A stretch of DNA of 64,000 nucleotides from an uncultured Methylomirabilota bacterium (GTDB lineage: Bacteria > Methylomirabilota > Methylomirabilia > Methylomirabilales > 2-02-FULL-66-22): assembly GCA_963845565.1 (NCBI GenBank), contig CAWJSJ010000002.1:640001-704000 (forward strand), given 5' to 3'. Positions 1 to 64,000 of this stretch are shown piece by piece; the stretch's first letter is position 1, and each line of letters starts with the position of its first letter. The notes beneath the pieces were generated by a model. The model was not told the origin of the DNA. It saw nothing but the letters and a program-made list of their open reading frames with translations, and did not search any database. A program made the translations under genes and the position numbers.

Positions 1-849
1 GCTCCGGCGGCTGAGCCCCCGAAGGATGTGCGGACGCAAGAGGCGGTGCAGCGCTACAACGCCGGCGTCGGCGCGCTGGCGCGGCGAGACCTGGAGCACG
101 CCCTCTACCAGTTCCGGCAGGCGATCCGGCTGGACCCCAATCTGGTCGAGGCTCATCACAACCTGGGCATCACGTTGCTCGACCTCCGTCAGCCCGGGCA
201 AGCGGCCGAGGCCTTCAGCAAGGTGCTCGAGCTCCAGCCGGACCACCTGGAGGCACGCCTCGGGCTCGGGCTGGCCTTCCGCGCACAGGGAGACAACGCC
301 AAGGCCATCGCGGAAATGTCGCAGGTCTTACCGAAGAAAGGCGACGACCCCCAGTTGCAGCTCGCCCTGGGAGACCTCTATCGTCGGGAGCGACAGCCGG
401 ACCTCGCCGTCACTCACCTCAAAGAGGCGGCACGACTCGCGCCCACGGACCCGGCGGTCCAGTTCCAGCTCGGCTTGGCCTATACGGACGCCGGCAACCT
501 GGATGCCGCCCTGGACGCTTTCCGGCGGACCGTCGAGCTGCGGCCGGACGACGCGGATGGGCACTACAATCTGGGCGTGATCGTGGGAGAAAAGATCCGG
601 GTGCTGGTGGATGAAAAAGTGACCGCGTACCGCAAAGCCGCCGAGCTCCGGCCGGGGCAGGCGGACGCGCACTACTACCTCGGCGTGGCGTACATACAGC
701 AGGCGCAACTCAGCCGCGTGGAGGAAAAGCACGCCCTACTCCAGCGCGCCCTGGAACAATTCCGGCTGTTCCACCAATCGGCGCCGCAGGACCCCAAGGC
801 CCCCGCAGCCGTCCACAACATCCGGGTGCTGGAGCCCCAAGTGAAATAG
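1..849 (+). CDS. Tetratricopeptide repeat protein (5'-truncated by window edge)
   Basis: Frame is open from position 1; multiple TPR motifs (AHHNLGITL, ARLGLGLAF, QFQLGLAY, GHYNLGVIV, AHYYLGVAY). Confidence 0.85.
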   Translation, partial: APAAEPPKDVRTQEAVQRYNAGVGALARRDLEHALYQFRQAIRLDPNLVEAHHNLGITLLDLRQPGQAAEAFSKVLELQPDHLEARLGLGLAFRAQGDNAKAIAEMSQVLPKKGDDPQLQLALGDLYRRERQPDLAVTHLKEAARLAPTDPAVQFQLGLAYTDAGNLDAALDAFRRTVELRPDDADGHYNLGVIVGEKIRVLVDEKVTAYRKAAELRPGQADAHYYLGVAYIQQAQLSRVEEKHALLQRALEQFRLFHQSAPQDPKAPAAVHNIRVLEPQVK

Positions 850-1089
850 GCGCGGCCGAGTCGCGACGTGCCGAGATGGCGGCTACGAAGGCGCACACCT
901 TTGTGGCCGAGCGGCGGCTGACACGTTCCGGGTGCCCCTGCCTCAGGACTTCAACCCCACACCCTGCCTGCCGTTTGAGACTCTGACGCCGACAACAGTT
1001 TGCGGGCCGTCGCACTTTGTGTGACCTCGGATGCCACAGGGCGACGGTACCCTGGGCGCGTCGTCAACCCACTCACCAGGAGGCGCGCC

Positions 1090-1470
1090 ATGGCAGTCCG
1101 AGCGGAACTCCACGATCGTCCCACGACGAAGGGCTTCGGCGGTAACGGGGACGGCTCCCCCTGGACCGGCCTGCTTGAGGTCGCCCAGGCCTTCTATCGG
1201 TGGCAGAACACCTACAGCCCGGCCGGCACCCTGGAGCAGGAGTTCTTCGCATGCCCCGTGCCGGAGCTCTGCACCGTGCATCAGGATTTCCCGAGCCACC
1301 AGCACTACCTGCTCCAGCAGGCCCTCCCGGCGTGCCTCCCGGGCTGGGACCTCCGCGTGACGGCGAGCTTCCGGAGCGAGGAAGTGGGCACCTTGCCCCT
1401 GCGCCGGATCGTGGTCCCGAGCGGGCCAGGTGGCGTCGGGGAGGTGGATAGACTTCGAGCACATCGGTGA
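1090..1470 (+). CDS. Hypothetical protein
   Basis: AGGAGG RBS before ATG 1090; GC3-biased codons; no family recognised. Confidence 0.55.
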   Translation: MAVRAELHDRPTTKGFGGNGDGSPWTGLLEVAQAFYRWQNTYSPAGTLEQEFFACPVPELCTVHQDFPSHQHYLLQQALPACLPGWDLRVTASFRSEEVGTLPLRRIVVPSGPGGVGEVDRLRAHR

Positions 1471-1554
1471 GGCGGACGAGATCGTGGCCCTGTGATGCCA
1501 GGACGGGCGGGATTCCAGGGACTATCTCATGGGCGTCAGAAGGAGACGGCAGCG

Positions 1555-1707
1555 ATGAAGACCTCTGGGGAGAACGACAGCATTCTCTACACACTTGTGG
1601 CGGGGTTCCTGCGCGGGTTCATCAAGGGGTTGGTCCTGACGACGACGTTCTTCGTGGTTCGCGATGTGCGGGAACACCGAAGATCGAATCGCGGTGAGCT
1701 GTTCTAA
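1555..1707 (+). CDS. Small hypothetical membrane protein
   Basis: AAGGAG RBS before ATG 1555; one hydrophobic segment (ILYTLVAGFLRGFIKGLVLTTTFFVV). Confidence 0.45.
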   Translation: MKTSGENDSILYTLVAGFLRGFIKGLVLTTTFFVVRDVREHRRSNRGELF

Positions 1708-2078
1708 CCCCAATCCGACATTGTCCAACCGCCAAGATGCCAAGGTTACCAAGGAGAACAGGGTTCTTCCCCGGGATCGAAGTGCTGCGGGCCCGAAAGA
1801 GCGTAACCAACTGAAATGACATGGTGAGCACGGACAGTGAGAAGCAATGGAATCTCGCCCATTCGAGGGGACCCGCTGAATCTTCACCGACCAGTGGGCT
1901 GGTAGATTCGGGGGGATGCGCGCGTGGCTTCGAAATAGCAAAAGGGTCCGGACAGGGGGATGGTTTCGCCCTGCCCATGGCCCATCGTCCGTGAGATGCA
2001 GCGTCTTGGTGAAGCCCTGGAGAGCCGACAGGGCATCCGGCCACACGCCGCTTCCTCCGCATCACACGTTCACACACC

Positions 2079-2113
2079 TTGACATATATACGTCTTTGGC
2101 GTATATAATGTCA
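2079..2113 (+). promoter_or_regulatory. Sigma70 promoter of the toxin-antitoxin pair overlapped by a palindromic operator
   Basis: TTGACA 2079-2084 and TATAAT 2104-2109; inverted repeat TGACATATATACG...CGTATATAATGTCA spans both boxes. Confidence 0.75.
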
Positions 2114-2427
2114 TGCTCAGCTTTATCGAGTTGCCCTCTTTCGCCGCCGTTCGGGATAAGTATCTGGACGACGACGAGTTCATGGCCCTCCAGCATCATC
2201 TGGCCGAGCATCCGAGTGCGGGGGAGGTTATTCCACGCTCCGGGGGCTGCCGGAAATTGCGATGGGGTGCGGCAGGTCGAGGCAGGCGGGGAGGCACGCG
2301 GGTGATCTACTTCTTACGGCTTGCTACCGGGCAGATCGTGCTGGTGACGATGTACGCTAAGAACGTCCGCGAAGATATCGATCCGAGGCTTCTCAGGCGC
2401 ATCAAGGAGGACTTCGACCGTGGGTAA
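2113..2427 (+). CDS. higB: HigB/RelE-family toxin
   Basis: FIELPSF...P.AGEVIPRSGGCRKLRW...GRRGGTRVIYF...LVTMYAKN signature; toxin gene lies first. Confidence 0.85.
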   Translation: MLSFIELPSFAAVRDKYLDDDEFMALQHHLAEHPSAGEVIPRSGGCRKLRWGAAGRGRRGGTRVIYFLRLATGQIVLVTMYAKNVREDIDPRLLRRIKEDFDRG

Positions 2428-2812
2428 GCTGTCAGAGAAGGAATTGACGAACTGGGAGAAGACGCGAGACCTGAACGCAGAGCTGATGCGGGGTCTGCGC
2501 GAGATGAAACGCGCCGGATGGGCGCGGAAGACGAAGTTCTTGCCCCGGCGGGACGGCTCCATTCGACGTGTCATCTTCCGGCGCGACGGGACGGTTGAGA
2601 AGGACCACATCATTCCCGCGGAGCGAGCGCTGGTTGCGCGAGCGCGGGCGGTGACGGGCCTGTCGCAGGCGGCATTTGCCGGGCTCCTGGGTGTCTCGGT
2701 CCGGACGCTGCAGGAGTGGGAACAGGGGCGAAAGACCCCCTCGGGGGCCGCGGCCACACTGCTGAAGGTGGCAGCCAAGCATCCCAACGTCTTGAAGGAG
2801 TTGGCGGCGTAA
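2420..2812 (+). CDS. higA: HigA-like antitoxin, Cro/C1 helix-turn-helix
   Basis: GLSQAAFAGLLGVSVRTLQEWEQGRKTPSGAA HTH; overlaps the toxin stop. Confidence 0.8.
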   Translation: MGKLSEKELTNWEKTRDLNAELMRGLREMKRAGWARKTKFLPRRDGSIRRVIFRRDGTVEKDHIIPAERALVARARAVTGLSQAAFAGLLGVSVRTLQEWEQGRKTPSGAAATLLKVAAKHPNVLKELAA

Positions 2813-2925
2813 CATTGACACCAAGCGCTTCCTGGGAGCAATGCCGGCGCATCACCGGTAATCCAGCGCGCGGTGGAAAATGACTCCTTGTGCCTCTTGT
2901 GCGTTTTGTGGCGAAATGTCTCGGT

Positions 2926-3855
2926 TTATGCCTTCTCGGTCAGGGAGTCCTTGTAGCGCGGGAAGGCGCGGTGCAGGGATCCCGAGTCCCGGCCAACGAC
3001 GAATCGCGGCAGCATGACCTTGGTGAAGGCGCGGCTGCCGGCGAACTCGACCTCGGCGGCGGCGACCGGCTTCCAATCGGCCGTGACGATCAGCGCCTGG
3101 GTCTGCCAAAACCGGCCTTTCGGGTCCGTCGTCCGCACGGACGCTCGAGGCCCGACCGCCAAGAGCCGCGTGCCGTGCGGGACCGCCTCTCCCAGCGTCA
3201 CGGCCAGTTTGCTCGACAATCCGCATTCCCCCTGCCGTAGCGCTCCCATCCACCAGCCCAGCTCGTCTCCGACGACGATGTGGTAGCCGGGGAAGAGGCT
3301 GCCATCCTCACAGCGGAAGTGCGGCTGGGGCTCAAGCCATTTCCACACGAACTGGTCGTCGCACTCGAAACGGACCTGGGCGCCCCGGGGGTTCCGGAAC
3401 CCGCACCCCAAGCAGAACTCGTAACCCGGAACCGTGAACGCCTCCTCGCGCGCGCCGTCCCAGAGGCGACGGAGGTCCTCCGAGAAAGCCGCCAGCGGAC
3501 CCGCCGCGGGGCGAATCCACGCTTCCACGATCGGCCGGTCGTACCGAACGATGCGGCTGTACCAGGCACCGCCCTCCGGTGTCACCTCGGCCCTAAGTGG
3601 CGTGTCCAGCGGGATCTCGCGGTGGAGCACGACCTCGACCCGAACCGGGCGAGGCAGCACCGCCTCGCCACCCCGCTCACCGACGACCATCCGGACCATC
3701 TCGAACAGGAGAGCGGCCGCGCCGCCGCCGTGCCCGGCCTCTGGGGGACCCTGGAGGTCGGGGGGGAAGACCGCCGTGGCCCGTAGCCGGTCCAGCTTGA
3801 GCAGCTCGACCTTGAGTCGGCTGCGGAGATAGGCTTCCATGGATTCAGAAATCAT
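2926..3855 (-). CDS. Double hotdog-fold (PaaI-like thioesterase) protein
   Basis: QGPPEAGHGGG motif in the first half and CLGCGFRNPRG motif in the second half; start uncertain (3855 or 3840). Confidence 0.6.
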   Translation of the reverse strand: MISESMEAYLRSRLKVELLKLDRLRATAVFPPDLQGPPEAGHGGGAAALLFEMVRMVVGERGGEAVLPRPVRVEVVLHREIPLDTPLRAEVTPEGGAWYSRIVRYDRPIVEAWIRPAAGPLAAFSEDLRRLWDGAREEAFTVPGYEFCLGCGFRNPRGAQVRFECDDQFVWKWLEPQPHFRCEDGSLFPGYHIVVGDELGWWMGALRQGECGLSSKLAVTLGEAVPHGTRLLAVGPRASVRTTDPKGRFWQTQALIVTADWKPVAAAEVEFAGSRAFTKVMLPRFVVGRDSGSLHRAFPRYKDSLTEKA

Positions 3856-3915
3856 AACAGCCTCGCGTGAGGAGCGGGTACCCCGTTCCGGCCCCGAAAG
3901 GAGAAAAGCCAATGT

Positions 3916-3992
3916 AAAACCGACAACCGACAATAGGAAACCGGTCAACCAGGTCCGTCATTGATCGGTTCTCGGTTGTCGGTTCTCGGTTT
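3916..3992. repeat. Inverted pair of 7-bp tandem-repeat arms (AACCGAC/AACCGAG)
   Basis: AAAACCGACAACCGACAA...CCGGTCAA faces TTGATCGGTTCTCGGTTGTCGGTTCTCGGTTT. Confidence 0.7.
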
Positions 3993-4012
3993 AAAATTGT
4001 CCCCTGGCTTCA

Positions 4013-7000
4013 CTAGAACCGCGCTCCCAGTTCATGCAGCTCCTCCCAGGCACGGGTGTTGGCGGAATCCATCGCCAGGACCTCGCGGAGCCGCTGCTCC
4101 GCCTCTGCGCGCCCGTCCGGCCCGGACGCCGCCAGCGAGATCCCCAGATTCAGGCGCCAGGTGATGTTCTCCACGTTGGTCCGGAGGGCCTGGCGGTACG
4201 CCGCCGCGGCGTCCCGATACCGCTGGAGGCGGATGAGCGTCTCGCCGCGCCGCGCGTGGAGCTCCCCGCTGATCTCGCCCAGTTTGGCGGCGGCATCGAG
4301 CGCGTCCAGGGCCGCAGCGTAGTCGCCCAGGGACAACAGCACACGTCCGAGACCAAAATGCACCCGCGGGTCTGTGGGAAGGCCGCGGACGAGATCGCGG
4401 TATTCGGCCTCAGCCTCGTGGTATTGGCCTGCCTGCTGCAACGCATCTGCCAGCGCCACCTGCGCCTCCACCAGTCGGGGATCTTGCTGGCTGATTCTCC
4501 GCAGGACGCGAACGGCCTCGCCCGCTTCCAGGGTCTTCGCCACCTCGATCGCCTCATCCGGCAATCGGACCGGTCCGCCCACCGCGCGCAACAGATCCTC
4601 TGCGGCCGCATGGTACTGGCTGTCCTCGGCCGCGAGGCGCGCCCGCAGCACGTGCGCCTCCGCATCCATGGGCAATCGCTGCAACGCCCGATCGACCCAC
4701 TCGCGGGCTCGCGCCCGGTCGCGCACCGCCCGGTATCCGTGTGCCAGAGCCAACGCCAGTCGCCCGTCGGGGTCCCGCTCCACGTCGGCGTCCTCGACAA
4801 CGGGGGGAACCGCAAAGGTCCGGGTCAGGCGAGCGTTCAGCGTGGTGGTGTCTCGCCCCAGGTTGCGCGGAGCCAGGAACTCCAACCGCGGGAAGTCATC
4901 CAGGTTGTACTCCGCGTCGCCCGCCATCTTGAGCAGGGCCGCCTTGGGCATCAGATACATGGCCAGCAGGCCGTAGCCATCCACAAACCCTAACTCGCGC
5001 AGGTCCTTCCGGGCGACCGGGTGTGCGGCCATGGCCGCGTGCAGGTCGGCGCGGCGCAGCCGCTGCGGCCGGGCCGTCCCGATGAGCAGCATGTCGCTGT
5101 CGTTGACGGACCAGAGCGACACGTCGGGGAACACGTCAGCAAACGTCCGATACACCATCCGCAGGTCCTCGGGGGCCATCCCGTAAGTCTGCATCCACTG
5201 GCCGAAGACCCCGCCCTCGGCGAGCTTCGACAGCGCTTCCTGGTAGTACTCCCGGGTGAACAGGTTGCCGATCCCGGCAATCCACGGATTCGAGGGCTCC
5301 GAGATGATGACGTCGTACCGCCTGCGAGCCGCCAGGAGATAGTTCCGACCGTCGGCGTGGACGAACCGGACGCGAGGGTCGTCGTGGATCCGTCCGTTCT
5401 TGTCGGCGAAGAAGCGGGCGCTCTCGATCACCGCCGGCTCGATCTCCGCCACCTCCAGGCGCTCCACCGGGAACGCCGCGGCCGCCTTGGCGGTCATCCC
5501 GCTCCCCATCCCGATCACCAAGACCGTCTTCGCCCCGGGATTCAGGAGCATGGGCAGGTATCCCACCATGAGCTGGGTCGGCGCGTCGCCGACCGACGCA
5601 TCCACCTTGCCGTTGGTTTTTTCGTACAGGTAGTTGGAGCCGGCGGAGCGGTGGACACTGATGGTCGCGGTCAGGCCTTCGCGGTAATAGACCAGGTCGT
5701 CCCGCTCCATCCACTCGCGCCGCAGGGCGTCGGTGGGGAGCGTGGAATAGTTGTGGGCGTAGATCGTGACGCCGCTGGTCATGATCCGCTTGTCCCAGGT
5801 CCGGAAGGACAAGACCGCCGCGATGGCGACGGCGAACATGACCCCCGCGGTCACGAGTCGGCGTCCGGTGCGAACCCGGGAATCGAGGACGACCAGCAGG
5901 ACCCCGGCGGCCGCGCTGATGGTGACGGCGAGGCCGATGCTGTTCTGCACGCCGAGGGTCGGGATCAAGACAAAGCCGCCGAGAAAGGCCCCCACGATGG
6001 CCCCGAGGGTGTTGCTGGCGTAGGCGGTGCCGATGCTGCTCCCGATCCGGTACAGGCTCTGGGTGTAGATTCGGGCCACGACCGGAAAGGTCGTTCCCAG
6101 GAGCAGCGTGGGCACGATCATGACCAGGGCGGAGAGGACGACCTGGATGATGAGGAACTGCTGGAACGAGTCGCCGAAGCCGTGGCGCAGGCGAAGAAAC
6201 AGGAAGGGAAGCCGCTCGAAGAGCGGGACGGTAGCCAGCGCCGACAGGGCGATGAGGAGCTGGAGCAGGCCGAATCCCGCCACGCCCACGTCCCGGGTCC
6301 CCCACCAGCGGGCATAGAGGAGGCTCCCCAGCCCCAGGCCAACCAGGAACGTGGTGAGCATGACGGTGAAGGAGTAGGTGGACATCCCGATGACCAGGGT
6401 CAGCGCCCGCGTCCAGGCGTTCTCGTACACCATGGCGGCTGCCCCCGAGAGAGCGAAGGCCGAGAGGAGCGCGATGTCCAGGAACGATCGAGATCCGGCG
6501 GGCGCCGGGCCGTCCGCGGGGCCCGCCTCGACCTCCTCTGCGACGGGGTCGCCGCCCCGGAGCCAGAACACCGCAAGGATGACCAGGGCCGCGATGCAGA
6601 GGTTCAAGACGGCCGCCAGCCGGGCGCTCCCGCGCAGACCCAGCACCGGGATCAAGTAGAACCCGCTGAGCGCGCACCCCAGCACCGCCCCCAGGGTGTT
6701 GATGGCGTAGAGGTGCCCGATGCGCCGGCCCAGCGAGGCGAACTGGGTGACGCAGAACCGGCTCAACATGGGCAAGGTGGCGCCCATCAGCGCCGTCGGG
6801 ACCAGGATGACCGCGAAACAGAGGCAGAAGAGCACCAGGCTGAAGAAGGTGAAGGACGTCTCGGCCAGCCCGTACAGCCTGCTGTAGGCATACTGGGTGA
6901 GCGCGAAGAGCGCAGGGATCACCAGGCCGTACAGGCCGACGCCGCCCTCCAGGATCCCGTAGACCAGGAAGGCGTTTCGCGGAGTGTCCGCCAGCCGGCC

Positions 7001-7168
7001 CAGGACGTAGCTGCCCAGCGCCAGGCCGCCCATGAACGCGGACAGCACCGTGGCGATGGCGTGGGTGGTGTTTCCGAAAATCTGGGTGAGCATCCGGGCC
7101 CACACCACCTCGTAGATGAGCGCGGTGGCGCCGGAGATGAAGAACAGTGTGTAGACGAACGGAAGCAA
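4013..7168 (-). CDS. Fused multi-TM/spermidine synthase-like protein with C-terminal TPRs
   Basis: Many N-terminal TM helices (SGATALIYEVVWAR); SAM-fold motifs VIGMGSG, EIEPAV, DGRNYL, DVIISEPSNPW; TPR tail. Confidence 0.85.
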   Translation of the reverse strand: MLPFVYTLFFISGATALIYEVVWARMLTQIFGNTTHAIATVLSAFMGGLALGSYVLGRLADTPRNAFLVYGILEGGVGLYGLVIPALFALTQYAYSRLYGLAETSFTFFSLVLFCLCFAVILVPTALMGATLPMLSRFCVTQFASLGRRIGHLYAINTLGAVLGCALSGFYLIPVLGLRGSARLAAVLNLCIAALVILAVFWLRGGDPVAEEVEAGPADGPAPAGSRSFLDIALLSAFALSGAAAMVYENAWTRALTLVIGMSTYSFTVMLTTFLVGLGLGSLLYARWWGTRDVGVAGFGLLQLLIALSALATVPLFERLPFLFLRLRHGFGDSFQQFLIIQVVLSALVMIVPTLLLGTTFPVVARIYTQSLYRIGSSIGTAYASNTLGAIVGAFLGGFVLIPTLGVQNSIGLAVTISAAAGVLLVVLDSRVRTGRRLVTAGVMFAVAIAAVLSFRTWDKRIMTSGVTIYAHNYSTLPTDALRREWMERDDLVYYREGLTATISVHRSAGSNYLYEKTNGKVDASVGDAPTQLMVGYLPMLLNPGAKTVLVIGMGSGMTAKAAAAFPVERLEVAEIEPAVIESARFFADKNGRIHDDPRVRFVHADGRNYLLAARRRYDVIISEPSNPWIAGIGNLFTREYYQEALSKLAEGGVFGQWMQTYGMAPEDLRMVYRTFADVFPDVSLWSVNDSDMLLIGTARPQRLRRADLHAAMAAHPVARKDLRELGFVDGYGLLAMYLMPKAALLKMAGDAEYNLDDFPRLEFLAPRNLGRDTTTLNARLTRTFAVPPVVEDADVERDPDGRLALALAHGYRAVRDRARAREWVDRALQRLPMDAEAHVLRARLAAEDSQYHAAAEDLLRAVGGPVRLPDEAIEVAKTLEAGEAVRVLRRISQQDPRLVEAQVALADALQQAGQYHEAEAEYRDLVRGLPTDPRVHFGLGRVLLSLGDYAAALDALDAAAKLGEISGELHARRGETLIRLQRYRDAAAAYRQALRTNVENITWRLNLGISLAASGPDGRAEAEQRLREVLAMDSANTRAWEELHELGARF

Positions 7169-7191
7169 TCGGCGAGACAGCGCGGCCTGGT

Positions 7192-7632
7192 TCAGGGTGT
7201 CTCCCTCCTCTGACCGGTTCCGTCAGTGGCTCCGGATGCCAGGGTGCGAATATGGGCGACGACGGCGCGAATCTCCTCGTCGGAGAGCTTCATCCCCCAG
7301 GACGGCATGGCGTTGGATCGGCCGAACTGGGAGCTTCCCTTCTTGATGATCTCAAAGAGGAACCGATCTTCCACGTCGCGCATCGCGACTGGATTGCTGA
7401 AGTCCCGCATCGACTGGCGAATCACCTTGGCGCCGGCGCCGTCCCCCTTCCCGGTGGGGCCATGGCAGATGGCGCAATGGGTCTCGTACAGGATCCGCCC
7501 GCGGCCCCCGGTTTGAGAAGGCGGAACCGCCGGCCGCTCGTCGCGCCGAAGGTGTGCGATCCCGAACAGGGCCACGCCTACCGCCAGACCCGCCAGGACC
7601 AGAATGGCATATCGACGGCTGATGAATCGCAT
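7192..7632 (-). CDS. Monoheme cytochrome c, membrane-anchored
   Basis: N-terminal hydrophobic helix, CAICH heme motif, distal Met in AMPSWG. Confidence 0.85.
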   Translation of the reverse strand: MRFISRRYAILVLAGLAVGVALFGIAHLRRDERPAVPPSQTGGRGRILYETHCAICHGPTGKGDGAGAKVIRQSMRDFSNPVAMRDVEDRFLFEIIKKGSSQFGRSNAMPSWGMKLSDEEIRAVVAHIRTLASGATDGTGQRRETP

Positions 7633-7710
7633 GGGAGCCCGATGCTATCCGACCGGGCCCCGGCGGTCAACGGACGTTCGGGGGTGGGTGGAATGACGAG
7701 CGGCCCGGCG

Positions 7711-7905
7711 TCAGACCGGTTTGCCCGGGGCGCCGGCCCGCACGTATCCGAGTGTGCGCAGGTACTGCTCCCCGTCGTTCGACTTGAGGAAATTTGCCAG
7801 GTAGTCCCCGAGGTTCCGCAGCATCTGGGGTGGGATGACAGGGGGAGTGGCAAAGGCGTTCCAGACGAGGATCATGTGATGCATTGTCTTGACATCGTCA
7901 GTCAT
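7711..7905 (-). CDS. Small hypothetical protein
   Basis: GAGG RBS upstream; same strand as the downstream cytochrome c gene. Confidence 0.4.
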   Translation of the reverse strand: MTDDVKTMHHMILVWNAFATPPVIPPQMLRNLGDYLANFLKSNDGEQYLRTLGYVRAGAPGKPV

Positions 7906-8096
7906 CGCAACCTCACTCTATTGGTACGGCACCGTGTCTGTCCCTTTGCGGGATCATCTCAGCAACCGCTCCGGCGAAGGTCTCGCCGACGCTGCGGTGC
8001 AGCCTACGCAAACGGCCGGAAGATGTCAAGGATCGGCGTCAACAGGACTGGCGCCATCGGGCGTGCCCCCCTGTCAGGCACCCGCCGGGAAGTTGC

Positions 8097-8125
8097 TTGA
8101 CACGGCCAGGCTATAGGGCTAGAAA
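8097..8125 (+). promoter_or_regulatory. Putative sigma70 promoter for the F0 cluster
   Basis: TTGACA 8097-8102, 17-bp spacer, TAGAAA 8120-8125 (imperfect -10). Confidence 0.4.
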
Positions 8126-8172
8126 AGGTACGTTTTTGGCCGCCGAGGCGCTCGTGCGGCGGGGAACGGCCC

Positions 8173-8397
8173 GTGCCTGACGATGAACCGTCGGTCCTGA
8201 GGCAGCTTGCCCGGCTGAGCACGATCGGCATCGCGCTGGTCGCCGCGACCGCCATCGGGTTGTTGATCGGCTACGGCCTGGACCGGTGGCTTGGCACCGG
8301 GCCGTGGCTTACAATGCTGTTCACGCTGTTCGGAATCGCGGCCGGGTTCCTGAACCTGTTCCGGGATGTCGGGCTGATCGGACGGACCCGCCCATGA
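8173..8397 (+). CDS. AtpZ/AtpI-family (ATPase gene 1) membrane protein
   Basis: IGYGLDRWLGTGPWLTMLFTLFGIAAGF motif; upstream of atpB. Confidence 0.85.
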   Translation: MPDDEPSVLRQLARLSTIGIALVAATAIGLLIGYGLDRWLGTGPWLTMLFTLFGIAAGFLNLFRDVGLIGRTRP

Positions 8398-8435
8398 TCC
8401 GGAGCGCCGCGTTACCATCTCTATGCAGATGACTC

Positions 8436-8512
8436 TAAGCCGTTGTCAAAGAATAACTTGGCATAACTTGAGCGGGGAAATTTCGGGAACGCCATTTCGT
8501 AACGGCTCCTAA
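8436..8512 (+). mobile_element. MITE-like element, family A (shortened copy, TAA-flanked)
   Basis: Same ends as 9406-9510: TAAGCCGTTGTCAAAGAATA ... ATTTCGTAACGGCTCCTAA. Confidence 0.7.
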
Positions 8513-8529
8513 CAGCGGATTCCTCATCC

Positions 8530-9366
8530 ATGGCAACCGAGGCGAACGAGAAGCCTTCCGGCGGTAAGGGCGTCTGGCTGGTGCTGGCGGGGTTGGTTGT
8601 CGCGAACCTCCTGGTAGGGTTCTTCTTTTCCTCACGCCACGTGGGTCTGCATCACACGCCGGCGATCCAGTTGCCGAATTTCCTTGCGTTCCTCGGGGTC
8701 CCAGGCGAATGGATGCCACCGCACGTCACGTTCACGTGGGTGGTGATGGCCATCCTCGTTGTGTTCGGTTTCCTGGTCGGTCGCAGTCTTCGGGCGGTGC
8801 CGGGCCCCCTCCAGAATCTGGCCGAGGTCGTGGTCGAGGGATTCCACGGGCTGCTGGAGCAGATGATCGGCCGGCAAGGCCGACAGTTTCTTCCCCTCGT
8901 GGGCACCGCAGGGCTGTTCATCCTCACCAGCAACCTGCTGGCAAACATCCCGGGACTCCAGCCGCCCACCGCGAACTGGAATACCACCATCGCCCTGGCC
9001 GTGACCGTGTTTCTGGCCTACAACTATTTCGGCATCAAAAAACACGGCCTGCTGAACTACTTGAAGCACTTCTGCGGTCCGATCTGGTGGCTCGCCCCCC
9101 TGATGTTCCCGATCGAGTTCATCGGCCACCTGGCGCGGCCGGTGTCGCTCTCCATCCGGTTGTTTGGGAACATCTTCGGCGAGGAGAGCGTCGTCACCAT
9201 TCTCCTCGGTTTGTCCTGGTTGGTCATGCCGTACCTCATCTGGCTGGGGGTCATGCTGCCACTCAGCCTGTTCACGGCCGCGGTCCAGACCTTCGTCTTC
9301 ATCATGCTGACCATGGTCTATATCGCCGGCGCAGTGGAAGAAGGACACGGGGAGGAACACCACTAG
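8530..9366 (+). CDS. atpB: F0 ATP synthase subunit a
   Basis: PPTANWNTT and ARPVSLSIRLFGNIFG with the essential Arg; VQTFVFIML. Confidence 0.95.
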   Translation: MATEANEKPSGGKGVWLVLAGLVVANLLVGFFFSSRHVGLHHTPAIQLPNFLAFLGVPGEWMPPHVTFTWVVMAILVVFGFLVGRSLRAVPGPLQNLAEVVVEGFHGLLEQMIGRQGRQFLPLVGTAGLFILTSNLLANIPGLQPPTANWNTTIALAVTVFLAYNYFGIKKHGLLNYLKHFCGPIWWLAPLMFPIEFIGHLARPVSLSIRLFGNIFGEESVVTILLGLSWLVMPYLIWLGVMLPLSLFTAAVQTFVFIMLTMVYIAGAVEEGHGEEHH

Positions 9367-9408
9367 CGCGGATAATTCACGAAGGGCTCGTGAATAATCC
9401 GGAGCTAA
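9363..9408. repeat. Palindromic repeat, family C
   Basis: CGGATAATTCACGA-agggc-TCGTGAATAATCCG hairpin; related copy at 57619-57666. Confidence 0.55.
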
Positions 9409-9510
9409 GCCGTTGTCAAAGAATACGTTGAGCGGAGACATTCCGAAACGGCATAAGGAGCCGTAACGAAATAGAAAGAGATGTATAGGCTATTTCGTAA
9501 CGGCCCCTAA
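9406..9510 (+). mobile_element. MITE-like element, family A (full copy of about 105 bp)
   Basis: Near-identical reverse-complement copy at 26735-26840; internal 18-bp inverted repeats bounded by TAA. Confidence 0.8.
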
Positions 9511-9570
9511 TGACCAATTTCCAAGGACCAATCCTAATCATTCCCTAAACAGGCAGAAAGGAGGGACCGG

Positions 9571-9918
9571 ATGGGCGTACTGGGCGGACGGATAGGCGTG
9601 CTGACGACGGCCATGTTCTTCTTGGCGGCAGGTTCGGCCTGGGCGGCGGAGGGCGCGGCGCAGGCCGGCGGCGGACTGTCGGTCGGAGCGGTCAGCATCA
9701 TCACGGGCGGATTCGCCATGGCAATCGCCTCGGCCGTCGCGGCGCTGGCGCAAGGCCGGGCCATCAGCGCGGCGCTGGACGGCATCGCGCGGCAGCCGAA
9801 TGCGGCCCCTCGCATTCAGGTCGCCATGATCATCGGTCTGGCATTGATCGAATCGCTGGCCATCTACGTGCTTCTCATCGCGCTGATCATCTTCTTCGTG
9901 AAGCCGTTCGGCGGCTAG
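9571..9918 (+). CDS. atpE: F0 ATP synthase subunit c with N-terminal extension
   Basis: GIARQPNA loop and LALIESLAIY ion-binding helix; GGAGG RBS. Confidence 0.95.
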   Translation: MGVLGGRIGVLTTAMFFLAAGSAWAAEGAAQAGGGLSVGAVSIITGGFAMAIASAVAALAQGRAISAALDGIARQPNAAPRIQVAMIIGLALIESLAIYVLLIALIIFFVKPFGG

Positions 9919-9924
9919 GCAACA

Positions 9925-9964
9925 CGGGGGATCCCGGGCGCGACTCCGGGATCCCCCGATTTTT
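9925..9964 (+). terminator. Intrinsic terminator after atpE
   Basis: 13-bp perfect stem CGGGGGATCCCGG/CCGGGATCCCCCG followed by ATTTTT. Confidence 0.8.
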
Positions 9965-9972
9965 GTCGGGGA

Positions 9973-9990
9973 ATGTGCCAAGGTTCACAT
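9973..9990. promoter_or_regulatory. Putative Rex operator upstream of nuoA
   Basis: ATGTGCC-AAGG-TTCACAT resembles the Rex consensus TTGTGAA-N4-TTCACAA; rex closes the same operon. Confidence 0.55.
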
Positions 9991-10037
9991 GCCGTGACAC
10001 ACCTCCCGAATAGATCGACTCCTCGGGACTCCACGCC

Positions 10038-10394
10038 ATGCTGATGGACTACGTACCGATCGGCATCCTCGTCCTCCTGGCGTCACTCTTCGCCGCCGGG
10101 AACATCCTCCTGTCGTTCGTCCTCGGCCCACGGCGGCCCAACCCGGAGAAGCTTTCGCCCTACGAGTGCGGCATCGTGCCGGTGGGAACCGCACGGCAGC
10201 GATTCTCGGTGAAGTTCTATCTGGTCGCGATGCTGTTCATCATCTTCGACATGGAGATCGTCTTTCTCTATCCCTGGGCGGTCGTGTTCCACGAACTCAA
10301 GGTATTCGGCCTGATGGCGATGGGGACGTTCCTGGTGATCCTGCTGGTCGGCTATTTCTACGCCTGGAAGAAGGGCGGGCTGGAATGGGAGTGA
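10038..10394 (+). CDS. nuoA: NADH-quinone oxidoreductase subunit A
   Basis: [37 protein letters not shown]. Confidence 0.95.
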
Positions 10395-10927
10395 CGGGCG
10401 AGGGGCCGGAGGACCGAGAGTCGAAAGCCGAGCCGGCCGGCGAGGGGTTGGTCCTCCAGCGCCTGCGCGAACAGTTCGGCGACGCGCTGCGGGACGTGCG
10501 GGTCTCGCGTCACGAGATCACCATCCTCCTCGGGGTGCAGGACCTCGTCCGCGTATGCCGCTACCTCAAAGACGACGCCGACCTGGCCTTCGATTTCCTG
10601 TCCTCGGTGACCGGCGTGGACCGGCTCCGCCTTCCCGAGAATTCGCCGCGCTTCGAGGTGGTCTATCACCTCTACTCGATCCAGTTCAAGCGGCGCGTGC
10701 GGCTGAAGGTCCGGGTCCACGAGGGAGAGGCCGTGCCCAGCGTGATCGGGGTCTGGGAGAGCGCCAACTGGCACGAGCGCGAAATCTTCGATCTCTTCGG
10801 CGTGCTGTTCGAGGGCCACCCGGATCTCCGGCGCATCCTGATGCCCGACGACTGGGAGGGGCATCCCCTGCGGAAAGACTATCCCGTGGAGGCCTCCCCC
10901 AAGTGGTGGGAAGAGGAGCCGGCATGA
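10391..10927 (+). CDS. nuoC: NADH-quinone oxidoreductase subunit C
   Basis: [45 protein letters not shown] overlap with the nuoA stop. Confidence 0.93.
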
Positions 10928-12096
10928 CCGTGGCCCGCACCATGACCCTGAACATGGGTCCACAGCACCCCTCGACGCACGGGGTGCTGCGCCTCGTCCT
11001 GGAACTGGACGGCGAGGTGGTGGTGCGGTGCGAACCGCACATCGGCTACCTCCACACCGGGATCGAGAAGGGACTGGAGAGCAAGCGCTACCAACAGGGG
11101 ATTCCCCTCACCGATCGCCTGGACTACCTGGCGCCCCTCTCCAACAACCTGGCCTACGTCCTGGCGATCGAGAAGGCGCTCGGGATCGAGCCGCCGGAGC
11201 GGGCCCAGACCATCCGCGTCCTCTTGACGGAACTCACCCGGATCAAGAGCCACCTGGTCTGGCTGGGGACCCACGCCATGGACGTCGGCGCCATGTCGGT
11301 GTTCCTCTATTGTTTCCGCGAGCGGGAGCAGATCCTGGATATGTACGAGGCGGTGAGCGGTCAGCGGCTGATGTCCAGCTACTTCCGGGTCGGGGGACTG
11401 CTGGCAGACCTGCCGCCCGGTTTCGAAGCGAAGGTCCAGGCGTTCCTGACGACGTTCCCGTCCCGGGTGGCGGAGTACGAGGCGCTCCTGACCCAGAACC
11501 CCCTGTGGCGGCAACGCACCGTGGGGATCGGCACCATCCGGGCGGCGGACGCCGTCGCGCTGGGCGTGAGCGGCCCGGCACTCCGTGCGTGTGGCGTGGC
11601 CTACGACGTGCGCAAGGCGCACCCATACTGCGGCTACGAGCGATATCAATTCGACGTCCCGATCGGGAAGGTCGGCGACGTCTACGAGCGGTACATCATC
11701 CGGGTTGCGGAGATGCGACAGAGCCATCGGATTGCCATCCAGGCCCTGCAGCGTCTCGCGCCGGGCCCCATCAACGTGGCAGACCCGAAACTGATCCCGC
11801 CCCCGAAGCGACTCCTCAAGACGTCCATGGAGGCGCTGATCCACCACTTCAAGCTCTACTCGGAGGGCTTCACGGTGCCCGCGGGGGAGGTGTACCAAAC
11901 CATCGAATCCCCCAAGGGAGAGTTGGGGGTGTATCTGGTGAGCGACGGGTCCAATCGCCCGTACCGGGTCCACTACCGGGCGCCGTCTTTCGTGAACCTC
12001 CAGGCGCTCCCTCGGATGGTAGAGGGGCGGCTGGTGGCTGACGTCATCGCCGTCATTGGCTCGCTGGATATCGTGCTGGGGGAAATCGACCGGTGA
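10924..12096 (+). CDS. nuoD: NADH-quinone oxidoreductase subunit D
   Basis: [25 protein letters not shown]-terminal DIVLGEIDR. Confidence 0.96.
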
Positions 12097-12106
12097 ACGG
12101 GCCGAG

Positions 12107-12208
12107 TGGCCACAAGAGGCACAAGATGCACAAGACGTGGTCAAGACCGCGAGTCATAGCTCTCCGTAAACTCTGTGCTGTCTGTGCCTCTTGTGCGTTT
12201 TGTGGCCA
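12107..12208. repeat. Inverted pair of 9-bp tandem-repeat arms (GCACAAGAN)
   Basis: TGGCCACAAGAGGCACAAGATGCACAAGA faces TCTGTGCCTCTTGTGCGTTTTGTGGCCA; a 24-nt piece of the right arm recurs exactly at 2889-2912. Confidence 0.75.
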
Positions 12209-12258
12209 AGGGGCTTTGACGGTTGTGGCGCATTGCGGTTAGGGAGTCTGGGCATCGG

Positions 12259-12729
12259 ATGATCTCCGAGACGAAACGGCAACAATTCGACGAATTGGTG
12301 GCGCGCTACCCCGAAAAACGGTCGGCGCTGATCCCGCTCCTCCACGAGGTCCAGGCCGAGGTGGGGTATCTGTCACCGGAGGCCGTGGCCTGGGTGGCCG
12401 AGTATCTCGGGCTCAGCCCCGCGGATGTCATGAGCGTGGCCAGTTTCTACGACATGCTGCACCTGGAGCCGGTGGGCACACACCTGATCTACGTCTGCCA
12501 GAATCTCACCTGCGCGCTGCGCGGGTCCGAGCGGTTGATCCGGCATCTGGAGACGACGCTCGGGATCCGGATGGGGGAGACGACGCCGGACGGGAAGATC
12601 ACGCTCAAGCGAATGGAGTGCCTGGCGTCCTGCGGCACGGCGCCCTCCATCCAGGTGGACGGGATCTATCACCACGAGGTCACGCCGGAGGCGCTGGACG
12701 CGCTGCTGGCCGACCTGCGGCGCGATTGA
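12259..12729 (+). CDS. nuoE: NADH-quinone oxidoreductase subunit E
   Basis: [2Fe-2S] ligands CQNLTC and CLASC; VASFYDM. Confidence 0.93.
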   Translation: MISETKRQQFDELVARYPEKRSALIPLLHEVQAEVGYLSPEAVAWVAEYLGLSPADVMSVASFYDMLHLEPVGTHLIYVCQNLTCALRGSERLIRHLETTLGIRMGETTPDGKITLKRMECLASCGTAPSIQVDGIYHHEVTPEALDALLADLRRD

Positions 12730-12733
12730 ACCG

Positions 12734-14023
12734 ATGAGCTTCGGGAAGGTCCTCACTCGCTACCAGGATATCCCGGGCTACGCCGGGACGATGGACGAGT
12801 ACCTTGCCCAGGGCGGATACCAGGCGCTCGCCAAGGTCCTCCGCGACGGGAGCATGCCGCCCGCGGACGTGATCGAAGCGGTGAAGCGGTCGGGGTTGCG
12901 CGGTCGGGGCGGGGCGGGATTCCCCTGCGGCACGAAGTGGAGCTTCATCCCCAAGGATACGACCAAGCCGAAGTACCTGGTCGTGAACGGGGACGAGAGC
13001 GAGCCCGGAACCTTCAAGGACCGGATGCTGATCGAGGAGGAGCCGCATCAGATCCTGGAGGGGGTGATCCTGGCGAGCTACGCCATCGGCTGCCACCTGG
13101 CGTTCCTGTATTGCCGGGGCGAATTCGTGCAGGGGGCGCGGGTCCTGCGCCGGGCGCTGGACGAGGCCTACGCGCGGGGCTACCTCGGCCGGAACATCCT
13201 GGGGAGCGGGTTCGATCTGGAGGTGGTCCTCCATCGCGGGGCGGGGGCGTACATCTGCGGGGAGGAGACGGGCTTGCTGGAGTCGCTGGAGGGGAAGCGG
13301 GGGCAACCACGGCCCAAGCCGCCCTTCCCGGCCCTCTCGGGGCTGTATCGCTGTCCGACGGTCGTCAACAACGTGGAGACCCTCTCGAACATTCCCCACA
13401 TCTTGCTGCGCGGGCCGGAATGGTACGCAAGCATCGGCCCGGCCAAGAGTACGGGGCCGCGCCTCTTCTCGGTGAGCGGCCATGTGGCGCGCCCCGGCAA
13501 TTACGAGCTGCCCATGAGCGTCACGCTCCGCCAGCTCATCTTCGAGCATGCCGGTGGGATTCCCAACGGGCGGCGACTCAAGGCGGTGATCCCGGGCGGG
13601 TCGTCCTCGCCCGTCCTGACGGAGCAGCACCTGGACGTGTCCATGGACTTCGACTCGCTGGCCGCCGTCGGCTCCATGGGCGGCAGCGGGGCCGTCATCG
13701 TGATGGACGACACCACCTGCATGGTCCGGGTGGGCGAGATCGTCTCCCGATTCTATCACCACGAGTCCTGCGGGCAGTGCACCCAGTGCCGCGAGGGGAC
13801 CGCCTGGCTGCACAAGGTACTGCACCGCATCGAGCACGGCCAGGGCCGGAAGGACGACCTGGATCTCCTGCTCGACATGTGCGACAACATGAAGGGCAAG
13901 ACGATCTGCGTCTTGAGCGACGCGGCGGCCATGCCCATCGAGAGCTATCTCAAACACTTCCGGGACGAGTTCGAGCGGCACGTGCGCGAGCGAGCCTGCC
14001 CTTTCGGAGGCACCGGAAGTTGA
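12734..14023 (+). CDS. nuoF: NADH-quinone oxidoreductase subunit F
   Basis: SGLRGRGGAGF; GDESEPGTFKDR; GAYICGEETGL; ESCGQCTQCREG. Confidence 0.97.
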   Translation: MSFGKVLTRYQDIPGYAGTMDEYLAQGGYQALAKVLRDGSMPPADVIEAVKRSGLRGRGGAGFPCGTKWSFIPKDTTKPKYLVVNGDESEPGTFKDRMLIEEEPHQILEGVILASYAIGCHLAFLYCRGEFVQGARVLRRALDEAYARGYLGRNILGSGFDLEVVLHRGAGAYICGEETGLLESLEGKRGQPRPKPPFPALSGLYRCPTVVNNVETLSNIPHILLRGPEWYASIGPAKSTGPRLFSVSGHVARPGNYELPMSVTLRQLIFEHAGGIPNGRRLKAVIPGGSSSPVLTEQHLDVSMDFDSLAAVGSMGGSGAVIVMDDTTCMVRVGEIVSRFYHHESCGQCTQCREGTAWLHKVLHRIEHGQGRKDDLDLLLDMCDNMKGKTICVLSDAAAMPIESYLKHFRDEFERHVRERACPFGGTGS

Positions 14024-14061
14024 CTGGTTGACCTATCGACGTCCGCGGAAGGAATAGCGGG

Positions 14062-15708
14062 ATGCCGACACTGAAGATCAACGGGGTGGAAATCACGACG
14101 GCCGGCCCCGCGACCATTCTGGAGGCCGCCAGGGGGGCGGGCATCGAGATCCCCCATTACTGCTACCACCCGGGGCTGAGCGTGGTGGGTCAGTGCCGCA
14201 TGTGTCAGGTCGAGGTGGAGAAGATGCCCAAGCTGGCCACCGCCTGCAACACGGCGGCAGCCGACGGGATGATCGTGACGACGAACTCACCCCGGGTCGA
14301 AAAGGCGCGCCGCGCCGTCTTGGAATTCTATCTCTTGAACCACCCACTGGACTGCCCGATCTGCGACCGGGGCGGCGAGTGCCCGCTGCAGAACTACACC
14401 ATGCAGTACGGCCCGGGCGAGAGCCGTTCGGTCGAGGAGAAGGTGCACCGGGCCAAGCACACGGTCCTGGGGCCGCACGTCATCTTCGACGCCGAGCGCT
14501 GCATCCTCTGTACGCGGTGCGTGCGCTTCTGCCACGAGATTCCCCGGACGGGGGAGCTGGGGGTCTTTTCCCGGGGGGACCGGTCCGAGATCAACGTGTT
14601 TCCTGGAAAGGCCTTGGATAACGCCTATTCCGGGAACGTGATCGATCTGTGCCCGGTGGGGGCGCTCACCAGCCGGGAATACCGCTTCCAGTCCCGGCCC
14701 TGGGACCTGGTGCGCCACACCGAGAGCGTCTGCCCCCTCTGCAGCGCCGGCTGCAACGTGATCCTGGACGTCCGGCATGGGCAGCGGGGCGAGGAGCTCC
14801 TGCGCATCCGGCCGCGCGAGAACCAGGCAGTCAACCGGTGGTGGATGTGCGACGAGGGGCGGTTCGGCTTCGAGTATCTCCGCGACCCGGCCCGACTGCG
14901 CGTCGCGCTGCGGCGGGAGGGGGATCGGCAGGTCGAGGCGACGTCGGACGACCTCGTGGCGTCCGTGGCCGCGGAGTTGCGCCGCATCCTCGCGACCTTC
15001 GGTGAGGGGGCCGTGGGGTGTGTCGTCTCTGCCCGCCACACCACCGAGGAGCTATTTCTGGTCCGGCGCTGCATCCGCGACATCCTGCGGACGCCCCACC
15101 TCGATCACCGGGTCCGCCCGGTGCAGCGGGAGGCGGCCGACGCGTCCGAGGACGGACTCCTCCGGCGCACGGACAAGAACGCCAACGGCCGAGGCGCCCG
15201 CGACCTTGAAATCCTCCCCGGACCGGAGGGGCTGGACACGCGGGGCATGCTCATGGCGGCGCTGGAGGGGCGGCTCAAGGCGCTGATCGTCTTGGAGGAA
15301 GATCTGGTGCAGGAGCTTCCCGACCTGCCGGTGCGCGAGGCCCTCGGGAAACTGGAGCTCCTCGTCGTGACGAGCCTGGCCGCCAACGAGACGACCGCGC
15401 TGGCGCACGCGGTGTTCCCGGCGCTCGGATTTGCCGAGAAGGCGGGGAGCTTCACCAATCATCAGGGGCGCATCCAGAAGCTCCATCGGGGGCTCACCCC
15501 GCCGGGCGCATGCCGCGATCTGGCCGAGATCCTGCGGGCGGTGGCCAAGCATCTCGACTGGGACCTGGGGGAGATCGAGCCGGAACGGGTCTGGGCCGCC
15601 ATCGGGGAGATGCCCGGTCCCTACCACGGCATCGGCTGGCGCGAGTGGAGGGCGATCGGCCCGGAGGGGCTGCTTGCGCAGAGCCAAGAACGGAGAGCCG
15701 AGAGTTGA
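14062..15708 (+). CDS. nuoG: NADH-quinone oxidoreductase subunit G (548-aa short form)
   Basis: CYHPGL..GQCRMC; HPLDCPICDRGGEC; CILCTRC; CPLCSAGC...C motif for the N7 cluster. Confidence 0.92.
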   Translation: MPTLKINGVEITTAGPATILEAARGAGIEIPHYCYHPGLSVVGQCRMCQVEVEKMPKLATACNTAAADGMIVTTNSPRVEKARRAVLEFYLLNHPLDCPICDRGGECPLQNYTMQYGPGESRSVEEKVHRAKHTVLGPHVIFDAERCILCTRCVRFCHEIPRTGELGVFSRGDRSEINVFPGKALDNAYSGNVIDLCPVGALTSREYRFQSRPWDLVRHTESVCPLCSAGCNVILDVRHGQRGEELLRIRPRENQAVNRWWMCDEGRFGFEYLRDPARLRVALRREGDRQVEATSDDLVASVAAELRRILATFGEGAVGCVVSARHTTEELFLVRRCIRDILRTPHLDHRVRPVQREAADASEDGLLRRTDKNANGRGARDLEILPGPEGLDTRGMLMAALEGRLKALIVLEEDLVQELPDLPVREALGKLELLVVTSLAANETTALAHAVFPALGFAEKAGSFTNHQGRIQKLHRGLTPPGACRDLAEILRAVAKHLDWDLGEIEPERVWAAIGEMPGPYHGIGWREWRAIGPEGLLAQSQERRAES

Positions 15709-15732
15709 GAGCCGAGAGCCGAGAACTGAGAG
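15692..15732 (+). repeat. 7-bp tandem repeat (GAGAGCC-like) overlapping the nuoG stop
   Basis: GAGAGCC GAGAGTT GAGAGCC GAGAGCC GAGAACT GAGAG. Confidence 0.7.
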
Positions 15733-15815
15733 GGCTCACACCGAGGCGCCACGGGGCACACTTGCGAGGGGCGGCCAGGGTGCCGACCGCCGATGGCTGA
15801 CTGCTGAAGGCGAAC

Positions 15816-16838
15816 ATGCTTGAAACGCTCATCATCATGGTGGTCAAGATCGGGGTGGTGTTCAGCGTCCTCCTCCTGGTCGCGGCCTACATGACCTGGA
15901 TCGAGCGGAAGGTGATCGCCGACATGCAGGTGCGCTGGGGGCCGACCCGGGTGGGTCCGTTCGGACTGCTGCAGCCGATCGCGGACGGGATCAAGCTCTT
16001 CTTCAAGGAGGACCTCATCCCGGGCCACGTGGACCGGGCCCTGTTCCTCTTGGCGCCGGCGCTGTCCGTGGTGCCGGCCATGATCGCCTTCGCGGTCATC
16101 CCGTTCGGCGGCACCACGACCCTGTTCGGCCTGCTGCCCAGGCCGGTGACGCTGCAGATCACGGACATCGACGTGGGGGTCCTGTACGTGTTCGGGATCA
16201 CCTCGCTCGGCGTCTACGGCATCGTCCTGGCCGGCTGGGCCTCCAACAACAAGTACTCGCTCCTGGGCGGTCTGCGCGCGTCGGCGCAGATGATCAGCTA
16301 CGAACTGTCCATGGGGCTGTCGGTCGTGGGCGTCCTGATCCTGGCGGGCTCGCTGCGGCTGTCGGAGATCGTGCACGCCCAGGCCGGGGTCTCCTGGTGG
16401 CTGGGCATCATCCCATTCCCCAAGTGGTTCGTCTTGGCCCAACCATTCGGCTTCTTGATCTTCTTCATCTGCGCCCTGGCAGAGACAAACCGGGCGCCCT
16501 TCGACCTGCCGGAGGCGGAAACGGAGCTGGTGGCAGGATTTCACAGCGAGTACAGCTCCATGAAGTTCGCGATGTTCTTCATGGCAGAGTATGCCAACAT
16601 GGCGACGGCCGCGGCCATGGCGACGACCCTGTTTCTGGGGGGGCCGCTGGGTCCGTTCGGCCCCTCGCCCGTCTGGTTCGTCGGGAAGGTGTTCCTGCTG
16701 CTCTTCGTGTTTATCTGGTTCCGAGCTTCGCTGCCTCGGTTCCGATACGACCAGCTCATGACCTTTGGCTGGAAGCGACTGCTTCCCCTGGCTCTGGCCA
16801 ACGCGGCGGCCACGGCGATTCTGGCGGCGGTGCTGTAA
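15816..16838 (+). CDS. nuoH: NADH-quinone oxidoreductase subunit H
   Basis: ERKVIADMQVRWGPTRVGPFGLLQPIADGIK; ETNRAPFDLPEAETELVAG. Confidence 0.97.
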   Translation: MLETLIIMVVKIGVVFSVLLLVAAYMTWIERKVIADMQVRWGPTRVGPFGLLQPIADGIKLFFKEDLIPGHVDRALFLLAPALSVVPAMIAFAVIPFGGTTTLFGLLPRPVTLQITDIDVGVLYVFGITSLGVYGIVLAGWASNNKYSLLGGLRASAQMISYELSMGLSVVGVLILAGSLRLSEIVHAQAGVSWWLGIIPFPKWFVLAQPFGFLIFFICALAETNRAPFDLPEAETELVAGFHSEYSSMKFAMFFMAEYANMATAAAMATTLFLGGPLGPFGPSPVWFVGKVFLLLFVFIWFRASLPRFRYDQLMTFGWKRLLPLALANAAATAILAAVL

Positions 16839-16839
16839 G

Positions 16840-17358
16840 ATGGAACTCCTGGGACTCGAACGGTTCCTGTTCGCGGCGCTGGCGCTGGTGGCGTCGGTGT
16901 CGGGCCTCTTGGTCATCGTGCAGCGGCACGCGGTGTACAGCGCCATGTACCTCATCATCACCATGGGGTCGTTGGCCGGCCTCTACGTGCTCTTGGGGGC
17001 CCACTTCGTCTGGGCGGTCCAGGTCCTGGTGTATGCCGGGGCCATCATGGTGCTTTTTCTGTTCGTGATCATGTTGTTGAATCTGCCGCGCGAGGACGTG
17101 CCGTGGGCCAAGCACGATTTCCGCCGGATCCTGCTGGCGGCGGCGCTCGGCGTCATCCTGCTGATCGAGCTGGTTCTGGTGGTGGGACTCCGCGCCGCGC
17201 CGGTCCGGGGGGCGGCGCTCCCGCCGGATTTCGGCACGACGGCGACGATCGGACGACTACTTTTTACGACATTCCTGTTCCCGTTCGAGATCACCTCCGT
17301 GATCCTGTTGGTCGCCATCGTTGGCGCCATGGTACTGGCGAAGAAGCACTTCAGCTAG
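16840..17358 (+). CDS. nuoJ: NADH-quinone oxidoreductase subunit J
   Basis: QVLVYAGAIMVLFLFVIMLL; FPFEITSVILLVAIVGA. Confidence 0.95.
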   Translation: MELLGLERFLFAALALVASVSGLLVIVQRHAVYSAMYLIITMGSLAGLYVLLGAHFVWAVQVLVYAGAIMVLFLFVIMLLNLPREDVPWAKHDFRRILLAAALGVILLIELVLVVGLRAAPVRGAALPPDFGTTATIGRLLFTTFLFPFEITSVILLVAIVGAMVLAKKHFS

Positions 17359-17374
17359 AGCAGCCGATGCAATG

Positions 17375-17472
17375 AAAAACCGAGAACCGAAATTGAGAAA
17401 CCGAACAGCGAGCCAGGGAAACCGTCCCGGCTCCCACCATTGTCCGGTTGTCAGTTATCGGCTGTCCGTTTT
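17375..17472. repeat. Degenerate inverted 7-bp tandem-repeat arms between nuoJ and nuoK
   Basis: AAAACCGAGAACCGAAATTGAGAAACCGAAC faces TTGTCCGGTTGTCAGTTATCGGCTGTCCGTTTT; same unit as 3916-3992. Confidence 0.55.
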
Positions 17473-17499
17473 GTATTGATGCGAGGTGTCCGATGCAGC

Positions 17500-17799
17500 G
17501 TGCCGTTGTCCGCCTATCTGATCCTGAGTGCATATCTGTTCACCCTGGGGGTGATCGGCGTTGCCACGCGGCGGAACGCGCTGATCATCTTCATGTCCAT
17601 CGAGCTGATGCTGAACGCGGTGAACCTGACCTTCGTGGCGTTCTCGCGATCCCTGCAGTCCATGGACGGGCAGATATTCGTCTTCTTCGTGATGGCGGTC
17701 GCGACGGCCGAGGTCGCGGTGGGGCTGGCGATCATCCTGGCCATTCACCGGAACCGGGAAACCGTGGACGTGGCGGAGCTGAACCTCTTGAAGTGGTGA
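17500..17799 (+). CDS. nuoK: NADH-quinone oxidoreductase subunit K
   Basis: [32 protein letters not shown] start inferred. Confidence 0.95.
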
Positions 17800-17896
17800 C
17801 GGGGGATCCATAGAGATCGGGACAGAGATAGGATCGGGACAGCGACAGGGACCGGAGCCGGAGATCGCTGTCGGATTCCGCTGTCGAGGGGCATCG

Positions 17897-19804
17897 ATGT
17901 TGGATTTGTGGCTGATTCCTCTCTGGCCGTTACTGGGCTTTCTCGTCAATGGCTTCCTCGGCCGCCGACTGGGGAAGCCCGTTGTGGCGAAGATCGCCTG
18001 CGGCAGCGTGGGGCTGTCGCTGCTCGCCTCGATCCGGGCCGTGTGGGATCTGCTGGACCTTCCGCCGGGGGCGCGACGGATCGAGCAGGTGGTGGCGCCC
18101 TGGATCGGCGTGGGAAGCTTCCAGGCCGACTGGGGACTCCTCCTCGATCCGCTATCGGCCGTCATGATCCTGGTGGTGTCCGGCGTGGGCCTCCTGATCC
18201 ACGTGTACGCCGTGGGGTACATGCACGACGACCGGGACTTCTCCCGCTTCTTCACCTACCTGAACCTGTTCACCTTCTCGATGTTGATGCTGGTCCTGGC
18301 CAACAACTATCTGCTCCTGTACGTGTTCTGGGAAGCGGTGGGGCTGTGCTCGTATCTGCTCATCGGCTTCTGGTTCGAGCGACCGTCGGCGGCCGAGGCG
18401 GGGAAGAAGGCGTTCATCGTCAATCGGGTGGGGGACTTCGGCTTCGGTTTGGGCGTGATGCTCCTCTGGACCACACTGGGGACGGTCCAGTACGCCTCTG
18501 TGTTCGCGGCGGCGCCCGGACAGCTGGCGGCTGGCGGGGGGTTGGTCACGGCGATCACGTTGTTGCTGTTCCTGGGGGCCACGGGCAAGTCCGCCCAGCT
18601 TCCCCTCTACGTCTGGCTGCCGGACGCCATGGAGGGGCCCACGCCGGTCTCCGCCTTGATCCACGCCGCCACCATGGTGACGGCGGGCGTGTACATGGTG
18701 GCGCGCTCGGCCCCGCTCTTCAATCTGGCCCCGCTGTCGATGTCGGTGGTGGCCTGGGTCGGCGGCCTCACGGCCGTCTTCGCCGCCAGCATCGCCCTGG
18801 TCCAGACCGACATCAAGCGGGTGGTCGCCTACTCCACCATCTCGCAGCTCGGCTACATGTTCCTGGGGTGCGGGGTGGGGGCCTATGCCAGCGCGGTCTT
18901 CCACCTGGCCACCCACGCCTTCTTCAAGGCCTTGCTCTTCCTGGGCGCGGGGTCGGTGATCCACGCCCTGGGCGGCGAGCAGGACATCCGGAAGATGGGC
19001 CGGCTCAAGGGGAAGCTCCCCATCACCAGCCGGACGTTCTACTGGGCCTCCCTCGCCAACGCGGGGATCATCCCGCTGGCTGGCTTCTGGTCAAAGGATG
19101 AAATCTTGGCGGCGACCTTCGCAAGTCACCACTATCTGTTGTGGCTGCTCGGCTCCGCCGGCGCCTTCATGACGGCGTTTTACATGTTCCGTCTCTACTA
19201 CACCGTGTTCGAGGGAAAAGACAACGTGGACCACCAGGTGGCCCACCACGTCCACGAGTCCCCGCCGGCGATGGCCTACCCCCTCCTGATCCTCGGGGTC
19301 GGGAGCTGGGTCGTCGGGGCCCTCTTCGGATTTCCCCCGGACCACGGGCTATACCACCGATTCGTCGAGCCCGTCTTTGCCGCCGCCGGAGGCGGGGCGC
19401 ACGCCATCAGCGTGGCGACCATCGTTGGCCTTGCGGCCGTCGCAACCGCCATTGCCGCACTGGGAATCTGGGGGTTGGCGCGTTCCTGGTACAAGTGGGG
19501 GGACAGCCCGGCGCCCGATCGACTGGCCGCGCGCTATCCGACGGCGTACCGGGTGCTTCTCCACAAGTACTACGTGGACGAACTGTACGACGCGCTCTTC
19601 GTGGAGCCGATCCGACGCTCGGCCGTCTGGTTGTGGCGGCGCTTCGACGAGCCGGTGGTGGATGGGTCGGTCAACGGCGTCGGGAGCTTTGTCCGGGCGG
19701 GGAGTGGCGTCCTTCGGCGCCTGCAGACCGGGTATGTGATGAGCTACGTGCTGAGTTTCGTCGTCGGCGTGGTGGCCATCCTGGGGTACCTGGTGTGGCG
19801 GTAA
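17897..19804 (+). CDS. nuoL: NADH-quinone oxidoreductase subunit L
   Basis: GKSAQLPLYVWLPDAMEGPTPVSALIHAATMV; HAFFKALLFL. Confidence 0.97.
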   Translation: MLDLWLIPLWPLLGFLVNGFLGRRLGKPVVAKIACGSVGLSLLASIRAVWDLLDLPPGARRIEQVVAPWIGVGSFQADWGLLLDPLSAVMILVVSGVGLLIHVYAVGYMHDDRDFSRFFTYLNLFTFSMLMLVLANNYLLLYVFWEAVGLCSYLLIGFWFERPSAAEAGKKAFIVNRVGDFGFGLGVMLLWTTLGTVQYASVFAAAPGQLAAGGGLVTAITLLLFLGATGKSAQLPLYVWLPDAMEGPTPVSALIHAATMVTAGVYMVARSAPLFNLAPLSMSVVAWVGGLTAVFAASIALVQTDIKRVVAYSTISQLGYMFLGCGVGAYASAVFHLATHAFFKALLFLGAGSVIHALGGEQDIRKMGRLKGKLPITSRTFYWASLANAGIIPLAGFWSKDEILAATFASHHYLLWLLGSAGAFMTAFYMFRLYYTVFEGKDNVDHQVAHHVHESPPAMAYPLLILGVGSWVVGALFGFPPDHGLYHRFVEPVFAAAGGGAHAISVATIVGLAAVATAIAALGIWGLARSWYKWGDSPAPDRLAARYPTAYRVLLHKYYVDELYDALFVEPIRRSAVWLWRRFDEPVVDGSVNGVGSFVRAGSGVLRRLQTGYVMSYVLSFVVGVVAILGYLVWR

Positions 19805-19879
19805 GGCGGATGCGAAAGGGGAGCGCGGAGTGCAGAATGCGCCGCGGGGACCACGAATGATTGAGGCGGGTGTGGCAAG

Positions 19880-21482
19880 GTGACTGAGATCCCGATCGTG
19901 TCCATCGTGACGTTCTTGCCCCTCCTGGGTGCGGCCCTCCTCCTGTGCGTGGACCGACGGCGGGAAGCCGCCATCAAGCACCTGGCCTTCGGCGTCTCCG
20001 CGGTCACGTTCCTGGTCTCGCTGGGGCTGTACGGGAACTTCCGGCTCGACGTGCCGGGGATGCAGTTCAGCGAGCGGGTACCCTGGATCGCCTGGCTGGG
20101 GGCGGAGTACCACGTCGGCGTGGACGGGATCAGCTTGCTGCTGGTCCTCCTCACCACGTTCCTGACGGCCGTCGCGATTCTTTCTTCCTACGCTGCCGTC
20201 ACCACGGCCGTCAAGGAGTACATGGTCTGTGTGCTGCTCCTGGAGACGGGCATGCTGGGCGTGTTCGTGGCGCTCGACCTGGTCCTCTTCTACGTATTCT
20301 GGGAGGGAATGCTGATCCCGATGTACTTCCTGATCGGGATCTGGGGCGGGCCCCGCCGAATTTACGCGACCATCAAGTTCTTCCTGTACACGATGGCGGG
20401 CGGCGTCCTGATGCTGGTCGGCATCATCGCCCTCTACTTCCTGAGCGGCGGGCGGCCCCGGCGGCGAATACACGTTCGATCTGCTCAAGCTTTCAGCCCT
20501 GGATCTCCCCTTTCAGGTCCAGGCGTGGCTCTTCCTGGCCTTTGCCGTCGCTTTTGCCATCAAGGTGCCCATGTTCCCCTTCCACACCTGGCTGCCCGAC
20601 GCCCACGTGGAGGCGCCGACGGCCGGCTCGGTGATCCTGGCCGGGGTGCTCCTGAAGATGGGGACCTACGGTTTTCTCCGCTTCGCGTTGCCGCTCTTCC
20701 CGGACGCGACCCGGTACTTCACGCCGCTCTTCTCCTGGCTGGCGATCATCGGGATCCTCTACGGGGCGCTGGTGTCCATGGTCCAACCGGACCTCAAGAA
20801 GCTGGTGGCCTACAGCTCCGTGAGCCATCTCGGCTTCGTCATGCTGGGGATCTTTGCGCTGACCGCGCAGGGGGTCGCGGGGGCGATCCTGCAGATGATC
20901 AACCACGGCCTGTCCACCGGCGCGCTGTTCCTGCTGGTGGGGATGCTCTACGAGCGTCGGCACACGCGGATGATCCAGGACTTCGGCGGCCTGGCCCGGA
21001 TCGTCCCCGTCTTCACGGCGGCCTTCCTGATCGTGACCCTCTCGTCCATCGGGCTGCCGGGCCTGAACGGGTTCGTGGGCGAGTTCCTGATCTTGGTGGG
21101 CACCTTCCGGGTGAACGTCCTGTATGCCGTGCTGGCGACGGCGGGCATCATCCTGGCCGCGGTCTACATGTTGTGGATGTTCCAGCGGGTGATGTTCGGC
21201 CCGGTGACGCAAGAGGCGAACCGCGGACTCGTCGACCTGACGCCACGCGAGATCGCGGTCCTGGCGCCGGTCCTGGCCCTGATCGTCTGGATCGGGATTT
21301 ATCCCCAGCCGTTCCTGCGCACGACCGAGGCCTCGGTGGCGCAACTCCTCGCGCGGGTGCAGGAGAGGAAGGAAATGAGAGCCACGAGCCACGAGCCACG
21401 AGCCACGAGCCGCGAGATCAGAGCCGCGAGCTGGGCGCGGCATGCGAGCGAGACCGGAGGAGAAGGGCGCGATGGACGGTAG
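19880..21482 (+). pseudogene. nuoM: NADH-quinone oxidoreductase subunit M with an apparent +1 frameshift near 20450 (may be a sequencing error)
   Basis: The N-half (GVDGIS, FWEGMLIPMYFLIGIWGG) and the C-half (EYTFDL...[21 protein letters not shown]) are in different frames joined in the GC run agcggcgggcggcccc. Confidence 0.9.
21377..21430 (+). repeat. 7-bp tandem repeat (GAGCCAC)4 in the nuoM 3' tail
   Basis: GAGCCAC x4 followed by GAGCCGC units; translates as [13 protein letters not shown]. Confidence 0.8.
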
Positions 21483-22929
21483 TCTGCCTCAGGTCTCCTG
21501 GGGGGCCTTGCTGCCCTTCCTGCTGATCACCGGGACGGGCCTCTTGGTCCTGGTCCTGGACCCGCTGATGAGCCCGGAGCGGCGCGACCGGCTTCCCGTG
21601 CTGAGCCTGGGGGGCGTGGTGTGCGCCGCCCTCGCGCTCGTGTGGCGGTGGGATCAATCCGACATCGTCTTCGGGGGGATGCTGGCGGCCGACGGCTTCG
21701 CCCTGTTCTTCAATCTGTTGTTTCTGTTGGTGGCGGGGCTCACGCTGCTGATCTCGATCGCCTACATCCGTCGCACCGGTTTGGAGCACGGCGAGTACTC
21801 CGCGCTCCTCCTCTTCAGCACCCTGGGGATGATGATCATGGCCAGCAGCCTGGACCTGATGACCATCTTCCTGGGGCTGGAGACCCTCTCGATCTCTCTC
21901 TACATCCTGGCGGGGTTTCTCCGGGATCAGATCCGGTCCAACGAGGCGGCCCTGAAGTATCTGCTCCTGGGGGCCTTCGCGTCGGGTTTCGTCCTGTACG
22001 GCATCGCCCTGGTGTACGGCGCGACGGGGAGCATCAATCTGACGCGCGTGGCCCGGGCGCTGGCGCTGGGGCAGGTACACGACCCGACCCTGCTCACCAT
22101 CGGCATGGGCCTCTTGATCGTCGGGTTCGGGTTCAAGGTGGCCGCGGTTCCCTTCCACATGTGGGCGCCGGACGTGTACGAAGGCGCCCCGACGTCGGTG
22201 ACGGCCTTCATGATTGCGGGCACCAAGGCGGCGGCGTTCGCCGCACTCCTGCGGATCCTGATGACCGCGCTCCCGGCGCTTCAGCCGGACTGGAGCCGCG
22301 TGCTCTGGGTCCTGGCGGTCGCGACCATGACGGTGGGCAACGTGGTGGCGCTCGCCCAGACCAACATCAAGCGGATGCTGGCCTATAGCTCCATCGCCCA
22401 CGCGGGGTACGTCCTGGTGGCCCTGGTGACCGGGACCAAGCTGGGGAGCGGCGCCATCCTCTTCTATCTGCTGGCGTACGCCCTCATGAACCTGGGCGCC
22501 TTCGCCGTCGTGGTGGCCGCGGCGCGCCGCGAGGACGAGCGGTTGACCATCGACGACTATGCCGGGATGGGGCTCACCCGCCCCGCCCTGGGGGCGGCGA
22601 TGGCCGTATTCATGTTCTCGTTGGCGGGCGTGCCCCCCACGGCGGGGTTTATGGGGAAGCTCTACGTCTTCAGTGCGGCCATCCAGGGGAACTACCTCGG
22701 GCTGGCGATCATCGGCGTGGCGAACAGCGTGATCTCGGCCTTCTACTACCTCCGGATCACGGTGGTGATGTACATGGTTCCCGGGCAGGACGCGCCCCCG
22801 GCAGACCGCCTGTCGCCGGCCCTGGTGGCGGCCATCCTGATCGCCGTCGGGGGGACGCTGCTCCTCGGCCTCTTCCCATCCGGCATCCTCGACGTCGCCC
22901 TGCGTTCGGTGGCGGCGCTTCTCGGCTGA
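21472..22929 (+). CDS. nuoN: NADH-quinone oxidoreductase subunit N
   Basis: [40 protein letters not shown] before ATG 21472. Confidence 0.96.
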
Positions 22930-22960
22930 GCCGGGCGAGCCCCCGGCGGAGGCGGACACC

Positions 22961-23635
22961 ATGAAGCCGATGAAGATTCCCGAAAAGACCGTGACACGGC
23001 TGTCCATCTATCTCCGTTGTCTGGAGGAGCTGGAAGTGGGCGGGGTGACCTCCGTGTCGTCTCGCCAATTGGCGGAGCGGTTCGGGCTGAACTCCGCCCA
23101 GGTGCGCAAGGACCTGGCCTACTTCGGGCAGTTTGGCGTGCGGGGGCTGGGCTATTACATCGCCGAGCTGAAACACAACCTGGAACGCATCCTGGGGCTC
23201 AAGCAGGACTGGGAGGTGGCGCTGGTCGGCGTCGGGAATCTCGGCTCGGCCCTGATCGCCTACAAGGGGTTTCAGGCCCGCGGGTTCAAGATCGGCATGG
23301 CCTTCGACGCCGACCCGGCCAAGGTGGGACAGGTCGTGGGCGACGTGCCGATCGTGGAGATCGCGAAGCTGGTCCAGACGGTGCGCCGCAAGAAAGTCAA
23401 GATCGCCGTGGTGGCCGTCCCCGCCACGGCCGCCCAGTCGGTGGCGGACCTTCTGGTCGAGGGCGGGGTGACCGCCATCCTGAATTTCGCGCCGGCCCAA
23501 CTCACGGTGCCCGACGGAATCAAGGTGCAGAACGTGGACCTCTCGGTCCTCCTGAAGACCCTCTCGTACCACACGGTGCGGACCAGCCGCCCCGGGCCGC
23601 AGCGCACGGAACCCCGCACCCCCGGTTCGGCGTAA
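22961..23635 (+). CDS. rex: Redox-sensing transcriptional repressor Rex
   Basis: TVTRLSIYLR; QVRKDLAYFGQFGVRGLGY; GVGNLGSAL Rossmann motif; ILNFAP. Confidence 0.95.
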   Translation: MKPMKIPEKTVTRLSIYLRCLEELEVGGVTSVSSRQLAERFGLNSAQVRKDLAYFGQFGVRGLGYYIAELKHNLERILGLKQDWEVALVGVGNLGSALIAYKGFQARGFKIGMAFDADPAKVGQVVGDVPIVEIAKLVQTVRRKKVKIAVVAVPATAAQSVADLLVEGGVTAILNFAPAQLTVPDGIKVQNVDLSVLLKTLSYHTVRTSRPGPQRTEPRTPGSA

Positions 23636-23664
23636 GCCGTGCACGTACTCGTAACGGCTCCTAA
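23633..23664 (+). mobile_element. Minimal family-A remnant at the rex stop
   Basis: TAAGCCGT...TCGTAACGGCTCCTAA, i.e. both family-A ends joined by 8 nt. Confidence 0.55.
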
Positions 23665-23884
23665 CGCGCGCCCGCGCCCGGCGCATCGCCCGTCGCCGGA
23701 CTCGTTCTGTGGGCGCCCATCGCTTGCCTCTTGCAACCCTGGATCGCTTCTGATAAGGAGTGGCCAGCGCGGGGGCGGTCGGGGCTTGCCCTCCCCGCGG
23801 GTTCTCTGGTAGGAATGCGGACGCCGACCGTCCGGATCTCCCGAGTCGGCGAGGTGCCGCGTCGTACCCGAAGGAGGGTGTGCG

Positions 23885-24316
23885 ATGACGCTGGAACAGA
23901 TCTCGGTGTTCCTGGAGAACCGCTCGGGTCGTCTGGCAGAGATCACGGGCGTCCTCGCCCGGAACGGCATCAACATCCGGGCGCTCTCGCTGGCGGACAC
24001 GGCCGACTTCGGAATCTTGCGCCTCATCGTGGACCGGCCGCAGCCGGCGACGCGCGTCCTGAAGGAGCACGGGTTCACGGTCGGCCTCACCGAGATGGTC
24101 GCGCTCGAGCTTCCCGACAAACCCGGGGGGTTGTGGGGAATCCTCACCACGCTGGAAGCCGCCGGCATGAACGTCGAGTATATGTACGCGTTCGTGCAGA
24201 AGGCGTCCGAGAACGCGGTCATCATCTTTCGCTTCGACAACCCGGCGCGGGCCGTCCAGGTCTTGCAAGAGGCCGGCATGCGGGTGCTGGCCGGCGAGGA
24301 CATCTATGCGATGTGA
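23885..24316 (+). CDS. Tandem ACT-domain protein
   Basis: [14 protein letters not shown]...INIRAL; second ACT PDKPGGL...NVEYMYAF; this family is often adjacent to aryl-CoA ligases. Confidence 0.9.
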
Positions 24317-24350
24317 GCGGTGGGTGTCCGCAAGGACAAGGAGGGCCGGC

Positions 24351-25508
24351 ATGAGGCGCATCGGCGTGATCTTCGTTGCGGTGTGGAGCGTGGTCGCTGC
24401 GGCGGCGGCGGATGCGCCCCCCGCCCAGGCCGCGGACCCGATCCGGATCGGGGCCATCTTCTCGGTGACGGGCCCGGCCTCGTTCCTGGGGGAGCCCGAA
24501 CGCAACACGGTGAAGATGCTGGAGGAGGACCTCAACAAGGCGGGCGGTCTCTTGGGCCGGAAGCTCGAGATCATCGTCTACGACGACGAGAGTGATGCGA
24601 CCAAAGCGGTCACCGCCGTGGATCGCCTCCTCAAGCGAGATCGGGTGGTCGCCATCGTGGGTCCGAGCACCTCGGGGAGCACCCTGGCCGTTGTCTCCAA
24701 GGTGGAAGAGGCCAAGGTCCCCCTGGTCTCGTGCGCGGCCGCCAAGAAGATCGTGGAGCCGGTGAAGCGCTGGGTGTTCAAGGTGGCCGCCAGCGACATC
24801 CTGGCGGTCAAGAAGATCTTCACCGACCTCAAACAGCGGGGCCTCACGAAAGTCGCCATTCTCACCGCCTCGGATGCCTACGGGGCCGGCGGGCGGGAAG
24901 ACATCAAGGAGCTCGCCCCGCGGACGGGGATCACCCTGGCTGCCGACGAGGTGTTCGGCCCCAAAGACACCGACATGACCGCCCAGCTCACCCGGATCAA
25001 GGGCACGGCGGCCCAGGCCATCATCGTCTGGGGAACCAACCCCGGGCCGGCCGTCATCGCCCGGAACCGCGCCCAGCTCCGGATCGCAACGCCGCTCTAC
25101 ATGAGCTCGGGGGTCGCCTCCAAGAAGTTCATCGAGCTGGCGGGGCCGGACAGCGTCGCGGGGATCCTGTTGCCGGCGGGGCGGCTGCTGGTGGAAGGGC
25201 AGCTTCCCGGCAGCCACCCCCAGAAGAAGATCCTGTCCGGCTATATCACGGAGTACGAGAAGCGGTTCGCGCAGCCCGTCTCGACGTTCGGCGGTCATGC
25301 GTGGGATGCGGTCATGGTGGTCGCCCAGGCGATCCGCAATGGCGCGTCCGCCGAACCGGCGGCGATCCGGGATGCGCTGGAGAAGATCCGGGGCTTCTAC
25401 GGCACCGCCGGGGAGTTCAACTTTTCGCCGGAAGACCACAGCGGCCTCACGGAGGACGCCTTCGCGATGATCCGGATCGCCAAGGGCGACTGGGAGATGC
25501 TGCCGTAA
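24351..25508 (+). CDS. Liv-type ABC transporter substrate-binding protein (copy 1)
   Basis: Signal peptide; IRIGAIFSVTGPASFLG; DTDMTAQLTRIK. Confidence 0.9.
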   Translation: MRRIGVIFVAVWSVVAAAAADAPPAQAADPIRIGAIFSVTGPASFLGEPERNTVKMLEEDLNKAGGLLGRKLEIIVYDDESDATKAVTAVDRLLKRDRVVAIVGPSTSGSTLAVVSKVEEAKVPLVSCAAAKKIVEPVKRWVFKVAASDILAVKKIFTDLKQRGLTKVAILTASDAYGAGGREDIKELAPRTGITLAADEVFGPKDTDMTAQLTRIKGTAAQAIIVWGTNPGPAVIARNRAQLRIATPLYMSSGVASKKFIELAGPDSVAGILLPAGRLLVEGQLPGSHPQKKILSGYITEYEKRFAQPVSTFGGHAWDAVMVVAQAIRNGASAEPAAIRDALEKIRGFYGTAGEFNFSPEDHSGLTEDAFAMIRIAKGDWEMLP

Positions 25509-25589
25509 GTCGCGCGAGCGCCCGCGCGGCCGGGGAGACTGCGGAGCGGCGCACCATCGATGTCGTGGGCGAGACACAAGGGGGGGGAC

Positions 25590-26738
25590 ATGTGGAGACT
25601 GCTGGTGACGTGCCTGCTGGGCCTGGTCGGGGCGTTCTCGTGGGGGACGCCCGCCGGCGCGGGTGAGCCGATCCGGATCGGGGCCATCTTCTCGGTGACG
25701 GGCCCCGCCTCGTTCCTGGGGGAGCCCGAACGCAACACGGTGAAGATGCTGGAGGAGGACCTCAACAAGGCGGGCGGTCTCTTGGGCCGGAAGCTCGAGA
25801 TCATCGTCTACGACGATGAGAGCGACGCCACGAAGGCCGTGACGGCCGTGGACCGGCTCATCAAGCGGGACCGCGTCGTGGCGGTGGTCGGACCCAGCAC
25901 CTCCGGGAGCACGCTGGCCATCATCCCGAAGATCGAGGAGGCCCAGATCCCACTCCTCTCCTGCGCGGCGGCGCACAAGATCGTCGATCCGGTCAAGCCG
26001 TGGACCTTCAAGACCCCTCAGAGCGATCTGCTGGCGGTCAAGAGGATCTACCAGCACGCCAAGCAGAACGGCCTCACCCGGGTGGCCATCCTCACCGTGT
26101 CTGATGCCTTTGGCGCGGCGGGGCGTGAGGAGCTGAAGGCTCTGGCGGGCCCCATGGGCGTGACCCTCGTGGCCGATGAGGTCTTCGGGCCCAAGGACAC
26201 CGACATGACGGCCCAGCTCACCCGGATCAAGGGCACGGACGCCCAGGCCATCGTCACCTGGGGGACGAATCCGGGGCCCGCCGTGGTGGCGCGGAACCGC
26301 GCACAGCTCAAGATGGCGATCCCGCTGTACATGAGCCACGGGGTTGCCTCCAAGAAGTTCATCGAGCTGGCGGGGCCGGAAAGCGCCGAGGGAATCCTGT
26401 TGCCGGCAGGGCGCCTGATCGTCGCGGATCAGTTGGCGAAGGACCAACCCCAGAAGGCGATCTTGACCGCGTACATCCGCGAGTACGAGGCGAAGTTCCG
26501 CCAGCCGATCTCGACCTTCGGAGGCCACGCCTGGGACGCCTTGATGCTGGCGGTGCAGGCCATCCGGAACGCCAAATCGGCGGAGCCCGCCGCCATCCGG
26601 GACGCGCTGGAAAAGATCCGGGGCTTCTACGGGACGGCCGGGGAGTTCAATTTCTCGCCGAAAGACCACAACGGCCTGACCGAGGAGGCGTTCGTCATGG
26701 TGCGCATCACCAAGGGCGACTGGGAGATGCTGCGTTAG
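25590..26738 (+). CDS. Liv-type ABC transporter substrate-binding protein (copy 2)
   Basis: Tandem paralog of 24351-25508 with a different signal peptide. Confidence 0.9.
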   Translation: MWRLLVTCLLGLVGAFSWGTPAGAGEPIRIGAIFSVTGPASFLGEPERNTVKMLEEDLNKAGGLLGRKLEIIVYDDESDATKAVTAVDRLIKRDRVVAVVGPSTSGSTLAIIPKIEEAQIPLLSCAAAHKIVDPVKPWTFKTPQSDLLAVKRIYQHAKQNGLTRVAILTVSDAFGAAGREELKALAGPMGVTLVADEVFGPKDTDMTAQLTRIKGTDAQAIVTWGTNPGPAVVARNRAQLKMAIPLYMSHGVASKKFIELAGPESAEGILLPAGRLIVADQLAKDQPQKAILTAYIREYEAKFRQPISTFGGHAWDALMLAVQAIRNAKSAEPAAIRDALEKIRGFYGTAGEFNFSPKDHNGLTEEAFVMVRITKGDWEMLR

Positions 26739-26840
26739 GAGCCGTTACGAAATAACCTAGACATCTCTTTCTATTTCGTTACGGCTCCTTATGCCGTTTC
26801 GGAATGTCTCCGCTCAACTTATTCTTTGAGAACGGCTTAG
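26735..26840 (-). mobile_element. MITE-like element, family A (full copy, reverse orientation)
   Basis: Reverse complement of 9405-9510 with only a few substitutions; fills the whole spacer between the binding-protein and permease genes. Confidence 0.8.
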
Positions 26841-26842
26841 CC

Positions 26843-27727
26843 ATGGCGTCGCCATCGGATCTCCTGCAATACGCGATTTCCGGAGCGACCCTGGGGTCCA
26901 CCTACGGGCTCGCCGGCCTCGGGTTCACGGTGATCTTCAACACCACGGAGATCATCAACCTCGCCCAGGGCGAGTTCGTGATGCTCGGGGGCATGCTGGC
27001 CGTCTTCGCCATCCGCTGGGGCGGGCTGCCGCTCGCGGTGGCCGTCCCCCTCGCCATCGGTCTGACCACGCTGGTGGGAGTCGCGGTCGATCGGCTCACC
27101 ATCCGGCCGGTGCGCGGGCGCTCCGTCATCGTCCTGATCATCATCACCATCGGGGTGTCCATCGTCCTGCGCGGGGCGGCCATGCTGATCTTCGGCAAGG
27201 ACACCTACCCCCTCCCGGGCTTCTCCGGCGGCGAATCGCTCGATTTCTTCGGCGCCTCGCTCCTTCCTCAGAACCTGTGGGTGGGCGGCATCACCCTGTG
27301 CACGTTGGTTGCGATGAAGTTGTATTTCGATCGAACGATCTCGGGGAAAGCGATGCTGGCCTGCGCGTGCGATCGGAAGGCGGCCTCGCTGATGGGCATC
27401 GACGTGGACGCGATGGTGACGCTGTCGTTCGCCTTCTCCGCGCTGGTGGGCGCGCTGGGCGGCGCCATCCTGGCTCCCATCACACTCACCTCCTACGACG
27501 TGGGGATCCTCCTGGGATTGAAAGGCTTCGCCGCCTGCATCCTGGGAGGATTGGGGAACCCCTTCGGCGCCGTGGCGGGCGGGGTGATCCTGGGGGTGCT
27601 GGAGTCGCTGTCGGCGGGGCTGATCTCGTCCGGGTACAAGGACGCGGTGGCCTTCGTCATCCTGCTGACGCTCCTGTTCGTCCGCCCCTCCGGCCTGTTC
27701 GGTCGGCGCGGCGCGGAGCGGGTCTGA
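26843..27727 (+). CDS. livH: Branched-chain-type ABC permease, LivH-like
   Basis: INLAQGEFVMLGG; LKGFAACILGGLGNPFGA; VRPSGLFG. Confidence 0.85.
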   Translation: MASPSDLLQYAISGATLGSTYGLAGLGFTVIFNTTEIINLAQGEFVMLGGMLAVFAIRWGGLPLAVAVPLAIGLTTLVGVAVDRLTIRPVRGRSVIVLIIITIGVSIVLRGAAMLIFGKDTYPLPGFSGGESLDFFGASLLPQNLWVGGITLCTLVAMKLYFDRTISGKAMLACACDRKAASLMGIDVDAMVTLSFAFSALVGALGGAILAPITLTSYDVGILLGLKGFAACILGGLGNPFGAVAGGVILGVLESLSAGLISSGYKDAVAFVILLTLLFVRPSGLFGRRGAERV

Positions 27728-27728
27728 C

Positions 27729-28712
27729 ATGGCCGACCGGCAGACGCAGGGGCACCGTCTCGGGGTCGTCGCCCTCGCCGCCGGCCTGGCGGTTCTTCCG
27801 CTCGGCCTCCCGAACGACTATTATTTGACCGTACTGATCGTGGCGGGGTTTCACACGATCGTGACGATGGGGCTGAACCTCCTCATGGGATACGCGGGCC
27901 AGGTGTCCCTGGGGCACGCCGCCTTCTACGGGATCGCCGCCTACACGACGGGGATTCTCACCGCCAAGTTCCACTGGCCGGTGGCCGCCGGAATCGCCGC
28001 CGGAATCGCCCTGGTGCTCGTGGTGGCCGCCGGGATCGCCGTGCCCACGCTGCGCCTCCGGGGGCATTATCTGGCCATGGGAACGCTGGGCTTCGGCGTC
28101 ATCGTCTACATCGTCTTGAATGAGGCCACGGGCCTCACCGGCGGTCCGTCGGGCCTCACCGGCATCCCGAAGCTGACCATCGCCGGCTTCCCGGTCGCGA
28201 CGGACCTGGGGTTCTACTACGTGGTGTGGGGCACGGCGCTGCTCCTGTTCCTGCTGGCGCAGAACCTGGTGCGGTCGCGCCTCGGGCGGGCCCTGCGGGC
28301 CATCCACACCAGCGAGACGGCCGCCGCCGTTCTGGGGGTGGACACGGAGCGCTACAAGATCGGCGTCTTCATCCTGAGCGCGCTCTACGCCGCGGTGGCG
28401 GGGGCGCTGTACGCGCATTACGTGAGCTTCGTCTCGCCGGGAAGCTTCGGGTTCCACGCGTCCATCCAGTTCGTGACGATGGTGGTCCTGGGGGGCATGG
28501 GGTCCTTGTGGGGGGCCGTGGCGGGTGCCGTGTTTCTCACCGCGCTCCCGGAGGTCCTCCGGGCGATCGAAGACTACGACATCCTGCTGTACGGCGGCCT
28601 GCTGATCCTGTGCATGATCTTCCTGCCGGGGGGGCTGGCGGAGGGGACCGAGCGGCTGGTGCGGGCGCTCCGGCCGGGCCGACGGCCGGCGGCAACCGGA
28701 GAGGTGCGGTAG
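27729..28712 (+). CDS. livM: Branched-chain-type ABC permease, LivM-like
   Basis: GLNLLMGYAGQVSLGHAAFYG; LRLRGHYLAM; VVLGGMGS. Confidence 0.85.
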   Translation: MADRQTQGHRLGVVALAAGLAVLPLGLPNDYYLTVLIVAGFHTIVTMGLNLLMGYAGQVSLGHAAFYGIAAYTTGILTAKFHWPVAAGIAAGIALVLVVAAGIAVPTLRLRGHYLAMGTLGFGVIVYIVLNEATGLTGGPSGLTGIPKLTIAGFPVATDLGFYYVVWGTALLLFLLAQNLVRSRLGRALRAIHTSETAAAVLGVDTERYKIGVFILSALYAAVAGALYAHYVSFVSPGSFGFHASIQFVTMVVLGGMGSLWGAVAGAVFLTALPEVLRAIEDYDILLYGGLLILCMIFLPGGLAEGTERLVRALRPGRRPAATGEVR

Positions 28713-29479
28713 TGGCGGGCACGGCGCTCCTCCGCGGCCAGGGGATCACGCTGCATTTCGGGGGCGTCACCGCGCTGCAGGACGTCTCGTTCGCCGTGGA
28801 GCGCGGGCGCCTGCAGACCATCATCGGACCCAATGGCGCCGGCAAGACGTCGCTGTTCAACGTCATCACCGGGCTGTACGCGATGGACGCGGGGGACATC
28901 CACCTGGAGGAGCGGCGAATCTCCCACCTTCCGCCGCACGCGATCGCGCGGGCCGGCATCGTGCGCACGTTTCAGAATCTGGAGCTCTTCGCCAACATGA
29001 CGGTGCTGGAGAACGTCCTCACCGGGGGACACCTGCTGGTGCGGTACGGGGCAGTCGATTGGTGCTTCCGATCCCGGCGATTCCGGCGGGAGGAGGCGGC
29101 GCTGCGCGCCAAGGCGGAAGCGGCGCTGGCGTTCGTGGGCTTGTCCGCCCAGCACGATGTCCCGGCGGGCAATTTGCCGTTCGGCTCCGCGCGCCTGCTG
29201 GAGATCGCGCGCGCGCTCTGCGCCGAGCCGAAGGTGCTCCTGCTGGACGAGCCGGCGGCGGGGCTGAACCTGCGCGAGACGACGGTGCTGGGGGACATCA
29301 TCCGGCGCATCGTGGAGCGCGGCATCACCGCGGTGATGGTCGAGCACGACATGGACCTGGTCATGCGGGTCTCGGATCACGTCCTGGTGCTGAACTACGG
29401 CGAGGTGATCGCCGAGGGGACCCCGGCCGAGGTGCAAAAACATCCCGCCGTGATCGCCGCCTACCTGGGCGAGGAGTGA
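28712..29479 (+). CDS. livG: ABC ATP-binding protein, LivG-like
   Basis: GPNGAGKTS; RTFQN; LLDEPAAGLN; EHDM; AYLG. Confidence 0.88.
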   Translation: MAGTALLRGQGITLHFGGVTALQDVSFAVERGRLQTIIGPNGAGKTSLFNVITGLYAMDAGDIHLEERRISHLPPHAIARAGIVRTFQNLELFANMTVLENVLTGGHLLVRYGAVDWCFRSRRFRREEAALRAKAEAALAFVGLSAQHDVPAGNLPFGSARLLEIARALCAEPKVLLLDEPAAGLNLRETTVLGDIIRRIVERGITAVMVEHDMDLVMRVSDHVLVLNYGEVIAEGTPAEVQKHPAVIAAYLGEE

Positions 29480-29485
29480 CGCCGG

Positions 29486-30220
29486 ATGCTGCGGGTCAAG
29501 AATCTCCACGTGTATTACGGACGGATCCACGCCCTGCGGGCCGCGTCCGTCCACGTGCGCGAGAAGGAGATCGTCGCCCTGCTCGGCGGGAACGGGTCGG
29601 GGAAGACCACGCTGCTGTCCGCCATCTCGGGCGTGGTCCGCGCCAGCTCGGGGGAGGTGGCGCTGGACGGGACGCCGATCACCGCGGCGCGGCCGGACCG
29701 GATCGTGCGCGCGGGGATCGCCCACGTGCCCGAGGGCCGGCACATCTTCAAGCCCCTCACGGTGGAGGACAACCTCCTGCTCGGGGCGTATCACCGGTTT
29801 GCCCGGGTCGGCCGGGCGACCGTGCGGGCGGAGACGGAGGAGGTGTTCCGCCTCTTCCCCGCGCTGGCCGGCCGGCGGAAGCAGGCGGCGGGAACCCTCT
29901 CGGGGGGGGAGCAGCAGATGCTGGCCATCGGACGCGCCCTCTTGTCCCACCCCAAGGTCCTCCTGCTGGACGAGCCGTCCATGGGGCTGGCCCCCAAGGT
30001 GATCCGGGAGATCTTCGACCACATCGCCCGGCTGCGAACGGAGCGGGGTGTGACGATCCTGCTGGTGGAGCAAAACGCGCGCGCGGCCCTGACCATCGCC
30101 GACCGTGGCTATGTGCTGGAGACGGGACGGGTGGTCCTGGAGGGACCGGCCGAGGACCTGCTGGCGAACAAGGATGTGCAGCGCGCCTATCTGGGCCGGG
30201 AACGCAGCGCGCCGGCGTGA
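29486..30220 (+). CDS. livF: ABC ATP-binding protein, LivF-like
   Basis: GGNGSGKTT; HVPEGR; LSGGEQQML; LDEPSMGLAP. Confidence 0.88.
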   Translation: MLRVKNLHVYYGRIHALRAASVHVREKEIVALLGGNGSGKTTLLSAISGVVRASSGEVALDGTPITAARPDRIVRAGIAHVPEGRHIFKPLTVEDNLLLGAYHRFARVGRATVRAETEEVFRLFPALAGRRKQAAGTLSGGEQQMLAIGRALLSHPKVLLLDEPSMGLAPKVIREIFDHIARLRTERGVTILLVEQNARAALTIADRGYVLETGRVVLEGPAEDLLANKDVQRAYLGRERSAPA

Positions 30221-30282
30221 GACGCGAAGGGCCCCGTCTTTAACGGCCAAGGCGCCACCGTGGACCGCCGCAGAGAGTGTGC

Positions 30283-30361
30283 AACCACAGATTTCACAGA
30301 TTACGCAGATTCTTCGGCCCTGTCTGAACCAGAATCTGTGCAATCTGCGTAATCTGTGGTT
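30283..30361. repeat. Inverted pair of 9-bp tandem-repeat arms (CRCAGATTN)x3
   Basis: AACCACAGATTTCACAGATTACGCAGATTCT faces AGAATCTGTGCAATCTGCGTAATCTGTGGTT. Confidence 0.8.
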
Positions 30362-30419
30362 CCCGTTACCGCAGCCCTCTTGCCCTCATGGTGGGTGAAT
30401 TCTACGAGGAGAACAGCCG

Positions 30420-31718
30420 ATGTTCTGGGAGCCGGATAACGAAGGCATGCATCGGGAAGAGCTGGAGCAACTGCAACTCGAACGCCTGCAGGCGACGCTG
30501 AATCGCGTGTACGGGCGCGTCCCCTTCTACCGGAAGCAGCTCGACGCCGCCGGCGTCGCCCCGGAGGACGTCGTTTCGCTCGGCGACCTGGCGCGCCTAC
30601 CCTTCACCACCAAGGCGGATCTGCGCGACAATTACCCCTACGGCCTCTTCGCGGTGCCGATGCGAGAGGTGGTGCGGATTCACGCGTCTTCGGGGACAAC
30701 GGGCACGCCCACGGTGGTCGGCTACACCCGAAACGACATCCGGACCTGGAGCAATCTGGTGGCCCGGATCCTCACCATGGGGGGCGTCACCAAGGACGAC
30801 GTCATCCAGATCGCCTTCGGCTACGGGCTGTTCACCGGGGCGTTCGGCCTGCACTACGGCGCCGAGCGGGTGGGGGCATCGGTCATCCCGGCCTCCAGCG
30901 GGAACACGGCGCGGCAGATCAAGATCATGCAGGACTTCAAGACGACCGCGCTGGTCTCCACGCCGTCCTATGCGCTGCTGATCGGCGACACGGTTCGGGA
31001 GATGGGGATCCCCCTGTCGGCCCTGTCGCTGAAGTGGGGGCTGTTCGGGGCCGAGCCGTGGTCGGACGCCATGCGGCAGGAGATCCAGGACCGGCTGGGG
31101 ATCGTGGCGACCGACAACTACGGCCTGTCCGAGGTGATCGGCCCCGGCGTCTCGGGTGAGTGCCTGGAGCGGAACGGCCTGCACATCAGCGAGGACCACT
31201 TCTTTGTGGAGGTGGTGGACCAGGAGACGCTCCAGCCGGTGCAACCGGGCGGCGTGGGGGAACTGGTCCTCACCACGCTCACCAAGGAGGCGTTCCCCAT
31301 GATCCGGTACCGGACGGGGGACTTGACCCGCTTGCTGCCCGATGGCTGCCCCTGTGGCCGGACGGGCCGCCGGATGAGCCGCGTCCTCGGGCGGAGCGAC
31401 GACATGCTGATCATCCGGGGCGTGAACGTCTTCCCCTCGCAGATCGAGACGGTGCTGTTCGAGATCGAGGGAACGGAGCCCCACTACCAGATCGTCGTGG
31501 ACCGGAAGGGGGCCATGGACGAGGCGACGGTACTCGTGGAGGTGGCCGAGTCGATCTTCTTCGACCAGATGCGACGACAGAAGGAGATGGTCGAGCGGAT
31601 CCAGAAGCGGCTGGCGCAGGAACTGGGCGTCAGCTTCGACGTCAAGCTGGTCGAGAAGAAGACGCTGGAGCGGTTCGAGGGCAAAGCCAAACGCGTGGTG
31701 GACAACCGGAGAATCTAG
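30420..31718 (+). CDS. paaK: Phenylacetate-CoA ligase family protein
   Basis: [47 protein letters not shown]. Confidence 0.88.
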
Positions 31719-31888
31719 CCGGCTGCTGAAAAAGGCCCATCTGCTGCGTTGGCTCACTCGGGCGCTCATTGCGGCGTACCTGGAGTACGCCTTGACCCAC
31801 CTTCGGTGGGTGCCCCGCCCTGCGTTCGCCGCCTTGCATCTGGGCCTTTTTGAGCAGCCTGGGCAAGAACGGGTTCTTCAGAAACCTG
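31719..31888 (+). mobile_element. MITE-like element, family B (CTAG-flanked)
   Basis: Ends CCGGCTGCTGAAAAAG and TTCTTCAGAAACCTG; CTAG at 31715-31718 and 31889-31892; homologous copy at 48026-48215. Confidence 0.8.
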
Positions 31889-31958
31889 CTAGTCCGGCCG
31901 GCCCGACGGGACGGCGTGCACGTCCGAGTGATGGCAACCGCCAGGGCCGGCGAAGGCG

Positions 31959-33887
31959 TTACAGGTTCTCGATCGGCACGGGCGGGATCGGGTCGGCGGG
32001 CGTGAAACCGAAGACCCTCGCGAAGAAATAGAGTTCTCCCTCCAGCGCCCGACGGATGTTCTCCGCCTTCCGGAAGCCGTGCTGTTCGCCTTCGAAGGGT
32101 ACGTAGGCCGTCGGGACGCCCCGTTTTCGCAGGGCGTCGAACAGCCTCTCCGCTTGATTCGGCGGGACGACCTTGTCGTCCAGACCCTGGAAGAAGATCA
32201 CGGGGCGGTCCAGGCCCTCCAGGTGATGCAGCGGCGATCGTGCGAGGTAGAGGTCGCGCCGCTCGGGGTAGAGGCCGATCAGGCCGTCCAGGTAGCGCGA
32301 CTCGAACTTGTGCGTGTCCTGCGCCAGCATCTCGCAGTCGCTGACCCCGTAGTGGCTGGCCCCGGCGGCGAAGACCTTCCGGAAGGCAAGGCAGGCCAGC
32401 GTGGTGTAACCGCCGGCGCTGCCCCCCCGGATGGCGAGGCGCTTCCCATCGACGCGCCCCGCCGCCGCCAGGTAGGTCGCGCCGAAACAACAGTCATCCA
32501 CGTCCACCACCCCCCACGCCCCGCAGAGCCGCTCGCGATACGCCCGCCCGTACCCGGTGCTACCGCCGTAGTTCACGTCCAGGACGGCGATCCCACGACT
32601 GGTGTAGAACTGGATGTTCAACCGCAACGCCGTGGAGGTCATGGAGGTCGGGCCCCCGTGGATCATCACCACCAGCGGGGGCCGCTCGCCCGGCGGCGCC
32701 ACGAAGTCCGGGTTCCTGGGTGGATAGAAGAGGCCGTGGGCCGTTCGACCCTCCGCGGTCGGAAACTCGATGGGCTCGGGCGCCGACAGGTACTCGGGGC
32801 CGATCGCGAGCGCGGTGGAACGACGCAGGACCTGGCGATGGCCGGTTTCCAGGTCCAGGCGAATGACCGACAACGGCTCGCTGGGCGAGCCGGCCAGGAA
32901 GACCGCGTGCGAGCCGCGGCATTGGACCGAGGCGATGTCGGTGAAGGGGAGGTCGATCGGCGAGAGTCGCCCGGTGTTGGTGTCGAGACTGGCGAGTGCC
33001 CAGGTCCCTCGGCGGGTGAGGGCGCACAGGATGCGATGCGGGGCGGCGAAGGCGTAGTTGGTCATCCCGAAGACCCATGGCGGCGTGGCGAACTCCGCGT
33101 CCAGGTTGGTCAACGGCTCGACGCGACCACTGACGACGCCGTACAGGTTCCACCAGTCGCTGCGGTCCGACGCGAAGTGGAGCGTGCCGCCGGGTGACCA
33201 GACAGGCTGGATGGCCGACTCGAGGGCGCCGCCCGCGATGTGAATGGGCTTGCCCAACGCACCATGACCCTCGACCGGCGCCATCCAGAGTTCGGCGGCA
33301 TCCCACGGCATGTGGGGATGGCTCCACTCCAGCCACGCGAGCGAGGCGCCGTCCGGGCTGAGCCGCGGGGCCGCGTAAAAATCCCGGCCCGCCGCTAGCA
33401 CCTGGTCCGGCCCGCCGCCTTCCGGGTCCAGCGCGACGATAGCATTGCGGGGCTCGTCGTCGTGCGTGTGATCCTCGCGCACACAGACAATCCGCCGCCG
33501 CCGCGCGTCCCAGGCGTAATCCGCGTACCGCAGGCCGCCCGGCGGTGTGAGGGGCGCCGCCGCCCCATCGGGTCGGAGGCGATACACGCGCTGGTCGGAG
33601 AAGTTCGAGAAGTAGATCACCCCGTCCGCGACGAGATAGGAGCCGCCCCCGTACTCGTGCACGCGAGTGCGGGCGTTGTAACCATCGGGAATGGCGTCCT
33701 CGACGGTCCCGTCCGGTCGGTGTCGGACCACCACGGACCGCCCGCCCTCTGAGGGCCGCATCTCCAGCCAGTACACGGCGTCGCCGTCCAGCCGGATCTC
33801 GCTGAGGCCGATGGCACCCGACGCGATCTCGGCAGCGCTGAGCGGCGAGGTCCAGGATCCATAGGGCCGGGTATGCGGTGCACTCAT
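31959..33887 (-). CDS. S9 family peptidase (acylaminoacyl/dipeptidyl peptidase-like)
   Basis: HGGPT; GGSAGG nucleophile; DKVVPP; EQHGF. Confidence 0.92.
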   Translation of the reverse strand: MSAPHTRPYGSWTSPLSAAEIASGAIGLSEIRLDGDAVYWLEMRPSEGGRSVVVRHRPDGTVEDAIPDGYNARTRVHEYGGGSYLVADGVIYFSNFSDQRVYRLRPDGAAAPLTPPGGLRYADYAWDARRRRIVCVREDHTHDDEPRNAIVALDPEGGGPDQVLAAGRDFYAAPRLSPDGASLAWLEWSHPHMPWDAAELWMAPVEGHGALGKPIHIAGGALESAIQPVWSPGGTLHFASDRSDWWNLYGVVSGRVEPLTNLDAEFATPPWVFGMTNYAFAAPHRILCALTRRGTWALASLDTNTGRLSPIDLPFTDIASVQCRGSHAVFLAGSPSEPLSVIRLDLETGHRQVLRRSTALAIGPEYLSAPEPIEFPTAEGRTAHGLFYPPRNPDFVAPPGERPPLVVMIHGGPTSMTSTALRLNIQFYTSRGIAVLDVNYGGSTGYGRAYRERLCGAWGVVDVDDCCFGATYLAAAGRVDGKRLAIRGGSAGGYTTLACLAFRKVFAAGASHYGVSDCEMLAQDTHKFESRYLDGLIGLYPERRDLYLARSPLHHLEGLDRPVIFFQGLDDKVVPPNQAERLFDALRKRGVPTAYVPFEGEQHGFRKAENIRRALEGELYFFARVFGFTPADPIPPVPIENL

Positions 33888-33971
33888 CTCCCACTCCTTT
33901 CCCGTGCCACGCGGGACGCGCGATTCAGATGACCCATGCTACCACACGGACCGCGGGAAAGGAGCGACGAC

Positions 33972-34433
33972 ATGCGGCGGGATGATGCGGTGGTGCCGCT
34001 GGCGGAGATCGAGCGGCACATTCTCACTCTTCGAGGGCAAAAGCTGATGCTGGACGGTGATCTGGCTGACCTCTACGGGGTCCCCACCAAACGGCTGAAT
34101 GAACAAGGCCGGCGCAATCTGGGGCGCTTTCCGCCGGACTTCATGTTTCAGTTGTCCGCGGAAGAGGTGAGCGCTTTGAGGTCGCAAATTGCGACCTCAA
34201 AACCAGGACGTGGCGGGCGGCACTATCTCCCGTATGCCTTTTCCGAGCATGGGGCCATCATGCTGGCAAAGGCGATTCTCTCCCTGGTCCCGACGATCCG
34301 CCAGCTCATGGCTCCGCCGGAGAAGCCACGGAGGTCCATCGGGTTCAAGGTCGAGGAGGGCCGGCCCGTATACCGGCGGCCGCGGCGACGTAACGCGCGA
34401 TGCGTTCAGTATGGTGTCCCCGGAATTTGCTGA
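33972..34433 (+). pseudogene. ORF6N-domain protein, probably internally deleted
   Basis: LRGQKLMLDGDLADLYGV.TKRLNEQ..RN..RFPPDFMFQL; PYAFSEHGAIMLA runs directly into IRQLMAPPEKPRRSIGF. Confidence 0.7.
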
Positions 34434-34805
34434 GCCACTGTCCCCGTCGAATATCCCTGTCCCCCCGTCGGTACCGCAGGCGGCGACCGAGCGGCCGGCG
34501 GAGTCAGTGAGCTTGGACAGGGTGCACTCGGCCGAAGAGCGCGAACAATCGAAAACGGGGACGGGGGATTTCAAGCAGTTACGCGTCCGAAGGTGTCCGG
34601 TACCTTTTTTGCGGGTTGAGGAAGGGCGGCCGGCGTATCGGCGCCGCCGTCGGCAGCAGAGCAGCGCCGCAAAGGCCCGATCTGAGCCCCTGTCCCTGCC
34701 GAATATCGCTGTCGCCCCGGGGGACGTCAACCACGCGCATTCCGCTTTGCCCGGCTAGCTCTCTCGTGCATAATGAGGCCCGCCTGCGTTGCCCGGGGAG
34801 CCCCC

Positions 34806-35744
34806 ATGCCCTTCGACCTGTGCCGGAGTCTGATCGAGAACGTCTCGCGTGTCATCGTCGGCAAGGGGCCGACGATCGAGCTACTGGTGGCGGCGCTCCT
34901 CGCCGAGGGGCACGTGCTGATCGAGGACCTGCCGGGCCTCGGGAAGACCCTCATCGCCAAGACGCTGGCCCGGAGCATCGGCGCGACCTTCAAGCGCATC
35001 CAGTTCACGCCCGACCTCTTGCCGGCCGATGTCACCGGCTTCAACGTGTACAACCAGCAGAGCGGGCAGTTCACGTTCCAGCCTGGGCCGGTGCTCACCC
35101 ACGTCCTGCTGGCCGACGAGATCAATCGCACCATTCCCCGCACCCAGGCGAGCCTCCTCGAGAGCATGGAGGAGCGCCAGGTCACGGTGGACGGGAAGAC
35201 GTACCCCCTCCCCCGCCCCTTCCTCGTCCTGGCCACGCAGAACCCCATCGAGATGGAGGGCACGTTCCCGCTGCCGGAGGCCCAGCTTGACCGGTTCCTG
35301 CTCCGCGTGCGGATCGGCTACCCCGAGGCGCACGAGGAGATCGCGATCCTCGAGCGGTTCCAGGAGCGCGACCCGCTGCACGAGCTGCAGCCCGTCGCGG
35401 CGCCTGAAGACGTGGCCGCGCTGCAGGAGGCCCGGAGAAAGATTCACGTCTCCGGCGCGGTCCGCGAGTACATCACCGCCATCGTTCGCGCCACGCGGGA
35501 GAACGCCGCGCTGCGTCTCGGCGCCAGCCCCCGCGGCTCGCTGGCCCTGATGCGCGCCGGCCAGGCCCGGGCCGTTCTCCACGGCCGCGACTTTGTCCTC
35601 CCCGACGACGTGAAGGCCCTCGCCGTCCCCGTCCTGGCCCACCGTCTGATCCTCCGGGAGGAAGAGCGATTGCGCGGCACCACGCAGGATCGGCTCGCGG
35701 AAGAGATCACAGAGGCGGTCCCCGTACCCGCGCCCGGCCGCTGA
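34806..35744 (+). CDS. MoxR-family AAA+ ATPase
   Basis: GHVLIEDLPGLGKT; RIQFTPDLLPADVTG; DEINR; ATQNPIEMEGTFPLPEAQLDRF. Confidence 0.93.
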   Translation: MPFDLCRSLIENVSRVIVGKGPTIELLVAALLAEGHVLIEDLPGLGKTLIAKTLARSIGATFKRIQFTPDLLPADVTGFNVYNQQSGQFTFQPGPVLTHVLLADEINRTIPRTQASLLESMEERQVTVDGKTYPLPRPFLVLATQNPIEMEGTFPLPEAQLDRFLLRVRIGYPEAHEEIAILERFQERDPLHELQPVAAPEDVAALQEARRKIHVSGAVREYITAIVRATRENAALRLGASPRGSLALMRAGQARAVLHGRDFVLPDDVKALAVPVLAHRLILREEERLRGTTQDRLAEEITEAVPVPAPGR

Positions 35745-35748
35745 GGCC

Positions 35749-36897
35749 GTGGACACCCTGCCGCCGCGCATCTCCAGCCTCTTCGTCCTTCCCCCGGGCC
35801 TGTGCCTCATCGGCCTGCTCCTCTTCGTGGCGCTGCTGAACGGCCAGCGCGAGCTGACCGTCCTCTCGCTCCTGGTCCTCGGCATGGCGGGGGTCGCAAA
35901 GCTCTGGGCCCGGGCAACGCGGGCCGGTCTGCGCTGCCGGGTGGCGCTCGACCGGGACCGCCTCTTCCCCGGGGAAACGGCACGTCTCACGGCCGAGGTC
36001 GAGAACCGCCGCGTCCTGCCCGCGCTGGTCGAGGTGGCGGTGCCCGCCCAGGGCCTCCTCCCCCCCGGCCAAAAAGCCGCGCACGGGGAGCGAGGCCTGC
36101 TCTGGTATCAGACGGGCACGTTTCGGTGGGAACTGCAGGCGTTCCGCCGCGGGGTGTACCAGGTGGGACCTGGGCGCATGCGAAGCGGCGACCTCCTCGG
36201 CTTCTACGCCGCCAGCCGGACGGCCGGGGAGCCCGCGGAAGTCCTCGTCTATCCGCGGATCCGACCGCTCGCACGTCCCGCCGTGCCGCGGCGCGATTTC
36301 TTCGGGATTCCCGGGGCTGACAGCCCCGTCCGGGATCCGGTCTACATCCTGGGGACCCGCGACTACCAGCCGGGGCGCCCGGCCAAGCACATCCACTGGA
36401 AAGCGAGCGCCCGCCACCACCGGCTGCAGGAGAAACTCTTCGAGCCCTCCGAGCAGGAGAAGGTGCTGCTGGCGGTCACGGTGGAGGGCTTCGCGCAGGC
36501 CGAGGCCGAAGCGTTCGAGGGGACGATCGAGGCCTGTGCCTCCCTCGCCGTGCGGCTCGACCGCGCCGGCGTCGCGCTCGGCATCGCGGTGGACGGCGTT
36601 CTGGTGGGCGCGGCGGCGGCGCTGGTGCCCGTCGGCCGACGTCCGCATCAGCTCCAGGCCATTCTGGAGCTGCTGGCCCGCCTCACATCGACGCCCGCGG
36701 CGCCGCTCCTGGACGTCCTGGGGCCGACCCTGCCCTGGGGCCTGACCTGTGTCTGCTTCTCGCTGGAGGGCGCCCGGGGCGCGGCCGTCGCGTCCCTGGA
36801 GCACCGCCGGGTGCCCGTGCTGCGGGTGGCGGCGCGACCCGGCCCGGAAGCGAGCGCCCACGCCCTGGACGTCATCCCGGCGGGAGGGCGAGCGTGA
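35749..36897 (+). CDS. DUF58 domain protein
   Basis: N-terminal TM segments; RDYQPGRPAKHIHWKASAR; follows MoxR. Confidence 0.85.
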   Translation: MDTLPPRISSLFVLPPGLCLIGLLLFVALLNGQRELTVLSLLVLGMAGVAKLWARATRAGLRCRVALDRDRLFPGETARLTAEVENRRVLPALVEVAVPAQGLLPPGQKAAHGERGLLWYQTGTFRWELQAFRRGVYQVGPGRMRSGDLLGFYAASRTAGEPAEVLVYPRIRPLARPAVPRRDFFGIPGADSPVRDPVYILGTRDYQPGRPAKHIHWKASARHHRLQEKLFEPSEQEKVLLAVTVEGFAQAEAEAFEGTIEACASLAVRLDRAGVALGIAVDGVLVGAAAALVPVGRRPHQLQAILELLARLTSTPAAPLLDVLGPTLPWGLTCVCFSLEGARGAAVASLEHRRVPVLRVAARPGPEASAHALDVIPAGGRA

Positions 36898-38300
36898 TCG
36901 TCCTCCTCGCCATCTGCATGGAGGTCTCCTGGCTGTCCGCCTGGGCCACGCTCGGCACCGCGGCGATGCTGGGACACCCCTTCGCGCTGGTCGAAGCCGC
37001 GATCGCGCTCGCCGGTGCGGTCCTCGTCACGCGTCTGTCATCGGGGCGCGGCTGGCTGGTGCTCGGCGTGCTGACGCTCCAGGCCGCTGGGCTCCTGGGG
37101 GCCACCGCGCTCGTCCTCCACGCGCTCTATTCCCCCGCAGAGCCGCTCATGGCGACCGCCTGGCTGCGCGACCTGGTCCGCGCAGACCAGCCGCCCCAGC
37201 AGTGGGCCATCCTCGTCGTCAACGGCGCCTGGGCGCTCGCCTTCTGGCTGTCCGGTGTGCTGCTCGCGCGCCGAGGGCAGACGTATGAGCGCCTCTGCGC
37301 GCGATTCGATGTCGGCCTGGCGGCCTTCTTCGCCCTGTTCCTGGTTCGGCTCGCCGTCGCCGCCAACGGCGGCGCCGTGGACGACCCGATCTCGCACCTC
37401 TTCATGTTCCCGTTCGTCGTCGCGAGCCTGGTCGCCATCGGCCTGGTGCGCACGGCGGGTGACAGCCCGACCGCCTTCCTCTCCGGCCATCGGGGCGCCG
37501 GCATCTTCCTCACCTTCGCTGCCACCGCGCTGCTCTCCGCCGCCACCCTCACGCTCGTCGCCCTGCCCTATCTGCGGGCGGCCTCGCAGGTCGGGCTGAC
37601 GGGCCTGAAGGCCGCCGGCCGCGTCGTCAGCCCGCTCTTGATCTGGATCCTACGGCTTCTCTTCGCACCGCAGACCCTTCGGACGGACGCCGGCGGGGCG
37701 CGGAGCGGGGGCGGTACGCCGGATGTCAGCGGCGTGATGGCGCAGGGTGGTGGGTGGTGGGGCGAGATGCTCGAGAAGCTTCTGGGATGGGGCCTGGTAG
37801 GGGCCGTCGCCCTCGCCGGGGCGGCGGCCGTCGGCGTGGCCCTCTTCTACCTGTGCAGATACCTGCTGTCGCGCACCAGGCGAAGCCGGCCAGGGCCGCG
37901 ACGCCGTCGATGGCTCTTTCGTCTCCGGCCTCGGCCCAGCCGCCGCGCGGCCGCCCTAACGGCAACCGATTTTTATGTCCGGCTCCTCGGCTGGGCGAGA
38001 CGAAGCGGGCTGCCGCGCGCCACGGCCGAGACGGCCTCCGAGCTCGCCGCACGCCTGCAAGGCCGCTTTCCGCCGCTCGCCGCGACGATTGCGGCGATCG
38101 TGAAAGCCTACAACGAGGAAGCCTACCGCGAGGTCGGGCCCGGCCCGGCTGGGCTGGGGGAGCTTGGCGCCGCCTGGCGGGAGCTCCGGCGCGTCGCGCA
38201 TTGGCCGACGCGGCTCCACGCCTGGTGGACCGCGTCGGCGGAACCCGGTCAGGCGCCTCTGCCCATCCCAGCGAACCGTCCGCGCTCGCACCCGACCTAG
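36894..38300 (+). CDS. Multi-TM protein with C-terminal DUF4129-like domain
   Basis: Many TM helices; YVRLLGWARRSGLPRATAETASELAAR...YNEEAY. Confidence 0.7.
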   Translation: MIVLLAICMEVSWLSAWATLGTAAMLGHPFALVEAAIALAGAVLVTRLSSGRGWLVLGVLTLQAAGLLGATALVLHALYSPAEPLMATAWLRDLVRADQPPQQWAILVVNGAWALAFWLSGVLLARRGQTYERLCARFDVGLAAFFALFLVRLAVAANGGAVDDPISHLFMFPFVVASLVAIGLVRTAGDSPTAFLSGHRGAGIFLTFAATALLSAATLTLVALPYLRAASQVGLTGLKAAGRVVSPLLIWILRLLFAPQTLRTDAGGARSGGGTPDVSGVMAQGGGWWGEMLEKLLGWGLVGAVALAGAAAVGVALFYLCRYLLSRTRRSRPGPRRRRWLFRLRPRPSRRAAALTATDFYVRLLGWARRSGLPRATAETASELAARLQGRFPPLAATIAAIVKAYNEEAYREVGPGPAGLGELGAAWRELRRVAHWPTRLHAWWTASAEPGQAPLPIPANRPRSHPT

Positions 38301-38334
38301 CCCCGCCGTGTCCTGCAGCGCGGCAGCGGCACAG

Positions 38335-38364
38335 AGACGGGTTCGATTCCCTCGCGTGGCACCA
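38335..38364 (+). other. tRNA 3'-end fragment (att-like scar)
   Basis: GGGTTCGATTCCC T-arm plus GCGTGGCACCA; no D or anticodon arm upstream. Confidence 0.5.
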
Positions 38365-38665
38365 TCCGGCCCGCGGAACCCAACCGGCTACCGGGGGACG
38401 TTCCGGCGTAGATTGTCTTACGCTCCCGTCGGGAGCCCGCATCCCGCAGAGCACGACGAGGACGCAGGATCCAGGTGCGCGTGCTGTGTGTGGTGCCCTG
38501 CCCCCATTCACACCCTTGCAAAAGCCGTCGTCGGGTCGATGAGTGGCATCAATAAGAGGGTTGGTGCCGGGGGCCCGAACACACGGGTGTAATTACTTGG
38601 AAACAGGAGCTTCTGGTGGTGCCGTTCAGCGGGGAGTCGGCGGCTTGAGCACATTGGCTCCGCAT

Positions 38666-38944
38666 TCAGGACGCGGGGGCAGTCCCCTGAGGCAGGGAGT
38701 GTACGCGCCCGGGTCGGGCCCGCCAGGGTTCTTGCGATCCAAAGGGTTCCGACCACGGAGCGTTACCGGCCTGGGTGATAGTAGGGGCGATACGGGGAAG
38801 CATGGAGTACCCCCCTCCCCCATGGCCTCTATAGTACCCGCCGTCCCCATACCACCACCCGCCACGCGGGACGATGACACACCCGGACAGGAGCGTCGCC
38901 GTCAGCACGCCAACCGCGAGGAGCAGCATATTCCGGGATTTCAT
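38666..38944 (-). CDS. Small Gly/Tyr-rich lipoprotein
   Basis: Signal peptide with lipobox LSGC; GGWWYGDGGYYRGHGGGGY. Confidence 0.6.
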   Translation of the reverse strand: MKSRNMLLLAVGVLTATLLSGCVIVPRGGWWYGDGGYYRGHGGGGYSMLPRIAPTITQAGNAPWSEPFGSQEPWRARPGRVHSLPQGTAPAS

Positions 38945-39094
38945 GTTGTACCCTCTGAGGGACGGGCCGTGGGGTCCGCTCGCACGACCCGTCCCGTTCC
39001 GCGTACCTTCTGATCCATCCGCAGTCGATCCGAACTCGATCTGATCCGTGATCTTCCACCGTGGTCCGTCGTGCCCCTCGCCCGGCGCGACGAG

Positions 39095-39449
39095 TTAATG
39101 GCGGTTCCATCCACGCCCACGCTCGTACCGTGCCTGATGCCAGTGGTGCCCGGGCGCCGCGTGGCGATGGATCACCACCGGGGCCGACTGGTAGACGACG
39201 GGGGGGGCGACGTACACCACCGGCGGCGCGGGCGCGTACACGATCGGGGGGGGCGCATAGGCAACGGGGAGGGCGAGTACCGGGGGCGAAGGCATTCACA
39301 AGCACGCCCCCGACCACAGCGGCCGTGGCCCCGAGAACCAGTCCCGCCGCCAAGGCACTCCCCGAATGACGATCCCCCGCCAGTGCGGCGCCGGGAAGGG
39401 CAGCGCACAACAGGGCTCCAAGCAGAGTGATCACGAGGAACTTACGCAT
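39095..39449 (-). pseudogene. Exported Pro-rich protein with an apparent frameshift in a C-run near 39283
   Basis: AAGGAGG RBS and signal peptide MRKFLVITLL...ALA; the YAPPPIVYAPAPPVVY tail is in another frame. Confidence 0.6.
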
Positions 39450-39769
39450 TTGACGCCCTCCTTCCTGAACGACGTTGACTTCCTTCATGCCTCGCTAGTT
39501 TGACCATCACATGTGAGTGAGTAGTCACTTATATGTCTGCATTGTTGTACGTGTTATGCTCCTGCGGTGTTTCATGATTTCCTTCGAGCCATACGCCGTC
39601 CTATTCTCACCACATGATCACAACCCGGATGGTCGTATTTTCTTGTAGATAGAAGAACAATATAGGGCGGGAGGAAGCGAAAAGGCGGCCTGGCCTGAAG
39701 GGATTCCAGTTCCAAAAAAATCCTGTCGCGGAACAGACGGGGGGATTACTCCTGGGCATCTCTGCCCTC

Positions 39770-39794
39770 ATCCCCGAGGGGAATCGAACCCTTC
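39770..39794 (-). other. tRNA T-arm/acceptor fragment
   Basis: Minus strand reads AAGGGTTCGATTCCCCTCGGGGAT; no complete cloverleaf. Confidence 0.4.
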
Positions 39795-40014
39795 AGGGGT
39801 TTGTCGAAGCCCAGCAAGAAGTTACTGGCGGGAACGATTCTCCAGGGGGATCTTCTTCAAAGATATCCCCGACGCAGGACCGGGGATCGTCCCGGCCTCC
39901 GCCCCGATACCGCTTCACGGCGGGCAATCGGCCTGTCCGGATACGGTCGCAGAGCGTATTGACGGACAGGCGGACGGTCGTGCCAAAGGCTTTCAGCGTC
40001 ATGTCCCGATCCAC
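39793..40014 (-). pseudogene. Excisionase-like HTH remnant
   Basis: LSVNTLCDRIRTGRLPAVK resembles HTH_17/excisionase domains; adjacent to the tRNA fragment. Confidence 0.35.
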
Positions 40015-40351
40015 GGTCTACCCCCTCCCGACAGCGCCCCGGAAGCAGACAGCGCACGATTGCTGGAAGAACCCTGGGGCCGGATGCACACCGTCCATCC
40101 CCACCGGCATATGCATCGCCGCTTGGGGTGGAGGCGGAGCCGAGTCCTTCCCCCTTTGAGCCCCGACGCGCCCCAAGGGTGGGCGACCTCCGTCCAGATC
40201 TCCCTCGTCACAATTGTCGAGCGGCTCGACTGTTTCGTCGAATCGGATGGCCTGCTGGGGCCGCCCCCGAGTGCTCTCGCCTTCTCGGAAATGCATGCGG
40301 GCCGTGAATGGAGGGCGCGTTCTGTCCCGTGTGCCTTTTCGTTTCCAAGCA

Positions 40352-40367
40352 TGGCATACCTCTTGCT
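40352..40367 (+). promoter_or_regulatory. Sigma54 (-24/-12) promoter
   Basis: TGGCATACCTCTTGCT matches TGGCAC-N5-TTGC; about 100 nt upstream of ATG 40471. Confidence 0.7.
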
Positions 40368-40470
40368 CCCCTTCTTGGCCCCGGTGGGAATCGTGACCGG
40401 CGTGCGTCCGACACGGAGTTCTTGACCTCACCGCATACGCTTTACCTCTACCACCAGACAGGAGGAACAC

Positions 40471-40788
40471 ATGACCCGGAAACAGACGTTGATCGCAGGA
40501 CTGGCGCTGGCGCTGGCGGTCAGCATGGCGGGCGAAGCCCTGGCGCGCGGCGGCAAGGGCCGCGGGGCGATGGACGGGCAAGGGAAGCAGGGTCGCGGCC
40601 AAACTGCGGCCTCGACCACGCCGACCCGGCCCGAGGGTTCGCAGCGACGCGACGGCACCTTCCAGAGCACCGGGACGACCGCCAACGGCGCCACCACCCG
40701 GCCCGGCAATGGCCGCGGCCTGCAGGACGGAAGCCACCTCTCCACGCCGACGATCACCACCGGCACCACTGCCCCCACGGCCCAGTAG
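40471..40788 (+). CDS. Small secreted low-complexity (Gly/Thr-rich) protein
   Basis: AGGAGGA RBS; signal peptide ending in ALA; RRDGT and LQDGS motifs. Confidence 0.75.
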   Translation: MTRKQTLIAGLALALAVSMAGEALARGGKGRGAMDGQGKQGRGQTAASTTPTRPEGSQRRDGTFQSTGTTANGATTRPGNGRGLQDGSHLSTPTITTGTTAPTAQ

Positions 40789-41484
40789 CCATTGACGGCG
40801 GCGGAGGAGGGACTCCCCCCGCTTCCGCCGCCGCATCTCCCTGCTCGCCCCCCTCGATAGCCCGGTTGGCCTGCCCCCACTGATTAGTCCACCGCGACCG
40901 TCCGTTCAAGCCGGCTCTGGGGTGCCCGAGAATCCTCGGCAACTTCCAGCATTTCTCAACCGATCCCCACTGCACGGTGGGGCAATGGTGGGTGCTACGT
41001 GCCAACTGGAAAAACCGACGCAATTCCCATGGTGTAATCCCGGAGAGGACTACTCAACCATCATTCAGTGACGGGCGGCTCATCCAGTCGCCTCCTCGTG
41101 CTCGGTGCGCTCTCTCGAATCCGCCTCACCTCCCACCATTCCTCCTGGTGATCTGCGATCTCCCAAGCACGCCCCCTTCGCGGGATTCTGCGAGAGTGTT
41201 CTATCTATGCCGGAATGATTTGGCGATGGGCTGACGGTGATCCATGCAGTGATCGGCTGCGGTGGCGTGACCATGCATTTCCGGCGTCCAGGAAACCGGG
41301 AGCGTCACAGGCGCGGTGAACGGTTGCCAGCTTGACGTGTCCTACGCGGAGACCTCTCCTGTCAAAGAACGGAGATTTGGGCCAGCCGCGAGCCAGCCGC
41401 GAGCCTTTGACTTCACTCTGTACGGATGGTAATTTTAGCGGAGCGCGTGGTCTCTCCGCGCTGCAGCCGACCCGGGAGGCGCAC

Positions 41485-42093
41485 ATGGTGGACGTGACAG
41501 AGCGCAGTCGCAAGTCGGAGGAGGAATACTTCCGCCGAAAGGAGCAGGAGCTGATCGATAAGCTCCGCGAGAAGACCGAGGCGGAGGCCCATCGCAAGGG
41601 CCTGACCGAAGCTATCGGGCTCGAGAACGAGCAGATCCTCGACGCGCTGCGCGAGATGGGCTTCGATCGCGCCACGGTCGTGGTGCTCTTCCTGGTCCCC
41701 CTGCTCCAGGTGGCATGGAGCGACGGGAGCATCTCCGACCGGGAGCGCACGTTGATTCTGGAAGCGGCCCACGCCCACGGAGTGAAGGAGGGCACGCCGG
41801 CGCATGAGAAGCTGAACGAGTGGCTTGCCGCGAGACCTCCGGAGCAGACGTCGGAGCGGGCCTTGCAGGTGATCCGCGATCTCATGGTCTTCCAGTCCCC
41901 GGACGCCCGGCAAGCGACCACCGGCAGGCTCATGGACGCCTGCGAGCGGATTGCCGCCGCCTCGCGCGGCTTCCTCGGACTCGGCTCCAAGATCTCGACA
42001 GAGGAAGCCGCCGTCATGAAACGGGTGGCCGCGGAGATCGAGCGGGCGCACGCCGAGGCCGTCACGAAGGTCCTCGGCGGCATGAAGGTCTGA
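41485..42093 (+). CDS. TerB-like helical protein with a charged N-terminal helix
   Basis: GGGAGG RBS; VAWSDGSISDRER and IAAASRGFLGLGSKISTEE TerB-like motifs. Confidence 0.7.
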   Translation: MVDVTERSRKSEEEYFRRKEQELIDKLREKTEAEAHRKGLTEAIGLENEQILDALREMGFDRATVVVLFLVPLLQVAWSDGSISDRERTLILEAAHAHGVKEGTPAHEKLNEWLAARPPEQTSERALQVIRDLMVFQSPDARQATTGRLMDACERIAAASRGFLGLGSKISTEEAAVMKRVAAEIERAHAEAVTKVLGGMKV

Positions 42094-42442
42094 TAGGTAT
42101 CGCCGCGCCCAGGGCTGTGCCGTGACTCTCACCGTCGGTACGCTCCACTCCTCCACTGGGTCAACACTTGCCATGAACTAACATTGGGGGTGGACCAACC
42201 CGTGGGCGGCAGGCCACTGCGCTATTCTTGATGGCGACTTACATCGTGACCCCAAAAAGCTACCGGACTCCATTTAGGGGCTACGTGCCTGAATACGTGG
42301 GGGGTGTGTCCAATTCGTGGCCATGGGTGGGTCTGGCGAGGACACCGTGAAACCGCCTCCGGTGGTGGAGGAACTCGTGCGTCCGGTGCAGTGGGTTGAG
42401 ATGCCACGCGCGCCGCGGGTGGTGGACCCAGGCGCCTGTTCG

Positions 42443-42532
42443 GCCGCCGCGCCCGGCTACCTGGTCCACGCCGGCGAGGTCCGCTTCCCGCTCGCCCCGG
42501 GCGTCACGGCCCTGCCATTCGCGGAGTTCTAA
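42443..42532 (+). pseudogene. C-terminal fragment resembling AAA/DUF4143 ATP-binding proteins
   Basis: AAPGYLVHAGEVRFPLAPGVTALPFAEF-stop; no convincing upstream body. Confidence 0.3.
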
Positions 42533-42819
42533 TGATCCGGGACCCGGCCGTTTCTGCGGTGTCAAGGCAAGATCCTCCTCAGGATGCGGCGTGCTGACCG
42601 TATCGCCCACCTGTTATCTGCCGTCGTCCCCCGAGGCCGCTCCGGGAGAACCTCTCACGCCCCATCGTAGTGGTGCCATCCGGCCGGCTCGCTGCCTCGA
42701 GCGACCCACCCGGCCTAGTCCGGGCTCTTGAGAGCGGGAGCGGCGCGCCAGTGTCCCGCCGCGGTCGCGTTGCGGCGCCGCCACGATGCACATCTCGCGC
42801 TGCCGACTCCCCGCACAAT

Positions 42820-43030
42820 CGGGTCAGGTCTTGAATTGTGCCTTGCCTACCGTTCACGGTTCGGCTGATGGTACTGTCGTCGAGACTGGTGGCCCGGCCG
42901 ATCTCGGAGAGCCTGACGAGCATTGCCCCGGCTGATGACGTGAAACACCGCCCCCGGGTACTCGATGCGCAGCGGTCGCGCCCTGGGTCCTCCTGCTCCG
43001 AGGGATGCCGCACTACGAGACCTGACCCCC
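42820..43030 (-). mobile_element. Internally deleted RAYT (REP-associated tyrosine transposase) element with terminal inverted repeats
   Basis: IRs GGGTCAGGTCT/AGACCTGACCCC; ARPLRIEYPGAVFHVISRGNARQ N-terminus fused out of frame to EIGRATSLDDSTISRTV; start codon reads AGG after a GGAGG RBS. Confidence 0.75.
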
Positions 43031-43055
43031 ACTTCGTGAGGCGGCGTGGGTCTCG

Positions 43056-44054
43056 CTACCGGGGAGACGCCAAGTGGCGGACGGCCTGGATGATCCCATG
43101 GCCGACGCGGGCAAAGGCGGGAGGCGTCAGCTTGTCCGGGATGTCCTCGGGGGCATGGTAATGGGGATATCGAAACGGGGCGGTGTCGGTCAGCATGAGG
43201 GCGGGGTATCCCTCTTTCCAGAAGGACCAGTGATCGGACCAGTTGATGCCGGGAAGCATCTCGAACGTGGCGACCCCTTCCACGGGGAAGTCGCTGACTG
43301 CCATGAACGCGCGAAGAAAATCGATCGCCAGCGGGCGTGACGGGAGATTGCCGACGACCGCCAGGAAATTGCCCGCACTCGGATAGAGCAAGCCGAAGGG
43401 AAATGGGTAGGATTGACCGCCTGAGGCATCGGAGTAGTAGCCGATCGTCTCCAGCGACACCATCGCCACGATCGCCTCGCCCCGCTGCCTGGCATTCCTG
43501 GCGTGCACGCGGCTGCCCATATCCTCCGTGAAGAAATGCGGCGGCTCTTCGTTCGTGAAGGCGACAAAGCGGAGGGTCCTCTGGAGCGGTGCCTGTCTGA
43601 AGGCGCGAGACATTTCGAGCAACAGCGCCACGCCCGACCCGTTGTCGTTGGCCCCGGGGGTGCCGGGGGCGGTGTCGTAGTGGGCCCCGACCAGGACGAT
43701 CTCCTGAGGCCGCCCGACGCCTCGGAGCTCGATGATGAGGTTCTCACACGGCCGGCCGTCGACCTGGAAGGCCTCCGTCTTGACCGTGAAACCCTGGTCG
43801 GTCCAGGTCTTCCGGATATACTCGGCGGCAGCCTGGAGCTCATTGGGTCGGGCAAGATGCCGCTGGCCGATCGTGCCGCCGAGCATCCGGACATGGGGCA
43901 TGAGGCGCGCTTCGAGGGCGGCGATGTCGGCGCGGATGGCTGGCGTCATGGTGGGGCGGGTCACGTCCGGCTTCACATCGATCATGACGCGATACCCGAT
44001 CACGGCCAGGATGGCCAGAACGACCAGGATCCCTGAGAATACCCAGATGCGCAT
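43056..44054 (-). CDS. M28 family metallopeptidase
   Basis: GAHYDT; GANDNGSG; FTNEEPP; SDHWSF; YPHYH. Confidence 0.9.
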   Translation of the reverse strand: MRIWVFSGILVVLAILAVIGYRVMIDVKPDVTRPTMTPAIRADIAALEARLMPHVRMLGGTIGQRHLARPNELQAAAEYIRKTWTDQGFTVKTEAFQVDGRPCENLIIELRGVGRPQEIVLVGAHYDTAPGTPGANDNGSGVALLLEMSRAFRQAPLQRTLRFVAFTNEEPPHFFTEDMGSRVHARNARQRGEAIVAMVSLETIGYYSDASGGQSYPFPFGLLYPSAGNFLAVVGNLPSRPLAIDFLRAFMAVSDFPVEGVATFEMLPGINWSDHWSFWKEGYPALMLTDTAPFRYPHYHAPEDIPDKLTPPAFARVGHGIIQAVRHLASPR

Positions 44055-44350
44055 GGGTCACCCCCGGCGACACCACGGCCACGCCGTGCGGATCAGGCGT
44101 TCGTCTCGATGATTGCATGCCCACGCCGGAGGCCTGTGCCCCCTCCGGGATGCAGGGGCCCATCTCCTCTCAAAGCTGAAGCCGGGCACACCCTCTCGGG
44201 CACTGAATCTGGGGCCCTCTCTTCGTGCCCATTACTATACTCCCTTTTCCTCTTGACCGTCGCGTCCGGTGCGCCGGATACTGCAAACTGACCTTGCGGC
44301 ACCACCCAGCCGGGTTGCCGGAACCCCGAGGAAACCGCAATGGAGAAGGC

Positions 44351-45085
44351 ATGTGTACAGCCCCCGAGACCGCACTTCCACCGCCCCCGGACTATGCCGA
44401 CGTCGCACGCACCGTCGATGACGCGATCACGTCGCGCCGGTCCGTTCGGGCCTTTCTGCCAGCGCCGGTGCCACGCGCGCTGATCGAGCACATCCTGGAG
44501 GTGGCGTCGCGCGCGCCGAGCGGAACCAACATGCAGCCCTGGTGCGTCCATGTGGTGGCGGGCGAGGCGAAGGACAAGCTGTCCCGCGCCATTCTCGACG
44601 CCCATGAGGCGGGCGGCGAGGGGCACACGCGGCCCTGGAAATACTATCCCGACGAGCTCTTCGAGCCCTATCTGAGCCGGAAGCGCGCGGTCGGCTGGGG
44701 GCTCTACGGCCTGCTCGGAATCGGCAAGGGCGACCACGCGCAGATGAAAGCGCAGCGGGCGCAGAACTACCTGTTCTTCGGCGCGCCGGTCGGCATGTTC
44801 TTTACCCTCGACGCCCGGCTCGAGATCGGCAGTTGGCTCGACTACGGCATGTTCATTCAGAGTATCATGACCAGCGCGCGGGGCCACGGCCTGCACACGT
44901 GTCCGCAGGCTGCCTTCGCAGACTATCACCGGATCATCCGCGCCCATCTCGGCCTCCCGGAGGATCACACCGTGATCTGCGGCCTGTCGATCGGATACGA
45001 GGACACAGAGGCGGTCGTGAACAGGCTGCGGACGGACCGCGTTCCGGTCAGCACGTTCGCCCGCCTTATCGGCTACGAGAGCTGA
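44351..45085 (+). CDS. Nitroreductase family protein
   Basis: SRRSVRAF; RAPSGTNMQPW; GLHTCPQAA. Confidence 0.92.
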   Translation: MCTAPETALPPPPDYADVARTVDDAITSRRSVRAFLPAPVPRALIEHILEVASRAPSGTNMQPWCVHVVAGEAKDKLSRAILDAHEAGGEGHTRPWKYYPDELFEPYLSRKRAVGWGLYGLLGIGKGDHAQMKAQRAQNYLFFGAPVGMFFTLDARLEIGSWLDYGMFIQSIMTSARGHGLHTCPQAAFADYHRIIRAHLGLPEDHTVICGLSIGYEDTEAVVNRLRTDRVPVSTFARLIGYES

Positions 45086-45245
45086 TTGACCCTCGGTGCC
45101 GGCCAGTCGCCATCGGTGGCCGATTTGGGTTCCCGCGCCGATCCTGCGAACAGGCGCGTCCGGGTTGGCGAACGCGCAGGTCATTGCCCGCTCCAGTCGA
45201 TCCCCCATGATCATCGCCGAAAGCCGATTGGGAAACGTGAGAAGC

Positions 45246-46538
45246 ATGGGATCGGAAAGAAAGCACGGGGACCGCAAACTGGGCCTCTTCTACGGCTGGA
45301 AGATCGTCGGGACGGGCATCCTCGGCATGATCCTGGTCTATGGGGTCCGCCATTCCTTCGCCGTGTTCTTCACCCCCATCCTGGACGAGTTCCATTGGAG
45401 CCGGGGCAACATCGCCATCATGATGTCCCTGAATATTTGTGCGTACGGGTTTCTGGCCCCCGTGGCGGGGATCCTGGCGGACCATTGGAGGGCCCGGGTC
45501 CTGATGCCCCTGGGAATCGCCATTCTCGGGGCGGCCACCGCGGGGTGCGCCTGGGCGGAGGAACTCTGGCACTTCTATGTGCTCTTCGGACTCCTCATGC
45601 CCCTCGGCAGTGCGCTGGCCGGCTGGCCCATCATCGCGCCCGCCCTCATGAATTGGTTCGTCCGAAAGCGCGGCCTCGTCATGGGTATCGGGCAGATGGG
45701 CGGTGGGCTGAGCTTCGCGTACACCATATTTGTGAACTACTTGATCCTTCACGTTGGATGGCGGCTCACCTTTCTGGTGTTGGCGGGCATCCTGGTTTTC
45801 GTTCCCTTGCCCCTATATTTGCTTTTCTTCTATTATCGACCCCGGGAGAAAGGGCTCACACCGTATGGCTCAGCCGACATGCCCGAGGTTTCAACGCGAG
45901 AAGCACCCGGGGCCGCCGGAGGCGTCTCCCCGACGCGCGATTGGACCCCCGCCCAGCTGCTCCGCGCCCCTCAACTGTGGCTGCTGGTGTTGTCGTATGC
46001 GCTCTACTGGGGCGTCGGGAACTACCTGGTCCTGGCCCATCAGGTGCGATTCGCAGAGGATGCGGGCTACGGCAGCATGTTCAGCGTCTCCATCTTCGCG
46101 CTGTTCGGGGTGACCCTTTTCCTGGGCCAATCCTGTGGGTTCTTGTCGGACCGAATGGGCAGGGAGCGGGTGGCCACGCTGGCCGCCGCGTTGTCCATCC
46201 TTGCCCTGGCGGCCCTCATGTCCGTACGCGACACGTCCCACCCTTGGCTCTTGTACGCGTACTCCATCGGCTTTGGCCTGGGGGGAGGGCTCTTCACGCC
46301 CACCATTTACGCCGGAGCTGCGGATATCTTTGCTGGCCAGTATTTTGGCGCCGTGTCCGGCCTGCTTCTCACCGGCATGGGGGTCGCCGCGGTCTTCGGC
46401 CCGTGGCTGGGCGGTCACATCTATGATGTGGCCGGCACCTACCGCCCCGCCTTTCTCCTCTGCATCGTCTGCATCGCCCTTGCCTGCCTGGCCTTCTGGA
46501 TCGCCGCGCCCCGGAGAAGGCCCACCCCGAGTCGATGA
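45246..46538 (+). CDS. MFS transporter (OFA-like)
   Basis: FYGWKIV; about 12 TM helices; GFLSDRMGRE motif. Confidence 0.88.
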   Translation: MGSERKHGDRKLGLFYGWKIVGTGILGMILVYGVRHSFAVFFTPILDEFHWSRGNIAIMMSLNICAYGFLAPVAGILADHWRARVLMPLGIAILGAATAGCAWAEELWHFYVLFGLLMPLGSALAGWPIIAPALMNWFVRKRGLVMGIGQMGGGLSFAYTIFVNYLILHVGWRLTFLVLAGILVFVPLPLYLLFFYYRPREKGLTPYGSADMPEVSTREAPGAAGGVSPTRDWTPAQLLRAPQLWLLVLSYALYWGVGNYLVLAHQVRFAEDAGYGSMFSVSIFALFGVTLFLGQSCGFLSDRMGRERVATLAAALSILALAALMSVRDTSHPWLLYAYSIGFGLGGGLFTPTIYAGAADIFAGQYFGAVSGLLLTGMGVAAVFGPWLGGHIYDVAGTYRPAFLLCIVCIALACLAFWIAAPRRRPTPSR

Positions 46539-46912
46539 AGCATTCCCGAACGCACCACCAGCGATTGGGGGTCGATCACCCCTGGACGGTAGGGCCCGCG
46601 ATGTGGCAGCAGGAAAGCCAAGTTGGGATTGGTCACCGGCTGAGCCCGCCGGACATCAGACCGCCCACTATCACCACACGTCGTGCGACCGTTTTGCGGG
46701 ACGGTGTTGCCTGCATGAACTTCCAGCAAGAACACTCGCCGCCACGACGAGCAGCACCGGTCATCCTGCATAGCGGCCCGTCCAACGATCCCGATGCTGA
46801 CGTGTCTTCGGCTCAGCAACCCGGGCAGTCCTTTCGACCCGGCAGGTCCGCTTTGTGGTAACATGCCGCCGCATTTCATCCCATGCGCGCGGCGAACGAA
46901 AAGGAGGTGCCA

Positions 46913-48025
46913 ATGAAGGTCACGACGGTGGAACCGATGGTTCTTGAGGCCCCGGTCAAGGAGCCGTGGCGGATTGGCACGGCGGTGTACACCAGCATGC
47001 ACGCCATGCTGGTCCGGGTGGAGACGGATGAGGGCATCACCGGGTATGGCGAAGGCCTGGTCCGGTTCTCGCCCCGGGCCGGCGCGGCGGTAGTCCGGGA
47101 CATTCTGGCGCCGGTGGTGATCGGCCAGGACCCGTTCGAAGTGGAGCTGGTCTGGGACAAGATGTACGGCATGATGCGGGGCCGGGGGCACTCCAAGGGG
47201 TTCATGCTGGAGGCGATGAGCGCAGTGGACATCGCGCTGTGGGACATCGTCGGCAAGGCATTGGGCCAGCCACTGCACCGAATCCTCGGGAGCTACGGGC
47301 GGTCCAGTCTTCCCGTCTACGCGTCGTCGCTCCTCTTCAAGCCCATCGAGGAGCTGGTCCGCGAAGCGGCGGGTCTGGCGGCACAGGGGTACACCGCCAT
47401 CAAGCTCAAGATCGGCCAGGGCGCGGAGGCCGATCTGGCGAAGGTGCGGGCGATCCGCACGGCGCTGGGGAACGGCGTGCGGCTGATGGTGGATGCGAAC
47501 TGCGCCTACGACACGCTCACCGCGCTGCAGATCGGACGGCTCTTGGAGGCGGAGGGCGTCGCCTGGTTCGAGGAGCCGGTCGCGCCCGAACTCCTCGATG
47601 GCTACGTCAAGCTGGCGCAGGCGCTGGACATGCCGATCGCCGGCGGGGAGACCGAGTTCACGCGCTGGGCGTTCAAGGAGATTCTCACCCGGCAGGCCAT
47701 GGACATCATTCAGCCCGACATCGGTCGTGTGGGCGGGTTCAGCGAGGCCCGAAAGATCGCCGCGCTCGCCAGCGCCTTCGACGTTCCGGTCGGACCGCAC
47801 ACGGGAGCCTCGGCGGCGGTGGCCGTGGCTGCGTCGGTCCAGTGGGCGGCGGCACTTCCCAACCTGCTGACGTTCGAGTACATGTATCCGCCCAACCCGC
47901 TGCGGGAGGAATTGCTGATCGACCCGCTCCCCGCGCCGAAGAACGGTCAGATGGGTGTGCCCCAGCAGCCGGGGCTGGGGATCGAGGTGGACGCGAAGGC
48001 CTTGGCGCGTTTTCGGACCGCATAG
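46913..48025 (+). CDS. Mandelate racemase/muconate lactonizing enzyme family protein
   Basis: AVDIALWDIVGK; KLKIG; VDAN; FEEPV; GGE; QPD; AAGGAGGT RBS. Confidence 0.92.
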   Translation: MKVTTVEPMVLEAPVKEPWRIGTAVYTSMHAMLVRVETDEGITGYGEGLVRFSPRAGAAVVRDILAPVVIGQDPFEVELVWDKMYGMMRGRGHSKGFMLEAMSAVDIALWDIVGKALGQPLHRILGSYGRSSLPVYASSLLFKPIEELVREAAGLAAQGYTAIKLKIGQGAEADLAKVRAIRTALGNGVRLMVDANCAYDTLTALQIGRLLEAEGVAWFEEPVAPELLDGYVKLAQALDMPIAGGETEFTRWAFKEILTRQAMDIIQPDIGRVGGFSEARKIAALASAFDVPVGPHTGASAAVAVAASVQWAAALPNLLTFEYMYPPNPLREELLIDPLPAPKNGQMGVPQQPGLGIEVDAKALARFRTA

Positions 48026-48215
48026 CAGGCTGCTGAAAACGGCCCATCTGCCGCGTTGGCTTGCTCGGGCACTCGTTGCGGCGTACCTGGAGTACGCCTT
48101 GACCCACCTGCGGTGGGTACCCCGCCCCGGGTACCCATCCACAGGATGGGTGACGCCGCCTTGCATCTGGACCTTTTTGAGCAGCCTGAGTGAAAGCGTG
48201 TTCTTCAGCCTCCTG
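48026..48215 (+). mobile_element. MITE-like element, family B (copy 2, with a nested palindrome)
   Basis: CAGGCTGCTGAAAA...TTCTTCAGCCTCCTG followed by CTAG; begins right after a TAG stop; homologous to 31719-31888. Confidence 0.8.
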
Positions 48216-48244
48216 CTAGTCCCTGTGCTTGAGAGTCCCCATCC

Positions 48245-48466
48245 CTACGCCGGGATGAACTCCTCCGCCTGCGTGCCGCACATCGGGCAAAGGGCCGGAG
48301 GGCGATCCGACTCGATATGCGCGCACTCGGGACACAGGAAGAGCTTGATGTCGATGACATCGTGGCCTTGGGTCGGCGTTGCCAGCGCCACGGCGCAGAG
48401 CTTGGCGTGGACGGCCTCATCCTTCATCAGGTGCGACAGGGACTTCCGATCCGTCTGGCTCTCCAT
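48245..48466 (-). CDS. Rubredoxin-like domain protein (truncated rubrerythrin paralog)
   Basis: EAVHAKL...FLCPECAHIE...CPMCG..EEF aligns to the C-terminus of 53190-53687; AAGGAG RBS. Confidence 0.6.
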   Translation of the reverse strand: MESQTDRKSLSHLMKDEAVHAKLCAVALATPTQGHDVIDIKLFLCPECAHIESDRPPALCPMCGTQAEEFIPA

Positions 48467-48818
48467 GGTAACGCTCCTTCGGGATTCAAGAGTCACTCGA
48501 TCGTTCCGCCCGCCTTGGCGAATTCCCCGGTAAACAGGGGCTGAGAATTCTCGTCACATCCTGCCGACTTTTTTCACGCACCGAGTGCATGGCACGGTCA
48601 ATTTCCCACCACCGGGAAGAACCAGCGTTGCTGTGCGATCCAGGCCGCATGGTCCGGACCCCTCTCTGCTTGCGTGTGTCGTCACACCCCACGATCCACC
48701 CGACGGAACATCTGGGGATCTTGCGCATCTTGTGCCATGTGTTCCCCGCGACGCGCATGGCGCACGAGAGGGCGTCAGCCGGAAGCGGAGATTGCGCGAG
48801 GGAAAGGCGGGGAATCCC

Positions 48819-48836
48819 TTGGCATCGGCCGTGCAG
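48819..48836 (+). promoter_or_regulatory. Putative sigma54 promoter of the DUF4388 cluster
   Basis: TTGGCATCGGCCGTGCAG has GG-N10-GC spacing; inverted repeat GGAACATCTGG/CCATGTGTTCC at 48705-48745 upstream. Confidence 0.5.
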
Positions 48837-48949
48837 TGCCAGGTGCCCAGGCGGGATCGAGCGCCGAGATCCTCCGTCATGCATCGTCCCGCCCGCCCCG
48901 GTGAAAGCCCCCGGCTGGGGCGTCAGGTTATGGGAGAGAGGGGTCGCGC

Positions 48950-49648
48950 ATGTCTCTCATCGGCACGCTGAAAGACCTCAGTCTGTTCAACCTGGTCCAG
49001 CTGCACTGCTGCGAGCGACAACAAGCACAGGTGTCCCTGGCGCACGGCGACTGCGACGGGAGACTGGTCTTTGCGGATGGCGAGCTGGTGTTCGCCGCCG
49101 TGGGTGGTCTGGTGGGTGGGGAGGCCGTGCACGAGCTGCTGACGTGGGAGGACGGGGATTTCCGCGTCGACTACGAGCCTGCGCCCGTCGTGCGGAACGT
49201 CCGGACCCCATGGAGCGAGCTGCTCCTCGAAGGGGTCCGGCGGCTGGATGAGGCGCGCGCCGCGCGGGATGCGCGCCTGGAAGCCACCCTGCGGAGCATG
49301 AAGGGTACGCATGGGCTGCGCGCCACGGTGGCAACGAACACGACGGGCCAGGTCCGGGCTGCCGCCACCGCAGGGCCGGCAATGGCGGAGGCGGCCTTGG
49401 TGGCACTTCTCGCCGGGCGGCTGGAAACCATCGGAGGACTGCTGCACTGCGGGGCGTGCAGGGAAGTCAGCGTCTCCGGCCCCAGCGAGACAATCTGGAT
49501 TGCACGGAGAGACGGCGCCTATCTGGCGTGCTGGCTCGACGGACGGGCGGCTCTCCATCCGGTCAAGAGGCTGTTGCAACCGCTGCTCTCGTGGGAGCGG
49601 ACCGACGCGCCGCAGGAAGCGCCGGACGCGTCGTCTTTGAGCCGTTGA
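48950..49648 (+). CDS. DUF4388 domain plus Roadblock/MglB-like domain protein
   Basis: GTLKDLSLFNLVQL...GGEAVHELLTWEDGDF...LLLEGVRRLDE; C-terminal region has a Roadblock-like pattern. Confidence 0.8.
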   Translation: MSLIGTLKDLSLFNLVQLHCCERQQAQVSLAHGDCDGRLVFADGELVFAAVGGLVGGEAVHELLTWEDGDFRVDYEPAPVVRNVRTPWSELLLEGVRRLDEARAARDARLEATLRSMKGTHGLRATVATNTTGQVRAAATAGPAMAEAALVALLAGRLETIGGLLHCGACREVSVSGPSETIWIARRDGAYLACWLDGRAALHPVKRLLQPLLSWERTDAPQEAPDASSLSR

Positions 49649-49661
49649 GCGGGAGGCGCGG

Positions 49662-50675
49662 ATGATCTTTCCCCAGGACCGTGTGGTGTACGAGCACCTG
49701 AACACGTCGTTCACGCAGCTGGACGCGATGCTCACCGAGCTGAAGGCGGAACTCTTTTGCGGGTACGTCCGCCTCACGGCGCGGGACTACGACGGTCTCG
49801 TGCTCCTCGAGGCGGGCCGCGTGCCGAACGCCATCGAAGACGCGAAGGGCCGGCGTCGCACCGGCGCCAAAGCCGTGGATGGAATCCTTGCCAAGAGCCG
49901 CGAACGCGACGGCATGATCAGCGTCTTCCAGCTCTCGGACGGGATGACCCAGCTCCTGGCAGACCTCGCCGACAGCCACGTCCTGTACAAGGACCTGACA
50001 AGCGATCTGACCAGCCTGGATCGGCTGCTCGCCGGCCTGAAGGGCCGACGCCATACCGGCTTCATTGACGTCCAGATACCGGGCCGCCCCGAGACCGCCA
50101 CGATCTTCCTGCGGGACGGCGACGTGCTGGAGGCCACACTCTCCCGGCACGGAAACATCAGCGACGGCCCGAAGGTCTTGGATGAGCTGACCCGGCTCGC
50201 TGCGTCCGAGGGCGCGGTGTTTACGGTCCACGGTGCGCAGATCGCCCCGCCGGAGAACGAGAGCCAGCCGCCGCGGGGACCGGATCGTCAAGAGCAGCTC
50301 GGGGTCTGGCAGGATGTGCTCAAGACCGTGGAGACCAGCGTGGACACGCCAACGAAGGCGGGGACGTTCATGGTCGCGTTCAAGCGGGCGTGCATCGAGC
50401 TGGCGGACACCTACCCATTCCTCGACCCTTTCGCGGCCGAATTCGAGTACCGGGAAGGCCAGATCCGGTACGAAGGGCAGGCGGGCGGAGCCGAGCTCAA
50501 CCAGGGACTCGGCCGATGTCTCGCGCAGTGCGTCCGCGCGCTGACGGGTCACCCGGCCACCGCCGACCTGCCGGCGCGGCTGTCGGCGGTCGCCGTGGGC
50601 TTGAAAAAACGGCACGGCGCGCGGTTGGCGGAGTACGGATTGCCGGAGGCGCTTCCCGAGGTCTTCGGCGCCTAG
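49662..50675 (+). CDS. Protein with two tandem DUF4388/DUF2226-like repeats and a helical C-domain
   Basis: Internal repeat VVYEHLNTSFTQLDAMLTELK..FCGYV / VLYKDLTSDLTSLDRLLAGLK..HTGFI; YPFLDPFAAEF. Confidence 0.7.
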   Translation: MIFPQDRVVYEHLNTSFTQLDAMLTELKAELFCGYVRLTARDYDGLVLLEAGRVPNAIEDAKGRRRTGAKAVDGILAKSRERDGMISVFQLSDGMTQLLADLADSHVLYKDLTSDLTSLDRLLAGLKGRRHTGFIDVQIPGRPETATIFLRDGDVLEATLSRHGNISDGPKVLDELTRLAASEGAVFTVHGAQIAPPENESQPPRGPDRQEQLGVWQDVLKTVETSVDTPTKAGTFMVAFKRACIELADTYPFLDPFAAEFEYREGQIRYEGQAGGAELNQGLGRCLAQCVRALTGHPATADLPARLSAVAVGLKKRHGARLAEYGLPEALPEVFGA

Positions 50676-50691
50676 CGGCTGGGAGCCCGGC

Positions 50692-51210
50692 ATGGCGAAC
50701 ATCGTTACCCAAGAGGTCACCCTCGCCTGGAGCGGCGTGCGGCTCGCCCTTCTCAACGAACGATGCCAGGCCCTGTTCGAGGAGCTGACGCGGGTGGCCG
50801 GGGTCCAGGGGGCCTGCGTCTGCGACAACCATGGCGGGGTGCTCGGGCTGCTGCTCGCCGGTGCGGGCGACCGCCGCATGTTCGAGGGGATCGGGCTTGC
50901 CCTCAGCCAGTGTTTCGGTGCGTTGAATGCGCGGTCCGCTTTCCGGGATCTCGAGGTCGTGTTCGAGAGCAAGACGGTGGTCGCGCGCGACCTCGGCAAC
51001 GCCACGCTCGCCGTGGTGTGCGGCCCGGACGCCAATCTGCCCCTCCTGCGCATGACCCTGAATGTGGCAGCCAACCCGTTCGAGGGTGACGCCGAGCTTC
51101 AGCGCGGCCTCCAGCAGGCGGCGCCCTCCCGGGCGAATACGCTGAAGGGAGAGCGCCTGGACGCCCTGGCGCGAGCGCTCCTTCACCGCGCCGGTGCGAG
51201 GGCTGCCTGA
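50692..51210 (+). CDS. Roadblock/LC7 (MglB-like) protein
   Basis: LTRVAGVQGACVCDNHGGVL...LAVVCGPDANLPLLRMTLNVA. Confidence 0.7.
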   Translation: MANIVTQEVTLAWSGVRLALLNERCQALFEELTRVAGVQGACVCDNHGGVLGLLLAGAGDRRMFEGIGLALSQCFGALNARSAFRDLEVVFESKTVVARDLGNATLAVVCGPDANLPLLRMTLNVAANPFEGDAELQRGLQQAAPSRANTLKGERLDALARALLHRAGARAA

Positions 51211-51680
51211 TGGCGGGAACGAACCTCTCCGGCGTCATCTTCACACTGTCCAACCGGGAGCCGTCGACCGACGTGACGGTCACGCCGGCTGCCTGGCGCG
51301 TGCTGGCCCATTGCGACGGCGTACGTTCCGTGGCGGAGATTGCCCGGGTTGTGGCGATGGACGAGGCGGCCGTGGCCCAGGTGGCGGACACCTTCTTCCG
51401 GTGCGGCATCCTGCAACTGGCCGCCGGAAGTCCGGCGCCACCCCGCCCGCCGGTCAGCAAAGCCTTCTTCGATCAACTCACCAATGAACTCGCGCGGGCC
51501 ATCGGCCCCTTGGCCGCGTTCACCGTGGAGGACGAGATTGCGGCGCTTGGCGAGGCCCGGGACAACTTTCCGCGCGATGAGATCCCGGCACTCGTCGAGC
51601 GTCTGAGCCACGGAATCCGCGACGACGCCAGACGGCTCGGATTCCAGCAGGTCATGCTGGAGGCGATTCGCAAGCTGTAA
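51210..51680 (+). CDS. Winged-helix plus small helical-domain protein
   Basis: WRVLAHCDGVRSVAEIA winged helix; ELARAIGPLAAFTVEDEIAALG helical domain; translationally coupled to the upstream gene. Confidence 0.65.
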   Translation: MAGTNLSGVIFTLSNREPSTDVTVTPAAWRVLAHCDGVRSVAEIARVVAMDEAAVAQVADTFFRCGILQLAAGSPAPPRPPVSKAFFDQLTNELARAIGPLAAFTVEDEIAALGEARDNFPRDEIPALVERLSHGIRDDARRLGFQQVMLEAIRKL

Positions 51681-51740
51681 CGCCTTGCCGGTTCGCGGAA
51701 GCGATCGCCCCGGCGGAGGGGCCACCGAAAGGAGCGCGCT

Positions 51741-53000
51741 GTGGCAACCGCGACGACATCCACGATCTACGCTCGGGTGAATCCACCGAAGGTCCGTCCC
51801 TGGCGCATGCGCAGCAGGGTGGTGGTGATCCTCTTGCTCGTATCGCAGATTCCCCTGATCTGCGTGGCAGGCTTTACCATTCTTACGGCCCGCAAGGCGC
51901 TGCTGGACCAGGCGAGCATCAACATGCTGAGCGTCACCACGGAAGTGGCGCGCGAGATCGACAACCAGCTGCTCGGGTGGCGTGAGAACATCGTCGCCAT
52001 GAGCCAAATGCCCGAGATCATCGCGTACGCGGCCAAGCCGACGGAGGCGACGGCGAAAACCGCCATGGCGGCCCTCAAGGCGGAGGCGACCAAGGCGAAT
52101 TACCAATCGGTCGCGATTTGCCGGGATGGAAAGATCGTCCTGTCCTCCTCGGACCCGGACGTGGGTGCGGACGTCTCGTTTCGCGCCTACTTCAACGAGG
52201 CCATGAAGGGTCAGGTGATCGTGACGGAACCGTCGATTTCCACCACAACCAACAAGCCGGCTCTCTTCATGAGCTCCCCCATCCGCGACGCCAACGGCGA
52301 AGTGCTGGCCGTTGTGCGCAGCCGGCTCGATCTGTACGGGATCTGGGATCTTGTCGAGAAGGCGGCGGTCCAATCGGTTCCGGGCACGACCGCCATGCTG
52401 CTGGACGACGATGGGATCCGGATCGCCCACAGCGCCAGCAAGGGCCAACGCGAGGCCGTGGCCAAGACCCTGTTGTACCGCGCGGTGGCCCCCTTGACTC
52501 CGGAGGCCACACGGGCGATCGTGACGGAAAAGCGCTTCGGGAATTTCACGACCGATCGCGTGGACGTGCTCCCACTCCCCGAGGTCGCGGCCGCCTTCAA
52601 GGCGGGGCAGGCGACGACCTTCGAGGCCTTGGCAGACAACAGCACGCTGCGTCACCAGTCGGCGGCCGTGCCGCTGGAAACCAAAAACTGGCGCTTGGTC
52701 TTGCAGGCGCCACAGCCGTCCTTCACCAGCGCCGCCGTCAAGATGACGCAGATCGGCGGGGTGGCTGCCGCCGTGTTCGGCCTGTTGACCGTTCTGGCGG
52801 CATTCTTCATCGCGCGCGGGATCACGTCGCCCCTGGTACAGCTGGCGGATGTGGCCGATCGCATCAGTCTCGGCGAGTTGAACGCGAAGATCCGGATCGA
52901 TCGGCAGGACGAAATCGGCGACCTGGCCGAAGCGTTGCGTCGCATGCAAGTGAGCCTTCAGACGGCCATCGAGCGACTGCGGGCCAAACGCAACGCATAG
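51741..53000 (+). CDS. Membrane sensor: TM-Cache-TM-HAMP with no output domain
   Basis: DVSFRAYFNEAMKG and ALFMSSPIRDANGEVLAV Cache motifs; HAMP PLVQLADVADRISLGEL...DEIGDLAEALRRM; ends about 17 aa later. Confidence 0.85.
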   Translation: MATATTSTIYARVNPPKVRPWRMRSRVVVILLLVSQIPLICVAGFTILTARKALLDQASINMLSVTTEVAREIDNQLLGWRENIVAMSQMPEIIAYAAKPTEATAKTAMAALKAEATKANYQSVAICRDGKIVLSSSDPDVGADVSFRAYFNEAMKGQVIVTEPSISTTTNKPALFMSSPIRDANGEVLAVVRSRLDLYGIWDLVEKAAVQSVPGTTAMLLDDDGIRIAHSASKGQREAVAKTLLYRAVAPLTPEATRAIVTEKRFGNFTTDRVDVLPLPEVAAAFKAGQATTFEALADNSTLRHQSAAVPLETKNWRLVLQAPQPSFTSAAVKMTQIGGVAAAVFGLLTVLAAFFIARGITSPLVQLADVADRISLGELNAKIRIDRQDEIGDLAEALRRMQVSLQTAIERLRAKRNA

Positions 53001-53189
53001 CTGTTCGCCGCGGGCCCCGTTGGGGCCACGCCTGTCGGCGTGGGCCTCTTCAGTCAGAAACGGGCTCGCCCAGCGTATGGTGCCATAACACACAGGCGGC
53101 CCCTTGGGTGATATGACCCAAGGGACCGCCTGCTGTTCCCGCACTCACGATCCCGCCTCGTCGGGCACAACCCAAGCCCGCATGCATCC

Positions 53190-53687
53190 TTACACCTGGA
53201 TGAACTCCTCCCCCAGTTCGCCGCAGATCGGACATGATGCCGGAGCCTCGCCCAGCTCGATATGCCCGCACACGGGACACAGGAAAAACTTGGTCTCGGT
53301 GAGGTCTTTGCCCTGCTTCACGGCCTCCAGGGCCATGGCGTAGAGCTTTGCGTGGACGGCCTCGGCCCGCACGGCGTAGCCGAACATCCGCTTGGCCGCG
53401 TGCTTGTCTGCGGTCGCCTGGGTGAGCATGGGGGGGTACATCTGGGTGTACTCGTGCGTCTCGCCGCCGATGGCCGCCTGGAGGTTCGCGGCCGTGGCCC
53501 CGATCCCGCCCATGGCCTCCAGGTGGCCGTGGGCGTGAATCGTCTCGGCCTCCGCGGTCGTCCGGAACAGGCGTGCGATGTTCGGGAACCCGTCCTGGTC
53601 CGCCTTCTTCGCGAACGCCAGATACTTCCGGTTGGCTTGACTCTCGCCGGCAAACGCCTCCTTCAGATTCTCCGGTGTGCTCGCCAT
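53190..53687 (-). CDS. rbr: Rubrerythrin
   Basis: AFAGESQANRKY; AETIHA; GETHEYTQMYP; EAVHA; CPVC...CPIC. Confidence 0.92.
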   Translation of the reverse strand: MASTPENLKEAFAGESQANRKYLAFAKKADQDGFPNIARLFRTTAEAETIHAHGHLEAMGGIGATAANLQAAIGGETHEYTQMYPPMLTQATADKHAAKRMFGYAVRAEAVHAKLYAMALEAVKQGKDLTETKFFLCPVCGHIELGEAPASCPICGELGEEFIQV

Positions 53688-53985
53688 GGTCACCCTCCTC
53701 CGTCTCCATCGGTTAAAAGAAGACACCCCGCCATCGGGCCCGTACGCGACATCCTACCCATATCCGTACGCCGAATTCCCGCGGGCGTCAATCCCCAGCT
53801 TCCCCAGGATTGGACATTGTCTAAAAGACCGAATCAACCCGGCAGGGCCATCCGGAGAATCGGCGGCGGCTGGACGCTGATGGTGGGGAACCTGGTGTGA
53901 CCCGCGCCCGCTGGGCGCGAGCAAAGGTCCCGGCGGGATCCCCGTTCGATCGGGCGAACCCCGCGGCCCCTCATCGGGATGCCGC

Positions 53986-55002
53986 TCAGGCCCCGGATGC
54001 CGCGACCCCGCGGGCCGCGCGAAGCTCTCCCATGAGCTGGGCGAAGCCGGCGGGGTCGAGCGACTGCGGGCCGTCGCAGAGGGCGTGGGCCGGGTCGGGG
54101 TGGACCTCCACCATGACGCCGGCGGCGCCGACCACGAACGCCGCCTTGGCCATGGGGGTCACCAGATCGCGACGCCCCAGCGCGTGGCTGGGGTCCACGA
54201 TGACCGGCAGATGCGTCACCTGGCGGAGGAAGGGGACGACACCCAGGTCGAGGGTGTTGCGGAGCGCCCGCTCGAACGTGCGGATGCCCCGTTCGCAGAG
54301 AATGACTTGGTCGTTTCCTTCCAGCAGGATGTACTCGGCCGCGGCCAGGAATTCTTCCAGCGTGGCACTCATGCCCCGCTTCAAGAGAACCGGTTTCCCG
54401 ATGTGGCCGAGCTCTTTGAGGAGATCGAAGTTCTGCATGTTGCGGGCGCCGACCTGCAGGCAGTCGGCGACGGCGGCGACCGGCTCCAGCTGATCGATGC
54501 GCATGACCTCGGTGACGATGGGCAGCCCGACCGCCCGCCCCGCCTCCACCAGGTATTCCAGCCCCTCGTATCCCAGGCCCTGAAACGTGTGGGGCCCGGT
54601 GCGCGGCTTGAAGGCTCCGCCCCGCAGGATGCCTGCGCCGGCGGCCTTCACCGCCCGGGCGGTCGTGAGGACCTGGTCCCGGCTTTCCACCGTGCAGGGG
54701 CCCGCGATCACGATCGGAGCCAGCCCCCAACCCACCGCGATCCCGCCCACGCGGACCACCGAGTCGGCCGGGTGAAAGTCCCGGCTCACCAGCTTGTAGG
54801 GCTTGGTGACGTGGATCAGCTCCTGGATGCCCGGCAGGTCGCGGAACGGCTCTTCGTCCACGTACCCCTGATTGCCGAGCACCCCGATGGCGACCCGATT
54901 CTCGCCCGGGATGGGCTGGGGCGTGTACCCGAGCCGCCGCACCGCGTCGAGCACCGCGCCGACCTGCTCCTGGGTTGCCTTGTGTACCATGACGATGAGC
55001 AT
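53986..55002 (-). CDS. aroF: 3-deoxy-7-phosphoheptulonate (DAHP) synthase, type I-beta with N-terminal regulatory domain
   Basis: [45 protein letters not shown]. Confidence 0.93.
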
Positions 55003-55262
55003 GAACACCTCCGCAAGGGTCCTGGGCGCGCGGGCCGCCGCGTTGGCGGCTCTACCCGCCACGAGATCTCAGACGTCGGCACAGAGTTGCACAGCAGAAA
55101 CGATTTGTCCACGGCGCCGTATCGTTCCGGTCACATCGTTACAGCCTTGACGCCCTTCCACCTGCCGTGATACCTAGCGAGTGTCGCAACGGGACGAGGG
55201 ATCTGCGCGGTCGGTCTGAGGCCGGCCGGTCCCACGAGGGGCGTTTCGCGAGGAGGGGCACC

Positions 55263-55940
55263 ATGCCGACGACAGCACGCGTGACATTCTCATCCGAGGC
55301 GGGACAAGCAGAAGGGCACGTGGCTCGACCGGGGAAAGCCGTGCCGGGGATCATCGTTCTCCAGGAATGGTGGGGGCTCGTGCCGCACATCAAGGATGTG
55401 GCGGCCCGCTTCGCCGCCCAGGGGTACGTCGCTCTGGCACCGGACCTGTACCACGGCAAGAGCACCCTGGAGGCCGCCGAGGCCCAACACCTGATGGAGG
55501 GACTGGACTGGGGACGGGCGGCGAAGGAGATCGCCGGCGCCGTCCGGTACCTCCGGGAGGTCGAGGGGGCGACGCGGGTGGGCGTCACGGGCTTTTGCAT
55601 GGGCGGGGCGCTCACCATCATCGCGGCCACGCAGCCCGGCGTGGATGCCTACGTCGCGTTCTATGGATTCCCGCCCGCGGGGGCGGCGCCCGTCGAGCGC
55701 ATCACGGCCCCCGGCATCCTCTTTTTCGGCGAAAAGGAGGAATACTTCTCCGTGCCGGATGCCCAGGCCTTCGCCGAGGGACAACGGAAGCGCGGGCGCG
55801 AGGCCGAGGTGGTGGTCTATCCCGGTGCCGGCCACGCCTTCTTCAACGACACGCGCCCCGAGGCATATCGGAAAGAGGCGGCCAACGACGCCTGGCGGCG
55901 GACGCTGGACCATTTCGGCCGCCACCTCCGTCTCGGCTAG
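55263..55940 (+). CDS. Dienelactone hydrolase family protein
   Basis: QEWWGL; GFCMGG; YPGAGHAFFND. Confidence 0.92.
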   Translation: MPTTARVTFSSEAGQAEGHVARPGKAVPGIIVLQEWWGLVPHIKDVAARFAAQGYVALAPDLYHGKSTLEAAEAQHLMEGLDWGRAAKEIAGAVRYLREVEGATRVGVTGFCMGGALTIIAATQPGVDAYVAFYGFPPAGAAPVERITAPGILFFGEKEEYFSVPDAQAFAEGQRKRGREAEVVVYPGAGHAFFNDTRPEAYRKEAANDAWRRTLDHFGRHLRLG

Positions 55941-56031
55941 CCGCCTGCCCGCCTCCCCGTGATGACCGCGCGCCGCCCACCGGGTGCGACCGGTTGCGGA
56001 GCGTTGCGCGGGCGTCGCCCCAAGGAGACGC

Positions 56032-56502
56032 ATGGAGATCTATCTGGTCCGCCATGGCGAGGCCATCTCGGCGCTGGTCGAGCCGACGCAACCGCTTGGC
56101 GATCGCGGGCGGGCAGAGGCGACCCACGTCGCCCGCCACGCGGCAGCATTCAAGGTGCAGGTCGCGGAGATCCGGCACTCGACCAAGCTCCGCGCGAAGC
56201 AGACGGCCGAGATCCTGGCCGCCCACCTTGCGCCCGTGCGCGGCGTTCACGAGGTGAATTACTTGGCGCCCTCGGCCGACCCCGGCCGGGCGCAGGATGC
56301 AGTGGAGAAGGCGACCGAGCCGCTGATGCTGGTCGGCCACCTCCCGCACCTGGCGCGGCTGGCGTCCTTGCTGCTGGTGGGGGACGCCCATCGCGAGATC
56401 GTCCGGTTCCGAACGGCCGCCATGGCGCGGCTGGAACGCACCGACCGGGGCTGGGCGCTGAGCTGGATCCTCACGCCGGACCTCGTCGGCCCCGGGACGT
56501 GA
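56032..56502 (+). CDS. sixA: Phosphohistidine phosphatase SixA
   Basis: YLVRHGEA; HSTKLRAKQTAE; LVGHLPHL. Confidence 0.88.
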   Translation: MEIYLVRHGEAISALVEPTQPLGDRGRAEATHVARHAAAFKVQVAEIRHSTKLRAKQTAEILAAHLAPVRGVHEVNYLAPSADPGRAQDAVEKATEPLMLVGHLPHLARLASLLLVGDAHREIVRFRTAAMARLERTDRGWALSWILTPDLVGPGT

Positions 56503-56529
56503 CCCGCAGGTGGGATCTCCTTTGCGGCG

Positions 56530-57549
56530 TCAGGTCTCGCCGCCGCCGGGCAAGCCGAAGGCCTGGGCCAGGAGCTCATAGGAGCGGAGCCGGGCCTTGA
56601 AATCGTGCGTGATTGTCAGGACCACGAACTCGCTCACCCCGCAGCGCCCTCCCAGCTCCTCCAGCCGACGGCGCACCTGCTCGGGCGTGCCCACCACACT
56701 TCGCAGACGGGCATCCCGCAGGATCACCTGCTCCTGCGGCGTGTACGGGTACGCCTCGGCCTCCTCGACGGTCGGATACGGACCGGACCGGCCGGTGTAG
56801 AGCCGTACCAGGAAGAGGTCGCGGCTCCTGGCCAGCCGCGCGGCCTCGGCGTCCGTGTCCGCGCACACGACGAAGACCGCCAGACTGGCTTCCGGCGCGG
56901 CGAGGGCGGCCGACGGCCGGAAATGATGCGCGTAGGCGCGGATCACGGCATCCGCCCCACGGCTGTTGATGAAGTGTGCGAAGGAGAAAGCCGTCCCGCA
57001 GGTCGCCGCCAGGGCGGCGCTCTGGTCGCTGGAGCCCAGGAGCCACACAGGCGGCGCGCCGGGCCCGGCAGGCATCGCGGTGATCCCGGCACAGGGGTGG
57101 TCGGACGGGAGATCGTTCCGGAGAAAGCCGATCAGGTCAGCGACCTTCCGCGGGAACTGCTCCACCGCCAGGGCGGCGGTCTCCGGCGCCAGGGCCGCCG
57201 CGGTCCGCGGGTCGCTGCCGGGGGCTCGGCCGATCCCCAGGTCGATCCGGCCAGGGAACAGGGTCTCCAGCATCCGGAAGTTCTCGGCCACCTTGAGGGG
57301 GCTGTAGTGGCTCAACATCACGCCGCCCGACCCCACGCGGATCCGGGTGGTGCGCGCCGCCACCTGGCCGATCAGGATCTCCGGGCTGGAACCGGCCAGC
57401 GCCGGCGTGGCGTGATGCTCGGCCAGCCAGTACCGGTGGTAGCCGAGCCGGTCCGCGATCCGGGCGAGCTCCAGGGTTTCCTGCAGGGCCTGGGCCGGCG
57501 TACCGCCGCTCCGGATGGGGGACTGATCCAAGACGCTGAGCCGGGTCAT
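56530..57549 (-). CDS. LLM-class (luciferase-like) flavin-dependent oxidoreductase
   Basis: LSVLDQSPI; YWLAEHH; GSGGVML; DLGIGRAPG. Confidence 0.92.
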   Translation of the reverse strand: MTRLSVLDQSPIRSGGTPAQALQETLELARIADRLGYHRYWLAEHHATPALAGSSPEILIGQVAARTTRIRVGSGGVMLSHYSPLKVAENFRMLETLFPGRIDLGIGRAPGSDPRTAAALAPETAALAVEQFPRKVADLIGFLRNDLPSDHPCAGITAMPAGPGAPPVWLLGSSDQSAALAATCGTAFSFAHFINSRGADAVIRAYAHHFRPSAALAAPEASLAVFVVCADTDAEAARLARSRDLFLVRLYTGRSGPYPTVEEAEAYPYTPQEQVILRDARLRSVVGTPEQVRRRLEELGGRCGVSEFVVLTITHDFKARLRSYELLAQAFGLPGGGET

Positions 57550-57580
57550 GGCGAGACTCCTGTGCTGGTGGCGGGCGGAC

Positions 57581-57606
57581 CGGGTACCCATCCGCCAGGA
57601 TGGGTG
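57581..57606. repeat. REP-like palindrome, family D
   Basis: CGGGTACCCATCC-gcca-GGATGGGTG; near-identical to 48128-48152. Confidence 0.6.
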
Positions 57607-57618
57607 CGGTGTCACCGC

Positions 57619-57666
57619 TTAAGCCCGCATCGTTCGCGAGTTGTGTTCGCGAATAATGCGGGCTAG
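57619..57666. repeat. Palindromic repeat, family C
   Basis: AGCCCGCATcgTTCGCGA...TCGCGAAtaATGCGGGCT bounded by TTAA and CTAG; related to 9363-9408. Confidence 0.6.
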
Positions 57667-57809
57667 AGGGTACGCGGGTTAGGACGAGGGGGCAACCTCA
57701 ATAACCGATGTGCGGGCTCATTGGCCACTGGGAAACGCCAGGGACGTGGTATAGTCTGTCCGCCACGGCGAGGACGACGCGGTACCATGGAGGTGGGGAG
57801 GCTTTTCGG

Positions 57810-59201
57810 ATGGGCGAGATTCTTCTGCTGCTGATCGGCGCCGTGGTCGGCGGCGCTCTGGGATGGCTCTGGGCGACGCGTCGGGGCCGGGCGGAACACG
57901 CCGCCTGCGTGCGGGACCTGGAGAATCGCCTGGCGACGCAGGAAGGCGGCGGCGCCGCGATCCGGGAGCAACTGGAGAATAGTCGGCGGGAGATTGACCG
58001 TCTCCAGGCCGATCTGCGCGCGATCACCGCCCAGAAAGCGGACGCCGAGGCGCGGGCCAGCGAGATCCGGGCCAGCCTGGAGGAGCAGAAACGCCTCCTG
58101 GAAGAGGCCAAGACGCGCCTCACGGAGGCCTTCCGCGCGCTGGCCGCCGACGCGCTGAAGAGCAGCAACGAAGATTTCCTCCGCCTGGCGGAGGAGCGGT
58201 TCAAGGCGCTCACCCAGGCGGCAACGGGCGAGCTGGAGGCCCGCAAGACCGCGGTCGAAACCCTCGTCCAGCCGTTGCAGCAGGCCCTGGAGGCCTACCA
58301 GAAAGAGGCCCGGGAGCTGGAGGAGAAGCGACTGCGAGAGATCTCGGGCGTGAGCCGGCAGCTCGGCGACGTCGCCCTGGCGCAGACGGCGCTGCAGCGC
58401 GAGACGGCGAATCTGGTGAACGCCCTGCGGGCGCCGCAGGTCCGGGGTCGCTGGGGAGAGATCGCGCTTCGCAAGACCGCCGAGCTGGCCGGCATGACGA
58501 AGTACTGCGACTTCGACGAGCAGGCCAGCGTCCAGACCGAGGGCGGGCGGCTGCGGCCGGACATGATCGTGCACCTTCCCGCCCAGCGCGACATCGTGGT
58601 GGATGCCAAGGTGGCGTTGAACGCCTATCTGGAGTCCCTGGAGGCCTCCACCCCGGAATCGCGCGAGGCGGCCCTGGTGCGCCACGCCCAGCAGGTTCGA
58701 ATGCACGTCAAGCGGCTGGCGTCTAAGGAGTACTGGAGCCAGTTCCCGCAGGCGCCGGACTTCGTCGTGCTGTTCATCCCGGGCGAGGTCTTCTTCGCGG
58801 CCGCGGCGGAGCGGGACCCGGAGCTCTTGCAGGATGCGCTGTCGAATCAGGTGCTGATCGCCACCCCGACGACCTTCATCGGGCTGCTCCTGACGGCGGC
58901 CTACGGGTGGCGACAGGAGCAGATTGCGGAGAACGCCCAGCGGATCAGCGAACTCGGTCGCCAGGTCCATGAGCGACTGAGCGTGCTCGTCGAGCACTTC
59001 GCCGGGGTCGGCCGCGCCCTGGAAAAATCGGTCGAGGCGTACAACAAAGCGGTCGGCTCGCTGGAAACACGGGTCTTGCCGTCTGCCCGCCGGTTCGCGG
59101 AACTGGATCCGGGGAGCGGGAGGCCGATTCAGGGACTGGAGCCGATCGCCCAGGCGCCCCGGGCGCTGGCGGTCCGGGATGGGGTCGGGCCGGAGACGTG
59201 A
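57810..59201 (+). CDS. rmuC: DNA recombination protein RmuC
   Basis: N-terminal TM and coiled coil; RGRWGE; LRPDMIVHLP; VVDAK; PDFVVLFIPGE; ATPTT. Confidence 0.92.
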   Translation: MGEILLLLIGAVVGGALGWLWATRRGRAEHAACVRDLENRLATQEGGGAAIREQLENSRREIDRLQADLRAITAQKADAEARASEIRASLEEQKRLLEEAKTRLTEAFRALAADALKSSNEDFLRLAEERFKALTQAATGELEARKTAVETLVQPLQQALEAYQKEARELEEKRLREISGVSRQLGDVALAQTALQRETANLVNALRAPQVRGRWGEIALRKTAELAGMTKYCDFDEQASVQTEGGRLRPDMIVHLPAQRDIVVDAKVALNAYLESLEASTPESREAALVRHAQQVRMHVKRLASKEYWSQFPQAPDFVVLFIPGEVFFAAAAERDPELLQDALSNQVLIATPTTFIGLLLTAAYGWRQEQIAENAQRISELGRQVHERLSVLVEHFAGVGRALEKSVEAYNKAVGSLETRVLPSARRFAELDPGSGRPIQGLEPIAQAPRALAVRDGVGPET

Positions 59202-59207
59202 TGGGCG

Positions 59208-59236
59208 TTGACATGCCGAAGGGCATTGGGTAGCCT
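59208..59236 (+). promoter_or_regulatory. Sigma70 promoter upstream of the thermonuclease gene
   Basis: TTGACA 59208-59213, 17-bp spacer, TAGCCT 59231-59236. Confidence 0.6.
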
Positions 59237-59269
59237 TCTCGTGCGGCGGTCAGTGCGGACCCACCGCCG

Positions 59270-59926
59270 ATGCCTTCGCGGCAGACCCCGCAACGCATGC
59301 GGCGCCGGCGGACAGTACGGAGCGTTTCGGTGAACGTGCGCCTCTTCCTTGCGAACCTGAGGCGGCAAACGGCCTGGCCCGGAGCCGGCCTCGCCCTGGT
59401 CGCCCTCCTGGCCGTGATGTGGCTGGTTCCCGCCGCCGCCCGTGGGGGGGAGGGGCCGGTGACGCGCCTGTGGGGGACGGTGCGCAGCATGCCGACCGGC
59501 ACCCATCTGGTGGTGGTCTCGCCCGACCAGGGCTCGCTGGAGGTTCGGCTGCTCGGCGTGGTCCTGCCCGAGCCCCCGCGGACGGGCCCGACCGGCATCG
59601 CCGTCGGAGGGCAGCCCTTCGGCGCGCAGGCGGAGCGCTACGCGCGGGACCTGCTCTTGGAAAAACAGGTCAGCCTCGACGTCTACGGGAAGGACCGAGC
59701 GGGCCGCCGGCTGGCGGTGGTGTGGCTGGGAGAGATCAACGTGAATCTCACGCTGGTCAAGGAAGGGCTGGCGTGGGTGGATCCGTTCCTCACCGCGACG
59801 AACGTCCGGGCTGCCCTGGAGGTCGCGGAGCGCCAGGCACAAGTGGGGAGGTACGGTCTGTGGGGCCTGCCGGAACCCGAACCGCCCTGGGAGTACCGCA
59901 AACGCCACCGTCTGGCCTCCGAGTGA
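59270..59926 (+). CDS. Thermonuclease (SNase) family protein; start uncertain
   Basis: VRLLGV..PE...GQPFG; DRAGRRLA; LVKEGLAW; YGLW...PPWEYRK. Confidence 0.8.
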   Translation: MPSRQTPQRMRRRRTVRSVSVNVRLFLANLRRQTAWPGAGLALVALLAVMWLVPAAARGGEGPVTRLWGTVRSMPTGTHLVVVSPDQGSLEVRLLGVVLPEPPRTGPTGIAVGGQPFGAQAERYARDLLLEKQVSLDVYGKDRAGRRLAVVWLGEINVNLTLVKEGLAWVDPFLTATNVRAALEVAERQAQVGRYGLWGLPEPEPPWEYRKRHRLASE

Positions 59927-59990
59927 GCGAACCGCCCGAATCGGCTGCCGAGGCCCGTCCCGGTGCCCGGCCCCGGAGGCCCGCACGCCC

Positions 59991-62426
59991 GTGAATCCGT
60001 CGAGTCCCGAGGCGCCCGCCCCCCGACCGCCGACCGCCGAAGACGAGGCGCTGCTCCAAGCCTTTCGCCAGCGGTATCCCTTTGCCCTGGATCCCTTTCA
60101 GGAGCAGGCGATCCGCTGGGTCCTGAGCGGGGAGTCGGTCCTGGTGGCCGCCCCCACCGGCGCCGGGAAGACGCTGATCGCCGAGTTCGCGATCTACCGG
60201 GCCCTGGCCGCCCAGCGCCGGATCATCTACACGACCCCCCTCAAGGCGCTGAGCAACCAGAAATACAGCGACTTCATCCGGCAGTACGGCGGCGACCTGG
60301 TGGGGATCCTCACCGGGGACGTGAAAGTCAACGCCGGGGCCCCCATCCTGGTGATGACCACCGAGATCCTGCGGAACCTGCTGTTCACCCAGCGGCCGCA
60401 GGACATCGCCACGGCAGTCCTGGACGAGTGCCACTACCTGGGTGACGAGGGACGGGGCACCGTCTGGGAAGAGATCGTCATCAACGCGCCCCCCACAACC
60501 CAACTGGTGGGCCTCTCGGCCACGGTCAGCAACCTGCACGAGATCGCCGCCTGGGTCGGCGAGGTCCACCGGCCCATCCACCCCATCGTCCACACGGTAC
60601 GGCCGGTCCCGCTCACGTACCTCCTCTGCCACCCGGACGGCGAGATCGCGACGCTGGACGCCCCGCATCGCGCGGCGGCGCCCGCGCCCCGGCTGCGGAT
60701 CCGTCCCCGCGGCTCGGGCCGCGACCGGGATGCCTTCCGCCGCCACTGGGAGCGCCGTCGGCCCGCCAGCCCGAACCGGGTCGTCCCGCAGCTTCGCGAG
60801 CGGCAGTGGCTCCCGGCCATCTATTTCATCTTCAGCCGCGCGGGATGCGAGCGCGCGCTGCGACGGTACCTGGAGGACGGCGACTCGCTCTTACCGTCGG
60901 AGCGGCGAGCCGAGGTGGACGAGGCGATCGCCAACACGCTGCGGGATTACCCGAGTATCGTGGCCGAGACCGAGGTCAACTCGCTCCTCTTCGCGGGGCT
61001 CCGCCATGGCGCGGGGATGCACCATGCCGGGATCCTGCCGGCGCTGAAGCGCTTGACCGAGATCCTCTTCGAGCGCGGACTGGCCAAGGTGGTCTTCGCC
61101 ACCGAGACCATGAGCCTGGGCATCCACATGCCGGCCCGGAGCGTGGTGATCCAGGGGGTCCGGAAACGCAGCGAGGCCGGCTTCCGCCGGCTCAGCCTGA
61201 ACGAGCTGACGCAGATGGCCGGGCGCGCCGGTCGGCGCGGGATCGACCCCGAGGGGAAGTGCCTGATCGCCCTCGACAGCCCCGAGGCCGAGGACGACAC
61301 GCGGCAACTGCTCCGCGGCGCGCCCGAGCCGATCCAGAGCCAGTTCCGCGTGGGCTACAGCTCGGCCGCGCTCCTGGTGGACCTGTACCGCGAGCCGGCC
61401 GCCGTCCGCCGGGTCATCGAATCCAGCTTCGGCCAGTTCCAGAACCGCCGGCAGATGGCGCGCCTGGAAGCGGAGCGGGCCGAGCTGCTGACGCGGCTGG
61501 CCAAGGCGGACGGCATCGAGTCGCCGTGCTGCACGCTGGTGGACCTGCTGCGCTATCGGGAGCAGCGGTCCGCCCTGGAGACGGAGCGCGAGCGGGTGCG
61601 GCGGTTGGGTTTGGGAGGGAAAGGCAAGGGCCGCCGGGGCGCGAGCGGGGGTGCGCCCTGGTCGGAAGGGCTCCATGAGGCCCGGCAGCGGCTGGAGGCG
61701 ATGGCGCTGGAGATGTCCCAGGTCCCCTGCCACCGCTGTCCGCACCGGGCCGCGCAGGAGCGCCAGCTCAAGCGATCCGACCGGGTCCGGCAAGCCCTGG
61801 AGGACCGGGGCCAGAGCCTGCGGGACCTGCGGGAATCCTACTGGGACCAATGTCTGCGGGTGGTGGAAGTGCTGCGCCACTTCGGCTGCCTGGACGGGGC
61901 GACGCTGTTGCCCGCGGGGCGGTTGATCGCCTCGCTTCGCCACGACAACGAGCTCCTGGTGGCCCGGGTGGCGTTTTCGGGGCTCCTCGACGGCCTGCCG
62001 CCGGCCGAGACGGCGGCGCTCCTGGCCTGCGTGGTGGAAGAGCCGCGGGAAACCGAGACGCTCTTCGCCCGGCAGGTCCTGAAGCGGCTGCCGCATCTCC
62101 GCCGGCGCGTGCAGGGGCTGGAGTCGCTGGCGGCCGAGGTCGACCGCGTCCAGCAGAGCCGGCGGGTGTTCCGGCCGGTCTCGATGCACACCACGTACCT
62201 GGCCGCCACCTACGAGTGGGCCGCGGGCGAGGAGGACTGGATCCGACTCATCCGCGACCACTTCGGCGGCCACGAGGGGGACCTGATCCGCGCCTTCCGC
62301 CGCCTCATCGACCTGTGTCGCCAGCTCGCCGAGAGCCCCGAGCTTCCCGTCGCCCTCCAGGTCGCGCTTCGCGCCGCCGTGAAGATGCTCGACCGCGGCA
62401 TCGTGCTGGAGTCGGCGCTGATTTGA
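59991..62426 (+). CDS. Ski2-like DEAD/DEAH-box helicase (HelY-like)
   Basis: APTGAGKT; PLKALSNQK; DECHY; GLSAT; HHAG; QMAGRAGRRG; C-terminal EGDLIR. Confidence 0.92.
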   Translation: MNPSSPEAPAPRPPTAEDEALLQAFRQRYPFALDPFQEQAIRWVLSGESVLVAAPTGAGKTLIAEFAIYRALAAQRRIIYTTPLKALSNQKYSDFIRQYGGDLVGILTGDVKVNAGAPILVMTTEILRNLLFTQRPQDIATAVLDECHYLGDEGRGTVWEEIVINAPPTTQLVGLSATVSNLHEIAAWVGEVHRPIHPIVHTVRPVPLTYLLCHPDGEIATLDAPHRAAAPAPRLRIRPRGSGRDRDAFRRHWERRRPASPNRVVPQLRERQWLPAIYFIFSRAGCERALRRYLEDGDSLLPSERRAEVDEAIANTLRDYPSIVAETEVNSLLFAGLRHGAGMHHAGILPALKRLTEILFERGLAKVVFATETMSLGIHMPARSVVIQGVRKRSEAGFRRLSLNELTQMAGRAGRRGIDPEGKCLIALDSPEAEDDTRQLLRGAPEPIQSQFRVGYSSAALLVDLYREPAAVRRVIESSFGQFQNRRQMARLEAERAELLTRLAKADGIESPCCTLVDLLRYREQRSALETERERVRRLGLGGKGKGRRGASGGAPWSEGLHEARQRLEAMALEMSQVPCHRCPHRAAQERQLKRSDRVRQALEDRGQSLRDLRESYWDQCLRVVEVLRHFGCLDGATLLPAGRLIASLRHDNELLVARVAFSGLLDGLPPAETAALLACVVEEPRETETLFARQVLKRLPHLRRRVQGLESLAAEVDRVQQSRRVFRPVSMHTTYLAATYEWAAGEEDWIRLIRDHFGGHEGDLIRAFRRLIDLCRQLAESPELPVALQVALRAAVKMLDRGIVLESALI

Positions 62427-62544
62427 GGCGCGTCGTCACCGCGCGCCGCCGCTCGCAGCGACTTCTTCCTTGCCTCGACGCCGCCGCCTCTGATATAAGC
62501 GAAACGCCCTGACCCTCCCAGTGTCCGCGCCATATGGGGCCCGA

Positions 62545-64000
62545 ATGCGATTCGCTCCTGCCGTGTTGGTCACGCTCCTCCTCGGTCTGTGTCTGGCGAT
62601 CACCAGCGAAGCGGCTGGGGATCTCTCGCGGGACGTGGAGCGCCTGGAGCAGTTGCGAGAGACCGTGAACGTGGACGCCGACCGGATCGAGTACGCCGAG
62701 GGCGTTCGGAAGATCCTGGCCAGCGGGAATGTCCGCGTGATCCTGGGGACCCGCTCGCTGTTTGCCGACGAGGTGTCGGTGGATCTCGACGATCAGGTCC
62801 TGATCGCCTCGGGTGGGGTGATCCTGATGGAGGGGATGAATCGTCTGGAGGGCGACCGGATCGAGTACAACTACCGGACCAACCTGGGCGTCATCACCAA
62901 CGGGCGCGCGACCCTGGACTCGGGCGTGACCTTCAGCGGGGTGGAGATCCGACGGGAAGGGGAGCGTCAGTATTCCGTGCGGGACGCGCGCTTCTCGAGT
63001 TGCCGCCCGTGCCAGCCCGAGCCGGAGATCCTGGATGTGGAGTTTCGGTCCGGCGAGGCGACCGTGTACCAAAACGAAATGATCACCACGCGCCACACCT
63101 CGCTCTGGGTCAAGGGCATCCCCGCCCTGTACTCCCCCGTCCTCGCGCTGCCCATCGGTGAGCGCCGGACGGGATTCCTCATTCCGCGTCTCAGTTATAG
63201 CGGCCACAACGGCTTCGGGGTCAGGCAGCCGTTCTTCTGGGCCATCGATCGCTCCCAGGATGCCACCATTACCCCGATCTATCGCACCAAGCGCGGCTTC
63301 GAGCTGGACGGAGAGTATCGCTACGTCCTGGACGAGCGCTCCCGAGGGGTCTTTCGGGGGCACTACTATTACGATCTCCTGTCCGGGAGCGCGCCCCCGA
63401 ATCGCGGGGACGCGACCTGGGTCCACGACCAGGTCCTGAGTCCCACCTGGACGCTCAAGGTGAATGCCAATTACCAAACGGACCGGACGGTCAATCGGGC
63501 CTTCATCGAGAACCCGACCGCGCAGCGCACTCAGGCCACGGTGGACTCCATCGCGTTCGTGTCCCAGTCGACCTCCCGCTACCTCTTCACCGGGCTGGTG
63601 GCGGCGTCCGAGGATCTGTCCGGTCCGTCCACCAACTGGCTGGTGCGGGCGCCGGAGGTAAATTTCCAGTGGCTGCCCGCCCCGCCCTTCGGGCTGCCCC
63701 TGGTGGCGGAGGGGAACACCTCGGCCGTGCTCTTTGCCCAGACCGACGAGACGAGCACGGGACGATTCGACCTCTATCCCGCGCTCCACCTCCCGCTCTC
63801 GCTGTCCCCCTGGCTGACATCGGCGACCAGCGTGGCCCTGCGCGAGACAGCCTATACGGCGTCCAACCAGGGAGGGGGAGGCGCCAATCGGCTGCTGTTC
63901 GAAGCGGGGCAACAGCTCAGCAGCCACCTCGCGCGGCGATTCGACCAGCCGGGCTTCGGGTTTCAGCGGTTGACCCACATCGTCGAACCCAGTGTGGGCT
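62545..64000 (+). CDS. lptD: LPS-assembly protein LptD (3'-truncated by window edge)
   Basis: Read manually (absent from the ORF track): signal peptide MRFAPAVLVTLLLG; VNVDADRIEY...ASGNV jellyroll; RRTGFLIP...QPFFWAIDRSQDAT..P..RTKRG...GEYRY. Confidence 0.85.
   Translation, partial: MRFAPAVLVTLLLGLCLAITSEAAGDLSRDVERLEQLRETVNVDADRIEYAEGVRKILASGNVRVILGTRSLFADEVSVDLDDQVLIASGGVILMEGMNRLEGDRIEYNYRTNLGVITNGRATLDSGVTFSGVEIRREGERQYSVRDARFSSCRPCQPEPEILDVEFRSGEATVYQNEMITTRHTSLWVKGIPALYSPVLALPIGERRTGFLIPRLSYSGHNGFGVRQPFFWAIDRSQDATITPIYRTKRGFELDGEYRYVLDERSRGVFRGHYYYDLLSGSAPPNRGDATWVHDQVLSPTWTLKVNANYQTDRTVNRAFIENPTAQRTQATVDSIAFVSQSTSRYLFTGLVAASEDLSGPSTNWLVRAPEVNFQWLPAPPFGLPLVAEGNTSAVLFAQTDETSTGRFDLYPALHLPLSLSPWLTSATSVALRETAYTASNQGGGGANRLLFEAGQQLSSHLARRFDQPGFGFQRLTHIVEPSVG

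Follow-up and report, generated by a model that had tools for sequence, protein, structure and literature searches.

A five-gene bacterial cassette pairing an outputless HAMP receptor with a STAC-like protein, and its possible signalling through a PATAN/Roadblock scaffold

Af1503 from Archaeoglobus fulgidus is a model HAMP receptor described as being without a recognisable effector module. According to the sections of the source that treat it, genes for receptors of the Af1503 type are coupled in genomes to those for STAC proteins, which have an LGPx(x)A motif between the first and second helices, and STAC was named after a link to solute transport (PMC4834066). In CbrA, STAC is docked on the SLC5 domain, and, in the passages on this complex, the sole STAC domain seen with a partner packs on the transporter and not on HAMP; what STAC domains do is still described as unclear in that 2026 paper (PMC13022988). 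A Cache-HAMP receptor without output is reported, in the relevant part of a preprint, to bind its partner's small helical bundles via HAMP (bioRxiv 10.64898/2026.05.25.727664). Extracts from two further sources describe PATAN domains as binding the pilus motor in cyanobacteria (bioRxiv 2021.06.11.447907) and as lying near mglA/mglB (PMC4316618).

Gene layout and a receptor that ends after HAMP

We analysed a window of 64,000 nucleotides in which five real and conserved open reading frames lie co-directionally on the + strand and span 48950-53000. The first-pass annotation had likewise described five tightly spaced co-directional genes, and our ORF calls agree, with gaps in gene order of 13, 16, -1 (a stop/start overlap of genes 3 and 4) and 60 bp; its start at 48819 was shifted, as gene 1 begins at 48950. 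A promoter and terminator scan found neither. All parts of the cassette belong to known families, and none of the five proteins has a Pfam match to a kinase, MCP, GGDEF, receiver or GTPase family, in agreement with the earlier reading that none of them has an enzymatic output motif. Matches to NCBIfam kinase and MCP models were confined to gene 5, at TM2-HAMP plus one weak match on the Cache domain, all far below cut-offs. Our literature search found no description of the five-gene cassette, and none of DUF4388 together with Roadblock or of DUF8082; Makarova 2006 (PATAN), Korycinski 2015 (STAC) or the neighbourhood table of PMC4316618 may show such loci.

Gene 5 (51741..53000, + strand, 419 aa) encodes TM1 at ~27-45, a dCache_1 domain at 52-244 (Pfam, E 2e-18), TM2 at ~340-358 and HAMP at 356-407 (E 8e-14), with hydrophobic peaks at residues 27 and 340. 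HAMP is the sole cytosolic domain, and the stop follows it by 12 residues, after a short conserved tail, RMQxSLxxAIERLR. Pfam and hydropathy thus agree with the TM-Cache-TM-HAMP receptor, stopping right after HAMP, that had been proposed. No HisKA/HATPase was found on gene 5 or its 72 homologues at E<=1e-10, all 72 of which lack any output family. A frameshifted output domain would have no space after gene 5, because a convergent rubrerythrin gene lies only 189 bp past its stop.

Truncation of a kinase- or MCP-bearing ancestor had been named as an outcome that would overturn the first reading; it does not hold, since a tail-bearing receptor is present in 75 of 84 loci selected by gene 2, ending within 8 residues in 74 and with a proline-rich extension in one. 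Receptor-selected metagenome loci behave alike: 76/79 end within 10 residues, two after 15-16, and one runs off its contig. A weak search against 751 candidates, 735-2095 aa in length, recovered no longer relatives at E<=1e-6. These results support a receptor that is built to end after HAMP. The sensor domains vary among loci (dCache_1, dCache_2-like, 4HB/TarH-like, zinc ribbon or none recognised), and the TM2-HAMP-tail segment keeps a mean column identity of 61% despite these differing sensors. Judged from sequence, gene 5 is a dimer-type receptor with an exchangeable sensor and a predicted cytoplasmic part of HAMP plus a short, conserved basic helix. We assign no ligand to its dCache domain because the sole match, PctC, is weak (E 0.004).

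Gene 4 and the PATAN and Roadblock proteins

Gene 4 (51210..51680, + strand, 156 aa) had been annotated as a winged helix with a small helical domain, and this is borne out as a winged helix at 2-76 followed by a bundle of four helices at 83-155. The STAC-like identity of the bundle is new relative to that reading. It corresponds to DUF8082 in Pfam 38 and falls in the Atlas cluster DUF8082. Af1502 (5a1q) was the top PDB sequence match of its profile (E 0.032, a moderate score) and the best fold match for residues 83-155 (Z 7.2, a value within the range that common helical bundles reach; 68/68 residues, rmsd 3.0), with a Foldseek target TM of 0.70. The domain carries a GPxxA motif, in which GP is invariant and A near-invariant (G and P invariant across 66 rows), and the IGPLA of gene 4 sits between helices H84-98 and H102-112. 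Sequence, fold and motif all identify the domain as STAC-like, at moderate scores. Most relatives carry a PATAN domain joined to this winged helix; the best fold matches of residues 2-76 were the methyltransferase Rv2067c (Z 8.8), GATOR1/SEA subunits (Z 8.1 and 7.9) and PqqD (Z 6.5).

We examined the 20 receptor-selected loci whose flanks reached 3.5 kb or more upstream and 2 kb or more downstream. A STAC-like domain was present in 18, a count that overstates independence because many of the two-gene loci are near-identical, gene 2 in 8 and MglA in 3; several were bare two-gene units. The smallest unit to recur is the receptor with gene 4, a pairing also seen in archaeal Af1503/Af1502; in one relative, genes 2, 4 and 5 are all that is kept. 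It is gene 4 that accompanies the receptor, not the Roadblock/DUF4388 scaffold that the first-pass annotation had made its partner. Four genomes with the receptor in the operon (G073-G076; incomplete assemblies, searched without a positive control) gave no STAC-like match anywhere; the same profile matched in a close relative of theirs. Complex prediction of gene 2, gene 4 and two HAMP-tail chains gave a median score of 0.56; replacing the partner gave 0.00 and 0.05 but replacing gene 2 gave 0.58, so that the required margin was missed and the prediction counts neither for nor against the model.

Gene 1 (48950..49648, + strand, 232 aa) consists of a PATAN (DUF4388) domain at 5-102 (Pfam, E 4e-17) and a divergent Roadblock at ~110-213, recognised with a 46-row alignment against PDB 7f8f (E 1.7e-6). 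Gene 3 (50692..51210, + strand, 172 aa) is a stand-alone divergent Roadblock with a C-terminal extension, matched by profile to 7yh1 (E 9e-5) and also to LAMTOR4, with a weak Pfam Robl_LC7 match, and homologous to the Roadblock of gene 1 (hhalign 95.9%). The profile matches support both folds as first read, DUF4388 plus Roadblock in gene 1 and Roadblock in gene 3; the comparison with MglB GAPs made at the same time fared worse. Both Roadblocks align to an MglB profile at 86-90% in hhalign. That profile (24 rows, own members 166-222 bits) scores gene 1 at 3.9 bits and gene 3 at -0.8 bits, and the MglB motif occurs in 0/46 and 0/55 of the cassette Roadblocks versus 22/23 of MglB. Neither is MglB-type by sequence, and gene 3 is probably an adaptor-type Roadblock rather than a GAP-type one.

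Gene 2 (49662..50675, + strand, 337 aa) contains two PATAN/DUF2226-like repeats at 5-92 and 104-194 (hhalign 99.2%, E 2e-19; Pfam DUF4388 weak; Atlas PatA_N/DUF2226 clusters). The tandem DUF4388-like repeats were seen in the earlier reading, which missed the all-helical domain at 205-337 (model pLDDT 88) with its conserved PFLDPFA.E motif. Fold searches with gene 2 gave no Foldseek match at E<=0.001 and a best hit to VIA at Z 5.8, and its C-terminal domain matched none of the STAC-like, Roadblock and PATAN profiles.

Distribution and genomic links to MglA

A single-protein search of genome contigs gave no matches; from an alignment-based search, the best 80 of 166 matches were kept. The gene set proved syntenic across phyla, the outcome that the first-pass annotation had asked of a neighbourhood survey. 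In the genus, the cassette is patchy (4/20 genomes) whereas MglA is near-core (18/20); the local MglA was hence not carried along with the cassette. The genes are intact and co-ordered in three congeners at 54-89% identity, one of them with probable sequencing frameshifts. An apparent gene 1-gene 2 fusion in genome G009 was set aside, as gene 5 and a gene nearby are frameshifted too in the same assembly. In the gene 2 tree, five Methylomirabilaceae and seven Anaerolineae-type proteins formed one clade (SH-aLRT 99-100; both trees were quick searches, with the fragment L089 excluded). We propose that the cassette is horizontally mobile, and claim no donor lineage because grouping all seven Anaerolineae-type proteins together was not rejected (p-AU 0.256). 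Tepidiforma flava is a cultured carrier.

MglA is present in 27/84 loci, so that the link to mglA suggested earlier stands as a genomic association, and canonical MglB lies just upstream of 24 of 29 mglA genes. The MglA of these loci is group 1 (TVPG motif), not group 2. Among the seven nearest relatives outside the genus, a receiver-Ras fusion lies upstream in 7/7 and mglB-mglA downstream in 5/7; in seven Thermodesulfobacteriota-type loci the operon continues into pilM, pilN and pilO, and in some loci MglA precedes pilMNOP. All five Methylomirabilaceae copies lack flanking GTPase genes, and mglA is absent within 42001-60000 of the window. Elsewhere in this genome, ~80 kb from the cassette, lies recR-mglB-mglA with the single mglA; PilM and several ATPases of the pilus type (8 T2SSE matches) are also present, with no match to ATP_bind_1. 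MglA is not a universal output, because 41/84 loci have all five parts and no local GTPase, and because neither MglA nor PilM was matched in 24/24 tested cassette-bearing genomes of one Chloroflexota (Tepidiforma/Dehalococcoidia) clade, complete T. flava included. The same MglA search matched 13/13 other genomes, G066 only weakly. Within this clade, Ras-family matches occurred only in long frames, ATP_bind_1 matches spanned no more than profile positions 1-37, and no canonical Roadblock was found in the 4/4 genomes tested. Both alternatives of the first reading, a GTPase encoded elsewhere or none at all, thus occur: the former in this genome, the latter, to the extent of genome-wide detection, in Tepidiformales-type relatives.

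Proposed mechanism, alternatives and known systems

We consider it an evenly balanced proposition that the cassette as a whole is a sensory one, built on an Af1503/Af1502-like core and signalling via a PATAN/Roadblock scaffold. Its parts differ in strength. Docking of the gene 5 tail on the STAC-like domain of gene 4 is probable. Gene 4 would then relay the change through its winged helix to genes 1-3 as a scaffold, in which the two divergent Roadblocks may serve as adaptors, like MglC, and not as GAPs. In this organism the scaffold may act on the group-1 MglA/MglB switch and the type IV pilus machinery, a step to which we give nearly even weight; MglA/type IV pilus polarity would be the most likely output here. 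More tentatively still, outputless HAMP-tail receptors with a STAC-like partner could form a widespread, kinase-free bacterial class, in which many interchangeable receptors dock on one winged-helix/STAC adaptor feeding a PATAN/Roadblock scaffold; depending on the lineage, this scaffold would control a Ras-like GTPase or operate without any GTPase.

The principal competitor, unlikely yet of some weight, is that receptor-STAC core and PATAN/Roadblock scaffold suffice by themselves and address a target (for instance a pilus ATPase or a localisation site) directly, with MglA optional and the recR-linked MglA unused by this copy. The clade with 24/24 genomes free of MglA matches, against 13/13 matched elsewhere, points this way, as do the missing MglB motif in both sets of cassette Roadblocks and the five Methylomirabilaceae copies without flanking GTPase genes. 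So does the order of T. flava, where 31/81 genomes have the STAC-like domain and 0/81 MglA, but that search had no positive control. A very divergent GTPase could have been missed, the GTPase-free genomes are a single clade and count as one loss, not 24, and the present genome does have MglA, MglB and PilM.

Other outputs appear less probable. It is improbable that gene 4 uses its winged helix to bind DNA, with the receptor sequestering or releasing this domain and an excisionase-like HTH neighbour possibly taking part. Up to 22/63 gene 4 members give weak MarR, TrmB, IclR or AsnC-type HTH matches, MarR structures are also weakly matched, and two Methylomirabilaceae loci, together with ~16 loci from the GTPase-free Chloroflexota clade, have a co-directional HTH_17 gene upstream; however, the folds that best match residues 2-76 are winged helices of non-regulator proteins, no HTH_17 gene lies upstream of the cassette in this window, and three PATAN and two Roadblock domains would stay unexplained. 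Control of a membrane transporter by receptor and gene 4, the role first proposed for STAC, is still harder to credit. It would accord with the link to solute transport and with CbrA docking, as given in the relevant sections of PMC4834066 and PMC13022988, and with an SBP_bac_3 solute-binding protein that follows the receptor in 5 Anaerolineae-type loci, yet the neighbourhoods of the 84 loci share no conserved transporter family and SBP_bac_3 fits a receptor co-sensor equally well. The least credible reading, already largely refuted, is a decayed remnant, a truncated kinase or chemoreceptor beside leftover mglBA operon genes. In the closest relatives the cassette is indeed flanked by GTPase genes, on one side or on both, where this copy has none, and the cassette is patchy in its genus, but the same stop and tail recur across phyla, 72/72 homologues lack an output family, the weak search of 751 candidates found no longer relative, and the genes are intact and co-ordered in the three congeners.

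If the widespread, kinase-free class proposed above exists, Af1503-type receptors and free STAC domains would gain a long-missing output. For outputless HAMP receptors the cassette points to gene 4 as a candidate partner and to a scaffold acting downstream, and it offers a possible path by which signals from outside could reach the MglA polarity switch with neither a kinase nor a chemosensory array. It also shows a lineage keeping the input side after losing MglA; because one bacterial lineage keeps the set without detectable MglA, there is a testable route to how enzyme-less sensors signal.

Compared with known systems, as described in the relevant sections of each source, the cassette shares with conservon CvnABCD a HAMP sensor, a Roadblock, a winged-helix-like protein and a link to a small GTPase (PMC4316618; PMC13343842). 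In contrast, CvnA has a kinase module and the receptor here none, CvnD is missing, and PATAN and STAC are extra. The cassette is not a conservon, having neither kinase nor GTPase, and the earlier conservon-like label was loose, there being no group-2 GTPase and DUF742 on 2/63 gene 4 homologues (best E 8e-4, the window protein not among them). With group-1 MglA/MglB plus MglC it has in common Roadblock and PATAN genes, and MglA with canonical MglB in 27/84 related loci (PMC4316618, PMC4719450); its extra, apparently non-GAP Roadblocks recall MglC by analogy (PMC4719450). This operon differs in having no GTPase or canonical MglB, the receptor and STAC adaptor being additional. The CHH receptor/Ser/Thr kinase pair of Pseudomonas azotoformans similarly has an outputless Cache-TM-HAMP protein that binds the small helical bundles of its neighbour's product, whereas Pfam reports no haem motif here, the present operon has no kinase and its candidate partner is the STAC-like adaptor (bioRxiv 10.64898/2026.05.25.727664). 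Closest is Af1503/Af1502 of Archaeoglobus fulgidus, likewise a HAMP receptor without effector next to a STAC-like gene with GPxxA; here the system is bacterial, the sensor is dCache, STAC is fused to a winged helix (joined to PATAN in most relatives), and the surrounding genes encode PATAN, Roadblock and often MglA proteins, not transporters (PMC4834066).

A conserved cassette and its receptor

The five co-directional genes claimed by the first-pass annotation are all present on the + strand at 48950-53000, with intergenic gaps of 13, 16, -1 and 60 bp. On that strand Pfam assigned DUF4388 to gene 1, a weak DUF4388 to gene 2, a weak Roadblock to gene 3, a weak winged helix to gene 4 and dCache_1 plus HAMP to gene 5; DUF4388 is equated with the PATAN domain in the accessible text of bioRxiv 2021.06.11.447907. 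Profiles made from relatives upheld both the Roadblock folds claimed for genes 1 and 3 and the two tandem DUF4388-like repeats claimed for gene 2, which carries an additional third, helical domain.

Among named relatives, the one nearest to gene 2 (60% identity) comes from a Candidatus Methylomirabilis sp. genome, of the same genus by genome search, and the cassette is present in 4/20 other genomes of the genus and 0/20 others of the order. A gene-2 alignment search of the species collection gave 166 loci. The best 80 of these, with the window and three congeners, make an 84-locus set spanning Chloroflexota, Thermodesulfobacteriota, Calditrichota, KSB1 and others; synteny, proposed earlier as a check, extends over several phyla. 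Within this set (best 80 of 166 plus four), 75 loci have a receptor bearing the same tail and 73 have the gene-4 helical domain, with the two together in 67 loci; a Roadblock was counted in 81 (canonical MglB included) and MglA in 27. Nine of the 84 are receptor-free: six reach a contig edge, and the other three lie in genomes with two or three tail-like receptors elsewhere, of which the five copies examined all stop directly after the tail. Gene order and fusions vary, PATAN being fused to Roadblock in the window and to the winged-helix protein in most relatives. One version (L008/L014, on contig G006:C120) has genes 2, 4 and 5 only, with no gene-3 match found genome-wide and a proline-rich C-terminal extension on the receptor.

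A 163-bp MITE/REP-like element with terminal inverted repeats lies at 48026-48188; blastn gave 298 matches across the genome, of which 68 span 100 nt or more, and another genome (G012) has a copy between genes 2 and 3. On one side of the cassette is a partial rubrerythrin-like frame (48245-48496, - strand; 45% identity with residues 104-176), on the other a complete rubrerythrin gene (53190-53726, - strand); genome G009 repeats this arrangement, which is possibly a trace of cassette insertion.

As had been claimed, gene 5 ends right after HAMP, its stop falling 12 residues beyond; since the convergent rubrerythrin gene ends 189 bp further on, no output domain is hidden by a frameshift. The sensor domain differs from lineage to lineage, and the TM2-to-end segment is kept, with the tail RMQxSLxxAIERLR. 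Every database homologue reaching E<=1e-10 within the 230-734 aa range searched (72/72) carried Cache, zinc-ribbon and HAMP families only, and in metagenome loci chosen by the tail alone 76/79 receptors stop within 10 residues; as weak evidence, 0/751 longer candidates scored as relatives. Truncation of a kinase or MCP receptor, raised in the first-pass annotation, was rejected on the conserved tail and these two counts. Judged from its sequence, the receptor is naturally devoid of an output domain. Tail-type receptors, some paired, are also found outside the operon (L094, L095, L096); a zinc-ribbon-like CxxC motif is present at the N-terminus of four of five, and a contig start cuts into the remaining one. 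One scaffold may thus be shared by several receptors.

Gene 4, constant companion of the receptor

Among tail-selected loci with enough flank, the gene-4 helical domain is present in 18/20, gene 2 in 8/20 and MglA in 3/20; several are bare two-gene units amid housekeeping-type genes, many of them near-identical. Gene 4 is the constant companion of the receptor. Its winged helix is nearest in fold to non-regulator domains, among them GATOR1/SEA subunits, the matching chains being presumably NPRL2/Npr3-type. For the helical domain, the profile has Af1502 as its top PDB match (E 0.032), and residues 83-155 also match that protein best in fold (Z 7.2, 68/68 residues, target TM 0.70). A GPxxA motif with invariant G and P lies between helices 1 and 2. 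STAC proteins are defined by gene position as partners of Af1503-like receptors in the accessible part of PMC4834066. With moderate scores throughout, four lines of evidence (sequence, fold, motif, gene position) point the same way, and we regard the domain as STAC-like. Four genomes with the receptor and no STAC-like match speak against strict receptor-STAC pairing; the packing of the CbrA STAC domain against a transporter, described in the portion of PMC13022988 available to us, also counts against it. At L088:1992-2675, L119, L125 and L137 a Roadblock is joined directly to a STAC-like domain, which suggests that the proteins from genes 3 and 4 act jointly.

MglA-bearing and MglA-free lineages

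The parallel drawn earlier with MglB GAPs does not hold by sequence for the cassette Roadblocks, which score near zero on the canonical MglB profile and lack its motif; they are therefore read as predicted adaptors, with MglC, a Roadblock without GAP activity (PMC4719450, in excerpt), as precedent. An mglA gene within the operon usually comes with a canonical MglB partner (24 such partners detected for 29 mglA genes). Beyond the genus, the seven nearest relatives all belong to Chloroflexota; each has a receiver-Ras fusion upstream, and in five of them mglB-mglA lies downstream as well. At the Anaerolineae-type loci L015-L020 and L022 (n=7) this fusion precedes gene 1 (Pfam Ras, E 4e-40), and the operon beside it often has MglA too. 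In seven Thermodesulfobacteriota-type loci the operon itself extends through mglB-mglA, a kinase and a sigma-54 regulator as far as pilM, pilN and pilO.

Two options had been offered, a GTPase encoded elsewhere or none, and each finds support. In the window's own genome the single mglA follows recR and mglB (C2:608.7-609.8 kb), ~80 kb from the cassette; the genome also encodes PilM and gives eight matches to T2SSE. Since MglA is near-core across the genus (18/20 genomes), the local copy did not arrive with the cassette. Three further PATAN matches lie at G000:C1:102857-104519 and C2:1294881-1295174 (L012, L013) of this genome; such matches include receiver-PATAN-PilZ and receiver-PATAN proteins, possible candidates for cassette partners.

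For the second option, a single Chloroflexota clade supplies 24 genomes with the cassette, at least 18 of them from the order of Tepidiforma flava; they are mostly incomplete assemblies, one complete chromosome included. These genomes yielded neither a match to MglA nor a small Ras or ATP_bind_1 protein, and their matches to the PilM profile were all short. Across that order the STAC-like domain occurs in 31/81 genomes and an MglA match in 0/81. On the complete chromosome G066, the operon (L021) ends with mglB and has no mglA; the genome has three PilM genes and a weak MglA match of 34 residues only. Two separate GTPase-free lineages have a co-directional HTH_17 excisionase-like gene upstream (L010:6018-6587, L009:9471-10046, L054:809-1474 and similar), with a receiver in Methylomirabilaceae and without one in about 16 Chloroflexota loci.

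Proposed signalling and relation to known systems

From the observed operon, domains, conserved output-less tail and co-occurrence we infer a signalling chain. Ligand binding at the dCache domain would displace the HAMP tail, the STAC-like bundle of gene 4 would bind that tail, and the gene-4 winged helix would assemble with the PATAN and Roadblock proteins into a scaffold. In cyanobacteria PATAN domains attach to pilus motors, according to the same preprint excerpt (bioRxiv 2021.06.11.447907), and here the scaffold would thus most likely bias MglA/MglB or the pilus motor. We give this chain, taken whole from dCache to MglA/MglB or pilus motor, about an even chance.

An output independent of any GTPase, which the MglA-free clade would fit, is a doubtful though serious candidate. 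A transcriptional output is improbable, the fold neighbours of the winged helix being non-regulator domains. Control of transport, for which CbrA offers a model (PMC13022988, same portion), seems more improbable still. That the cassette is a decayed remnant is scarcely credible given the conserved tail, the 72/72 output-free homologues and the like ending of 76/79 tail-selected loci; we return to the chain through the HAMP tail and gene 4 as the preferred reading.

No prior description was found in the literature searched, most subscription journals lying outside the search; the cassette is real, conserved, made of known parts and uncharacterised in that literature. By membership tests it is neither a conservon (CvnABCD), despite the likeness claimed at first, nor a coupled mglBA module. 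Its PATAN/Roadblock neighbourhood resembles that noted near group-1 MglA in the accessible part of PMC4316618. The cassette would work like the CHH receptor with its bound partner (bioRxiv 10.64898/2026.05.25.727664, in excerpt) or like the Af1503/Af1502 pair as outlined in the available text of PMC4834066, a receptor with a STAC-like partner.
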